DNA of 64,000 bases from Microbotryum violaceum (GCA_001244265.2 CDLV01000004.1:1736001-1800000), one strand, 5' to 3'; positions 1 through 64,000 are shown, numbered from the stretch's first letter. Numbers and translations are program-made. The notes: generated from the letters alone by a model not told the origin.

Positions 1-1
1 C

Positions 2-1145
2 TCCGACGAGCTCGAGCTACCGTCGCTGCCTGAAGCCCTCCTCGTTACGCGGCACGCCATGTCCTTTGGCATCCCCAAAAGAGTCCCCTCCCTGGCCAAC
101 AAAGGACTCGCCGAGGTCGTTTTCGGTCAAGGTCGGAAAGGTTTGACACCCGATTCGCCGTGGTTCCCCAAGCATCTCGAGTTATTGGGCGATCGTGAAG
201 CGAGTCGAGTCGCGTCGCAAGTCCTTCTGCTCGCGCTACAAATGATGGAGAATACTCGCAAGCCCCGACAAAAGACCTTGAATATGAGCCAATTGTAAGT
301 CATCTTCGAGAATAGACTAAGACAATAATCAAGATGGAAGTGCTGAACCACTCCTTCTACTGCTTTATTCAAGGTCAAGCGCCATGACGACCAATAAGAT
401 CATGTACGAGTGGGCTCGCGAGGTCGGCCTAGTCCAGGAACTCGAACGCAAAGGTGGGATGAGTGAAGGCCAGATCAAGACCATTTCCATCAAGAAGCTC
501 GCCGACCACTTTGAAACTTTCCTCGGCGCTCTTCACGTCGACCAAGGTACCGCAGGGCCGGACTACTTCTTGGCTCCCCTGTTCGTGCGCGAGTATAATC
601 GCCTGTTGGGGGTCAACCTCCTCCTCGATGGTGCTTGTAGCGAACGCTCGCCTCAAGCTTTCAAGACTTGGATTCCCAATACGATATCGTTTGAGGACTA
701 CAAGGATATGCAAGGCGTACTCGAGGCTTCGAAGCGAACGACGGGAGAGACGGATCGACTGAACACCAAGAGAACTGATGAATCGACAGCGACCGCTCCG
801 GCGCCAACTTCGGCCCCGTCCAAGCCGTTGTTCCCTTCCAAGCCCGCAGCGAGCGTCAAGACAAGCGGACCTGTGTCGAAGACACCCAAATCCAAGAAGC
901 CAAGCGTTTCTACCCCGCTTTCAGCGCCCTTGTTGGAGAAGAAGGCCAAAGCGAACGAACCAAAGTCCAAGCCTCAACCTCAAGTCACACCAAAGAAGCC
1001 GACAGCGCCCAAGTTGCCGCAGATCAAGCCCAAGAGAGTCTCGGTCGTAATGGCCAAAGCTTCTGTTGTCGAGACCAGGGCGATTTCGACGACGGCAGTT
1101 CAGTCGGGCAAGAAGGGTAAAGGTGCTCGCGCCAAGGCTGAGTGA
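2..1145 (+). CDS. RNase III catalytic-domain protein with K/P-rich low-complexity tail (5' end outside window; intron 295-373)
   Basis: LELLGD signature in exon 1 and KKLADHFETFLGAL in exon 2. A GTAAGT...AAG intron at 295-373 joins them in frame (SQL|SSAMTTNK). The frame is open from base 2. Confidence 0.8.
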
Positions 1146-1270
1146 TCGCGAGTGGGTCTTGCGTGTGCTGCGTTTTCCTCCCTGCCATTATCCCGAGTTT
1201 GTCTGTCGGAGCGGTATCTGTCTGTCGCTGCCTGTGGATCCATATCTATCTCTCTTGGTCCTTCTTACTT

Positions 1271-2480
1271 CCTCCGATTGCTGCGCAGCTGTCTTTGGCA
1301 CTTGCGCCAGTCGCTGTTCTTCCCACTCGCGGCGGAGCGCATCTTCGGTCAACCTCGAATCGTAGGCAATGATGCTATTAAGCTCTTCCTCAGCAGCGAC
1401 ACCCTTGTCGTTTGCCTCATGGTAGCGACGATAGAACCAGGCCCCTAAATAAAACATATCGAGTGTCAGCATTGTGATTGAGATAATTGCGATCCAGGTG
1501 CGGCTTACCCAGCTTGTTGACGGTCGCGTCATTCAGTGCTTGGATATGTTGGAATACGAATCGACGGTGCCTGCGAGAAGGTCCCCGCTGTCCTCCTCGC
1601 ATGTTTCGAGAGCGCGGTAACTCGTCGATCGCGTTGCTTCCGAAGGTCTTTGTCCTGTATGCGCGGAAGGCAGGCTTTAAGCATGTGCCCATGAGACGAT
1701 GGCGGCGTCCAAACTCACCCAAGAATGTCCCGTATAGTGACCCCGACCCCACCCACAACGGGAGTAATACTCTTCGAGGCCGTCCGCATAGCCGGTGATA
1801 TCGCGGGGCTGACCTTCCAGCTTGCGTGGGCCTGCTCGACCAGTCGAAATGAGAAGGCGGTCATCGGCATTGAAGCGGTCGAAGAGATGAACCCTAGTTG
1901 GGCCAAGCGTTCGACGTCCGTAGCACACCGCGACTCGGAAGCACAGAAGGTGACCTGCAATTTGTAGACCGACGGTTTGGACTTGTATCTTCTCTTCGGC
2001 GGCATGGCGATGCCGAGTCAAGTGCATGAGCAAGAGGACGAACGCGAGCCGTGGGGCCTGTACAGTCGATGGCGACGCTACAATGAGCTGTAACGAAAGC
2101 AACGAGGTGAGGCGGCAAGTCAAGTGGAAGGTCCCTCGCGTGCCGACTGCCGCCAACGCGTGTGCTCGGACCCTTCGATCTCGGGACCGAAATCCCGCGC
2201 GACCGCTTCGGACACGTGACATTGACAACATCCGAAAGATGCGTGAAAAATATGAAGGAAGGAATGCATCTGCTACCCACTTTCCTAATCAATCTAGCAG
2301 CTGTGAGAGTGTTGTGTGTACACAGAATCGACTCGAAGCAGAGAGTTGGGTGTAACCTGGGCCAAGTCGGCGCCCTGGGGTAGCAAGGGTACACCCCGCT
2401 GGGGCAGTGACTTGGAAGGCACGTGAGGGGGCGCTGCGCGCGCGCCTGTTTAGGCGTATTTTTTATGTCTGCCCGAGGTG
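1271..2480 (-). mobile_element. Truncated, internally deleted inverted copy of the KDZ (Kyakuja-type) element at 52963-62450
   Basis: Near-identical reverse complement of 52963-~53898 joined at ~1546 to ~54828-55100. Ends in the TIR ...TATGTCTGCCCGAGGTG at 2480. Confidence 0.93.
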
Positions 2481-2687
2481 TTGAAGTGAGGCGGCTGCGA
2501 GCGGGACCGTAAGCGTGTTTCTCAAGCTTAGGCATACCATCTTTGCGTGTACCTGGTGTTAGTGTAAAGATACCGAATTCGGGCAAGTTAACAAGAGAGT
2601 ACTATTCACATGTACATCATGTGTTCGACTTTCCTTCTTCCCCTTCTTCCCTTCTTTTCTTCATTTCCTCTTTTCTTCTCTTTTTTC

Positions 2688-5252
<2,565 letters not shown>

Positions 5253-5254
5253 CT

Positions 5255-5335
5255 AAACGTGTGTTTCGTCCCAAAATGTCAAATGTTTGCAATGCGCCTC
5301 GACGATTTTCAGGATTTTGGGTCCTCAAAATGTCA

Positions 5336-5366
<31 letters not shown>

Positions 5367-5478
5367 CCGGCTGGGCTTTCTGGGGTCCTACTGAAAGTGC
5401 GGCTGAGGACCCAAAATTCTGAAAATCGTTGAGGCGCATTGCAAAAAAATTGACATTTTGGGACGAAACACACGTTTT
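5255..5478. repeat. Foldback/MITE-like inverted repeat (~72-bp arms, poly-A in spacer)
   Basis: AAACGTGTGTTTCGTCCCAAAATGTCAA...GGGTCCTC versus GAGGACCCAAAAT...TTGACATTTTGGGACGAAACACACGTTT. Confidence 0.85.
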
Positions 5479-5752
5479 GCCCCCGGGGCGCCTTTGCAGA
5501 TTTTGACATCTTTCCCGTGGGTTGACGCAATTTTGGCCTACCCTGAGCAGCCTCCGGCATGACTTTGGGCCCGTTCGCCTTCGCTTCGAGACGCGTGTCG
5601 CGATACTCGCGCTTTTTTTTATTTGACCAGTGGGAACCCGTTAAATTAACGGAGGGTGAAATTCAAATAGCAGGAGAATCGAACAGTCTACATGGTTTCA
5701 ACAGAGGTTAAATAAACACACTACGAAGTACAGCAAAGAAACAGTTCTTCAT

Positions 5753-7700
5753 TCACAAACAGCCTGCCCGTTGCTTGTTGCCAAAAACGTTGTCGTCGCA
5801 GAGTCGGTTCAACTTGGATTCAAACGCTCGTGCAATGAGTTCCGGTCGGTTGCTTGCTTGGTCGTTCGGCCCCAGTGCAGCCTTGATTTCAGGCCATTCG
5901 GGGTTGCACGTCACCGTGATGAACAGCGAAGGCTTTCCATATTTTACGACGCACGCCATCGCATCTTGGTAACGCTGCGTGTTCTCGCGCGGTCTATTCT
6001 TGAACGTTGAGCCCAAAATCACCGAACATCCAACTTGATCCGGGGTCAAGCTGATGATGCCTTAGCCCGTGGTGAGGCGGAGGTTTTTCTTGATCCAACT
6101 GGAGGTAAGTTGAGTCGATCGGTCTCGACCTGGGAGTATCCGTCATCACGAACGCCAGGAAGGCACGTTGGGTACAATGCGGGATTGAGAAGTACTCGTC
6201 GCGTTTGTGCAAGTAGTACACAAATGCTTGTGAACGCGAGACTCGCCACCTCGATCCCCTTGATTTGAGCTTCGTCCTAGATGTTCAAACGTTCAATGTC
6301 AGTCTGTGCAGTCTGTGCGTGCGCCTTAACAGAATGGAACATCCGAGAACCGAAGGCGCTTCACCATCACCATTCTCTTCGTCCCCTTCCTCCTCGTCTT
6401 CATCCTCTTCGTCGGCGAAGGGTGACCCAGCTTGGTTGGAACTGCACAGAGGAATGTTGGGGAGGAAGCCATCTTCTCCTGCAGGGAATAGGAGTGGGTA
6501 ACGGAGAGGCGTCGCAGACGGATGGAGCGAGCTGACAACTTGGTACTTGGGCCGACCTTCGGGACATCGATCACCGTGCACCTGGAGAATAAGGTCTTGC
6601 GGTCCACGATCTCCCGTGTCGGTGGCGGAATCGCAGATAAGCATCGCCATTTCGGTGCTCGACGTAGGAAGGTTGTGTGTGCGTCGGTCTCGGCCAGGGG
6701 GTAGGCAGAGGCGCAGGACCCACTCTTTGGCCTAACCTGCGCGAGCTTTGGCCGATGCAAGTTCCTCACCAAGCGATTGCCGGTACGCAACGTAGAATCG
6801 AGCTTGGTCAAAGTAGATCTTTGTATGCGACTGTCTGCGCCGTCGGGTCCAAGTTCAGTGCCAGTGGCCTCGGCCGGGCAGATGAGCCATGTTTTGGCAA
6901 AGGTTGGGCGCTGATTGACGGCAGGATTCAGGGCGCCGAGAGGCGCCGAGTCGATGGTAAAGGCGTCGAAATATCCGAAACATGCGGGGTCCTTGAGTGC
7001 CTAGTCGAGTCTGGTCAAAGCGGGCAGCGAGCGAAGTGAAGACAGCACGTTCAAGTTGTTGTACGACCGGGCATTCTCGCGGAATGCAACCGTCTCTGTG
7101 TAGGCGGGTCGAACAGTTCAGCATGTGGGCCTACGACAGACTGGAGAGACTGACCGCTATCCGAGCCTTCAAGAAGCTGCCGATACTCGGGATTGGGCTG
7201 GGGAGGGGGAGGTAGCTGCACCTTACCCTGCGAGCAGCACGTGCTGAAGTGTCCGGTTCGTCCTTTGCACTCCCAGTGTCGAGCCTTGCAGTGGGCACAC
7301 ACGGCCATCTGGGGCCAATTAGTCGCGGATGGGAACGTGGGGCTTGAGTGGTTTGAGCGCGGTTCGAGGCCTGTCACTTGCTCTGCGCAGGAAGAGGTGG
7401 TGGTGGGGCGAGCTCAGCGTCGGATCGACCATCGGGCCCTCGCGCTGACCACGCTGTCCGTTCTACAAAGCTGTACGGCGGACGCTTATACGGGTCGCAA
7501 TATCAAGATCGGTCGAGTGGTTGTCATCACGCGCGGGGAGCTGATTCTGTTGATCGGAGCGGGACAAAGAGGAGAGTCGAGCAGCCGGCTCAGCGGCAGG
7601 CGCTCGAGCAAGCTCGAGCAGGCCCATGGTCTCCCATGGTACGGCGATACGCTATCCTCGCGCCAGAGACTCGGCGCGGTTGTCACGAAGATTCGATGAG
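5753..7700 (-). mobile_element. Helitron Rep (Helitron_like_N) remnant, frameshifted and 3'-truncated
   Basis: YQDAMACVVKYGKPSLFITVTCNPEWPEI, RPELIARAFESKL, PLRYPLLFPAGEDG and the N-terminal CAHCKARHW...CCSQGKVQLP zinc motif, spread over several broken frames. Confidence 0.9.
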
Positions 7701-8873
7701 AGTAGGAGGGAAAAGGCGAAATTTGGAGAGAGTAGCGCCGGAGTGTTCACAGCGCCTGGAACCTCATGTTGTTGTTGAGCCCCTAAAACCGGTATCGGGA
7801 TGCCAGAAATACGTCACGTGATCGACGGGGCATCGCGCAGCGTAGCGGTGCCCGCGTCCGCGCGTCAACGACAGCGAGACCACGCCTGAGCTCTGTAGAA
7901 GAAGTGTCATGCAAACCCACGCGCTTGCTATACACTAAATCATACACAAACTGCTCAATAGTTGCGCACCCCGCCAAAAATCAACAAAAACTGTCCTCGG
8001 GCTGCAGCCCGACTTTTATGGTGCAGAAAATGCGAAAAGGGTCGTACATGACTTCTGGTCGGGGCGCCAAAATCACAGGCAGGTGCGGCAGACGCAACAC
8101 TGTACTGGTACATTCACTATAGGCGGCCCAGAGGGCCGCAACACAGTCAAAAACAGCGATTTTAGGTACATGGTCGCGGATCGACACTTTTTTTTACTAG
8201 TTAGGGTAATAGGGTAATGTCTTTGGTTTGGGCTTGGAGGCAAATTCCCTCACGGACACGGCCCCGCGAAGAAACCGGCGACCCAACCGGCGCAATCTGC
8301 GCCGGTTGACGGGAGAGCTCGCCCCCCAGCCCAAACCAAGCGAGTTCCTAAGTAATTTCGATATCCCATATTTCACAATGAAGATCACTGCGGCCATGAA
8401 GCGGCGGAACGTATTAGGGGACTGGCGGAAACACGGTCAACGCGAAGAGCTGAGACCTGAGCTGAGCGTAGAGGAGCGCAGGATGAGCAGGAGGCAAGTC
8501 ACAAATCACCCTCCGCACTTGCGAGCTCATCAAACGCAATCTCAAACTCCTCTGATTGATCGTAGGCTTGAACCAAAAGTGCACCTCCCGGCGAGCTGAG
8601 CTGAGAAACATCGCCTGACATTGCGCGGGCCGCGATGAGATTGACTTGGCGCCACTACCGTTCGAATGAGTTGCTCTTCCAGCGACCAATAACTTTCACT
8701 GTCTCCGGTGGAATCCCCTCGAGAAGCTAATGGGTGGCGCCACCGATACGGAAGGAGTGACCGGACACGGGCGGACGATCCGCTGCCTTCAAGGTTTGAT
8801 TCACACGCGAGAGGAAGCACGTACACATAACCGCTCTACTCGCTTGTCACTTTGGGCTCACATAAGGTTGGCT

Positions 8874-11800
8874 TTTGGGCCCACGTCGGAGGCACTCTGG
8901 TCCCACGTCGGAGGCACTCTGGTCCCACATCGGAGGCGACTCTGGTCCCACATCGGAGGCGACTTTGGGATCACATCGATGCGGACTTTGGGATCACATC
9001 CGAGGTCATTCTTGTACCACGTTCATGGGAACTTTGGTACCACATAGTGTAGAGGCCTGTATCTCTTGCAATATGTGATGTATCACTCTGGGGAATGTAG
9101 TATAATGTATGTACAGGTCTATAGTACTTCTGGCGGGTGAGACGAGGCGGACAATGCAGTAGTTGCTACATCGGGGTTCTTCCCCGTTGTGCCGCTCCGC
9201 GCCCGTGTCAGCGGTTAAACCTTACGCCGATCGTCACGAGGCAGCAAGCGTAGCTTGCAATAATATCATAGGGTGGAGCAAACGTTTTTTTCTTGCTGAC
9301 TAGAATACTTATGCGGTAATGGCATAATCACTACATGGGTGAGCTGTAGTGTTCCTCAGGCCTGCAATCGTTAGCACCCTTATTCGAGAAAATTCAAACA
9401 TTCGGCGAAAGCCCTGGGGCCGCGCCAAAACTCGCAGGCGCTCGTCGTTTGACGGGCTACACCGGCAAACTCACGAATGCCCCTGAAAGCAGCTCCTTTC
9501 CTCAGAGCTTCACACGCTCACTGGTCTTTCCTCCCACTCTCTCTTTCTTCTTACACATAAAGTCCTCAGGTAAACACTCCTCCCTATCTTAGTCGCGCGG
9601 AAATACTGTGCATCTCGAGCAAACGACGCCCAGTGAAGGGTTTACCTTCAAGGTAGATGGCGCCAGTCGCACTCATCATGTCGACAGGAGAAATGAGCCA
9701 ACTGCTCCAAAAACAAAGGGGGCCGACCACCCATCGCGTTGCAGGAACAAAGCTCCCCAGAGGGATACGCATCGGAAGTTGACTCGGAAGTGGATGAGGA
9801 TGAGGACAGTCTGCAAGTCTTGGCAGCTTTGGTCCCGGTTCCCTCAAAGTCCTCGATATCTAGCCCCTCCGCAGTCTCGGGGCTTTTAATCTCTCCAAAG
9901 AGCCGTTCGAGAGACTCCGACGAGGATTCGGCAGACGAGGGTTACTACGGAGTCGACGACGACAATTCGGACGAGAAATCAATTGACATCATCTTCTGTC
10001 AAAAGGGTATTACTGTTTCATCCCACTTAGAATAGTTTAGTATCTAGTTGTTGATATTAGCCGCGCGCGCGCCTCTAGCCTTCCAAGTGCGCACGCCCTT
10101 AGCGCTTCTCTCTCTTCTCCAACTATCTTTACTATCTTCTTCGGCTCTCGTGCTTACGTACATTGTGCCTCGGGCCTCAGGTTCCTAAAATCTTCTCGGC
10201 ACTACTCCTGGCTTGGAACGACAAGAAGATCCTTGACCGGCACACGTACGAGCCCTCTCAACAGGACAAAGATATATTGAACACGACGCACGAGGCAATT
10301 TTCTCAAACATGATCCTCACGACTGCAGAGCACAACGAGCTCCGTCTCAGGTCGCTTGTTCTCAATTGTCGCAAGCCGAGGTCCGAATGGGAATTTGTAC
10401 GCAAACTTCCTGTCCTGGAGCTCCCAAAGTTCATGGCTACAGAGGTATGTTGAAGCTGCATGCTGCGCTGCGTTTTGTTTCGTCCTGTGAACGACCTAAC
10501 TTTCATTGGTGCAATCTATTAACAGAAGCATGACTGGGCTCCACGCAAATATGAACGCTGTCTTGCTGTCGTCGAGCGACCTTACGGTGACGTGCCCTCG
10601 TCTACTCATCATCAACATCCGTCGGAGGTGGCAGTGGGGATCGAATGGCGTCCGGAAGTGCCTATCACCCTTCGAGAAGCTTGGAGTCAACCCGGCGAAG
10701 GTCGACCTGTTGCGGAGGTTCTACGGATTACACATTGTTGCTCGGGGGCCTGTAAAAGAGTTCGGGTCAAGGATGGCAAACTTGGGTACAAGAAACGAGA
10801 CAATGACAAGGACCCCGGGAAAACATGCTCTACTCAACTCAAGGTGATCATCCCGGATAGGAAATCAAAGGAGCTTGGGTTGGGTGGCTGATAAGACTCT
10901 CTGTTACCTTCTTCGTCCCTTGTGTAGATCCTCGTTCAGGCCGACGATCTTTCATCGGCGCTGGTGTACACCCTCGGCAACCATGAAGGACGCCAACCAC
11001 CGCCGAACGTCCGACGTCCAGCCCCTTTCATTCGTGCGTTGGCGCATCAGGAAGTCTTTCGGCAGGCCAACACGCCCACGCTTGCATTTCAAAGTGAGTG
11101 TGTGCTCCAAGTTTGCACAAGAAGTTTCCACTTCTCAAGACTGACCATCAGTTCCTTTCTCGATGATGAACTCGATCATTTCACAGATATGAACCAGCGG
11201 AAGTCGGTCTGGGAGAAACAGAACGAGATCATTCTCCCGCAGTACAGGAAAGTCGGCGCAAAACAGCTGCGCAATATGTTCAGGGCAAAAGGTCGACAGA
11301 ACGCGCAGCATGGATCCGCCTTGTACTCGCTAGCTCGCACGGCTGAACTGAGACCGTTCACCCTTCAAAATGCAACGGAGCCCGAGACACGCGGAGTGGC
11401 CTAGTGAGTGATCACGATCTAAGCTGCTTGCCGATTTGATGAGCTAACAAGCGGCGGAGGTATTTACCCTTGTCAGCTTTCAACCTTTTAATGAGAAAAC
11501 GAAGCAGCCGTTGATCTGCGTCCTTGCCTCCCTCCACTCCATCGACGTGTTGATTTCCTTCGCCACAGTTGGGAACGATTCAGGCGATTGGTCGCGGTTT
11601 GTTGGACTTGACTCAAGCTGGCGATACCTGAACGAGAACCGCGCCCCCTCACCGCCCTCGTCGCGACTGGCTTGAAAGACAAACTTGCGCTAGGTGAGAG
11701 CCCGGGAAGCACTTAAAAGAAAGGTCCGGACGAGTACAAAGACTCATTTCATCGCTTATGTATTGTCTTCTTCAGGTCCTATGCTTCTCTCCAGTGATGT

Positions 11801-14800
11801 GAAGGCAGATACTCTTGTCATCTACTTGGACACGGTAAAGAGGCTGTTCAAGGAGCGCGCCGCGATCCTTGTAAGGAGTGCGTTGTAAGATGGGTTGACC
11901 AGGGTGTGCTGCGCGTCACGACAGTTTTGAGAGGAGTCGCTCACGCCCTTCTGTACCGTCGACGATTTGCATGCGTACTTCAGAAGCTCGTGAGAATGGG
12001 CCCAATTTACCCGGCTCGTCCCCCAGGTTGCCAAATCTTCTCCAAAATGCCGAATTCATCTTGGAAAATCAGTGGCAACCACCAAATTTCATGATCGACA
12101 AAGGTCGGACTGAGCTCAACGCCTTGACACTCTGTAAGCGCCGCTGCTTGCTAGGGCTACTATATGAGATGTGCAGACTGCTCTCACGATTTTGAATTCC
12201 TGATGATCGTCGTCTTCTGCATCTACGTTACTATAGGGAAAGAAAAGCACAACCTCAACTTTCACATACGCCTTTGCCAATTCCACGTGGTTCAGGCCAT
12301 TATTCGGTGGTCGAGTGACAGGAATGACGGCGAAAGGGGCAACACCCTCAAGCCTTCTCGGATTGCTCGCAAGACGTTGATCAACATTTTGTACGAATTT
12401 CGATCCATCATCCAGCGCTTTCGTTTCATACGCACCGAGCATGAAACAGATGCCGAGGCGACAGCTCGGCGCTCGGCTGAGATCGAAGGGAAGAAGCGGG
12501 CGTTCTTTGAAAAATCGGACGCATGGATCGACGAAGAGTTCCGAAGTCGTCGCAAGCCAGCAGCAAACAAATCAGACGTCACCAAGAAGTCGGAACTGGG
12601 TTGCAACAGCCGAGAAGAAGAACAATTACAAGCAAAGAAGGATAACTTTCGGGCGTATTTCAATGTTGACTGGTTCGTACAAGAGTGGATCGGTGAGTCT
12701 TACTTATTCCTTCTTTACGTGTTCTCTCACAGTTTTTTTGGCTCACGCATTTCCACAATTCTGAAGAAACATACACAGATGATGGTTACCCTTTGGCGTT
12801 TCACGGGAAGCCATCAACACCAACAACGTGACTGAACGAGCCTTCAAGACCATCCAGCAAGAGCATCTCCACGGCCGAGCCAACAAGAGGTATTGCGTAG
12901 CACCGGACTCAAGGAGCGAATCTCGACGGAAGAGCTGACAATTCTGCTTGCGCTCTGCACCTGCTAGGATCGACAATCTCGTTGTGGTCTTACCCGACAA
13001 TGCTCTAGTTTATGACATTTGGAAGGACGTATCGAATGCAAAACTGGATCATGTTCTTCGAGATACTCTGGCAAATTCGATGGACATCTGGGAGCTTCGA
13101 CAGTTCCGCCCTACCGAAAAGGAGGGCCAGTGGGTGCTAAGTTTACGGTGAGGTTTTACGGGTACCAGTGCCTTGGCTACCAAGCCCTTACTGACGCAAG
13201 AATGCTTCGGATTTCAAACTCAGATCCATGGATTCATCAATCACTCTCGATACTCGCGCGCCTTATTGTCCTTGTCGCGCATTCAAGCAAACAGGAAATA
13301 AATGCGCTCATCTTTGGGCGTGCGATCTGCTGGTTCACAATGGCGACTACCACACAGCGATGAGTGCGTCCGAAAGCTTTGATCACCCTCGTAGCGGCTT
13401 CACAAGCCTACAATCTGACAATTGGTGTGGGATTTCTCTTGCAGACCGCATCATGGTAGCAGCAGCAGCGGCAAAAGCAATGTCGGACATGCGGGACGGA
13501 ACAAAATCAAGCAAGCTCCACGACGCCTCCGTCGAAGCCTTGGTCGACAAAGTATTGGACTCTAAAATGCCATCGGCTTTGGTGGACGACAACGAGCCAG
13601 ACGAGCCCTTGTCAGAGGACGAACTCGACGAACGCGACGAGGTGGATTCGGACGTCGAGGACGAGGACGAACGCGCTGCCGATATAGCCGATGTTGCTGA
13701 ATTTCAGCCCAACTGCTCAACTGTCAAAGGTGAGCAATGTCTGAACGCCTTGCCGGAACGGAGACTTCCGTTCCAATCTGGTCTTTTTCTGTCACACAGG
13801 CAGATCAGCCAGGAATCGGCCATTGAAACCCCATCGTAGCAAGAAGACAGCCAAACCAAAACTCTCAAAATCGAAGTCAAATTCAGGGGTCACGCTCGAG
13901 CACTCGGGAGAGTCGATGGCAAAGCAACGGCAGCATTTAGACGTTGAATACGCGACAAGCTTAATCCTGATCAACTTCGTCCAAAAACTTCCAAACACAC
14001 CATCTTTGAGAACGGAACCACTCAGTTTGGGAAGACCCGTGGACGCCCACGTGAGCCGAAATTTTCCAACAGCTTATCCTCGACCAAAGATCACGCGGCT
14101 GCCAAGCGAATGGCGGCCATTCCCGAGGTCATAGACATCGAAGAACTGAGCGACGACGAGAGGCCACCATGCCAGCTCGCGCCGTTACAAGAAGGACGTC
14201 TTCCACTCGACATCTACGATACAGTTCAGCCGGAGGAGCGCCGAAGCAATGTTTCCGCCGTCAAGGACATTATCAAGCGCATTCCCAACGAGGTTCAGAA
14301 GGTTGATTGGGACGTATTCCTCGACATTCACGCCGGCGACCACGCACCAGGCCTGAACTTGAGCTCCTTGTGCGAAATGGCCAACGCCAATTTGTGGTTG
14401 AGGGCTTCGCACATCGATGCTTTCAGCAGCGCTATCAATCGGTTCCAAGGCCAATTGCCTTTCAATGGTCGGTCAAAAGAGGTTCGTGACCTTGAACCAA
14501 CATGCTACGCATTCTATCTCCAAGGAGGAAAGTGCGCCAAGGGAATTGGAGGCACTCGACCAACCGAGCGGCAGCAGGGGGTGAGTTCGGATGGGAGTTC
14601 GCGAGCATATCTTTCTATCATTATTGACAGGAGGCCTGCCTCTTTGTTTGCGCTGCCCCTTTACCAGATTATCCTTTCTCGAACACCAGTTCTACTCTTC
14701 CCAACTCATGTCACCAATCATTGGATACTTGTCGAGGCACGCCTTTCGGATTGTACATTTCGGGTGTACGACTCTCTTTTTGGCAGGGAGAACATGCGCA

Positions 14801-17622
14801 AGGAGGCAAACGAAAGTCTCGATGTGAGTTCATCCCCATGACCATCACAAAGCACTTTCAAAGGCGCTCAAACTCTGCGCAGCTGCTGACGTCATTCGCC
14901 CTTTCTGCCTGCCAGTCAATCATCACTTTCTTGGAAACTCATGCAGAGGGACCGATAGAGCGCATCACTGGAGGCATCGATCGACCGACGGTCCCGTACA
15001 GAAATTGGAAGCGATTGATTGTCAAAGCGGCGAAGGCCGGCGATCAGCCTCAACCGGATAGATATCCTCAACAGACTGATGGCAACGCGTGTGGGGCGTT
15101 CGTGTGCCGAGCGATGGAAACCCTGGTATGCGCAGCAGTCGCCAAAATGGAACCCGATTGGAGCTGGGGCCCACAGGTTGAGCCGGGAAGATTTTATTCG
15201 GAGCTTCGAGACTATATGTTGGATGTCACCCTGCACTCTCGTCTACGATGCGACATGAGCTCGTCTTGGTTTTCGGGCTCGCCGGAGTCTCCAACCGTCT
15301 CGTGTGCTACTCGTGATCCAGACAACACAATGGATAGCAGGAAGCCTCATGGCAATACACAGCCTGGAGATCACGTCGGTGAGTTCGAATAGGATATTGA
15401 AGCTCCTGCATGCTCTATTGTCCTAAGGAGCTCTGCTCTTCTCCTCCTCCTCATGTCCCTTGTTGTTTCGGAATGACTCACCCCTGATCTCATCACCCGG
15501 CCATTGTTTCGTGCGCAGGCTACTGTGGTAGTGCTAAACGGTTGCGATTGGAACTTGTGCGCCGAACGCCACAGGAGAGGAGAGAGAGCGACGACGGGGA
15601 CGGGCCGTACGCGAGAGGGGCAAAGCGCGCGCGGGGAACTGCCGGCGCCGAGATGGGAGAAAGGGGAGGAGAGAGAGTTTGAACGGGGACGGGGACGAGA
15701 GACTCGGAGACTTCGACGCTTGAACACTTGAACACTTGAAAACACACACACACTCAATTCCCAACAATGAAGCCGTGAGATCTAACCAGCACCAACCGTA
15801 TGGCCTGATTCTTCCTGAAGTGATCTACCTAAGAAAGAGAGCAAACCGAGTCCCGTCGAGCCACAAAAGTCCCCAAGTCCCCCTTGTCCGTTGCGCTGTC
15901 CCGAAGCGGCCCGCCGCCCCCTGCTCTGCTACCTCCTACAATTCGCAAGCCTTCCGAGGTACCAGGATTCTCGAACTCAATGATACATGTGATCACTGAG
16001 ATGTTTTGATAAACTAGTTGTACTTTTCCTTCGTTCGATCCTCTGCCTCTTGTACCCGAAGGTGTCATTCGGACAATCTGAGACTTCTCTCCTTCCGATG
16101 CCTTTGGCGTTCGCGAATGGACTAGGGTAGCCAGAGCCAGGAGTCGACTAGCGCTCGGGGACAGGATCGGAGGTCGTCGCGCGCGCGGGTAGGATTGCCT
16201 CATCCGGCGCCGGGTCAATCGAGTCACAGTTGTCGTCGGTGAGTCGTCGGTCGTGCACAAAGGAGATCCCGCCATCAAAAGCTTGGATCGAGAAGGTCAC
16301 ACTCGTCGCAAGTGGCGCTGTGGAGGGATCATGCCGAACCATCGAACACCCGTTTACACCCGTTTAGCGCGGCGTAGCTCGGCAGTCAATTGGGTGCACG
16401 ATCCGGAGTACCACACTACAGCAGTGACGACGCGGTAGAAGTCTCACAACATTAGAGTAAGTTTCAGGACAGAAAAAGCAACTTCTTGGCTTTGCTCGTG
16501 CCCTTGATTCCAGATTGTCACTCAATGATCCTTCCTCTCTTCGTGTCTGCGCCGCTCTAGTTTTTACCCCTGTGTCTACGAGATCCGTAACCTTCGAGGG
16601 GTCGAGACTTGCAAGGAATGTTTCGTCCTCTCCTGACACAGTCATTATCCAGCACCCACAACCTGGCGGTTTGTCACACGTGGAATCTGTACAAGGAAAC
16701 AACATGTCGACAGCACGAACTCGTCTTGCATCGGACCAATCCGATTCGCCCCTAAACCGACCAACGCTCGCCTTTCCTTCATTTTCGCCAGTATTCGCCA
16801 CGCGCGACATCGAACACCTACAAAGAAATGCAAGTACTCTGCGGTTCCTCAAGAGAGTAGCCCTTCCGCTGTTGTTACTCCCAGCAAACGGCGTCATTCG
16901 GCAGCGGAAAGCGTGACCCCGAGCTCCAGTCGGCGGAAAGCTTGCTCGCAATGTCGAGACCGAAAGTTGAAGTTTGATCTAGATCATCCATGCTCGAAGT
17001 AGATACAGTCTAGTATTTCATCATACCAAGAAAGAACTGACAACTGGTTTGTTCACTTTGAGCAGCTGCACTAAGAAAAGGAGAGGTAAAGCGAGCCAAG
17101 TTTTTACATGTGATTACGTTTAAATATCGTTCAACTGCAATGATCATACAAGCAAAAGTCCGCCGATGTCGAAGCGTGACTTATTAGAATCTGTATCTTC
17201 GCTCGATCTCTATAAACTGTTCTTCATGGATGAGAGAAGCGAGGGACCGGTGCCAAATCTGGTCTAATCCGAGTCGGCGCAATCACGTTCGGGAGCGTCG
17301 GCCTTGGCGGTTCGGGCGCCGGACCGCTGGCACCACGGGCGCGGAGAGGCCAGGCGGGGCAGAATATTGATGTAGTAGCTACTGCTTTGTCCGCTTCGTC
17401 TCACCGGCCAGAAGTACTATAGACCTATACATGCATCAAACTACTGTTTCCAGAATGATACATCACACATTGCAAGAGATACAGGCGTCTATACTATGTG
17501 GTACCAAAGTCCCCATGAACGTGGTACAAGAATGACCTCGGATGTGATCCCAAAGTCCGCTCCGATGTGATCCCAAAGTCCGCTCCGATGTGATCCCAAA
17601 GTCGCCTCCGATGTGGGACCAG
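8874..17622 (+). mobile_element. Mutator-like (MULE) DNA transposon with long TIRs containing 21-bp tandem units
   Basis: ~8938-9172 and 17369-17622 are imperfect inverted repeats. Both carry tandem CTTTGGGATCACATCGGAGCGGA-like units. A transposase gene lies between them. Confidence 0.88.
10163..15392 (+). CDS. Multi-exon MULE transposase: Zn-finger DNA-binding domain, DDE core, SWIM, C-terminal Ulp1/C48 SUMO-type protease (exon limits approximate, intactness unverified)
   Basis: CSGAC...C...GNH finger; GLDSSWRYLNENRAPLT (D1, ~11605); FMIDKG (D2, ~12090); RLCQFHVVQAI (CxxH); NTNNVTERAFK (E, ~12820); CPCRAFKQTGNKCAHLW (SWIM); HWILV...VYDSL...QQTDGNACGAF (Ulp1 H-D-Q-C). Confidence 0.88.
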
Positions 17623-19287
17623 AGTTGCCAATTTCGGAACCAAAGTGCCCTGCTATTCGCGGGATTAACCTAATTCCGATTTCGCAAAGTCGCGGCGCCT
17701 CCCGAGCCGTCCCCAGGCCGCACCCCAGCGTTGAGACCGTGGTCAATCTCCCAAACTCGCGGCGCCCCCAGAGGCCACCCCCCGGTACTGAGACCGTCGT
17801 CAAGCTCGCGCTCCCCGCAGGCCCCGCCGCCGGCCAGGAGCCGCCCCCGCCAACGAGAATCCTTAATCCTTAAAACTTATCCTATCCTATCCTACTATCC
17901 TCTAAAACTGACTGTTGTCTAGACAAAGAACGTCAAAGAACAAAAGACAAACCACGTGGCGTGACGTCATCGGCAGCTCTCGGTCTAGTGCGTCCTCGGA
18001 ACTAGCTAGCGCTGATTCAGCATGGGGCCAGTGACAGACCATTTCGCCTACCTTCGCCAAGGTTCCATTTCCCATCAAAGCAGTCTGGCACATGACTCTC
18101 TGCTTCCCAGACGACCGGTTTTGCGTGCCTGCCACATCGTAGTGTAGTCCCTTCAACCATCCAGTTCTGCCACTGCCGAAGAGTCATTTGCAAGCTTTCA
18201 CGTCCCGTCTGCTGTACAACAATCTTCACAAAGAGCAGCGGGGCAGCAGAGACGTCGGCAGCTGCTCGCGCTCCTCCTCCCGACTCCCGCTCTAATCGCA
18301 CAGACCCCGCCGCCAGCAACCTCAAACAATCGCCGAAGCTCAGCGGCAACGATGCCTTCGCCAGAAGGAGCAGCGCGAAACCGATCAACACGACGTCGCG
18401 CAAACTGGTTCGTCAAGTCAACTGCACCGGCAGCGGGCAGTCTTAATGTTGCACGGAAAGTGCAACGGGCCCGCAGTTCTTCACCCCCAAGCTTGAGATT
18501 CGTTCCTCCACGCTTTGAAGCAGTTCCAGACCTCGGGTAGCGTCGGCCAGTGCGCCAATTCCGCCGTTAGGGGCCCCGCCAGCGTGTCATGGGGCTTCAC
18601 TCCACGACGTTCCGCGGCCTTCCACGACATTCTATGAGTCCGGTTCAAACTGAGGCGCAGGCTTCTCCATCTTTCTCCCTCCTGCTCTTCACACCTTACC
18701 CATCGCACCTCATCCCATTGCCACCTCGAGCTCGCAACATCCGAAGCGGTCGTCGTGGAAGTTCTGCAATGAATACGGGATCAAGAAATGGCTGCCGCAT
18801 GCAACATAGCTACGCATTCGAGTAAGTAACTTCATGAACTGTGCACTTGGTGTGAGATTGTTCAGAAGCTAATGGGTTACTACCAAGCAGAAATTCCCTT
18901 CAACACGTCCTCTTCGAGTGTCAACCCTCGAGTTGTTTCTTCACTGTCAGCTGGTGACACTGCATACGTGAGTCATCCCTTGACATGGCTGTGCAGTCTT
19001 AGATATGACGGAAAACCTGATACGAGAAACAGACATTGAACGTTAGTGAAACAGCGGAAGGATTGACTTCATACGGTTGAGGATCCGCCGGGTCATTGGG
19101 ACACTAAATGTGAGTCTTCACTGACATTGCTACAAATGGACAACAGTAAGAATACTATAGTTCTAAAGGATGCACGCCATTCCTCGAAATCATACGTTGT
19201 AGGCCACAAGTCAGAGCGCAAATGAACATCTGTGAGCACCTCCAGGATGCCGCAATCTCTGCACTTGAGAACGCTCTTCGCAACCCA

Positions 19288-19345
19288 CTATGCCTCGTGC
19301 CCGAAGACCCTCTCGGAGCAAACCAAGCAGCAGAAAACTCGAAAA
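19288..19345 (-). mobile_element. Short Helitron-type fragment (FCCLVCSERVFGH), homologous to ~38100
   Basis: Peptide is identical to the 38012-38305 ORF segment FCCLVCSERVFGH. Confidence 0.6.
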
Positions 19346-20279
19346 TTGGCATCTGTGAAGTACTGATTCCATTCGGCACCGATCTCAGCTTGGAGCCGGG
19401 CGGACGCAGGATTATAGGGCGAGGACCGCTCAGCCTGCGAAGCTGGAGTGGTTTGGCGAAGCCGTGAGGCGCGGCGGGTTATCCACACGCTCAGGCTTTT
19501 TATTGTCCTCGCGCGCGAGTTGTGGATCGATTTCTGCCGCCTAATTCGGCCGCGCGTTTCGGCCTCCCTGTCTCGAGGCGCGTCTGTCGGGTTCGTCGCC
19601 ACAGCACGTGACCAACGAGCACGCGGTCCAAGCGCAATGTTTCTTGTTTACTGCGCTCGCGCTCGTAGACGTTGCCCGCGCGCATGAATAAATAGGGCTG
19701 TTCAACCCGATTCTCTCTTTCCTTCCTTCCATGCACTTGCAAGTCCTAAACGGTCTTCACCACTCCAACACCATGACGTCAAACCCTCTCTTCGACTCAT
19801 CAATGTTGTGCAAGGCCACGCGCCCTCGTTGCGCCGCCTGACGCCGAATCGATACAAACAACGTCGGTTTCCGCCGCCGAAATCCCCAACTCGCTGGCGA
19901 GACAACGTGCGACCATCAATTGGCAACGCCACAAGATCGCAAGTCCTTCCAATCAACCGTCAAGTAGGTTTCCATCGCGTTCGCATTCATGACAGTCAAA
20001 CAGCGCGAACAGCACGTTGCTCTCGATGCGCATGCTGACTGTTTTGTTGACTGTCCTTCTACCGCTGCTCCTCTCCACACAGATCCGGCACTCGTCTCAA
20101 AGACCAAAGACGCAGAGTGATGTTGGAAAAATGCATCTGCAAGTGGGCCGGAAGCCCAAGGGCTGTAGCAGAATCACTGGTCTCGTGCCTGGGTGAAGGT
20201 AAGCGACGATCCCTACAGTCCGGCACGCTGGCCTTGAGATAGTTCCCTTGGCTCATACCCTTCTGTCTGATGATTCACA

Positions 20280-20780
20280 GGTCACGTATCACGCGATCAC
20301 CACCAAAAAATACATCGAGTCGTGGCGCAAGATCTTGAAGTATTGTTACATTGGCCGCGGGCAGCGACAGCGGACGGATCAGCTCATCCACACCCTCACA
20401 ATGGCGCCGAGCCAACATATCGCCAAGAGATTAGTCTCATCGTCACCGATTGAGTAAGCCCGAGACTCAGGGCCAGAACACCGCGCAATCAATTGAGTGG
20501 GGTCAAGCGAATGATATGGTCACGGAGATGGACGACGACGGTGATGTGAGTTGAGCTTAGGATTTTCTCGCGTCTCGGGGTCTTCTTTTCTTTTTGCAAT
20601 CTTTAGATCTACGTCACGTCTTTCGGAGAGGACGAGCAGGAGGACGAAGACTCGACCTTCATCGAGACAAGCTACACCGTTGGACTCAATCCTATCGACT
20701 CGAGCGTGATCTCGACTTGCGATTGTCCGGATTTCGTTCGCCACATGTTTCCGTGCAAGCACATGTGGCTTGCCGCGCGT
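20280..20780 (+). mobile_element. MULE transposase remnant (E-motif region and SWIM finger)
   Basis: TKKYIESWRKILKYCY...RTDQLIHTL, and TCDCPDFVRHMFPCKHMW read manually at ~20714-20768. Confidence 0.75.
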
Positions 20781-21351
20781 GGATCTTTGCACTAGCGACC
20801 ATGCTCCTCTCGCATCTCAAGCATGGTCTCATGTGTCTGAAATTTCGCCCTCGCTGCCGCCGTCGTCATAGTCGCTCGCTCCACCACTTTAAGCAATACC
20901 CAACAGCACTGCCGAGCACGAAGATCGCATTCAACTCTACCGACGGCTCGCTGAGGAAGCCGGACGAGTACACGTAAAGCTGCTTCGGACTTTGCAGGAG
21001 TTGGAGGCTGATAAGTGCGACCCTCACACGGCTGGCGGACTCTGGGGTGGCCGAGGCTTTCATCGAGGCAGGCAAGTCAGTGACGGAAGGGTATTCTACA
21101 TGGAGGGCTAAGCAGAGGAAGGTATGAGGAGTATGGGGAGACGGGGGCGAGCAGGGGATTTGAGGATGAATTTGTAATGTAGTACATTTGGGCATCCTAG
21201 CCCGCCCCCCTATTCCGAATCGAACCGGCCCAATAGGGCGGTCAAAAGCAGAGCAATTTGGCCAAAAACAATTTCGCTTGGCCGAATTGAAAATTCTGGT
21301 GTGCATATAACGGCTCACCCGTGAGGCGTGTTGGTCACTGCCCGGGCCCGC

Positions 21352-21575
21352 GCTTGTAAATTCGTCTACAAGATTACAAAGTTTGGCGACCTAAAGGCGC
21401 AGCAAAAGTTGTACTGCCGCGTTCACGGACATTCTTCCGATGTCAGTTGAGCAATTAGCCGACAGTGCATGTGTGCGTATTGTTTTGCGGCGCTAAAGCT
21501 AATTTGACCAAACTAGAGAAGTGTCGACCAATGATTGTGAGGCAAGGGAAGGTGAAACGAATGTTGGAGTGGTTT
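21352..21575 (+). mobile_element. Helitron-associated DUF6570-like fragment, homologous to 38530-38780
   Basis: VYKITKFGDLKAQQKL / FTDILPMSVEQLADS / CRPMIVRQGKVKRMLEWF versus VYKLTRFGNPKAQQEL / FTDVLPMSVEELADS / CRPMIVKQSRIQKMLRWL. Confidence 0.7.
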
Positions 21576-22567
21576 AGTCACGTTTGTGTGTTCAGTTGCG
21601 AGCACTTGCCTCCGGAAAGACAGCAGCCGCAGCATTTGATCCGTGAGATCGGCCTCGAGCTCGTGACATCCGAGGCGCTTGCGGCTCAGGGCATGGAGTT
21701 CAAGTTGCCATGCTTGTTTTCTGAACATGCGGCAACGGCGTGGTTGGGAACGGTCAATGTAAGCCGTGGTACCTCTTGTATCTGAATCCGTTGCAGAAAC
21801 CTGACTCCTTCCCCTTTCTCATCCTCACCCGGCCCGGCCAGCGATCGAAGTCAACATGCCAAACCTAACGGCGAAGCCACAGGTGGTCTTCATCCACCAC
21901 CAGTTAGTCATCCCCAAGGTGTAAGTAGTAATTTACACTTTTGCTTCTGTAGGCTCCAGGATCTGATGATTGAGCTGACAAGCGTGTTTGCAGTCATTGG
22001 GAAAATGCACAGGGGGCGAACCGCTTGAGAGAACTTTCTTGACCTGCCCAATTACAGTCGATTTTATGCGGATGTCCAAGAGGGGCTTTTAACCGGTCGC
22101 AAGTGCGCCAAAGGATCTCCGACGCCACTCCCCGTGACTGTCCATGGGCACCCCGGGCGATTTGCACACACCATCCTCCGTGAAGGTGATCTGTGTGCGC
22201 TTGTCTGCACCATCGAAGCTCGCGCTTGGAGGGACAGGTCCTCCGGCAAATGCAATGGCACGGGCGCCTAAACTTCGTGCCCCTCAGGATTCGCGTACAC
22301 CGTCAGAACGACGTGAGTAATTCTTGAATACATATTTTGTGCATATTGCATGTGCCTGATGTGCGGCAGATGACATGCCAGACCACGCCCCGCCGACCGT
22401 CCAACTCAGTCCAAGCGGTTCATCGCCTCCCCTGTCAAGCGCTCGGCAATGGACGCCGAGCTGAATATTGACTTGTCGAGCACCGAAGGTCATGGTAGTG
22501 AGTTCAAGCCCGCAAATCGTAACACCTTTTATACCGACTCACTACTGCCGGTTTCGGTTTCTTGCGC

Positions 22568-23235
22568 TTTACAGTCACTGACAACTATCGCAGAAAACAT
22601 GCGAGCGCGGAAGATAGACTTCTGATAGAAGAGAGGCAGCGACGCCAAGAAGTCAGGACCAGTCCACGAGCGGCACAAAGGCGGACGACGAACAAGATCG
22701 TGGTGATCGACGAGACAAGAGCAAGCGTCTTGTTGTAGTCGATCTCCAGTCGTGGAGCAAAGCCTTGGACGACTAACTGAGCCTTGTAGCTGATGATGTT
22801 GCCCTTGACGTCTTCCTTTCGAGTAAACACCCAACGATAGCCCAGGGCACGAGCCCCAGTAGGTGAACTCGAAAGCTTGAACACCTTGTGCAAGCCCATG
22901 GAGTTAAGTTCCTTGACCGACGCAGCGTACCAGGACTCAGCCTCGGGCAAAGCCATCGCATCCTTGAAGGTCTTGGGAAGCGGTGGACAAGTGGAAACCA
23001 AAGCGATGAGCTCTGGTTGTGGACACAATACTGAGGGCGGCGACGCGACGCTGAGCACGCGTGCGAACCGGTAGAGTGTTGCCCTCGTTAATGTTCTCGA
23101 GCAGGCCCGGGGTGCGACCGACACAATAAGGCCGGTACTCGTGACCATCGTCAGGAGGTAGAGGCAGATTACGCTCCGCAAGGTTGTCGTCTTTTATCCC
23201 GGCTCATTTCTTGGGGTTTTACAGTCACTGACAAC
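22568..23235 (-). mobile_element. Ty1/Copia reverse transcriptase (RVT_2) fragment between 18-nt direct repeats
   Basis: PKTFKDAM...W...ELNSM...RWVFTRK...YKAQLVVQGF...IDYNKT. TTTACAGTCACTGACAAC occurs at 22568-22585 and 23218-23235. Confidence 0.85.
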
Positions 23236-23999
23236 AACAAGAAGTCCGACTCACGCGACGCAGTCGATGATTTCGGAGAAGAGGCCGCTGACAAGGATTG
23301 TGAAGTCTCTTCGGGACGCGCGGCTGGGTCCAGCCGCAGGATCAGGAAGGCTCGTGCTTGATAAACCGAAAGAGAGAGATATGTCTGGATGATGATAAGA
23401 AAAGTCGAAATGGACTCGAAATTGAATGAAATGTGGAGTTTTGATTTGTCGTTAGAGTCTCTAGCTTTGTCTTGAGGTGGTTATTCGCTTTTGGCTAAGT
23501 AGGAGGTACAGCCTATCCTCGGCCCACGGTTGTTAGTGTGAATTTATGGACGGCACTGGATCACTGGAGGTTCAGGGACTGGTCGCCGCCCCGCGGTGCG
23601 TTAATGGGTTTACAGGTCAAATTATAAGATAAGAGAGAGCCGGAAATGAGCGATGATCAGGAATTGGCCTCTCCTTCGGCGTTCTTGTTGACGAGCCGCC
23701 TGCTGGAAGAGTCCGAAATGCCCCGAAACAGTCGGAAGCGAGCACAGTAAAGCAAAGGCGGCGGTTGACACGTTGACAGGCTAGTCGCGACGTGCTTCTC
23801 TCTCCTCTTCCGCCGCGCCAAAATGAACATCTTCACAATCCCAGAAGCCCTCATCAGAAATTCCTCTTCATATCATCATGGTCTCTTCCCTTCCCGGAAT
23901 TCAACTGCTGGCACCATGCTCAAATCCTGTCTGACGCAAGAACAAAGGATCGACCGACCATACACTTTTTCCCAACGGTTGCGGGCCTCTCGATGACGA

Positions 24000-24840
24000 T
24001 CGCGGCATCATCACGATGAACGCTCTGAAGACGGCGAACAATGAGCTGGTCGAAAAGGTATAGTTACGAGCAACGAGAAGATGAGTATCCACTTTCTCGT
24101 CGATGTGGAGGAGGAGGACCTTGCTGGTGGGGCTGAAATGACCGATCAGGAGGACTGTGGACCTGGTCATTGCCGAAGAGTTGGAGGAGAATTGCGAGGG
24201 AGAACTTGAAGGAGGAGAGGAAGCGGAGATAGAGCTCCGACCGCGAACGACGCTGAAGGAGGCAATCTCAGCGCTTGATGTTTTCCCTAGGTTTACTATG
24301 AATGGGTACTCAGGTCCAACGGATTTGATTTCTTTTGAGCACGAGGCTAGGAGGATTTGCAGGACTCTTGTTGCCAAGCAGGATGCTGTGAGGATTCAGA
24401 CAACTATGATTTCATATTTCCAGCGTCAGTAGGTCAGGATATTTTTTCTTGGAGCTTTCAAAACTTGCTAGATGTCATCATGCCTCAGTAGAGGCCGTGC
24501 ATTGGTGGCAATTCAGTAATTCGGGCCTTCTGAATTTCCTCCCCCTCAAAAGTCAATGTATCAACTCAAACAATGCACGAAAATTCTTGATTTGCTGTAG
24601 GAAGCTCAAAAACGGAGTTTCAGGTCATAATGTAGTGATCTGAAGCCGAAGTCTCCAAGCTTGATTAGGCTTAATTTATGGGAAAATCCGTCCACCAAGA
24701 ATATAAATTGTCTCCGGTCTGACTGTATCACCCTGCACCCTGGAAATACCAGGCTGTCGGGTATTACCCAGGCGTGCTTTTGTAAATACCAGACGAGACC
24801 TTGGGTATTCCCCTCTGAGGGTGGAATTCCCCGCTCTCTA
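24000..24840 (+). mobile_element. pogo/CENP-B-like transposase C-terminal remnant
   Basis: Acidic stretch followed by TLKEAISALD...IQTTMISYF, resembling pogo/Tigger C-termini. Possible terminal sequence near 24820-24840. Confidence 0.45.
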
Positions 24841-25309
24841 CGGCCCTCTTCTAGAAGAGCGCCACTTCAGGCTTTTTGAAAAGTCTTACCCAAGGGGCGG
24901 TTAATACCCGTCACCCCGCTACAAACGTCCCTAAAAATAAGTGTTCCGTTACCCCGGCAAAGTCGACGTGCAGCATTTGACGTTCCCTTTGTCCCAACTG
25001 GTCGCGCGGCGGGTGGCAGGTATTAATTAAAGTGTTGGCCGCAAGCTGCCGTTTACCGGCGCGCTCACAAAGGGGAAGGAGGGTCTGTGATCTGCAATGT
25101 CCAATTCGATCGTCAGAACTTGCAAGTCGTTTTTGACCGTGAATCTAAAGCTATTTGCACGCTGCAAACACTTTGTCGCAGAGGTGAGATCTATTACACG
25201 GTAAGTATGTAGATGACTGCCCAGCGAGCAACGCCAAGCTCCTCCATCCTTTCAACCTCGAGGTCAGGCTTCAGGCAAAGTGATGCTCAACCGGGGTGCT
25301 GGCTTTGAT

Positions 25310-27540
25310 GTTTATATAAGTATGGTTTGTGCTATGGCATAAGTTACACACTGTGTTGGTTCAAATAATAAAATACAGCACGCTTATTTTTATTTCGAAA
25401 TAAAAATAAAAAAGAGGCCAAAACAGCCCAGCCCCGCTTCCTTTTTTTTTTTGCGCGCAAAAAAAGCAGATGAATTTCCAGTTATATATTATGCTTATTA
25501 TCCCTAATCCTTTTTTTTATTTTTATTTTTTATTTTTTATTTTTAGCAAAAATAAAAAAAAATAAAAAGAAAAACAGAAAACTGTCCCCTACTAGCTTGT
25601 ACTCTTCAAAGGCTATCCTATTAACTGAAGAAGCAATCCCCCCTTTTCATCGAAGATGAAAAAGGGCTGGGACTTGGGCGAGTATTGCAGAGGAACTACT
25701 CTGTTACAGAGTCAATCTGCAGCCTAATGATTCCCTTCTAGGGAAAGAAGGGTTCAACAACTAATAATTAGGATTAAAAATCTTTATTGACACAAGTACC
25801 CTGCTATTTAGAAAAAGTGCATAATCATTTCTTAGAGGAATTGAAAGAGTGTTAAATGTTTATGAGGATAGAGAACTGGCCCAAAGTAAATTGGAAAGTG
25901 AATTAGTTAAGTATAATGAAAATTATTTTAAAATGTGCTTTCGCCTGGGACTAAAAAAGGGAAACAAGTGACTTGTAATTGGGTAGTTATGAAATCTTAA
26001 GGAAGAAACTTTAAAATATAACCAGCAAGATTGTTTAGTTTTATATAAAGTTCTTGAGGATTCTTATTTAACATTGCTTCAGCACCATTTCATAATTGAG
26101 CACCAGATGTATATGATGGTGTACCTACAATTGTTACAACATGAATTGCTGTAATGCCTAAATTTCTATTTTTGTACTTTTATTAACTTTACAAAATTTA
26201 ACTCCTGTAAGTTTACTCACTGGGCAGGAAGGGTTCTTATTTGTTGGGCAAGTAAATGTATGACAAGCATTTTTATGACAACTAGCTAACTATTATTTTA
26301 CTGGTGAAGATTTTAGAATTAAACAGTCTTCAGATTCATAGACCAATAACTCAGAACGGCGTATCAAAGCTCACCGTTCAACCTGTACCAGCTCCTTGTT
26401 CAACTAATGAACTAGCTAATAGTAAAATATGGTTTTGCAGCTAAATCTTCCGTGAAGTATAATACACGTACTACTCGTAAATAATATGCTGGTTTAGTTA
26501 CTAGTGCAGGGCGTAGAGGTGTGGCTAATAGGACTGTGTAAGGCCCGTGCGCCTGGGCCTTAGGAAGAGGGGACGCGCGCCTGGGCACTCTTAGTCTCTC
26601 TCCAGCGACTGATACGAGTGTCCAGGTGAGCACAAGGTGGATCAGAAGGCATTGTCATACCAGCGACTGATACGAGTGTCCAGTGTCAATTCTACATACT
26701 TTGGTCCTGTGATCCTTGTCGTCGTCGCTCAGGTGTACACTCCAACGGGGTGTATTACAGACTGATGAGGACAAACTTTATGCATTGAGTATCTCCTATT
26801 CATTTCTAGCTATGTTTATTGGATTAATTGATGTTATTTTTACAGGATAGACCTATTATGTCTAGTTCGTTCGGTTTTCATTTTTTTGCTTGTTTTTATT
26901 TTTATTTTTCCTTTTTATTTAGATAAAAATAAGCACAGATAATTTCAACATTTTCAAGACATAAATAGCATACACAAATACACACCGAACAATGCTTGCG
27001 GAATTGGTCTAACCGAAACTTCTGGCACCGAAATTTGTTTCCACTAGTAAAATAACTTTTACTTCTAGCTACTGTGTTTTTAAGATATTCATTTAGTAAA
27101 CGATTCTTTTCTCAATTTTTCACAAGTACACCTGAATTCTTAAGTGGACCGCTTCTTTTTCTCTGAAAAAAAAGGCCAAGCTGGTCAAAATAAATTTAGT
27201 AGTTGAGCCAAACTTGGGCACTTGGTGTTGATGGCTTATCTCTTGACTTTGTATTATTAACTACATTTACATCAAAAGAGATTCATTATGATTAGACAAT
27301 TTCAAACAGATGGGATTGAAACTAATAAAATATGAGAAATGGTTAAGTCATATTTCTAGATCCCCACGATTTTTAAATAAAAAGACACTCTCTTTCTAAC
27401 AATTAGGTATCTATCTGAATTTGAAAACCTATTGGTTAAGACCCTTTTATGTGTATTCCTTCCCACTTTGGCATCAAAGCTTAGTGTCAATGCTGTACCC
27501 TAACATCACGCGGAATTTGAGATTGCATACCTTTGTTTTC
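25310..27540. other. Mosaic nuclear insertion of mitochondrial DNA (NUMT)
   Basis: Abrupt AT-rich block. Contains cox1-like SLVEQGAGTGW(TGA)TV (-, 26373-26410), nad2-like AYYLRVVRVLYF (-, ~26455-26491), LAGLIDADG-like SFLAMFIGLID (+, ~26800-26833) and nad4-like WALGVDGLSL.FVLLT (+, ~27210-27265). Confidence 0.8.
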
Positions 27541-27569
27541 AGACCTTTGACCTTCCATTCTATCTTTAC

Positions 27570-28476
27570 TAGACGCAGGAGCTCCGAGTGGACCTCAAGA
27601 TGCAGCATCTACAAGCCTTTCTGGATTCAGCACCGGCGCAGCTGCACGCGTCTTGTCCTCGACTCAACCCCTCATTGATTGACGGCGACCTGCCCACTGC
27701 CCCGCCAAGCCGCACTATATTACGCTTTAAACTTTCCGACCAGGAAGGAATTTCTTGCATACTCTGGGAGGACAAGTTCTATATTACAAGCACTGACATA
27801 CTGCGGATTATAGCCTTTCGCCTAAATCTGCTGGGTGGCCCCGGGCCGCTTCTGTCATGGAAGAAGCTTGAAGGCGGTGTGTTCAGCGATCTTCGAAATC
27901 TCAAAGAGGGACGTGGTTCGTTAATGTTGGAGTCCAAGGTATGGCAAGTCATGACTTCCTCACCATCGCTGGTAGCGACTGATAGAATTGCCACAGTCCG
28001 AACTTCTGCAGCTTTTGTTCCAGCATCGATGCGTCCGCACTCAAAAGAAGCAAAAGATTTTTCTCTGGCAAAGTGTTCCCCATGAGCAATTGTACCGTTC
28101 GGCCGTCAACAGACACGGCGTGCTTCCATCCGCCGTTATACAGCAGCCGAGGCTGTTAGGACGCTCAAGCAATGCGTCCAGAGGCGTCCACTCAACACAA
28201 CAGCAATTGGTGAGCGTTGGACAAAGAAAGAAGGCGCTCTATGATGGCATGTCTGATCACGGTAGTTATAGCAGGAACAGACTCTCCAAAGTCATGGTGC
28301 CACAGCAAAAGGCCCCAACAAGAGCTTTGCATGCCCTCTGGCTTCCTGCGACCGCAAATTTTATCGGCAAGAGCATTCACTGCGCCACCTCAGAGTTCAC
28401 ACTCAAGAGCGACCACACACCTGTTCGCAATGCTCCAAGGGCTTTGCTCAACTTGACAATCTCCGGGCCCATGTGA
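27570..28476 (+). CDS. STE12: Divergent STE-domain (Ste12-like) transcription factor; intron 27939-27996; 5' start uncertain
   Basis: FLDSAP...ISCILWEDKFYITSTDILR...KKLEGGVFSDLRNLK|SELLQLL...CVRTQKKQKIFLWQSVPHEQL matches the STE domain. A GT...CAG intron joins the two ORFs. Confidence 0.82.
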
Positions 28477-28624
28477 GTTTGATCTTGTACCGGGTGACAA
28501 CGGAAGAAGCTGAGCATGGCGCCGTCCATATAAATTCAGGAGCGCACGCATCGCAGGCAATGCGCAGCTCGAGACGGATGTGGAGAACTTTAGGACGGTG
28601 CCGATTACGCTTACATCACTTGTA

Positions 28625-30380
28625 CTATAAATATGGAACCCCAAGCTGTTTTCTAAACATGTCGAGTGTGAACTCCACGACGAGGAGCAGCACTCCGCCA
28701 CCAGGCGCGAGTCGGAGTACCTTTGGCACAAACCCTGAGTAGAGCGCACCAATGCCCTCCTCCCGAGCGATGAGCAGGAGAGAAGGGAAGGTCCAATTGT
28801 ACTTGGGAGTCGATCCTGTAACCTGTGGGTAGCATTATAAGAGTACAATCCAGAGAGCGAAGGTCACACAGATGGAGGAGCCGTAAGTATGCCAAGAGTT
28901 GCTCAGCGTTTTGATCAACGACATGAAAGGCACGGCAGGATCGGCATCGCTACGGACCTTGATCAAGTTCTGCATGCGGGATTTGACCACATCGACTGAT
29001 TTTTGAAAGCGATAGATCCGAGGTCAGTCCAGACCGAAGCAAAAGAGGACATAAAAGAAGAAGGCAAGCACCTAGATTGAGTAAACGTACATGGGGTGTT
29101 GAAAGCCGTTCCAACAAAGCCACCAATGGCACCAGACACGAAATTGTTAAACAGCTCGCCAGATTTTTTCTGTTTAATACAAGCCGTTAACGGCTTGATT
29201 CAGCCCGCAGAATGTCAAAACGCAGACCAAAACCGGGTTGACGAACCTCGGCCTTAGGCATCAGAGCGCGGACTTGGAAGATGCACCCAAAGTATCCTCC
29301 GTTCCATGTCACGTGGCTAAAGTGTAGGGGGCTCGCAAAACAGGTCAGCCTGAGCAGCAGAGGTTTGCGGGTCGACGTACCGCCAGAACGTAGGTTCGAG
29401 ACCGGCATAGAGGCCCAACAAGCCTTCCTTGCGCACAATCTGGCCAACAACATCCATTGGCCCCTTATAGGTGCTATTCTTGTCCTGCAGTCGGATCTTG
29501 ACCAATTCAAAAGGCACGACCACCACACTTTCCGTGGCCCCAGCGCTGCAACCCATGAGGATCGACAGCCCCTGGGTCATCTTGTCAGTTCCAAGTGCCG
29601 ATTTGTACGTATTGCCCCAGAAATCATTGGCAGCGAACTTGACGGCGCGCTTGGGTGCCTCAAGCATCAGCGGCGGCACGAGTCCCCGATATAGGCGGCC
29701 GACGCTGATCAAGGAGGCAGCAGTTCCACATGAGTGTCCCTGTTCCGAGCCATGACCGGATCGCATCTGTGAACTGACCCCTCGCCAGCGATAATCTTTT
29801 TGAAGCAGTTGACCATCCCATTGTAATGCTCCGCACCAGCGACAGGTTTTCCGACCTGAAGTTGCATACGGGTCTTGACCTGCATGGCCCGGGGGGGGGG
29901 GGGGGCAGATGGCAAAGGGAGAACAGAGTGTTGGCTTGGCTGAGACGCAACTCAACGAGACCATAGGGCATCTTGTCGCGCAGACTGACCACATCTGGTA
30001 GACGCCCGCGATTGCACACGAAAACGGTTGGAGCAGACGCAACGGAACGAGGGGAGAAGGAGAAGGAGAGGGTGTGGGAGGGAGGGATGATCAGCAGCGA
30101 TAACAATCGTGGTTCAGGCTGTGACATGCCGAGAAGACGAGAGACGGACCTAGCGGGTAGAGGCACAACAGTTCGGTGACACCAGCGATTGCACCCGCAG
30201 TGAACTGATAGATGAAGGGCAGGGCTGAGTCGATTTAGCAACGCGGTGGGTGGAGTGATGGAGTGGTAGAGTCAGCAAAGGGGACCCTGTCAGGCCCGTC
30301 ACGGAGATTAGCCATGCCATTGTCCGTGATGGGGTGGGGACTGACGCTTCCTGTTTCGCGTGACCGGTGTCAAGTCATTG
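28625..30380 (-). CDS. ODC1: Mitochondrial 2-oxodicarboxylate carrier (SLC25, ODC1/ODC2-like), multi-exon; first exon uncertain
   Basis: PLPFIYQFTAGAIAGVTELLCLYPLDVVKTRMQLQ, LEAPKRAVKFAAND, PFELVKIRLQD, PFDVVKSRMQ and GFVPKVLRLAPGGGVLL. Three PxDxxKxR repeats; TAG stop at 28625-28627. Confidence 0.9.
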
Positions 30381-30904
30381 GAGGACTGCGGCCAACGCGC
30401 CGACGCACCTTGTCAAACGGGAGGTCCAACTCGAATCGGAGAGGAGCTTCGCTCGTCGCATCAATCCGACGTGCATTGGCCACCGCTAGATGCCGTTTGG
30501 CTATGAACTCTTCGTCCTTGTCGAAAGTCGCCGCCAATCGCTCTGGTTTGGGGGCTTGAGCTGTGGCCGCAGCCGCAGCCAGTTGCATCGTCCACATCTT
30601 CGGATCGTAGTTCATACATGTCACAGTTATTGGTTAAGAGTCTGAAGAGTTTCTACTACAATTAGGTTTGATCTCATCACTCTAATTCATATTTGCTAAA
30701 CGGAAGATATGATCACCTCACAAATCTTGCCCTGGCCTTACAATCTATTAGCTTGTTTAGATTGGTCTGCACCTGAGTGACACTTTTCTCCTTAGTCTTA
30801 CTCTGTTTGCTCTCGCAACGGTTCTGACATAAGTGTCCTCAGGTGAGTTGTCATTACATATATTGTTCGCTCTCGCAACGGTTCTGGCATAAGTGTCCTC
30901 AGTG

Positions 30905-33900
30905 CAAGATACATAGCGTCCCAAATCCATCTTAATACGCAGCCCATGCGTCGCGTGCCAAAAATCTAGGGCGGTACAGAATCGGCAAAAGTGGCTGACG
31001 CTATAGGCTCCGACACCATTTCCCGACAACGCAATTTGAGTGAGAAATCGCCTGACGACGTCAGGAGGTGCGGGGAATCGATCCCTCCGGTCGACCAACT
31101 CGTCGTCACAGTACTTGAGGTATCATAGAATGCACATCGTCTACATCTCGTTCGACTCCGCTGTTCGCCCTGCCGCAACCATCACCATGTGCTCTGTTGC
31201 AGCCAATGCACACACATGGAGCGGACGTTGGACCGGAGTCGTCGGTGTGAGAACGAGGATTTGGTTGATACCTCAATATGTCTTGGCGAACGCGGCGCAC
31301 AGCCGCTCCTCCGGTGTGCAATTCGTGGAGGAAGCTATCGGGGCCATCTTGTTCCCGTCTGCCTCAGGTAGGTAAACGACAATGTCCCCCAGATGGGAAC
31401 TGCGCAACATTGGCAGTCTTGGATTTGACATCAACATGAATCCCAAACAAGCCCCTGGGCTACGATCCAGTTTCACAGTTGGAGGTGGCGTCGCAGCCGG
31501 TGCTCCATTGCGCAGCGCCAAACTCGACGCGTCGGCCCGACCAGTAAGCGCTCTTCCTGACTTGAAGGTGCACTCCCTCACAGCCATCGTCGGCAGCGTC
31601 GGGTACGGAACAGTTCATTGACGAAGCCTCCACGCAGCTCGTGAATCCTCAAAAGACATCTATATTTTTGAGACGGTGTGCGACGCGGGTGGGGGGAGGC
31701 CGAACGTGCCAAGCACGCGCCCGCAATCACGCTCTCGCGGCGGAGACGGGACAGGACCGGACAACCGCAAAGTCGCAACCGAGGCACAAGAGCGCGGCTC
31801 TGAGTCATGACAGCGTGACATTGAAAAAACAGGACGCAAGAGGGTTCGACCTCACCAACAAACAAAAGGTACACGACCTCGCAGACACAGGGATACGCAA
31901 CTCTGTACAAACGAAGCTCCACCTTCCACAAAGGGAGTCAAATATCTCAGCCTATCGCCCACAGGGGCTCTCCCGCCGCCCGCAGCAACTTGCGTCCCGC
32001 AGGAAACTTCGACAGTGGGTGCGCGATCATGAACGGGAACGGTTTGTACTGCCGCGGGCGGTCTGACTGCCGGGAAACGACATCCGTGGGGTTTACCTTA
32101 GTGTTAACGTATTCAATCGACCACTTCACACCTCAAGTTTCCTCAAGGCTGCGCAGGTTTGAAAGCGACAAGTTCACAAGGGATTCATTGAATGCCCTTT
32201 CCTCCATCCAAGCACAACCCCAGTGTTGTCACATTGGAGAACGAAATGTTTATCGTCACATTTGTAACGCTGCCTCGGCCAGCGCCTCGACCTCCCACGC
32301 CTCCGCATTCGTGATAGAGACCGAGTGTCGAGGCGGTGGCAGATCCGTCCACCCCTCAGGGAGAGCGAAGTACGCGGAGTATCCGTTGACGACGATGCCT
32401 AGTCCGTGCATACAGGCATCCGACACTAGCGCAAGCTTTGATGGGATCAGGAGGGCCTCAAACAACGTGGAGAACGGGCCTTCCGACGAGAGGAACCTTC
32501 TCCAGTATTCAAGCTGATCATACGTGCAACGGTCCAGGCGATGCGCCCGCAAAACCGCCTTCCGCTCCCCGTTCACGATACACTGTCTCAACGGCCCAGT
32601 GACCGACTCGACCTCCGAGCGTCTTGGGGTAAGACAGATTTTCGATCTGTCTCCACTTCGGCGGCATTCCGGGCGCTACTGACGTCGGCACATAGCTGAT
32701 CGGATTCATGCGGAAAGGGCCGACCGTGGCCTCGAGCTCGTCCTTGTCGTACGACCCCGCGATGTACCCGAGATTGAGCATGCGTTCCATCTCGCCATCC
32801 ATGACCAGTTGTTGCTCCTCGGTGAGCGGTGCGTTCTTCGCGATGCGACGCTCCGACGGAGGTTCCTTGATGCCGAAATCAAAGCCCTTTCGGATCTGCT
32901 TCGGTATAGCAGCCAGGTGCGGCGCGAAGTGCGCAACCTTTCCGAGTGCCTTAATGTTGGCTTTGAATGCGGGAGAATCGAGCGGCAGAACAATCTTGTA
33001 CATTGCATCATGGAACGAGTCAACTTTGCAAGCCATGATTCGCATGTGAGCGGAAGTTTTAGGCGCTGGCGACAGGCCGGGTGCGGGCATTGAAGGCACG
33101 GACGGGACATCTTCTTTGCTACCGGCCGCAACAGGTTCAAGTGAAGCTCTGCCCACCCCGTGGAGGGGCAGTTCGGTGATGCTCGGAGGGTCCGCCGAAG
33201 CAGCGCTTAGCGCGTCTGGAAAATTCAAATCCAGCACGTCAGCAATTGGCTGCGCAGGAAGGGGCAACGCCCAGCCAGTCCGTCGGGACCGGGCGTCTAC
33301 ACGTACGCGGACGTGAGGAAGCGCGAACGGTGGGGGATTTGACCCCTGAACCAGAGAACGGAGGCACTCGACGCGATGCCTGAGAGGTAATGACCTCAGA
33401 AAGGGCCACAAAGCCCGTCGGGACCGGCCATTTACACGTACGCGGACGTGAGGAAGCGCGAACGGTGGGGAATTTGACCCGAGAGCGAGAATCGGAGATT
33501 CGAATCCAGCACGTCAGCCCTCGGCTGCGGACGAAAGGGCAACACCCATCCGGTCCGTCAGGAGCGGGCATCACGTATGCACACATGAGGAAGCGCGAAC
33601 GGTGGGGGATGCGACCCCTGAACGAGAACGGAGGGCCGCGACGCGATGCCTGAGAGGTAACGACCTCAGAAAGGGCCACAGAAAGCGGCTCAAATCGTAG
33701 GGTGCATACGTGAGGAAGCGCGAACGGTGGGGAATTCAACCCCTGAACCAGAGAACGGAGGCACTCGACGCGATGCTTAAGAGGTAATGACCTCAGAAAG
33801 GGCCACAGAGCCCGTAGGGACAGGGCATCTACACATACGCAGACATGAGGCGGAAGTGACGGCACGACACGAGAGTGGGGAAAAGTTGGTAATACAGACG

Positions 33901-34830
33901 CGCCAACTGTTATAGTTGTTGCAGGCTGCCGCCCTCGGCACAGCGCTGAGCGGAACCACCGAAGTTACGACTACCACTGCAGGCGCAACCGCTACAGGTT
34001 TGAGGAGAGGAAATATCGGCTTCCAATCCTCGCCCCCCAGCGTTACCTCCTCCATGGCTTGAATGCGGCCACGCGCCTCGATGAGATCGTCTACCGGGCG
34101 CTCCATCGCCCGGGCCCACGATGACTGGTGCTCGGCCGCGAGCTCAGCCCACTTCATGGCGGGCACGTTGAGGGCAGCCGAGACCTGAGCCATCATCGAC
34201 TGGTCGAAGGGTCCGAAAACCTTTATCTTCGAGACCTTGAACCCCGACCACCACAAAGAACGAACCGTCAAGTCGTATTTCCTCATGATGGACCAATTCG
34301 AGTCACAGGTCCACATCGCAACCGACTCGAAGTGCCGGTCAAACATCTCCGAAGGCGACTGTGCGCCTCCGACAATGATCGAGGCCGTCATCAGGTCGAC
34401 CGCTTCCTTTATCAGGAGCACGTAAGAATAGCGCGCGCCTTGCCACTGCGTGCGCGGCAGGCAGCCGTCGAAGACCAGACCCGCCTCCATCCGCGCCTTG
34501 AAACCCACATCATAATCCAGACTCACTTGACTTGTTGGTGTCGTGATAGACACGGCATTGGAGGATCCTTGCGATCCTTCGCCCACTTGATCATTTCAGC
34601 AGAGATGCCGAACAAGGCGCCATCGTAAGTGGTACCCGCCGTCGTGTCTGGGGCGCCGGAAAGTTGCATCGGGGGCAATAGCGGGGCCACGTGCACGCCC
34701 GCGGCGCCACCGATAGTTGCCGCCGGCGACTCTGTAGACGAGAGCGGGGCGTGGTCGTTGGTTGAGGTCGAAGCAGTCGTCATTGCCGGTAACAATAGGG
34801 TCGAAAAGTTTCGCGAGTGTAGAGGCAATT
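30905..34830 (-). mobile_element. Degenerate tyrosine-recombinase retrotransposon (DIRS/Ngaro type)
   Basis: gag-like ORF (33777-34830) ending in a C..YN...C Cys/His motif. RT N-terminus FRMNPISYVP...KWRQIENLSYPK jumps almost directly to RNase H (VSDAC..GLG, ITNAEAW, YVNTKVNPTDVVSR). Recombinase N-terminal helical region (RFLTQIAL...LDFWHATHG) is truncated at ~30905. Confidence 0.78.
33295..33860. repeat. Degenerate tandem repeat, ~4 units of ~130-150 bp, between gag and RT
   Basis: Recurring GTGAGGAAGCGCGAACGGTGGGG (~33313, 33448, 33585, 33710) and GAGGTAATGACCTCAGAAAGGGCCACA. Confidence 0.85.
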
Positions 34831-37800
34831 AGCACTGCCGTTCGAGCGAAACAAATATGGTGCAGAAGCGAACAGGCATTTCTCTCGCCTACTCCCTACT
34901 CCACTCTAAGCGCATGCGCGCCACCCCCAGGAGGACCCCCGAAAGCCCGGCCTGAGGCGCGTAGTGCCCGACTGGACAAATTGTGGGCCTCAGATGGGCC
35001 AAAATCGCGAAGGCGCGTAGTCGGGGGTGGACAAATCAGGGTGCGCCGGTGCGGGTGGGGTCCTAGGCCCGTAGGTGCCAGTGGACAAATCTGGACCCAT
35101 TTCAGCCACATTCGGCTTGGTGCCCCAGCGTTTGCCGACCCTCAAGAACGTGCGGAGCGCGCGCGAAACACTCTGGGCCTGTACCGAATTCACAACAAGG
35201 GCTCTAATGGTTCGATTCTGCAATTAGAAGCCTCTTGGCTGGTTGAACGAGCCGTCTCGTCTGAGTGCGCCGTCTCTTGCCTCCCCCGCCGCGTCGCGTC
35301 GTCTGTGCCATCATCGTCATTATCCTACGTTCTCGCTTCGCCAGCTTCGACGAAATGTATCTAGACGATCCGGATATCGAGCTTCTCGCCTTCCGCTTCG
35401 ACAGCCCACTGCAGACACCCAGATAACCCAGATACAGCTTTCATGGTCGACAGACGAGCCTCTCGAGTGTGATACTCTTCCTAGGCCGCTCGATGCTTGG
35501 ACGGACAAGTTCAAGGATCGTGGAGCAATTACTGCGGCGCGTGAGCAAGGTTACCGGTCAATTGCTATCGCTGGGCACCGGCTGCCTTTCGGTGTCGAAG
35601 GATCTGGCGGCATATAGATTACGCCGAGCGCATGCGTTCGATCGTTATCAGCAGCCAAAAGTGGATGGAAATTCATCTGGGTGTCGACATCAAAAGTCAG
35701 CATCTCATCGTAAAGGCTCTGGAGGTGCTGCCGTCACTGCTCATAGAGGAGCAATATACCCCCTCAAGGATCCTCGGGTGTAGCGCGTCTTTGCACACGC
35801 TGCTCGATTTCGTTGGGAAGCAGCCAAATTGTTCGTCTGTTCGATGGCGTGGATTGATTGGGATTATTTTTCGTGCTTTTCCTAGGGACAATGTGGCTTG
35901 GAGAAAGGTCTCGTCGTGCTGGACCCGAAAGAGCGGAAGTCGGTTGAAAACGCTGTTCGCTCTTTAGCTGCTCTTGGCCTTAACAATGATGCTGCACCGT
36001 AAGTTGAGTGCCATGAGACCTGTACCAACCTTCTCTGAGCTGATCACTCATCTCTTCCAATTCTAGGCTTGCCATTCAGCAGGCCTATGACGAGGCCAAT
36101 GCTCAAGCTGAGGAACACTTCCTGCTCAACGTCATTGTGAAATGAAAGCTTGCCGGGTCGTGTAGGTTCATCTAAGCAATTGGTTTCGTGTAGCAACACT
36201 GAATGGAACCAGCATTCTTTCACAGGCTCAGATTATTCAGCTCCCATCCCTTCTGCGTCACGAATCTTGTCAGCTTGCGCTTGATCTGAACAGCTTGATC
36301 CAGCACCGTCGGGCACATCAATGCTTCCATCTCAGAGCTGTCCTACTCAAGGGAAGGCACGGCGCCACTACCTCAACTTCCCAAGTTTCCGATCCCACAT
36401 CAAAAGCAAAATTGTCCAAGCACGGTGAAATGCACTCCAGTGTCATCCGAGGCTTAGTGCATTCAATGGGTGCAGCCCGTCTCGAAGCCGTGTCAGGAGT
36501 TGCGAGGTCCATTCATTGGACAAGACAAGCGACCTTCAGTCGCTTTTTGACCGCAAACGAGACGGAAAACATAGGGTACATCGAAGACAGACGTAAAGAA
36601 GTGAGCTGCAATTGTGCTCTGCACATACGGCCCAGAGAGTGCTCATCAATAATGTTCATTCTTGCCCAGATACGGATGCAATTGCGAGCAAGGCAATACA
36701 CGGCATTCGCCAAGAACCCACCGTTTGGGTCAATCAACGGAAACGTCACGTCAGCCACGCCTTTGAAAATCGGCTCTGCTGTCTGCTTTGTATTGAAACG
36801 AGGCATGATACCTGTCAGTTGTGACGCCAGCAACATAGGAGAAGAACAACTGTCGATTGGACTTGGTTCGTACATCTCACGGTAGCTAGCTTAATGCTTC
36901 GCAGAGTGACTGCAATCGATCTTACCTCTCGCTGTACGTTACATGTATACCATGGCCACGTTAAATCATAGTCAAAGAGGTAGGCAGTAAGTGCAGGTGA
37001 GGGGCCCTCGGCGAAGCAGAGCTGAAGCGGCTGACGCGCGCGCGGGCTCCGGCGATTCGGTCCGGGCGAAAAACGTCCGGACGGCGTTTTCGCGATTTTT
37101 GAAGATGTTTTAGAGCATTTGAAGCAGTTCTAGAGCTATTTTTGGACGCGCGTAGATAGACTGGACATTTTGGGGACCTTTTTGGCCGAAAAATCCAAAA
37201 ATTGGTGGACAAATGAGGTCCAAAATTGGGAAACTCGGCGGATTTTATCTACGCGCCTCAAACTGGGCTTTCGGGGGTCCTCCCCGCTGGCCTCCGCTGG
37301 CAAGTTGCCACCGCCCGGCCCACTCCTTTCCGTCTCTCTGTCCTGCCTTGTTCTGACTTGGACCGAGTTTCCTCGCATCTCTAAGGCAGGCTATCACAAA
37401 ACCGCCGTCATGTCACTGCTTTCTGATCTTGTACACCTCCGCACCATCGACCACAACTCTCGAATCTTGACAACGTGTTAAGTATCGCGTCCAACCACTA
37501 GCGACAGCCGATCCTCCCGCCGCACCGATCAAGCGAGTATGTGTATTCCGGTCCGCTCTTACGCAACAGTCCAGTGTCAGCACTCGATGATGTGGTTGAC
37601 AAATGCAGTCTTGGGCAGCTCGTGCGCAGCAGCATCAACTTCAGCATGGATCTCCTGGAGCTTTTTGGGGCGCATCACGTGAAAGGATACTCCAGGAGGA
37701 ACCCGCTTGCGGAAGAGCTATCCCTACAAGCGCTCCTTTGGTCGTGCGATCCCCACTGTAATGCTTGTTCAAATGGGTATGTTTTTAGAAGGCAATAAGC

Positions 37801-38011
37801 GAAGCGGCGAGTCCCGTGACTCGGCCACGTCGTCATTGCTTCTCCGACTATAGAGCATACGCATCAAAACCTATTGACGTGCTTCGAGCCTGACTGAACG
37901 AGGGAAGTCCAGACGAACCGCGAGAACGACGTCTCAGGGACTGACTCTAAACAAACGCTGCACAGACGTCCACCGCTGCATCCCGAACCCGCACGAGAAG
38001 ATCCCGGTAAA

Positions 38012-39720
38012 GTGACATCGCATTTTGCGCCAGCATCCGATCAGTTCAAGACAGAGAACCGTTCTGAATGGAATGATTACTTCAGCGACGCTCGTTCCCG
38101 TCTCTTCTGCTGCCTGGTGTGTTCCGAGAGAGTGTTCGGGCATAACGTCCGATGGGTGCCTGAAGACGACATCAAGGGTGAGGGATCAGGGAGTTGGAGA
38201 TTAACCAACTCTACACTACGGACGGACCTCCGACTTACGATTTTTCAGCTTGACGGGGTGCGCTCATCCATCCCCGACGTCTCCATCGACCGAGCGACTC
38301 TTTAATCGATCAGATCGCATACTCGCCCACGAACAACACGCTTCAGTGCTCACTCTGTCCAAACTGCTTCAAACGCCTGTTCCTTACCACAGGGCCACCG
38401 ACTAAGCCCCCCTCGGTCGTTGAGCAACGGATTTTATCCCGCATTGGATCACGTCTCCGCTGATGTCCGAGATTGCTTCTCCAACGCAAGTCAGCTTGAG
38501 CACCTCGTCACTGCGCGCGCCAGAGCCTACAGGATCGTGTACAAGCTAACTCGTTTCGGAAATCCCAAAGCTCAACAAGAACTTACGCGCGGAAACACCC
38601 TCATCTTCAGCCAGAACACCGCTTCGTTCACCGATGTACTGCCCATGTCAGTCGAGGAACTCGCTGACAGTGTTTACGTTTTATTCTGCGAAGGGAGCCC
38701 CAACCTTGCGGAGCTGGACAGGTGTCGACCCATGATCGTGAAGCAGAGTCGGATCCAAAAGATGCTCAGGTGGTTGATCAACGAAAGCAAAAATTCGGCG
38801 CACTCTGCCGTCTCCTTTGATTGCACAGCTCGTTCGACGCAGTTCCGGCACGGGTGCGCTCAACCGACTTCTTCAGCTTCTACGGCGGTTTCAGCTTCCA
38901 CTTCGACTTCGGCTTCCGTCTGGGTTGCTCCCTAAGTATCGGATCGACAAATCGCGGATGGAGACGGTCTCGTGCCCGACGTAGTTTTGGCGAATTCGGT
39001 GACCGCAGAGACAGTGGGAGCAACCTCATCGCTCTTTGAAGGCTACGCGACAACGCACTGCATAACGACTCTGATGAACCAGTCGAACACGTCCATGTGC
39101 CGCCACCCCCTACCGACGAACCAATTCACTTATGGCTGCTCTTTGAGAAAGCTCCCCGTTTATCTCAACCAGGACAAGCCCACCTATGTCATTCCGACAG
39201 GCGACGCCCCTTTGTGGGAACCCTCGGACGAGCTCGTGCTCTCAAAGCTGTGGCCACACCTCGATCCATTTGGTCTCGTCGGTTTCTGTGTCGATGTTGA
39301 GCGCAAGTCAAGATTTCTCTGGACGAGCAAGTCAAGCATTTGCTCAATCTATACGACAGCGATTTCGATGCGACCCGTCTTACCCATTCATCGTCTCGAA
39401 CATGCTCCGCCGACGAGAAGTGTTTCGCCAACTCGCTTTTCGGGTTCCCAAAGAGAAGGTGGCTCGAATCGCAGCAGCACTGCTCGAAATCGACATGGAT
39501 GTTGTGTCCGAAATGATCAAAACATCCAAGGACACGAAAAGGTACAAGGCAACAACAGAAGCAGAAAGCATATCAACCATATTCTGGCGGAATTGCAAAG
39601 TTTCGGAGACAAACTTCACGGCACAACTGCGCAGATGCTCGACATGAGGATACGTCAACGCGTTCGGTATGTACACCCTCTTCGTCAACGTCAACCCTGC
39701 AGATTTACACTCACCGTTGC
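38012..39720 (+). mobile_element. Helitron-type Rep N-terminal remnant (DUF6570-like plus Helitron_like_N), frameshifted
   Basis: RGNTLIFSQN...LPMSVEEL...V...KMLRWL; KLWPHLDPFG..G; RFRCDPSYPFIVSNMLRRRE; FGMYTLFVNVNPADLHSP (Rep motif I, ~39663-39716). Confidence 0.75.
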
Positions 39721-40838
39721 GATGACGAGGTATCTCACAGCCTTGGGCGCATCAAGGACAAGTTTCTCAACCAAGCAGATACCGTTTAGGCCAACGACAA
39801 AAAGTCATCTAATCGTGGGTTGTAACGCTCTTCCCACTGTGAAAGATCTGTGGGGGAATACTGACACTCCATGCCATTTGATTCCCATGTCTCTCAGCGG
39901 TGGACACATTCACCACGCCCACTGCAGTAGCCAGGCCGTCTCGCGCCCAAGTCGCTCCCGGAAGTCCCGATCTCTCAACGTCAACTGAGACCACTTCTTA
40001 TAGCTGACTTCGGCGAACACGCGATGTGGATCCCCGGCGCTGACGACCACATGCGAACACAAACTCGTCCAGACGCGGACTGTGACATGATGGGCGATGT
40101 CGAGTGATCTTAACTTATGCACTTACACCCCGGCTCTGGCTCGATCTCGTTGTCTGCAATGTTCATTAACGTTTGGCACATTTACATGCCTCATTCATGT
40201 GAAACGTTCTTGGTCATACTAGCCGCTGTCAGTCGGTGTTACTCCGTCAGAGGTTCAGGGACCCGTCACCCCCTCCGGGGGCGCGTTAATTTTATTGATC
40301 CCCAAGGACCCTTAGGGAATCTCGCCGGAAGGTCAAGCGATCGTCAATTCCCTACGCGCTGGCGCCGAAAATGTCAGACAAGGGAGGCTGTTTGTTTCAA
40401 GACGAAACGGACGCGCGCGAGACCCGCACATATCCGCTGTTCAAGCTCCTCTCATCAGAATCATGCATGCTCCCGACTCGTAGCTTCGCCACCAACATCA
40501 TTAACAAGTAGCCCAGAAGATCCAAGGAGAGTGGCCCATCACAGGCGTCAGAACTAAACAAACGAACGAAGCTAGTGTTTGTAGGAGAAACGAACGCGTC
40601 ACGACTGTGCCGACCCTTGTGAAACGAGTGAGAAACGTGCTGCTACAAATCGAGCAACAAGAGAAGCAGGAGCCGAAAATATGCACAAAGCAAGCGCGTA
40701 GATATGCGTACATACTTCAAGACTGAATGCAAAAATACGGACAATGTCGTACAGACGGGACAGGGAGCGGTATCGTCCCGAAACTTGATCAAGCTCAGAA
40801 GCTCAAGCTCAAGCTTGAACTCGATTCCGCCGTGCAGC

Positions 40839-43800
40839 TCAGGGCTCGAGTCGACGCGACAGTTCGCTCATCACATTGGAGGACAAAGCCCGAAGCTTCA
40901 AGCACTTGAGGTACCAACGGGCATCGGGGTCGTAAGGGTAACCCTCTGCGAACTCCATCGCCGCGAGCACGTCTTGAACGATACGCGCTTGCACTCGGAA
41001 CTTGTGCACGTTCACCAGGGGTCGCATGCGTAAGGAGGGTGGGAGAGGTGCAAGCGAGTTGAAGGCGTTCGGGTCGGCGAGCGAGACCAGCGTCCCTTCG
41101 GCATCAACTTCCGCAGGTGTATCGGTCGAGGACGGGTCGAGGAAAGTGGGCAGTTCGGCGTTCATCGTCAAGTCGCGAAGGAAGAGGCCTGTACCCAAAC
41201 AGGCCCATGTCAGTCCCTTTCAGAGATCCCGAGCACTATGAACAATGACCAGCGACTCACCGAGGAAAGGGATGCACCCGAGAGGCACAGGGGCTCCCTT
41301 GGTGCCTTTGACGCTTCGGTAAGGATCGTTGGCCGACAAGGGTCTCCGTTGACCAGGGGGACCGTACTCGGATATGAGCGCTTTGGTCACTTCGCGCAAG
41401 TGCTTGAAGTTCTTGAGGTGCGAGACGAAGACTTGCATGCCGCGGAACTTGCGCATCTCCCACGAGGGCACGCGAGCCCACGTTTTCTTGAGTCGCTCGA
41501 CGTCATGCAGCTGCAGCCCATGGATGATCTGGGTCAGAGTTTGAAAGTTTGACTGGCAGTAGCACTTGAAGGCGAGTCGGATGAATTTGGCGATGAGCGC
41601 GACTCGCTCGTCTGGGTTGGCCGTGAGCAAAATCTGTAGAATGAGAGAATTGGGAATGAGCACAGCTCTGCGAATCGCTCGAATCGAATTGAATGTACCT
41701 CGGAAGCGACCCAATTAGCAGTCAGGTTGAACCTAGCAATCACGGCTTGTACCGCCGAAGGCGATTTGCTCTCCCTACTCTCCTTGGCGAGTATCTCAAC
41801 CCGACGGCGTTCCTTCAGATGCGCCTCCCAGTCCAGCACCTCGATTTGAGGCTGCGAGCGATCTCGCCAAGCCCCACTAAACAATTCGGGCCAAGCGAGT
41901 GCTCGGAGCATGTCGCGTTCGATGAGGTAGAATTGTTGGGCAATTACTTCGGTGCGGCAGTGCAACAGGAACGAACGATGTCGTGGCGGTGAAGGTCCTG
42001 CGGATGCACGGGGACCAGCAGCAGTACGGGTCGAGGCACGAGCAGGAGTCCTGGCCAGAAGATTACCGATCGAGGCTTTGCGCGGCACAGCACGGAGTGG
42101 GCGTGATACGGTGCGATTAGGGCTGGCCGCTACGGGATGATCGTCAGAGGGTTGTGAAGGGTTCGAGGAGTTGAGAGATACCACATCTGAAGCCACAATA
42201 GCAATCTCGCAAGCTTCGAGGTTAGTTAAGGTCGGAGACACCGGCTGCTCGACCGACACCGAAAGAGAAGCTAACGTCGAAACAGAGTCGCGAGGTTCCC
42301 CGTTGGCGGACGCCCCGTCCTGACTTGCAGTCGCGAGCCAGGATAGACCTTGCTTCTTCCGCTCGCTTTTGACCATCTGTTCCTCGACCCTTTCAGCCTT
42401 CTTGCGCTCGCGGGAATCGTCGACGATACCTTCCAGTCGTCTCAGAGCGGCTTCGATATCCCCGGGTTCCTCCTCGTCCGACTCGACTAAACCATCGAGC
42501 AAGAAACCTTCGAGGCCAGGCAAAACCCCTGGTTCAGCACCACTGACTTCGTCATCGACCCACGAGATCATCATCGATTCTCGATCGTGGCCCTCGAACG
42601 AGGGTCGGCATGATGAGCCATACGAAGAGACCGTCTCAGTCGACAAACGATGGTGGGCGGTCGGTTCTCGAGGTACACTCGTAGCGAGGCGCAGATTCGC
42701 CGCTCCGGGCAACCGTTTGAGCGTCCTCTTGACTTCGACAACATTCTCATCCTCATCTGACAGATCGACGTCGTCGAGTTCGAGACAACCGGATCGAGAG
42801 GAGTCGTACTCGTTGTAGGATTCAGGTTCAAAGATCGGAATCGACGAAGGTGGGAAGAAAAGAGTATTTGGTGGTTTGTGAGAAAAGTCCGGATCAGTCG
42901 AAGAGGCTGAACTCGGCCAGCGGCCCTGAGATGCAGATTCGTCAGGTCCTGCGCAACCGATGACGTGGGTCGCGGGTGCGCTTTCGACGGGTAGCGATTC
43001 GTGAGGTGCGGTGACCGAAGGTGCTTGATCTGACTCTGAAGTGTCGAGCTGATCACCTTCGAGCTCTGCGACCGGCTGTAACGAGCCCGCCTCGACGTGC
43101 TGCGATTGCACCTCTCCACTTAATATATCCTCTGGATCAGCGACGTCGCGGGGTATGTTGTAAAAGTCAAGGTACCGGTCGAGGCCGTCCTTGATCCACA
43201 ACAGATCACCTGTGTCATGCTGCTCGTGTTCGACCGCCTCGACCGCCTCTGCGCTCGCTGATGGATTCGAGGAACTGGATGAGGCTTGGGCAACGTGGGC
43301 ACGATTGCCGAGCATGCGTTTGAAGCGGCCGATCGTCCCCAAGGCATTGTTGATGGATCGTGTTACGGCAGATTGTTCTTCAGGTAGAGGGATCACCGAT
43401 GCCGGTCTCGTCGTGAGCTTGTCCTTGTCCGAGGAGGTGGGCAACCGAGATCGATCACGAGGCGCTCCTCCGAACCCCTTGGGAGCGGTTGGGCCAGACC
43501 CCATGGCGGGGACGACATCGAGATCAACATCTTCATCTGACAGGGCGGGCGACTTGGGCATGGGCGGCAGGTCAGTCGATTGTCTAGCGATCGCGGCGCG
43601 AGCTTCAATCGTGTCTGTCGGCCCAAGTACGGCGTGCATGTCCTTGAGCCGTCGCACGAGCTTCTTGAGTCCTTTGATCAAACGTTGATCTTTCGGATTG
43701 TTCCTGATCGCTTCGTCTCGACCTCTTTTATTCAGCCACTCCGTCAACGTCGTTCTCAATTCTTGATCGGGGTAGAAATCGAGCACAAAGTGGTTCAGGA

Positions 43801-45723
43801 GCCAATAGCGAATGACGACAAAGGTGCGTACGCGAACAATTCGTCGTGCTGCATCGTCAGCGGGCGATGAGGGCGGTTGCATTGCCCACTCAAAACGTGT
43901 AGTAAAAGCTTGAAGAAGGTGAACGGGTTGAAGGTATGTGCGGTAAGTGAGGAAGAAGCTGGCCAGCAGTTCGACCTCGATCTTGCTCGTCAGTTCGGCG
44001 ACGAGGCGTTCGACAGTCGCGGCCATGAGCACACGGTGAGGAGGGGCGAAACTGCCGGGCGAGGAGCGGCCCGTCATGGACGACGAGAGAGGGCATTGAA
44101 TCGAGGACTGTGAACCGACTGAGTCTCGAACCGAGGTGCCGGGCGACTCGCTCTGATGGTGGGGTTGACTGAGGCTCCACCGACTCGACGACGAGGCTGT
44201 AGCAGGGCTGCTCATGACGGGGCTCGCGACGGCCGGCGCGGGAGCAATGCTACCTCGGCGTTGACCCCCGTCCGAACGTGCAACATTGACCCGACTGTCT
44301 TCGAACGGCTTGGACGCGACTCGTGCATGTCCTCTTCGATCTTTGACTCCCCAAATAACGAAGCGCGGATCATCTCCGGGAGTTGAGAGCACCGTGATAT
44401 CTTGCCCCGTCGTTCTGGAAATGTCCGAGGCCGAGGAGCCTACAGAGGCCGACGAGGCGGAAGGGTGACGACCAAACCGGAAGATTGGTTCTCGGGGCAG
44501 TGAATGAGGTTCGAGGGTATCTAGGTTCTGAAGCAGATCGTAGGCCGTCCAGTCCTTGTAGCGCGACTGATGCGGTGAAGGCATTTGGAGCGGGTCGTCC
44601 ACGGCTTTGGCGGTTCGAATCGAATCACTCGAAGCCACTTCTCGCATCTCGCGGCGCCGAGACGGGTCGGCAAGGAGAAGAACAGGGAGAGACGAGGCGG
44701 TATCAGATGCTGGGCTTCGAGGATGGAGCGAACCTTCGGCCAGTCGCACGCCGGCGCCGAAAGGGGTGCTCGAAGACGGACTTGGCTCACGGTAATGCGG
44801 CGTCGCTGGTGGTGCATGGCCTTCAAGTTCATCGACTACTGGGACAAGCCATGCACGACAACGAATCAAATTGCTAAGCTGATATTCCCCGTGCCGTGAG
44901 ATGACAAGCGCGCTTCTCCACTTACAATCTTGCGGCAGATCACTCTTGTCCTCGTCATTCACGTTGGACCACGTCTCGGTCTCAGGGGTGAACCTTAGAT
45001 GAGCCGTGCCGCTCGTGCTCCATCCCAGTATCCTCCCCAGTACATCGCTCTGCTCCCGCGATGCAGTTCGAGTCGTCGTGGACTTCCAGCCGTGACTTTG
45101 CGATCGTGCGGCGCCGAGGGTTGGTTGACTTCCCGAGCGCTGGAGAGCCGTGACGGTGGAGGACTTGATATAAGGCGAGAGACCTTCGTTGTCCGATGCG
45201 GTTTGTCGTGGGTACCGTTCCGGTCGTTGTGTAGGCCCGGAGCGAGGTGTCGGCTTGCGAGGCGATGGGGTATGAAGGGCGATCGTTGGAGCTGGTGCTT
45301 CGGAGGAAGCGGAGCAATTTGCAGGAACTTGGGAGGTTGAAGCTGTTGCAGAGCCGCTACTTGCTTCCCAGGTCGATGCAAGAGCCGGCGTAGGCTGGGA
45401 TCGTGGTCTAGTAAATGTCCCGAAAGGTGAGACAATCTAGAGTCAGTCCGTGCGCTGTGGCGACCACCTCGGCGAACGCCGACGTGGGGTTAGTGTAATG
45501 ATGCCGGCAGTGGCCCATTCGACTGTGCGTTCGTGTTCTTAACTGACCTGATACGGTAAATGGTCTTGCCATTCGGTTCGACGCGTGCCTGGACGTAATA
45601 GACGGTCTGTCCTCCGTCCTGGCTCGCGTAGTGTTGTGCTAAAGCCTGCGCAGCCGATCGCGAGGTGGTTTCGACGAACGAGCCGTCCAGAGCGACACCT
45701 AGATCATGCTCGGTCCTTGCCAT
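40839..45723 (-). CDS. LTE1: LTE1-like Ras guanine-nucleotide exchange factor (REM/RasGEF_N plus CDC25 domain), multi-exon
   Basis: AATVERLVAELT...FFLTYRTY...RVRTFVVIRYWLLNHF..DF (REM); IAQQFYLIERDML, ARFNLTANWVASE, KFIRLAFKCY..NFQTL, GCIPFLG|LFLRDL, LVNVHKFR (RasGEF). Introns have canonical ends. Confidence 0.88.
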
Positions 45724-46084
45724 TGCTGGATGGGGTGGTGTACACTCTGATGCGTCGTGGTGGCTTGTTGTTGTTCAATGGCAATCGCCAGCCCAGGCAC
45801 CAAGCGCGGGGTGGGTCAAAAGCGTTCGCAGGCACGCGTGACGAGATCAGCTCAAACGTAGCGGTCGCGTCGCTCGAGAGGTATCAAGAGCTAGGGCACA
45901 GCGGTAAGGTAAGGTGGCGTGTATGGTATGCTAATCTGTACAAACAAGCCCAATCCGGCAAGGTGCGGCGGTCGTAGCCGTGGTTGTCCTCGAGTGGAGG
46001 GGGAAGGCTCGAGCGACGAGTGCGCTTGGCTCGTTCGTCGGCCACTGGGCCAGCGGGCCGGCCGGGCGAGCAAGGGCGAGCGGC

Positions 46085-49000
46085 CGCGACACATGTCCGC
46101 ACATGTGCGGATACTTGATTATAGGTCAATACATGACGATATCGTATCTTTTCGATATCGTAGGACAACTATATAAGTATTTCTAGGTTGAACCTGCAAG
46201 AAGAACATGATACGATATGTGCTGCAAGACTTTTGATGACTTCAAATTCTCATGTGCGGACCGCAGCCTCATGTGCGGACATGTGTCGGTCAAGTGTCCG
46301 CACATGGCGGTCTGCGGTCCGCACTTGGCTCAGCAAAGTGCGGACCCATCCGGGCGCACTCCGAGTCCGCCTGAGAATCTCGAGCAGTTCAAAGAAGAGA
46401 CATACTTGCTACTCTGTTGGCTTCATGTCGTATAGGGACTTTGCTAACTAGACTTTCAGAGTTGACGTGGATCATGGAAATGTCTCTAAAGTTGTATCAT
46501 TAGCAGGAGCGCCCACTACTACAAAGCTGGCTCAGAAGATCACGACTCTGCAAAGTTGAGACAGACCTATCAAGCTTAGTGGCTTTTAGCATTGCTACAT
46601 CAAAGGTTCTCTAACTCACCGATTTGAAGCCCTCGAACAAGACGGAAGCGTCTTGCATCTTCCAAACCCCTTTTCCCTCATCAAAGGACCCGTCCAGAGG
46701 CATTGTTGACACTTTGGACGGAAGGTCGGTGAGAGCCTCGGAGTCGTAGTATAGGCCCCACAGCTCGTGCCATTGCTGGTCCAGCAGCGCATTGAACGAA
46801 GGTAGCAAGTCATATGATTCGCGTTCTAGCTCGTAGAACAACATAGTCACCAACCCGTTGGTGGTCCTGTTGCCGGTTGGATAAGCGAGAGGACCGCGCA
46901 TTGCGTCGAAGTGGTAGCGAGCCGCCTCTTCCCCGTAGCCGACGATTGCATCCGTAGCGAAATGCTCACCGCTGAGAATGTGGCGCACCTCTGAACGAAG
47001 AGACCAAACGAGCTCCATTTGGCCCGAGACAGCCAAGCGAAGTTCACGCGGGGGTTACTCGTGGCGAGGATACTGGTTGTTGATGTTGAATACAAGCACA
47101 CGAGGAAGCGAGGTGATCGAACGATCTGCGGGGTGTAAGAGCGTCCGATGCAATCGCTCTTGTGATAACGACGCCCAGTATTTTGTTTCTCTACGTCCGC
47201 CATTGCTGGTTGCCCAACAAGTGAGCCGAATACCTCCGACAGAGTTGGCTCGCTAAGGTTTAGACTCGATAGTAGGACGGGCCAGTCGAGGATGAAGTGT
47301 CGTCTTGGCAAGATCTCAATTTGTACGCACTGACAAGCCGAGCAATAACCAGCTCGCTGAAAGTGGGTTTCGATCTGAACTCGGGCCGTCGAGGTTGGCA
47401 AGTGATCCCGCGGTATTGGTATTGGTATGTGGTCGACCGTAAAGGTGTAAAGCGACACGAGCCAGTTCTGCGGACGACAAGAGCGATCAGCCCAATGCGG
47501 ATTTATGTTAAGCAAAAGAATCTTGATCGACTGACCGATGGGTTGCTGTATTCCCCTCGCTTGAGCGGAGTTGGATAATCACTCTTACGTTCCTTTGATA
47601 AGATGATCACCGAGCTGATAATCCGCTCGCGCAGCTTGAAGTACGCATCGGATGCATCCTTTACGGGTTTCGAATCATAGTCGTAGGCTAGCTGCGTGTA
47701 CTCGCGAATGAGGCTCCAGATCTCGAGGGCCAGTGTCCGACCTTGAAGTGCGAATGTCTCCTCCATTTCCAGCTTGGCACACATGGAGGGGTTGGTGATA
47801 AAGAGGCAGTCCATGTGCATTGGCCACTTTTTCAGCCCGGTGGCGACCGAGAGCAATCCAACCAAGGCTGAATCAAGGCAGCAGGAATGGTTGTGCCATG
47901 GACCTTGGACAATGCCAATCTGTTTGCTGCATTGCTGCATTGCTGCTCGGATCGAAGCCAAAAGTCTTCGTGGGTTGTGCCAATCGAGCTGCTTTGGGGT
48001 TCGAGGGGCGTCGAGCTGGATACTGCCTTCGGCGGAGATAATTCCAAGCTTGCTTCAGATGTGGATAGGAACTTGGAGTCGGCAGCTGTGGGTGGCGCGA
48101 ATCCCGAATTTGGCACAGGCTGGACATGTGCCACCGTTAAGTCTGACTCCGGCTTCCCTAAGGCGGCGATCATCCGTTTCCGAGGTACACGCTAGTTCTT
48201 GCCAGACGATTGGGGTTTTTCCAATAGCGCAAGAACTGTTAGGCAAGAGAGATACCGCTTTGAGTCGGGTAGGTTATACCCCGCAGATCCGCGCTTGAGC
48301 AGTCAAATACGTACATCTCGACCTCTCTTCCGTCCACTCGTTGAGCGCCTTCACTGAAAGAGGAGTCGGTCGTATTGATCGCGCCGCGCCGCTCGATGGG
48401 CGGCCCGAAGATTTGGCACGCGATTTGGAAATGGAAGCTTCCTTCGGTTTTGTGGAGCCGTCAGCCTGGTGCCCCGTCCTGCTGCACGATTCGACATGAC
48501 CGGATGAGCTCCACCGCCTTGATTGCGTCAATTGAAGAGCAAATAAGTCGTCGTCCGAATCGTCTTCATCGGATAGCGCTTGAGAAGTCATCATAGGCCC
48601 ATTTTTGGAAACCGCTTTGGCCGGCCTTGACTGCGCACCGCGCAGCTTACTTTTGCTTCGCGGATCGACGGGTTGCTGCCGTGAGCGAGCTGAATCTATC
48701 GTGACCAAATCGTCGATCTCAATCGGTGAGACTGGCATGGGCCGCGACAACGAGCTGGGCGGCGCGTTTGATGACTTGGATTCGCCTGTCCCGGGATAAC
48801 GAGCAGGAGAAGCGAACGTAGCTGACGCTTCTGGCATGTTGGCATCACTGATATAAGACGAAGGCACTTCTTTGCGTTCCTTGATCTCTTTCATGTGAGC
48901 GCGGGTGTTGCCTCGCTCGTGATAGGTCGAGCTCTTGACGTAGCCATCTGCATGGACGGGATGAGAATAAAGACAGACTCAATGGTGAAGAATGTTCTGA

Positions 49001-52000
49001 TGCAGGCGCGCCGCACTGACCAGCTGCATGCATATCAATGTTGTCGGTCAGATTCGCGAAGTCAAGAAGCCGCATCACTCCTTCCACCGGGCCATATCGT
49101 TCGTTGCCGCACGAATGTATCAGAAGCCAGTGCGACGATTCTACCGCATTCGTAGTGGTTGCCACACCGTTGTTCGCCGTTCCACTCAAATTCTTGAACA
49201 CCACACTTCGTATCGCCGGTCTTGTCCACCACTTGATCCAGCTTTCGGCCACGGGGAACTTCTCGATAGCGAACTTGGCGAGAGCGTCAATTGCTGTATG
49301 AGACTTTGCTGCGCGCATCGAATGGACCAGTGAGGCAAAGTGGCTGCGCTCGGCCGATTCGGCGAAATGTTTGAGTCCAAATCTTCGGACTTGCTCAATG
49401 AAGTGAAAAGCGCAACCTTTAGCCACCCTCTCACCGATCTTGATAGCCTCCGCCGTCCACTGCTTTTTTTGATCGTCGGTCACATTGAGTAGGCCCACGT
49501 CTGCGATTTTGCGTCCTACATACCACTCTACTATGGCTTCACGGAGACCAAGTAGTTGCGCAGCTGAGTAGTCGACAACAAAGGCGACGCCATTGACGAT
49601 CTCGTCTAGAGTGCAATTGCTATCGTTCAGGATCTTGAACAGTTGCAAAAAATGCTGGCGGTAGAAACTTGCTCACTCATAGTTGCCGACGGAGTACAAG
49701 ATGGGGAGCCAACGACGAGCGCTGGGTGAGTAGCAGACTGTGGCCAATAGTACGTATTTGTCCCGGAAGAAGGTGTCATGAGCGTCGGTAGGCCACCCTA
49801 TATTGCCATCAGCAGCTTGTTCGGCGATCGAGTCGATGAGTCGTTCTCGCATCAAAGGGGTCTGGATGCCAATTGACATGTCGGAGCTTGCTTTAGCGTC
49901 CGGGTCACTTCTTCTTCCTGAAATCGTTGAATAAGCCTTCCGTCTCTTCCTCTCAGGCTCGGTCTTGGCCTGCTTCCGTGGATCGGGGTCGCGGTCGGAT
50001 GCGAGGAGCGGATCCTCGAAACCACTGTCGTACTTGGTGTACACCACAAGCTGATGATCGACATCTGCAATCACGCGCACGACTGAGTGAAGACCATCCT
50101 GTAGGGCGCCACGCTTGCTTTGACCAACTCTTGGCGCGTGTCTGGCAATCGTCCGAGTATTGTCGTATAGTGGACAGATCTCGGAAGCGGACGGCCGGTG
50201 TCGTGGGTCGTCGGGGAAAGCGGTCATCTGGCCCATGCGTAGCTCTGCCGCAGATGCTTGGGGCGCGGCCGAACGCAGACGTTGCAGTTGTTCCACCTGT
50301 TCCGATGACGGACGAGAGACAGGCGGAGGGGGATGGTTGTGGAACCCCGAATGCAAAATGAAGACCTCGCCCGGGCGAACCTTGCGTTGCGCTTGAATAA
50401 TGGTTGCCGAACAAAGTATGTGCTTCATCGGCCCGTTGCAAGCTGAAATTGGACAGAGCGGGATCTGCGATGATGGGCGCTCTACGTTTGGAGCAATCGC
50501 TTTGCGCGAGGTGAGTTTGTTGGGCGCTCCCTGTGTACTGTCGAGCGCTTCGGCCTCGTCCCCGCAATTTGCCCTCCTTGGTACTGAGATCTTTGTTGGA
50601 GGTCGACGCTTGCCGCAACAAGATCGGTCGCAACAGAGAAACACGCCCAAGCAGTATCTCTTGCTGTACTTGACATACTTGACGTTCAGTTCCCGACGAG
50701 GGCCTTGCCAGACACCACCAGAGTCGCTTCGATTGCCGGATGCTGAGAAAGACCACAGATACGACAAGCCACCATTCGACATTGGAACGGCAACGACGTC
50801 GTCCCAAGTTCCGTTGGGTCTCCATGAATCGAGAACGACCTCTCTGGGGTATTCATCGAGCATGAGGTCGGTCATCTTCATTCGTCCTTCGTTGTACTTC
50901 GGTAAGTCCGGGTAGTCTCCATCTTCCGGGTCATTCGGATATTGTACGTCGTTCGGATGGGTGTGCGATGACCGGGAGTAGCGGTGGCCATCACTTGACT
51001 TGCGGAACTCGGCTAGTTGACGATTCTGCCGTCGCACCTCGTCGTCGGCCTCCGCTTCGGCTATAGGACGGAAGCTCGATGCTGACGCCGCCTCGCCAAG
51101 ATGCAGTGCGTTTTCAGCAGTCCTGAACAGAGTGTCTGTAGGCGGGGGTGTTCCAGTCCTGCGCGCATCTTGTAGAGGTGCCACTTGCGAGCGAGCGGGG
51201 ATGGAAGTGCAATGCAGAAATTCATGGCGATCTTTAGGGTGCTGGTAGATCTGAGGTGACGGTTAGGCGGTAGCAATTTCAGTAAGCGAGTTGATTCTGC
51301 AAGCGTTGTTTGATGCCGAAGGGAAGCAAAGACTAACCCTCATTGACAGTACAGCTTCTGCTGGCAGCGTGCCGAGGTCGAGAGCGGAGCTGGTCGACTC
51401 AAGAACTTGGTCCGAGAAATCGGCCCTGGCAGCGAACGACGCGAGCTTGACGTATCGAGAGGAGATGAAGATCTGGCTGGGAGCAAACGAGACATTGGTC
51501 TGATCCACGATGGAGTAATCAAAGCAGGAGTCGTCTGAAGATTTGCATTGGAAAGAGTTTGTCAGCGATCTGCAGGAAAGTCATTAGGTGGAGCACTCTA
51601 TGATTGTCCTACCTTGGAGAGCAATTCCGAGCTCGTCAGCAACCTCGTTGAGCACATGCTGAAGGTAAACAAAACGACAGGCTCCTGCTGTGAAGTTGAT
51701 GGGGACAGAGGGCGACATTCACACCGCCACGCCACTGCAGCAACTAAGTGGCCGGAGGGAGATCGTGCTTCGACGGTCGAAACTGAGCACGTAGAGCCCG
51801 CCACACCGTGATATCAGCGATGTCCAGAGTAATGTACAGATATTGGGTTGGAAATTTGAAGACGTATCATTAATTCTCAGAGAAATCGATTCAGGAAAAT
51901 CACGAGTGGTACTGTAGGATGCCGAAATCGACGCGCCTTCTTGCGGAAGAGCCACCGATTGAGGCAATGACGACATCGTCCCCTGCGGCCGAGGTGCACC

Positions 52001-52962
52001 CAGATCGGTGTTGGAAGTGATACCTTTGAATCTCAATGTCTGATTGAGCGTTTTCGATGTTGAAAACAGAAGAGGAGATGTAGAGGTGCAAAACGGGAAC
52101 GCGTCATTGAGGATCGGAATGGAAATAGTAACCGCATCGTCGTAATGATCGTGGCTACCGTCTTGTCTGACTTCGATCTTGCTCAAACTACGGCTTAGAT
52201 CGAAGTTGATACTTTGTGCCAGGTGGTTTTGTCCCTGCATTGCGAAGGTAGAGGATGAAGGTGGGGCCGGCACCGCGCCCGTCGACGTGGCCGCGAGGTG
52301 GTCGCCAGCCTCAGCAGCAGAGATGTTGTCATGATCCGCAGCTAGCCGACACGCGAGCGGCTCGTCAAGTTCGACGGAGGCTTCTGATATGGGTGTCAAG
52401 ATCGGGTGATGCTCGAAGGTCGGTTGCTTCGGTTGCTTGCGTGCTGGGTTGGCGTACGATGTCTTCGGCGTGTTGCGAGTTGCTGAACGCGTCTGGGGCC
52501 AGCCGTCAACCGCAATTCGGCGACTTCGCAACTCCATTGACCTGAAAATTTGATCTGTCTGACTCCTCGCGAAAGAAAGCGAGACAACTGCCACGCCAAG
52601 CAACTGCTACAGTAAGTCGGGTCTGAAACGTGCGGCGGCGCGGTCCTGACTGATACGCGTCGAACACTTAAAAGTGGTCACGACGCGACTTGACGCGTTC
52701 ATTTACCGAGAGGCGCTACCGGTGCCTGCCTATCTTAAGCACATATAGCCCAAGAGAAGAGTGATGTGCTGTGTCGTGTTTTATAGCACGTGACTTTCTA
52801 GCCGCAGGAGTGTCCACAATCCTCGATATTGATACCATCTTCAGGGGAGTAGAAGGCTAATCATTCAAAACCTGCATAAGTGCGAATGGGTCCGCACTTG
52901 GCTCAGCAAGTGCGAGAGCGGACCGCAAAAGTTGAGCCAAGTGCGGACCGCAGACCCCCATG
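46085..52962 (-). mobile_element. GCM-domain MULE transposon with inverted termini rich in GTGCGGAC/GTCCGCAC motifs; outer right TIR cut by the KDZ insertion
   Basis: 46300-46350 (CATGGCGGTCTGCGGTCCGCACTTGGCTCA...GGACCCAT) is inverted at 52885-52962 (ATGGGTCCGCAC...TGAGCCAAGTGCGGACCGCAGACCCCCATG). The exact left terminus is uncertain. Confidence 0.8.
46611..51184 (-). pseudogene. GCM + MULE DDE transposase fused to a USP-fold (C19-like) cysteine protease; 3 in-frame stops and 1 frameshift
   Basis: GCM: CLGVFLC....C...RP...C....C...HILC...HSGFHNH. DDE: PTDAHDTFF, VVDYSAAQ, KGCAFHF, TTNAVESSH. USP-like: WHNHSCCLDS, CSAC, SLRSEVRH..SGEHF...YHFDAM...MLFYE. Confidence 0.8.
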
Positions 52963-53437
52963 CACCTCGGGCAGACATAAAAAAGACGCCTAAACAGGCG
53001 CGCGCGCAGCGACCCCTCACGTGCCTTCCAAGTCACTGCCCCAGCGGGGTGCAGCCTTGCTACCCCAGGGCGCCGACTTGGCCCAGGTTACACCCAACTC
53101 TCTGCTTCGAGTCGATTCTGTGTACACACAACACTCTCACAGCTGCTAGATTGATTAGGAAAGTGGGTAGCAGATGCATTCCTTCCTTCATATTTTTCAC
53201 GCATCTTTCGGATGTTGTCAATGTCACGTGTCCGAAGCGGTCGCGCGGGATTTCGGTCCCGAGATCGAAGGGTCCGAGCACACGCGTTGGCGGCAGTCGG
53301 CACGCGAGGGACCTTCCACTTGACTTGCCGCCTCACCTCGTTGCTTTCGTTACAGCTCATTGTAGCGTCGCCATCGACTGTACAGGCCCCACGGCTCGCG
53401 TTCGTCCTCTTGCTCATGCACTTGACTCGGCATCGCC

Positions 53438-56400
53438 ATGCCGCCGAAGAGAAGATACAAGTCCAAACCGTCGGTCTACAAATTGCAGGTCACCTTCTGT
53501 GCTTCCGAGTCGCGGTGTGCTACGGACGTCGAACGCTTGGCCCAACTAGGGTTCATCTCTTCGACCGCTTCAATGCCGATGACCGCCTTCTCATTTCGAC
53601 TGGTCGAGCAGGCCCACGCAAGCTGGAAGGTCAGCCCCCGCGATATCACCGGCTATGCGGACGGCCTCGAAGAGTATTACTCCCGTTGTGGGTGGGGTCG
53701 GGGTCACTATACGGGACATTCTTGGGTGAGTTTGGACGCCGCCATCGTCTCATGGGCACATGCTTAAAGCCTGCCTTCCGCGCATACAGGACAAAGACCT
53801 TCGGAAGCAACGCGATCGACGAGTTACCGCGCTCTCGAAACATGCGAGGAGGACAGCGGGGACCTTCTCGCAGGCACCGTCGATTCGTATTCCAACAAGT
53901 GTCCCGCGTGCTTCGGGCCAACGCGGCTTAATCAACCTTGTCACGACGTCACATTGGATTGCGTGCTTGCATACGACGGCAACTTTCAGCAAACGCGTGA
54001 GAAAAACTCGAACCACGACCAGATTGTTCAGGACACTTTCTTGGGTGAGGAAGAGGTTCAGACGATGAAGGCCGAGGTTGAAGCTTCGGTGCGGCCGACC
54101 AAAAAGGTGAGTAATGCCGCTCTTTGCATTTGCCTTAATGGGATCGCTTACCTCTACACCCACCCACCGTCATAGGCGTGCACAGAGTCGTGGAAGGCTG
54201 CCGACGACGGAGCTGGCTCAACCTCGTCACGAGTAGTCGACACCGGACTCGTTGCCTGCGTATACCGTCATGACGTGAACCTGAAAATGGTCAATCTTGA
54301 GAGGTCTGGTGAAAAGTAAGCGCGGAGCTGTCTGGCGGGACTTAGTCGCTTCCGCTTTCCTCTCGAATCCCAGTACTAATGCGCAGATTCCCCTCCGACC
54401 ACTCAGATTGTACTATGCGCTTGCCATCCTCAAGCACATTTCAGAGCGCCTTCCTGAACACGCCAAGATTGGAGTCTTATACGACATTGCTTGTAACTTC
54501 AAGCACCACATTGAAAAGGTTCGCATCTATTACGACGGGTCCCTTCCTCCTCAATTTCGTTGGCACTGACCAAATGCGCCTACTTTATCATTTGTCACCA
54601 GAGGCAGCTCCTGCCAAAGCTTTTCAAGCGACTGGAGTTCGCCACGAGCGTCTTCCATGCATACGCCCATAGCTGGTCCTGCCAAGTCGAGTTCGACCCG
54701 CGCCTCATTCCGAACTTCGGGCTGACTGATGGAGAGGGCTGTGAGCGATTGTGGAGCGGGCTACGGTCGCTCATTCCCATCAACCGCCCCTCGAACAAGT
54801 CCCATCGCTTCGTCAACCTGGCCGTCCGTATCCAAGCACTGAATGACGCGACCGTCAACAAGCTGGGTAAGCCGCACCTGGATCGCAATTATCTCAATCA
54901 CAATGCTGACACTCGATATGTTTTATTTAGGGGCCTGGTTCTATCGTCGCTACCATGAGGCAAACGACAAGGGTGTCGCTGCTGAGGAAGAGCTAATAGC
55001 ATCATTGCCTACGATTCGAGGTTGACCGAAGATGCGCTCCGCCGCGAGTGGGAAGAACAGCGACTGGCGCAAGTGCCAAAGACAGCTGCGCAGCAATCGG
55101 AGGCGGATCGCCTGAGGGAGAGCGACCTCTATGGACTTGTAGAGAGCCTCTACAAGATTGAGTCGCGAATGTACGTAGATCATCTGGCCAGGCCGTCGCT
55201 CATTGTCTATGATTCTGACTTGCTGGGCTTCTACAAAGGGATACCGAAGAGCCCGATTCAGACGTCTTGGAATCGCTAAGCGCCAAACGCCGCAGCCTCG
55301 GGATGGACATCGATCGAGCGGCAACGGCACAGGCTCGTGATGTCACGGGCCTCTCGTCCAGAGGTCAGTTAATGTGTGTTGCTCACATGATTGCTGTAGC
55401 TTGCACTGATAGCTTAGGTGCTGTGCGGAACTTCGACATCTGTTCCAGTGCTCTGTGGCGTTGCGCAAATTTCATCTCGAGGTGATTGCCTACAAAACCA
55501 GTCGGGAGAAGCTACTTTCGACGGGTCGTGGCAAGGGAGGTGCAAAGCTAGGTCAACGAGCGGTCAGCAAAGCTCGTGCTACAGACGGCAAGATTCATTC
55601 TGGCGCGGAAAAGGCTCGCAAGACGTACAACAAGGCCGTTGAGGCCTTCCGTCTCGCGATGGGATCAACACCTTCGAGCCTACTCAACAATCTCCGGATT
55701 TCCGACAGCTTGAAATCTGCGATCGACCTCGATGAGACGGACCCGTTCTGGCAGGACGGCTTTTTCACGCACGTTGAAGCTGCTTGGGCTGTCAATCCTT
55801 GGGTCAAGCGAGGAGTAACAGCTGGGCGAGCCGAGGATCGAGTCGGTGAGGAGAAAGCGCGGATCGGCGCCGAGGTGCGGCAAGCTTTGGCTTGGCTCGA
55901 AGATGAAAAAACTTGTCTCACTAGTTGCCAGACACTTTGGACTAACGTGTCGGGTAAGTTTTCGACACGGCGTGCTCCATATCACCTCTTAGGTCGCCCT
56001 AACATCTTTCAAACCATCTCAACAGATAGCCTTCCTGAATCCATCGACCCAGCTGATGCCAAGTCCATATTCAGCACTGAAGATGTTGAAGAGATCCGAG
56101 GCCGCGCGCTCATCCTACTAGATCGCCGGATGGAGCTTCTGCAGCTGCGCGAATGTTCTTGGTCCCAGAACAACTATTTCTTCGATGTTTGGCTCGAGAC
56201 TCGCGGGCAGTCAGAGGGCCATTCCGAGCCCATGCCTCCTGCACTGTCAGAACTTCGTGGTTTACATCAACGATTGAACGCAACGGGAAGAGCTGTCAAG
56301 AAGGCAAAACATCGCGAGCGACCTGCACATAATCGATCCGGAACACGCGGTACTATGGAGAGATCTGGCCTCGACGACTCGGCGGGGCCTCCACCGCTGG

Positions 56401-56591
56401 CCCGTGACGTTCAGCAAGTGCGGGCCATTGAGGCACAGATGGATATGAGCGACGGGGCTGAACTCGCAAAGGAGGTGGGGCCTCTCTCCGCACGACTCCT
56501 CGAGCAGGACGGTGAGATGGGCCGCTCTTCAGATGAAAGCTACGGCGATGACTTCGCTGGTCAGGAAGACGAATACTTCTCGGACGTTTAG
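53438..56591 (+). pseudogene. CxC1-KDZ transposase, multi-exon, probably disrupted
   Basis: CxC1-like FC....C....RLAQLGF.ST...TAFSF; CPACFG; AYDGNF; YRHD; LYDIACNF; FHAYAHSWSCQ; FGLTDGEGCERLWS. A 1-nt deletion at ~54992 relative to the copy at 1271-2480, and an apparent frame break near 53810. Confidence 0.88.
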
Positions 56592-56799
56592 ACCAGCTTC
56601 TGATGTAAATTGAGTTAGTGGAGCAACCTAATGTTGAAACAGTGGAAATGGTGTTTGCAAACTATAGTCGTCTCAATTGCGGTGGGTGAGAGTAATAACA
56701 CCGTCTTCTAGAAAGAAATATTGCCAGACCTAATCTCTGGGCTGCGCCTGCCTTACTAGGCTCCTGCCGGGTGACTTGCCGGGTGACTTTTCAATCAAA

Positions 56800-57078
56800 G
56801 CGCATGCAATTGCTCGAGTACCTAGAATGTCTACCACGTGAAAATGGGTGAGTGGGTTCGATCACTATAGAGAATTTATCTCCTACATTCGGACAGGCTT
56901 GAATAGCAAAGTTGGCATGTGCGTGCAAGCCCTTCTTCCGAACAAGATGGCTCGGCGGTTTCCCTTACCAGTGCCGAGGGTCATTTCAGTCAAAACGCAT
57001 GCAACTGCTCGAGCACCTAGAAGGTCTACCCCGTGAAGATGGGTGAGTGGGTTCGATCACTATAGAGAATGTATCTTC
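56800..57078 (+). repeat. ~80-bp direct repeat pair inside KDZ element
   Basis: CGCATGCAA.TGCTCGAG.ACCTAGAA.GTCTACC.CGTGAA.ATGGGTGAGTGGGTTCGATCACTATAGAGAAT at ~56801 and ~56996. Confidence 0.9.
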
Positions 57079-58462
57079 TTCCGAACAAGACGGCTGGGCG
57101 GTTCACTCTCTCTGAGAATTCCCGCTCGAAGGACTCGACTTTCTGCCATGGCGCGGCCAAAGAACCTTTGCACCAATCCCCATCCCTGCTACTGAGACTT
57201 TGCGCGTGTTTTAAGAAAAGCTTGGTGTCAACAAGTCTATGCTTGACGGGAAGTCGGAGATCGTTTTTCCTCACCTCCTAGACTGCGCACACCGGTGACG
57301 AACAAGACCTTTCATGGCGTCAAATCAATTAGATCCGCGCATACAGCAAACAGAGATGATGATGCAATTATAACCCTTAGTTAGGAGCTTCAGGAGACCC
57401 ATCCGGGAAGTCAGGTCAACCATCAGTGGACCGCTCGATGCTGCGACACTCTTCGGACGGCTCTCATGGCCGACAATACATCAGAGCCCGGGTAATATCA
57501 TAGAGTCATAATCTGAGAACATGCCTAACTCGAAGATCGCGATGAGAGCTGAATGGCCTCATACCGCCGAGTCTTTGTACATTCGGATTCACCAGAAATG
57601 CCACTGACAATTCATCTTAGTGCGGCGAACTTAATGCAAGAATTCTTTCTGCTTTGAGCACTCACCATGTGGTCTGAGGATTGGCGGCCTATCTCATTGA
57701 CGAGAAGGGATGTTTCTCAAGTAAGAGGTAGGTATGAGCGGCCCATCGAGAACTTTCCAGTTTCAGACGCTTTCAAGTCAGCCGCCGGGTACGGCTGCCG
57801 ATTTGCCACTGCATCGATTACTGTGTCTCGGAGTCAATTGGGCTTTTTGGTTCAAAAGCCTGTTACAAGCCTAAGCCTTCCATGTTCTCACCGAATATAT
57901 TATCGAGTACGACCCGCCTCTCATCAAGCACGTATTTCGTCGCTACTTCGCTACTTACGACTGATTTCCTACGTGTTCTGCTCCGCTTCATTTGCGCGTT
58001 CAGGCTCAGCTTCTTCTAGGAGCGCGCGCCGCTTGAAGTCAATCGGCCGGGGGTCGTCACCGTGGCCCAGCAGTTCTGATTGGCACTTTGGCGAAGACCG
58101 AGCCCGGCCAGATGCAACCCTTGCCCGTTCACTTTAGTGCTCATAGATGATAAGAAGATGCTAACATATACTGCAATTTGTGGAATCGCGTTGCGAATTC
58201 TGTTCATTCATTCTTTTGCTCAAAGAGTCACTTCCGGAAAGTAGACGCTCCGTCTGGTCCACGGATCAGGGAGCACTCCATTCTCACTGGGCAATTCAAC
58301 TCTACATAGTACTTCGAGAACAACCCAGCAGAACAAGAAGGATAACGTTTGTGAGCAGGGTTACGTCCCTGGCACATCCCTTGTCAACAAGGAGAGGTCG
58401 GTCTCGAGCGGCCCAGGAGAAGATTAGGTACGAAGGGCAACGAACAATTACCCTCTCCGCCT

Positions 58463-60309
58463 TTAGTCACCAAGAGCCGGATGCATATGAAGCAAAACTA
58501 TAAAAGAACGATTGTGGTGGCCTGTGTTGTCCAACGAATTCTGGCCCTTCAACAGCCAAGATCTCCGCACCGCATGCGCGTCGACGAGTCCGGCTGGCGC
58601 TGAAAGCTCGGCCATCGTCACCTCACTCGCTGTACTCGTCGGAGCTCGTGTTCCGAGTCCGCCGGTCAGCATCGCTGTTGCCGCCTTCATCGCCGTCGGC
58701 CATTGCCTAGTCTGCACTTGACCCGATTACCTCTTCCTCCAGCCTGAAGCTCAGCTCGCCTGCACGCAGCAATGGGATGATCCGATCCAGGTCGTCCCAA
58801 CAACTTGAGCTTGCTACTCGGGCTTCGGAAATCCGCTTTGCGAAGGAGCGCGCCGCGCTGAACAATGATTCTGGCGTTGTCCCTGAGGGCCTTTACGTCA
58901 TAGACGAACTTGGGCGATTGGATCTTCTCGCCGTCCAGCACGGAGCGTTGGCGCAGCGCGGACTCTGAAGACAGCGAGCCGGGTCAAAATTAGGCATGCG
59001 TATGGAAGAGTAGGCAGGCTACACTTCTTGTACTCACGGAACAGTTCCTTGAGGATGATGTTGTACCATTGGCATTTGGTCTCAACGTTTTTTGTCGGCC
59101 ACGGGTGCGTTCCAAGCTGTGAGCAGACATTCGCTGATACATCAATTGACCTCTACTAGCTGTTGCCCTTTCCTGAGATCCGGTAAAATCTCGCCACTCA
59201 CCGGCGCTGACAATGCCGGCCCGCTTGTCTGCTATAATCGCTGTGCCTGCGACGCAATGCGCAAAGTCGCGGACCAGCGGTCCCTGCCCCTTGTCGGCCC
59301 AACCCTGTCGAAGCGCAAACGCCGCCCCGCCCACGGAAGCGACCACAAAGTGCTCCTTGTTGGTCTCGGGTAAATTCGAGGAGGCGATAGCAAACATCTC
59401 GATGCCGTACTTGTCCGAAAAGATATTGGCCTTCCGAAAAGGGAACGGTGAAGAATCGATAAGCAAAAGGGCCTCCGATCTGAAGCTTGGACTCAGAAGG
59501 ACTCTCACCAAGGATGTCAAGGATGCTTGCAGTCCCTGCCTCGCCTTTTTGATCATGGCCAGGTTCGTTCTGCTTCGAGGCTGCGGAGCCGATGCAAGGT
59601 GGGCCGCTCGAAGCGGTGGATCCGATGAAAGGTGCGCGGCCGCATCGTCCTCGGCCTGCTCCAATGCAAGAGCCGCGAGACACTCCGCCTTCTCAACCTC
59701 ACTGCTGCAGATTCTGTTCCAATACACGCGCGCTAGGTCCTTCCTTTGCATCAATTTGGTTGGAACTGAATGTACTTATAGAATGCATTGCTCAGCGTTG
59801 ATTTGGTCAGGATAGACGAGAAGGCCGAAGTTGAAGCGCTGGCTTACCGGTATGCCCGTCGTTGATTAGAAGCGCTGCAAAGAATCGTCTTTTCTGAAAG
59901 TCGTTCCATGGGTTGCTCGCCGACAGCCGGCTAACGGGCGAAGTGACCTGTCTCAAGTCGTCCGGCCGAATCTTATTCTCGATGCAGTATTCGAATTCTT
60001 TGTACAACCTCTGCACAGCCCACGCCTTATGTTGTTCTCGTTCCGTCTTGTTGGGGTTGCGCGTATCAGCGGAGTACGCCTGCTCGTATAGCTCCTCCGG
60101 CAACAGCCTCTTCGCCGGCGTCCAACTTGCTGTCCTCCGCTCGGTCGTCGAAGCCGGGAGCTTTTTCGGTGCAGCATTGGATGGTATTCCGGTCGGAGCG
60201 AACTGGTAAGGTGCTGTGGAAAGGAACGACTGATGGACCATCGAACCGCCGGCACCGTCCTCTGCAGACACTGACTGCGGGGACGCTCGCGGGTGGTTCG
60301 ACTCCATCG
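58463..60309 (-). CDS. KDZ accessory protein, multi-exon, with HMG-box-like segment
   Basis: ORFs 59807-60361 and 58990-59754 can be spliced via GTAAGC (~59847) and ...ATAAG. NPWNDFQK...RKDLARVYWNRI resembles HMG helices. Linkage to the 58463-58941 ORFs is inferred. Confidence 0.5.
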
Positions 60310-61099
60310 TAAGAGCGCAATGCGAACCGAAATAGCTGGGATGGAGTCGGATTTGCAGCATAAGAACCAGGCATCCCGTAACGAACGGGATGGGTTGAAA
60401 ATCTACCCACGAGAGACTGTAGGGTGGGTGGGAGGAGACGAAGATAGAACGACTATGCTTGTAAAGCGCGATTCTATTAGTACTCGGAATACTGCAAAGA
60501 CTCTGAGGACTATGGCATACCTATGCTTGTAAAGCGTGTCGCTTGGAGACAAGAAGACAGCAAAGGAAACAGACCTCGGACGCTGGCACATCGAGGTTGG
60601 GTCTGTGTAGCAAGGTAGCCAAGTCAGTCAATGTGTCCAACAAGGACAGTCGAGAGTAGGAGTACCCTAAGGTAGAGCCTGAAGGTGGGTGATGTACCTC
60701 GGCTCTTTGAGCGAGACGCAGTCGAACCCGAAAGAGGCACAGCACTGGCAGGTGCAGGCGGACGGCTGCATACAAAGTATGGAGCGTCAGTCAATCATCC
60801 AACAAGGAGTGTTGAAAAGAGAGGCGTACACAGTGGCAGCTGTTCGTCGTCAACTGGTAAGGCAGAAGACTGGAAGGCGGAAGCTGTACGGTATCGCTGG
60901 GGGTGTCCTGTGAGAAGCTCGGAACCTGTCAGCCAATTGGCGTCAGGAAGAGTTCAAGGAAGGCCACTGACCTTGGCAGGAGGTGGCAGAGGTACACAGC
61001 GATACTGGTACGGCAACGGCATGCAGTGGGAACTGAAAGGTGCGGCAGGAGCTGGCTTGGTAAACTCTTGCGCAAGTGCGGCTTACAGACCAAGGCTCG

Positions 61100-61200
61100 A
61101 GGCAGGCGTGCGGGACACGGCTTACTGCAGGAAGGGCAGGCGTGCGGCGCACGGCTTATTGCAAGAGGGGCAGGCGTGCGGGCACGGCTTACTGCAAGAA
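61100..61200 (+). repeat. 3x ~33-bp tandem repeat
   Basis: GGCAGGCGTGCGG.CACGGCTTA.TGCA.GA.G repeated three times. Confidence 0.85.
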
Positions 61201-63171
61201 GGGTAGAGGTCGCGCGCGCTTGAGTCCTCGGCGTCAAACTCTTGCAGCAAAAGCAGAAAAGACCATCAGCGATGCGCGGCCTGCCTCCTCGTTTTGGGAA
61301 ACTTGTGCGGCCCGCGACGTTTGGCAATCGTGAGCGGAAGGCTAAGTAGTATTTGGCAAACCTGCCGCGTCAAAGACAATACCCGTGCTGTCGGAATTGT
61401 TTCCTCCTTGTTCGACCATACTTGCGATGCTTGCGAGATTGTTCCTTGTTGGCGGAGCTAGATATGGGCCATCGATGCGTCCAGGATCGGGGAACGTAGG
61501 ACGGTAAACTGGTTGATTGGACAAAGCAGATCCCGGAGACGATGGATAGTTGTACGACGCAGGATTCGAGATGGCCGTTACGCCAGCGGAAGTGGACGCT
61601 GGATCGGTTGCACGACGGTGTAACGTCAGAACAGACCGATGCTATACGCGATCGACGCGACGGCCACCCACGGACCCGAATAGTCGTTATATGCGGACTG
61701 ATAGGGAGTCCAAGGCAAGGTGCACGACTCGTACCTAGAGGCAGCTTATGAACCTATGTGTCAGATGTGATCGTGAGCCGGTAGTCCAGGCAGAGCACCC
61801 GTGTCGATCGGCGGCAAACATACTGCTGTTCATCGCCGGAGCGCCAAACGTTGGCTGCGATTTGGAAGGTAGTTGATGGGATTGACTCATCATGACAGGA
61901 GCAGCAAGACTATGACTGATCCGGTATTTCGAAGTGGGCGTTCGTTTCAGACTGTCGCAAGGTGACGGATGCTTGTTTCTAGTTCGTTACTTCGTATACG
62001 TAGTAGGGGGCGATTGAGCAAAGCAAAAGAATGGGCGGTATGCGCGAGCGCGACGCGTCGCGGCCCTCTCCAGCGTCTCCGGAGTCGTGACGCGTCGACG
62101 TCCCGGCCAGTCCCGGCCCCAATTGTTCCACGCGACCCGTGCCGAATCACGTGTTCGAGGTAGCGCTCTTGTTCAGCTTGCAGAGGACAATAGTAACTCT
62201 CAAAATATATGCAAAAATCCGAATGCACTATTACTCGCCGACTGTGCCTTTGTTTCCAGGTTTTCCACCGAGTTATAGTGGGAGTGAACGTCTCGGTAGC
62301 TCGACATCGAGGTGGGCATACCTCAACGTGGCCAAGTCGGCGCCCTGGGGTAGCAAGGGTACACCCCGCTGGGGCAGTGACTTGGAAGGCACGTGAGGGG
62401 GCGCTGCGCGCGCGCCTGGTTAGGCGTATTTTTTATGTCTGCCCGAGGTGGGAGAGACCTAAGCTCAACTAAGCCCTCCCTCTGGGAGGGGCTTACGAGT
62501 TATCGGCGCGCTTGGCCCAGTTGCCCTCCGAAATTTCAGGGCTATTTTGGGGTGGTTCTCTGTAACTTGGCAAGTAAACGCATTCATGCAAAAGTGAGGG
62601 ATAATATTTTTCTTTGCGCTCTAAAAATGACATACCCCAAGCGGTGAGATCTTTCATAAGCTGTGGGTGGAGCTACAACGATCCGAAGTCTGCGATTTCG
62701 GTCGATCGGGCCTCAGATGGTCCGAGCGCATCGTATAATTGGCGCGCTCATCATCGGCGAGCCTGCTCTGTTCGGCTTGATCCCCTTGCGTACGCTTCGC
62801 TGTTCTCCTCTTTTCACAAGGATTGTTGGCCACGTCAAGCGCGACAATATCTGAAACCAAAAATAATGCGAACAAGCAGACACCATACCTCATCAACTTG
62901 CCAGAACAACCGCCGCGAGGCGGATCCGTATTCGCTGAATTTTGTAGCCGCGATCTCTCGCTATGTCAATACCTGTCGTGGTATTTCAGCCCAACCACAC
63001 GATTTGGAGGCGTTCAAACACACCGACCAAATCTGTTCAACAGCAACTGGTCTAGCCTTAATCGTGTACATGTTCTCTTTCTACGACTTGCACGCGAGGA
63101 TGGCGCAGAGTCAAGAACTTGAAGCCGACTCAATCAATGACTGGATCGCCGAGCAGGTGGACAACACTTCG

Positions 63172-64000
63172 TGTTGAAGTAAATTACTCTTGCCTTAAAT
63201 CCGCACTACGCGCGTCTCCACTTTATATTAGTCGCGCGCGCGATTCGCGTCTTTGTCTCCTCTTCACTTGATTACGAACTCATTGGCTCGTCCTTGCCGC
63301 CAACTCGTTCAGCACATCGCTGTTCAGTTTCAATAGGTTACGAGCCCAACCGAACGGCCAGTCAATTCGAGTCATCAAGACATGAGCACTCCGCTCATGG
63401 TCACAGGGGGAACAACCCCTATCGTCCTCGTCAAACCACGCGATGTTGACCCATCATGCCATCTGCGAAACGCTGGGGGCTGGTTGCAATGGATCGACGA
63501 CGTGCGAGGCGCCCTTGGCGGCGACTATTGGAACTGCACCCTCGCGACGCCCGTCCAATCACCCAACACGGGCACGGATCTCGATCACGCCAATTTCCAA
63601 GCGGTCGCGCTGCTGATGCGTTCTGTCTCACCGGACATCCGAAAACACATAAGGATGGTTACGACCACACTCCTGCGGAAGTCTTACAGATGATCAAGAA
63701 GGCGGTCGGTACCGGCACGGTGGCTGACATTCTCATCCGTCTCCAAGCGTTGCTCGACGTGGGACCCCCTCCCACCGGCATGGACGCCTTCGCAAAGTAC
63801 CAAGCGACGACCATTGAGCTATTTAACACGCTCTTGGGACACGAGCTTACTTTCGAGCAGATTGTGTTGTTCCGCCTTGTCCACTTTGGCAAGGATCTGT
63901 ACCGTGAATACTACACGCAAACACTTCGGCAAGGATTGGATAGGCTACCGAGCCCAACGGAGGACCTCCAGTCGCTCCACACACAGGCGGATCAGACGCC
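63172..64000 (+). mobile_element. 5' end of a Ty1/Copia LTR retrotransposon: LTR 63172-63335, PBS 63336-63347, gag from 63382 (frameshift near 63680)
   Basis: TGTTGAA...TTCAATA termini are immediately followed by GGTTACGAGCCC (fungal Copia PBS type). gag-like N...WLQW...V...L...W...AVALLMRSVSPDI. Confidence 0.8.

Follow-up and report, generated by a model that had tools for sequence, protein, structure and literature searches.

On balance, positions 46303-52962 of the window (the whole stretch of 64,000 nucleotides analysed here) probably hold an autonomous DNA transposon of the cut-and-paste kind from a Microbotryum-type fungus, in a single copy that has decayed. The Mutator-like (MULE) superfamily suits it best, and it carries a single spliced gene joining a transposase to a probable, very divergent USP-fold domain. 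The frame of this gene opens with an N-terminal region, which is followed by a GCM/WRKY-like zinc finger, the DDE core, a linker of low complexity, and finally a domain of about 340 residues (Table 1).

Table 1. Features of the putative element and of its spliced gene, in window coordinates
Feature	Position	Strand	Details
Putative whole transposon, pseudogenised copy	46303..52962	-	6,660 bp; inverted repeats at both limits; all coding parts inside
Terminal inverted repeat, 3' side (left in window coordinates)	46303..46332	+	30 nt; 97% complementary to 52933-52962; contains GGTCCGCACWTG
Terminal inverted repeat, 5' side (right in window coordinates)	52933..52962	-	partner of 46303-46332
Polyprotein coding region	46503..52240	-	8 exons, ~1,730 codons; ATG 52240, stop 46502; spliced model
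Exons	52240-51868, 51782-51613, 51534-51338, 51250-49021, 48947-48315, 48235-47536, 47467-46620, 46547-46503	-	spliced model
Introns supported by run contigs (n=6)	51535-51612, 51251-51337, 48948-49020, 48236-48314, 47468-47535, 46548-46619	-	GT..AG ends
Probable intron	51783-51867	-	spliced model
N-terminal 5-nt indel (about 51733) and in-frame TGA (51721-51719)	51719..51737	-	run contigs, frame alignment
Conserved N-terminal block (INFTAG...LSMR)	51338..51718	-	49-50% identity to P0009 and P0010; includes intron 51535-51612
GCM-like (WRKY-GCM1-type) zinc finger, end ...HSGFHNHPPP	50273..50704	-	Pfam GCM E 0.0012, 19.2 bits
DDE core	49139..49786	-	D1 49786-49784, D2 49573-49571, CxxH 49414-49403, E 49141-49139
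In-frame TGA	49673..49675	-	R in relatives
Low-complexity linker, transposase to C-terminal domain	47925..48947	-	continuous frame; includes intron 48236-48314
In-frame TAG	48192..48194	-	Y in relatives
8-bp tandem duplication (GCAGCAAT twice)	47917..47932	-	frame shifted directly before Cys box
USP-like domain	46830..47904	-	Cys codon 47883-47881, CxxC 47353-47342, His codon 46964-46962, Asp codon 46907-46905, MLFYE 46844-46830; intron 47468-47535 inside
Frameshifting indel(s)	47120..47130	-	+1 at 47120, -3 at 47130 in X19 and X20 contigs
In-frame TAA	47055..47057	-	CAA in contigs of X17, X19, X20
C-terminal tail beyond USP-like core	46503..46829	-	includes intron 46548-46619; matches ends of P0002 and P0004

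The 12-nt motif GGTCCGCACWTG is present in four copies in the window, compared with 0.01 expected by chance. Two copies lie within the inverted repeats, one lies 33 bases inside the right repeat, and the fourth is found about 40 bases outside the left repeat, within a small palindromic structure there. The left end of the element adjoins a small palindromic element, and a 935-bp repeat adjoins the right end, its first base being exactly 52963. Because both ends adjoin other repeats, no target-site duplication (8-10 bp in MULEs) is readable at either of them.

The original prediction placed the polyprotein at 46611..51184. The reading-frame pieces that it joined are present where it put them, but its extent is too short, since the gene runs from the ATG to the stop listed in Table 1, with extra introns at both ends; coding continues for about 110 codons beyond the MLFYE motif, across the last intron. 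Contigs of the public runs X1, X19, and X20 lack six minus-strand introns with GT..AG ends. Both introns proposed earlier are real: the one near 49020-48950 is skipped by contigs from three of the four runs compared and has GT..AG ends on the minus strand, and the one near 47535-47467 corresponds to 47468-47535. The X1 contigs are spliced and show 0 differences from the window. None of the runs compared is recorded as RNA; judged from the GT..AG joints, the spliced contigs presumably derive from it.

The conclusion that the transposase and the C-terminal Cys/His domain share one reading frame is supported, as is thereby the fusion originally proposed. Aligned to the window after splicing, P0009 keeps to a single frame between 51769 and 48177, P0008 carries on to 46635, and the P0008 gene model fuses transposase and C-terminal domain as in the window. 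One spliced contig (X20 record 22; 1,931 nt) covers 49856-47769, i.e., D1, D2, CxxH, and E together with the Cys codon. Two separate genes for the transposase and the protease-like part, or a recently captured piece of a host gene as the source of the latter, with the single frame an artefact of reading through a pseudogene, would in our opinion be very improbable. Such an explanation could draw on one locus that is annotated as two consecutive models, P0009 and P0017, and on the M. saponariae models P0002-P0004 (n=3), which lack a transposase, so that the N-terminus runs straight into the linker and USP-like part. P0009 and P0017, having consecutive gene numbers on one contig, therefore look like a single element split into two gene models. 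Moreover, the frame is continuous over the junction in the window and in P0008, the junction is spanned by the X20 contig, and one pair of inverted repeats encloses all parts. The deepest search returned only seven proteins; every one was a fragment of the N-terminal or USP-like part of the element itself, and no paralogue in the host was among them. In some gene models and contig joints the transposase is missing and the N-terminal block is retained together with the USP-like part, a hint that these two may act as a module of their own. All relatives are Microbotryum proteins, i.e., from one genus; at the DNA level, none of the copies seen was both intact and full-length.

The window copy is dead, with four in-frame stops and three frameshifts. 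The TGA noted earlier in NYE*ASFYRQ is indeed in frame. The other defects originally named have to be revised. The TAA at 48274 sits within intron 48236-48314, which is supported by run contigs; removal of this intron changes the frame, and therefore the TGA at 48055 falls outside the true frame, which instead contains the TAG at 48194 and then the 8-bp duplication. The eight nucleotides at 47924 are absent from contigs of X19, X20, and X1. In place of the single frameshift near 47050 there are two defects, the indel(s) at 47120-47130 and the in-frame TAA.

In the DDE core the acidic residues are spaced D-71-D-144-E, with CxxH and WW between the second D and the E; in P0005, P0007, and P0008, CxxH lies 53-56 residues past the second D, and WW 29-30 before the E. 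The MULE assignment, taken from motif order and spacing only, is supported as a prediction from sequence. This much of the proposed MULE core stands; the Pfam models MULE (PF10551) and Transposase_mut (PF00872) did not match P0005, P0007, P0008, or P0009 at E<=10, or the window ORFs at E<=1, and a PDB profile search gave 0 hits. As for the proposed GCM domain, GCM (PF03615) is the sole Pfam family matched on the zinc-finger part, in both of the two lineages, but in both it stays under the gathering cut-off of 25 bits, the sister-lineage finger scoring 12.3 bits (E 0.17). According to the excerpted text of PMC1702500, WRKY-GCM1 fingers are the DNA-binding domains in two classes of MULE transposases. 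The N-terminal part, including its conserved block, found no match in Pfam or PDB searches.

The Cys box, CxxC, His/Asp box, and MLFYE described for the C-terminal domain were all found. Its boxes stand in USP order: the Cys box NxSC[WC]xDSxL, DAxxxY/F, CxxC, SLPxVxVxNI, the His box (W-L-R-S...H-F), and YHFD...LFYE. At C37, H321, and D340 (numbered as in the C-terminal part of P0008), every family row with coverage has the same residue. Over 99% of its length the domain shows 52-53% identity between the two lineages, compared with 42-43%, with indels, for the linker. Five positions before the catalytic Cys stands Trp, where viral USPs have Asn as the consensus residue (NLGNTC); in USPs that Asn makes up the oxyanion hole. 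The second zinc site has one Cys instead of two.

The USP fold of this domain is likely but unproven, because significant hits are absent, yet its Cys, His, and Asp align with USP catalytic columns and its protein-language-model look-alikes are of the UCH family. The original prediction had proposed a profile or structure search against the USP/papain fold, and this did not bear it out: Pfam UCH, UCH_1, and Peptidase_C98 matched none of the members or fragments scanned at E<=10, and a PDB search with the family profile gave 0 hits at E<=10. When the family alignment was compared by hhalign with a non-redundant set of 46 viral USPs (all 8 of those sampled belong to PF00443), the score was 19.6 (P 0.097, probability 0.6%), a score reached by 2 of 60 column shuffles. 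The alignment is nevertheless collinear, and in it each of the following falls on its viral counterpart: Cys box, both zinc sites, LPxV, His box, FD, and LFY. Overall, hhalign scores correspond to P of about 0.03-0.1, and the three catalytic boxes (Cys, His, Asp) stay in register. AlphaFold2 run on the family alignment alone produced no usable fold (pLDDT 30.7). The fold obtained from an alignment including 42 viral USPs (pLDDT 60.9) matches USP18, USP1, and USP21, a circular result, since USPs were in the input. Likeness to USPL1 in particular, as suggested originally, was not borne out: PF15499 (Peptidase_C98) is the USPL1 family, nothing specific to USPL1 was found, and USPL1 chains rank 20 and 38 in the circular search, below the three USPs just named.

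These negative results also suit another explanation, in our opinion rather unlikely, namely a lineage-specific C-terminal domain, zinc-binding or otherwise novel, whose likeness to the USP boxes is due to chance and which would assist the transposase by binding DNA, chromatin, or protein. An HMM of viral USPs gives P 0.012-0.19 on nine family proteins, and 22% of 254 scored non-USP viral ORFs reach at least the median USP score. In two protein-language-model look-ups covering both lineages, UCH (PF00443) was the best named family (0.93 and 0.92), although, according to the notes supplied with the tool, shuffled proteins score at least 0.9 in 4 to 10 of 100 cases. UCH was the family predicted before these look-ups were made. 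Chance boxes do not readily account for seven boxes in USP order, nor for the behaviour of the domain when halved: the Cys-box half (P 0.12; shuffles 5/40) and the half from CxxC to the His box (P 0.066; shuffles 2/40) each find their own USP box as the best local match. MAFFT independently aligns Cys and His, though not Asp, with the catalytic columns; the H321 column is invariant in 47 of 47 rows, and C37/N35 fall over the USP N-x-C. In the decoy test on 608 viral ORFs, 107 of them USPs, 17 of the 21 best-ranked belong to USPs.

If the USP fold is accepted, intact Microbotryum copies may, as a tentative proposal, encode a transposase with its own active, extremely divergent USP-type isopeptidase, which would strip ubiquitin, SUMO, or another ubiquitin-like modifier. 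The zinc finger would bind the terminal motifs, the DDE core would excise and reinsert the element, and the C-terminal domain, travelling with the transposase, would free either this protein or the chromatin of the element of the modifier. Such removal could stabilise the transposase or counter host silencing. It is also conceivable, if improbable, that a USP-fold protease has an internal task and cuts the 1,730-residue polyprotein into transposase and accessory proteins, leaving host ubiquitin or SUMO marks alone. USPs cut after a ubiquitin-like fold and not at arbitrary linkers; neither a ubiquitin-like domain nor a Gly-Gly site was identified in the polyprotein, and the N-terminal part resembles no Pfam or PDB entry. 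The long single frame with its low-complexity linker would fit internal processing, for which there is a precedent: in the excerpted text of PMC1702500, the OTU domain fused to Medicago MULE transposases is proposed to cut the polyprotein.

With an active isopeptidase, MULEs would have recruited a cysteine protease of the ubiquitin system independently for a third time, OTU and Ulp1 being the earlier cases. DNA transposons have repeatedly acquired ubiquitin/SUMO-system proteases (OTU and Ulp1 in MULEs; OTU, Ulp1, and UCH in Helitron-like elements), and to our knowledge no study has demonstrated the role of these proteases. A fungal MULE that is transcribed and has an in-frame USP-like domain would offer a compact test system, in a genetically tractable basidiomycete or in yeast, for the question of whether such domains stabilise the transposase, process the polyprotein, or fight host silencing. 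The USP-like domain also marks a sequence family missed by current profile libraries. Should the USP reading fail, it would still be a conserved domain borne by the element.

Several known systems resemble the element in part. In cellular and giant-virus USPs (PF00443, peptidase C19), the Cys box, DAxEF-like box, two zinc sites, LPxVL, His box, (F/Y)(D/N) box, and LFY follow each other in the order found here, at roughly similar distances; the window domain differs in its non-significant sequence and profile scores, in Trp for Asn, in the incomplete second zinc site, and in its fusion to a transposase. HLE2/Helentron elements, according to passages of PMC11417382, stably carry a ubiquitin carboxyl-terminal hydrolase (USP-type) domain and are likewise mobile DNA elements. 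Unlike the window element, a DDE transposon, they are described there as rolling-circle Rep/helicase elements, and their domain, in contrast to ours, is matched by Pfam UCH. Muta1, an active MULE of Aedes aegypti, has D214, D283, H307, W401, and E419 (excerpt of PMC5225508), i.e., a spacing of 69/136 with H307 and W401, against 71/144 with CxxH and W here; as portrayed in that excerpt, it has 504 residues, a FLYWCH finger, 8-9-bp target duplications, and no protease domain. A further group is formed by MULE transposases that have a WRKY-GCM1-type finger and a C-terminal papain-like protease, such as the OTU fusion in Medicago (PMC1702500). Like the window element, these MULEs have terminal inverted repeats, and a single protein unites a WRKY/GCM-type zinc finger at the N-terminus, a DDE core in which CxxH and W are present, and, at the C-terminus, a cysteine-protease-like domain of the ubiquitin/Ubl system. 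Some plant MULEs carry Ulp1. The window element differs from the OTU and Ulp1 types in the USP box order of its protease-like domain, and from protease-bearing MULEs in its length of ~1,730 residues, an extra N-terminal region of 340 residues, seven introns, the lack of a Pfam MULE, UCH, or above-cut-off GCM match, and its occurrence so far in one fungal genus. Protease-bearing MULEs are already known, and the window element, with its USP-like domain, is a variant of them.

Contigs from four public sequencing runs (X1, X17, X19 and X20), aligned to the element at 46303-52962, outline a single minus-strand polyprotein gene of 8 exons. The contigs of X1, X19 and X20 skip six stretches, each bounded on the minus strand by GT at its start and AG at its end; a seventh skipped stretch has AT..AG ends in the window copy. 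From the six exact GT..AG joints we infer that the spliced contigs represent RNA, the runs themselves carrying no RNA record. The X1 contigs, although spliced, differ from the window by 0 letters in the pieces listed. With the introns removed, the relatives P0014 and P0002 (the latter from M. saponariae) align from ATG 52240; P0009, which comprises the N-terminal region, zinc finger, DDE core and linker, follows a single frame from 51769 to 48177; the sister-lineage model P0008 extends via the linker into the C-terminal domain, to 46635; and P0002 reaches the stop at 46502. Conceptual translation gives a protein of about 1,730 residues. Two further joints with GT..AG ends, 49605>49677 (X1 only) and 50064>50129 (X20 only), would break the frame and were treated as minor or aberrant splices. 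The former, seen in a single X1 contig, omits 71 nt (49606-49676), including the TGA at 49675-49673; since the frame would shift within the DDE core, the mutated copy may here be spliced aberrantly. Joints 48098>52742 (X19) and 49109>52742 (X17), which bridge 4.6 and 3.6 kb and have the breakpoint 52742 in common, lack GT..AG ends. They may be assembly chimeras, or else derivatives in which a deletion has spared the 5' end and the 3' (USP-like) part.

The minus-strand ORF pieces on which the original prediction was built are reproduced by stop-to-stop ORFs, and its list of defects stands in part. The TGA at 49675 is a genuine interruption. The TAA at 48274 is intronic, lying in a stretch skipped in contigs, and because the frame differs after this intron, the TGA at 48055 is out of frame. 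The single frameshift proposed near 47050 gives way to an indel and a TAA. The 8-bp duplication is absent from contigs of three runs, and at position 47057 contigs of X17, X19 and X20 have a plus-strand G, which yields CAA. The window copy is a pseudogene. The P0008 copy probably does not encode an active transposase either: its residue 94 is N, where the DDE triad should have its second catalytic D (VVNYS).

Inverted repeats of 30 nt, 97% complementary to each other, bound the element. The 64-kb window contains four copies of a 12-nt motif, GGTCCGCACWTG, versus 0.01 expected: two within the inverted repeats, a third 33 bases inward of the right one, and a fourth beyond the left one at a distance of about 40 bases. 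On its right the element borders directly on a 935-bp repeat, on its left on a small palindromic structure made of the same 12-nt motif; for this reason no target-site duplication is readable at either end. All three copies of the 935-bp repeat share a common terminal base (...CCCGAGGTG), and one adjoins the right inverted repeat exactly; this repeat probably marks where another mobile element ends. The palindromic structure includes a TIR-like copy of the GTCCGCACATG motif that faces outward; the structure as a whole may represent either a MITE-like derivative or one end of a further, related element. The flanking genes are ordinary host genes.

Coordinates of the element, its introns and defects, and neighbouring features in the window
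Feature	Position	Remark
Left inverted repeat	46303-46332	
Right inverted repeat	52933-52962	
Palindromic structure	46087-46302	
Inverted arms of palindrome	46087-46105; 46270-46288	19 nt, perfect
TIR-like motif copy	46250-46275	outward-facing
935-bp repeat, abutting copy	52963-53897	
935-bp repeat, second copy	1547-2480	99.5% identical, inverted
935-bp repeat, third copy	62330-62450	121-bp partial, 96%
Skipped stretch	51783-51867	AT..AG
Skipped stretch	51535-51612	GT..AG
Skipped stretch	51251-51337	GT..AG
Skipped stretch	48948-49020	GT..AG
Skipped stretch	48236-48314	GT..AG
Skipped stretch	47466/68-47535	GT..AG
Skipped stretch	46548-46619	GT..AG
Defect	~51733	5-nt indel
Defect	51721	TGA
Defect	49675	TGA
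Defect	48194	TAG
Defect	~47924	8-bp duplication
Defect	47120-47130	indel
Defect	47057	TAA
RasGEF_N + RasGEF ORF	41534-45436 (-)	1,300 codons
Mitochondrial carrier ORF	29317-30090 (-)	
Low-G+C stretch	24001-28000	0.40-0.43 vs 0.50-0.60 in remaining window

That transposase and C-terminal domain (about 340 residues) belong to one protein, as originally claimed, is borne out by a frame that stays continuous between the DDE core and the residues immediately preceding the Cys box. The gene model P0008 (1,002 aa) is fused likewise, and a spliced X20 contig (record 22, 1,931 nt) spans 49856-47769, thereby covering D1, D2, CxxH, E and the Cys codon. The picture of a single protein is complicated by split models elsewhere: another locus is annotated as two models, P0009 and P0017, which lie on one contig and bear consecutive numbers. 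Moreover, the three M. saponariae models P0002-P0004, which come from different chromosomes, lack the zinc finger and DDE core: in them the N-terminal block (...GIALQ) passes straight into the linker (DDSDDD...) and the USP-like domain. This arrangement may stem from an internal deletion or from a long predicted intron. In P0013 the N-terminal block is followed by the latter half of that domain. All four models may derive from internal deletion or be artefacts of annotation.

All protein relatives bear the names Microbotryum silenes-dioicae or M. saponariae. The Cys-box ORF retrieved four and the DDE core six, while a deep phmmer search with P0002 (1.84 billion representatives) and a profile word search with the C-terminal domain (E<=10) returned seven proteins each and none beyond the family. 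Between lineages, identity is 52-53% over 99% of the length of the C-terminal domain, 42-43% in the linker and 58-66% in the DDE core. The 978-aa M. silenes-dioicae model P0011 is 66% identical to the DDE core over 36% of that core and contains PF14223 (Retrotran_gag_2); it is probably a chimeric model spanning nested elements.

The transposase gave no Pfam match to MULE, and a PDB sequence search was also empty. Its core carries the motifs PTD, VVD, CAFH, KWW and AVES, with the spacing D-71-D-144-E; in the MULE Muta1, whose activity has been demonstrated, the corresponding list is D214, D283, H307, W401 and E419 (PMC5225508). In the zinc-finger part, Pfam GCM is the sole match in both lineages (19.2 and 12.3 bits, under the 25-bit cut-off), and WRKY-GCM1 fingers are described as DNA-binding domains in two classes of MULE transposases (PMC1702500). 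Because of the Muta1-like spacing, the GCM-only match and this precedent, MULE is the best placement, at motif level only. A reading of the N-terminal block as a ubiquitin-like domain was dropped, Pfam and PDB searches being empty.

No profile match was obtained for the USP-fold protease of the original prediction: Pfam UCH, UCH_1 and Peptidase_C98 gave no match at E<=10 to P0001-P0004, P0007-P0009, P0015 or two window fragments, and the family profile matched 0 PDB sequences at E<=10. AlphaFold2 yielded pLDDT 30.7 and pTM 0.23 from the family-only alignment A1 (10 rows). A hybrid alignment of 5 family rows and 42 viral USPs gave pLDDT 60.9 and pTM 0.62, values circular by input; Foldseek matches of this model to USP18, USP1, USP21, USP4 and others (E ~1e-5, TM 0.4-0.5) are equally circular and are not counted as evidence. 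In protein-language-model look-ups, PF00443 clusters were the best named family for both lineages (0.93 and 0.92). The top three for P0008 were unnamed clusters (0.94), two recorded mainly from Basidiomycota and the third without taxa.

For comparison with genuine USPs, viral contigs were scanned with a back-translated Cys-box motif, which gave 120 loci and 93 complete ORFs, reduced to 46 rows of <60% identity; PF00443 was present in 8 of 8 sampled ORFs (E 1e-35 to 1e-60). Alignment of the family alignment A2 with this set by hhalign scored 19.6 (P 0.097, probability 0.6%). The pairing is collinear, matching NSCWIDSxL with NTCYMNSxLQ, both zinc sites, SLPxVIVINI with PxVLIIxLKRF, the His of SHF with GHY, YHFD with WYxFND, and VLFYE with YxLFY. 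Column shuffles averaged 14.5 (sd 2.6) and reached the observed score in 2 of 60 cases; the reversed alignment scored 14.75. When the halves were taken separately, the best local match of the N half was the Cys box (P 0.12; reached by 5/40 shuffles) and that of the C half the region from CxxC to the His box (P 0.066; 2/40). A viral-USP HMM gave P 0.012-0.19 against nine family proteins. When the family HMM ranked 608 viral ORFs (107 of them USPs), USPs made up 17 of the top 21, yet 22% of 254 scored decoys equalled or exceeded the median USP score. MAFFT alone placed H321 (P0008 C-terminal numbering) in a column invariant in 47/47 rows and C37/N35 on the USP N-x-C, but misplaced the Asp box.

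Five residues before the Cys, the domain has Trp where the viral USP consensus has Asn, a residue that in USPs forms the oxyanion hole, and its second zinc site is incomplete. These departures from USPs call for caution. None of the weak tests is significant alone; all of them agree in direction, toward the family predicted beforehand. In our opinion, the C-terminal domain probably has a USP fold. That intact copies would encode a putative active isopeptidase is a more tentative proposition, with the chances slightly against it.

Ulp1 proteases fused to MULE transposases are already known. OTU proteases fused to MULE transposases are known too, with a C-terminal fusion described for a Medicago group of WRKY-GCM1 transposases (PMC1702500), and Helitron-like HLE2 elements are reported to carry a Pfam UCH domain stably (PMC11417382). 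In the literature searched, exclusive of supplementary domain tables, no report of a USP/UCH-type domain in a MULE was found, and the words ubiquitin, protease and peptidase are absent from the main texts of a MULE evolution survey and a broad DDE screen (PMC6446971; bioRxiv 10.1101/2021.09.26.461848). Ubiquitin-system cysteine proteases on MULE transposases are thus known as such; a USP-type domain in that position would be new.
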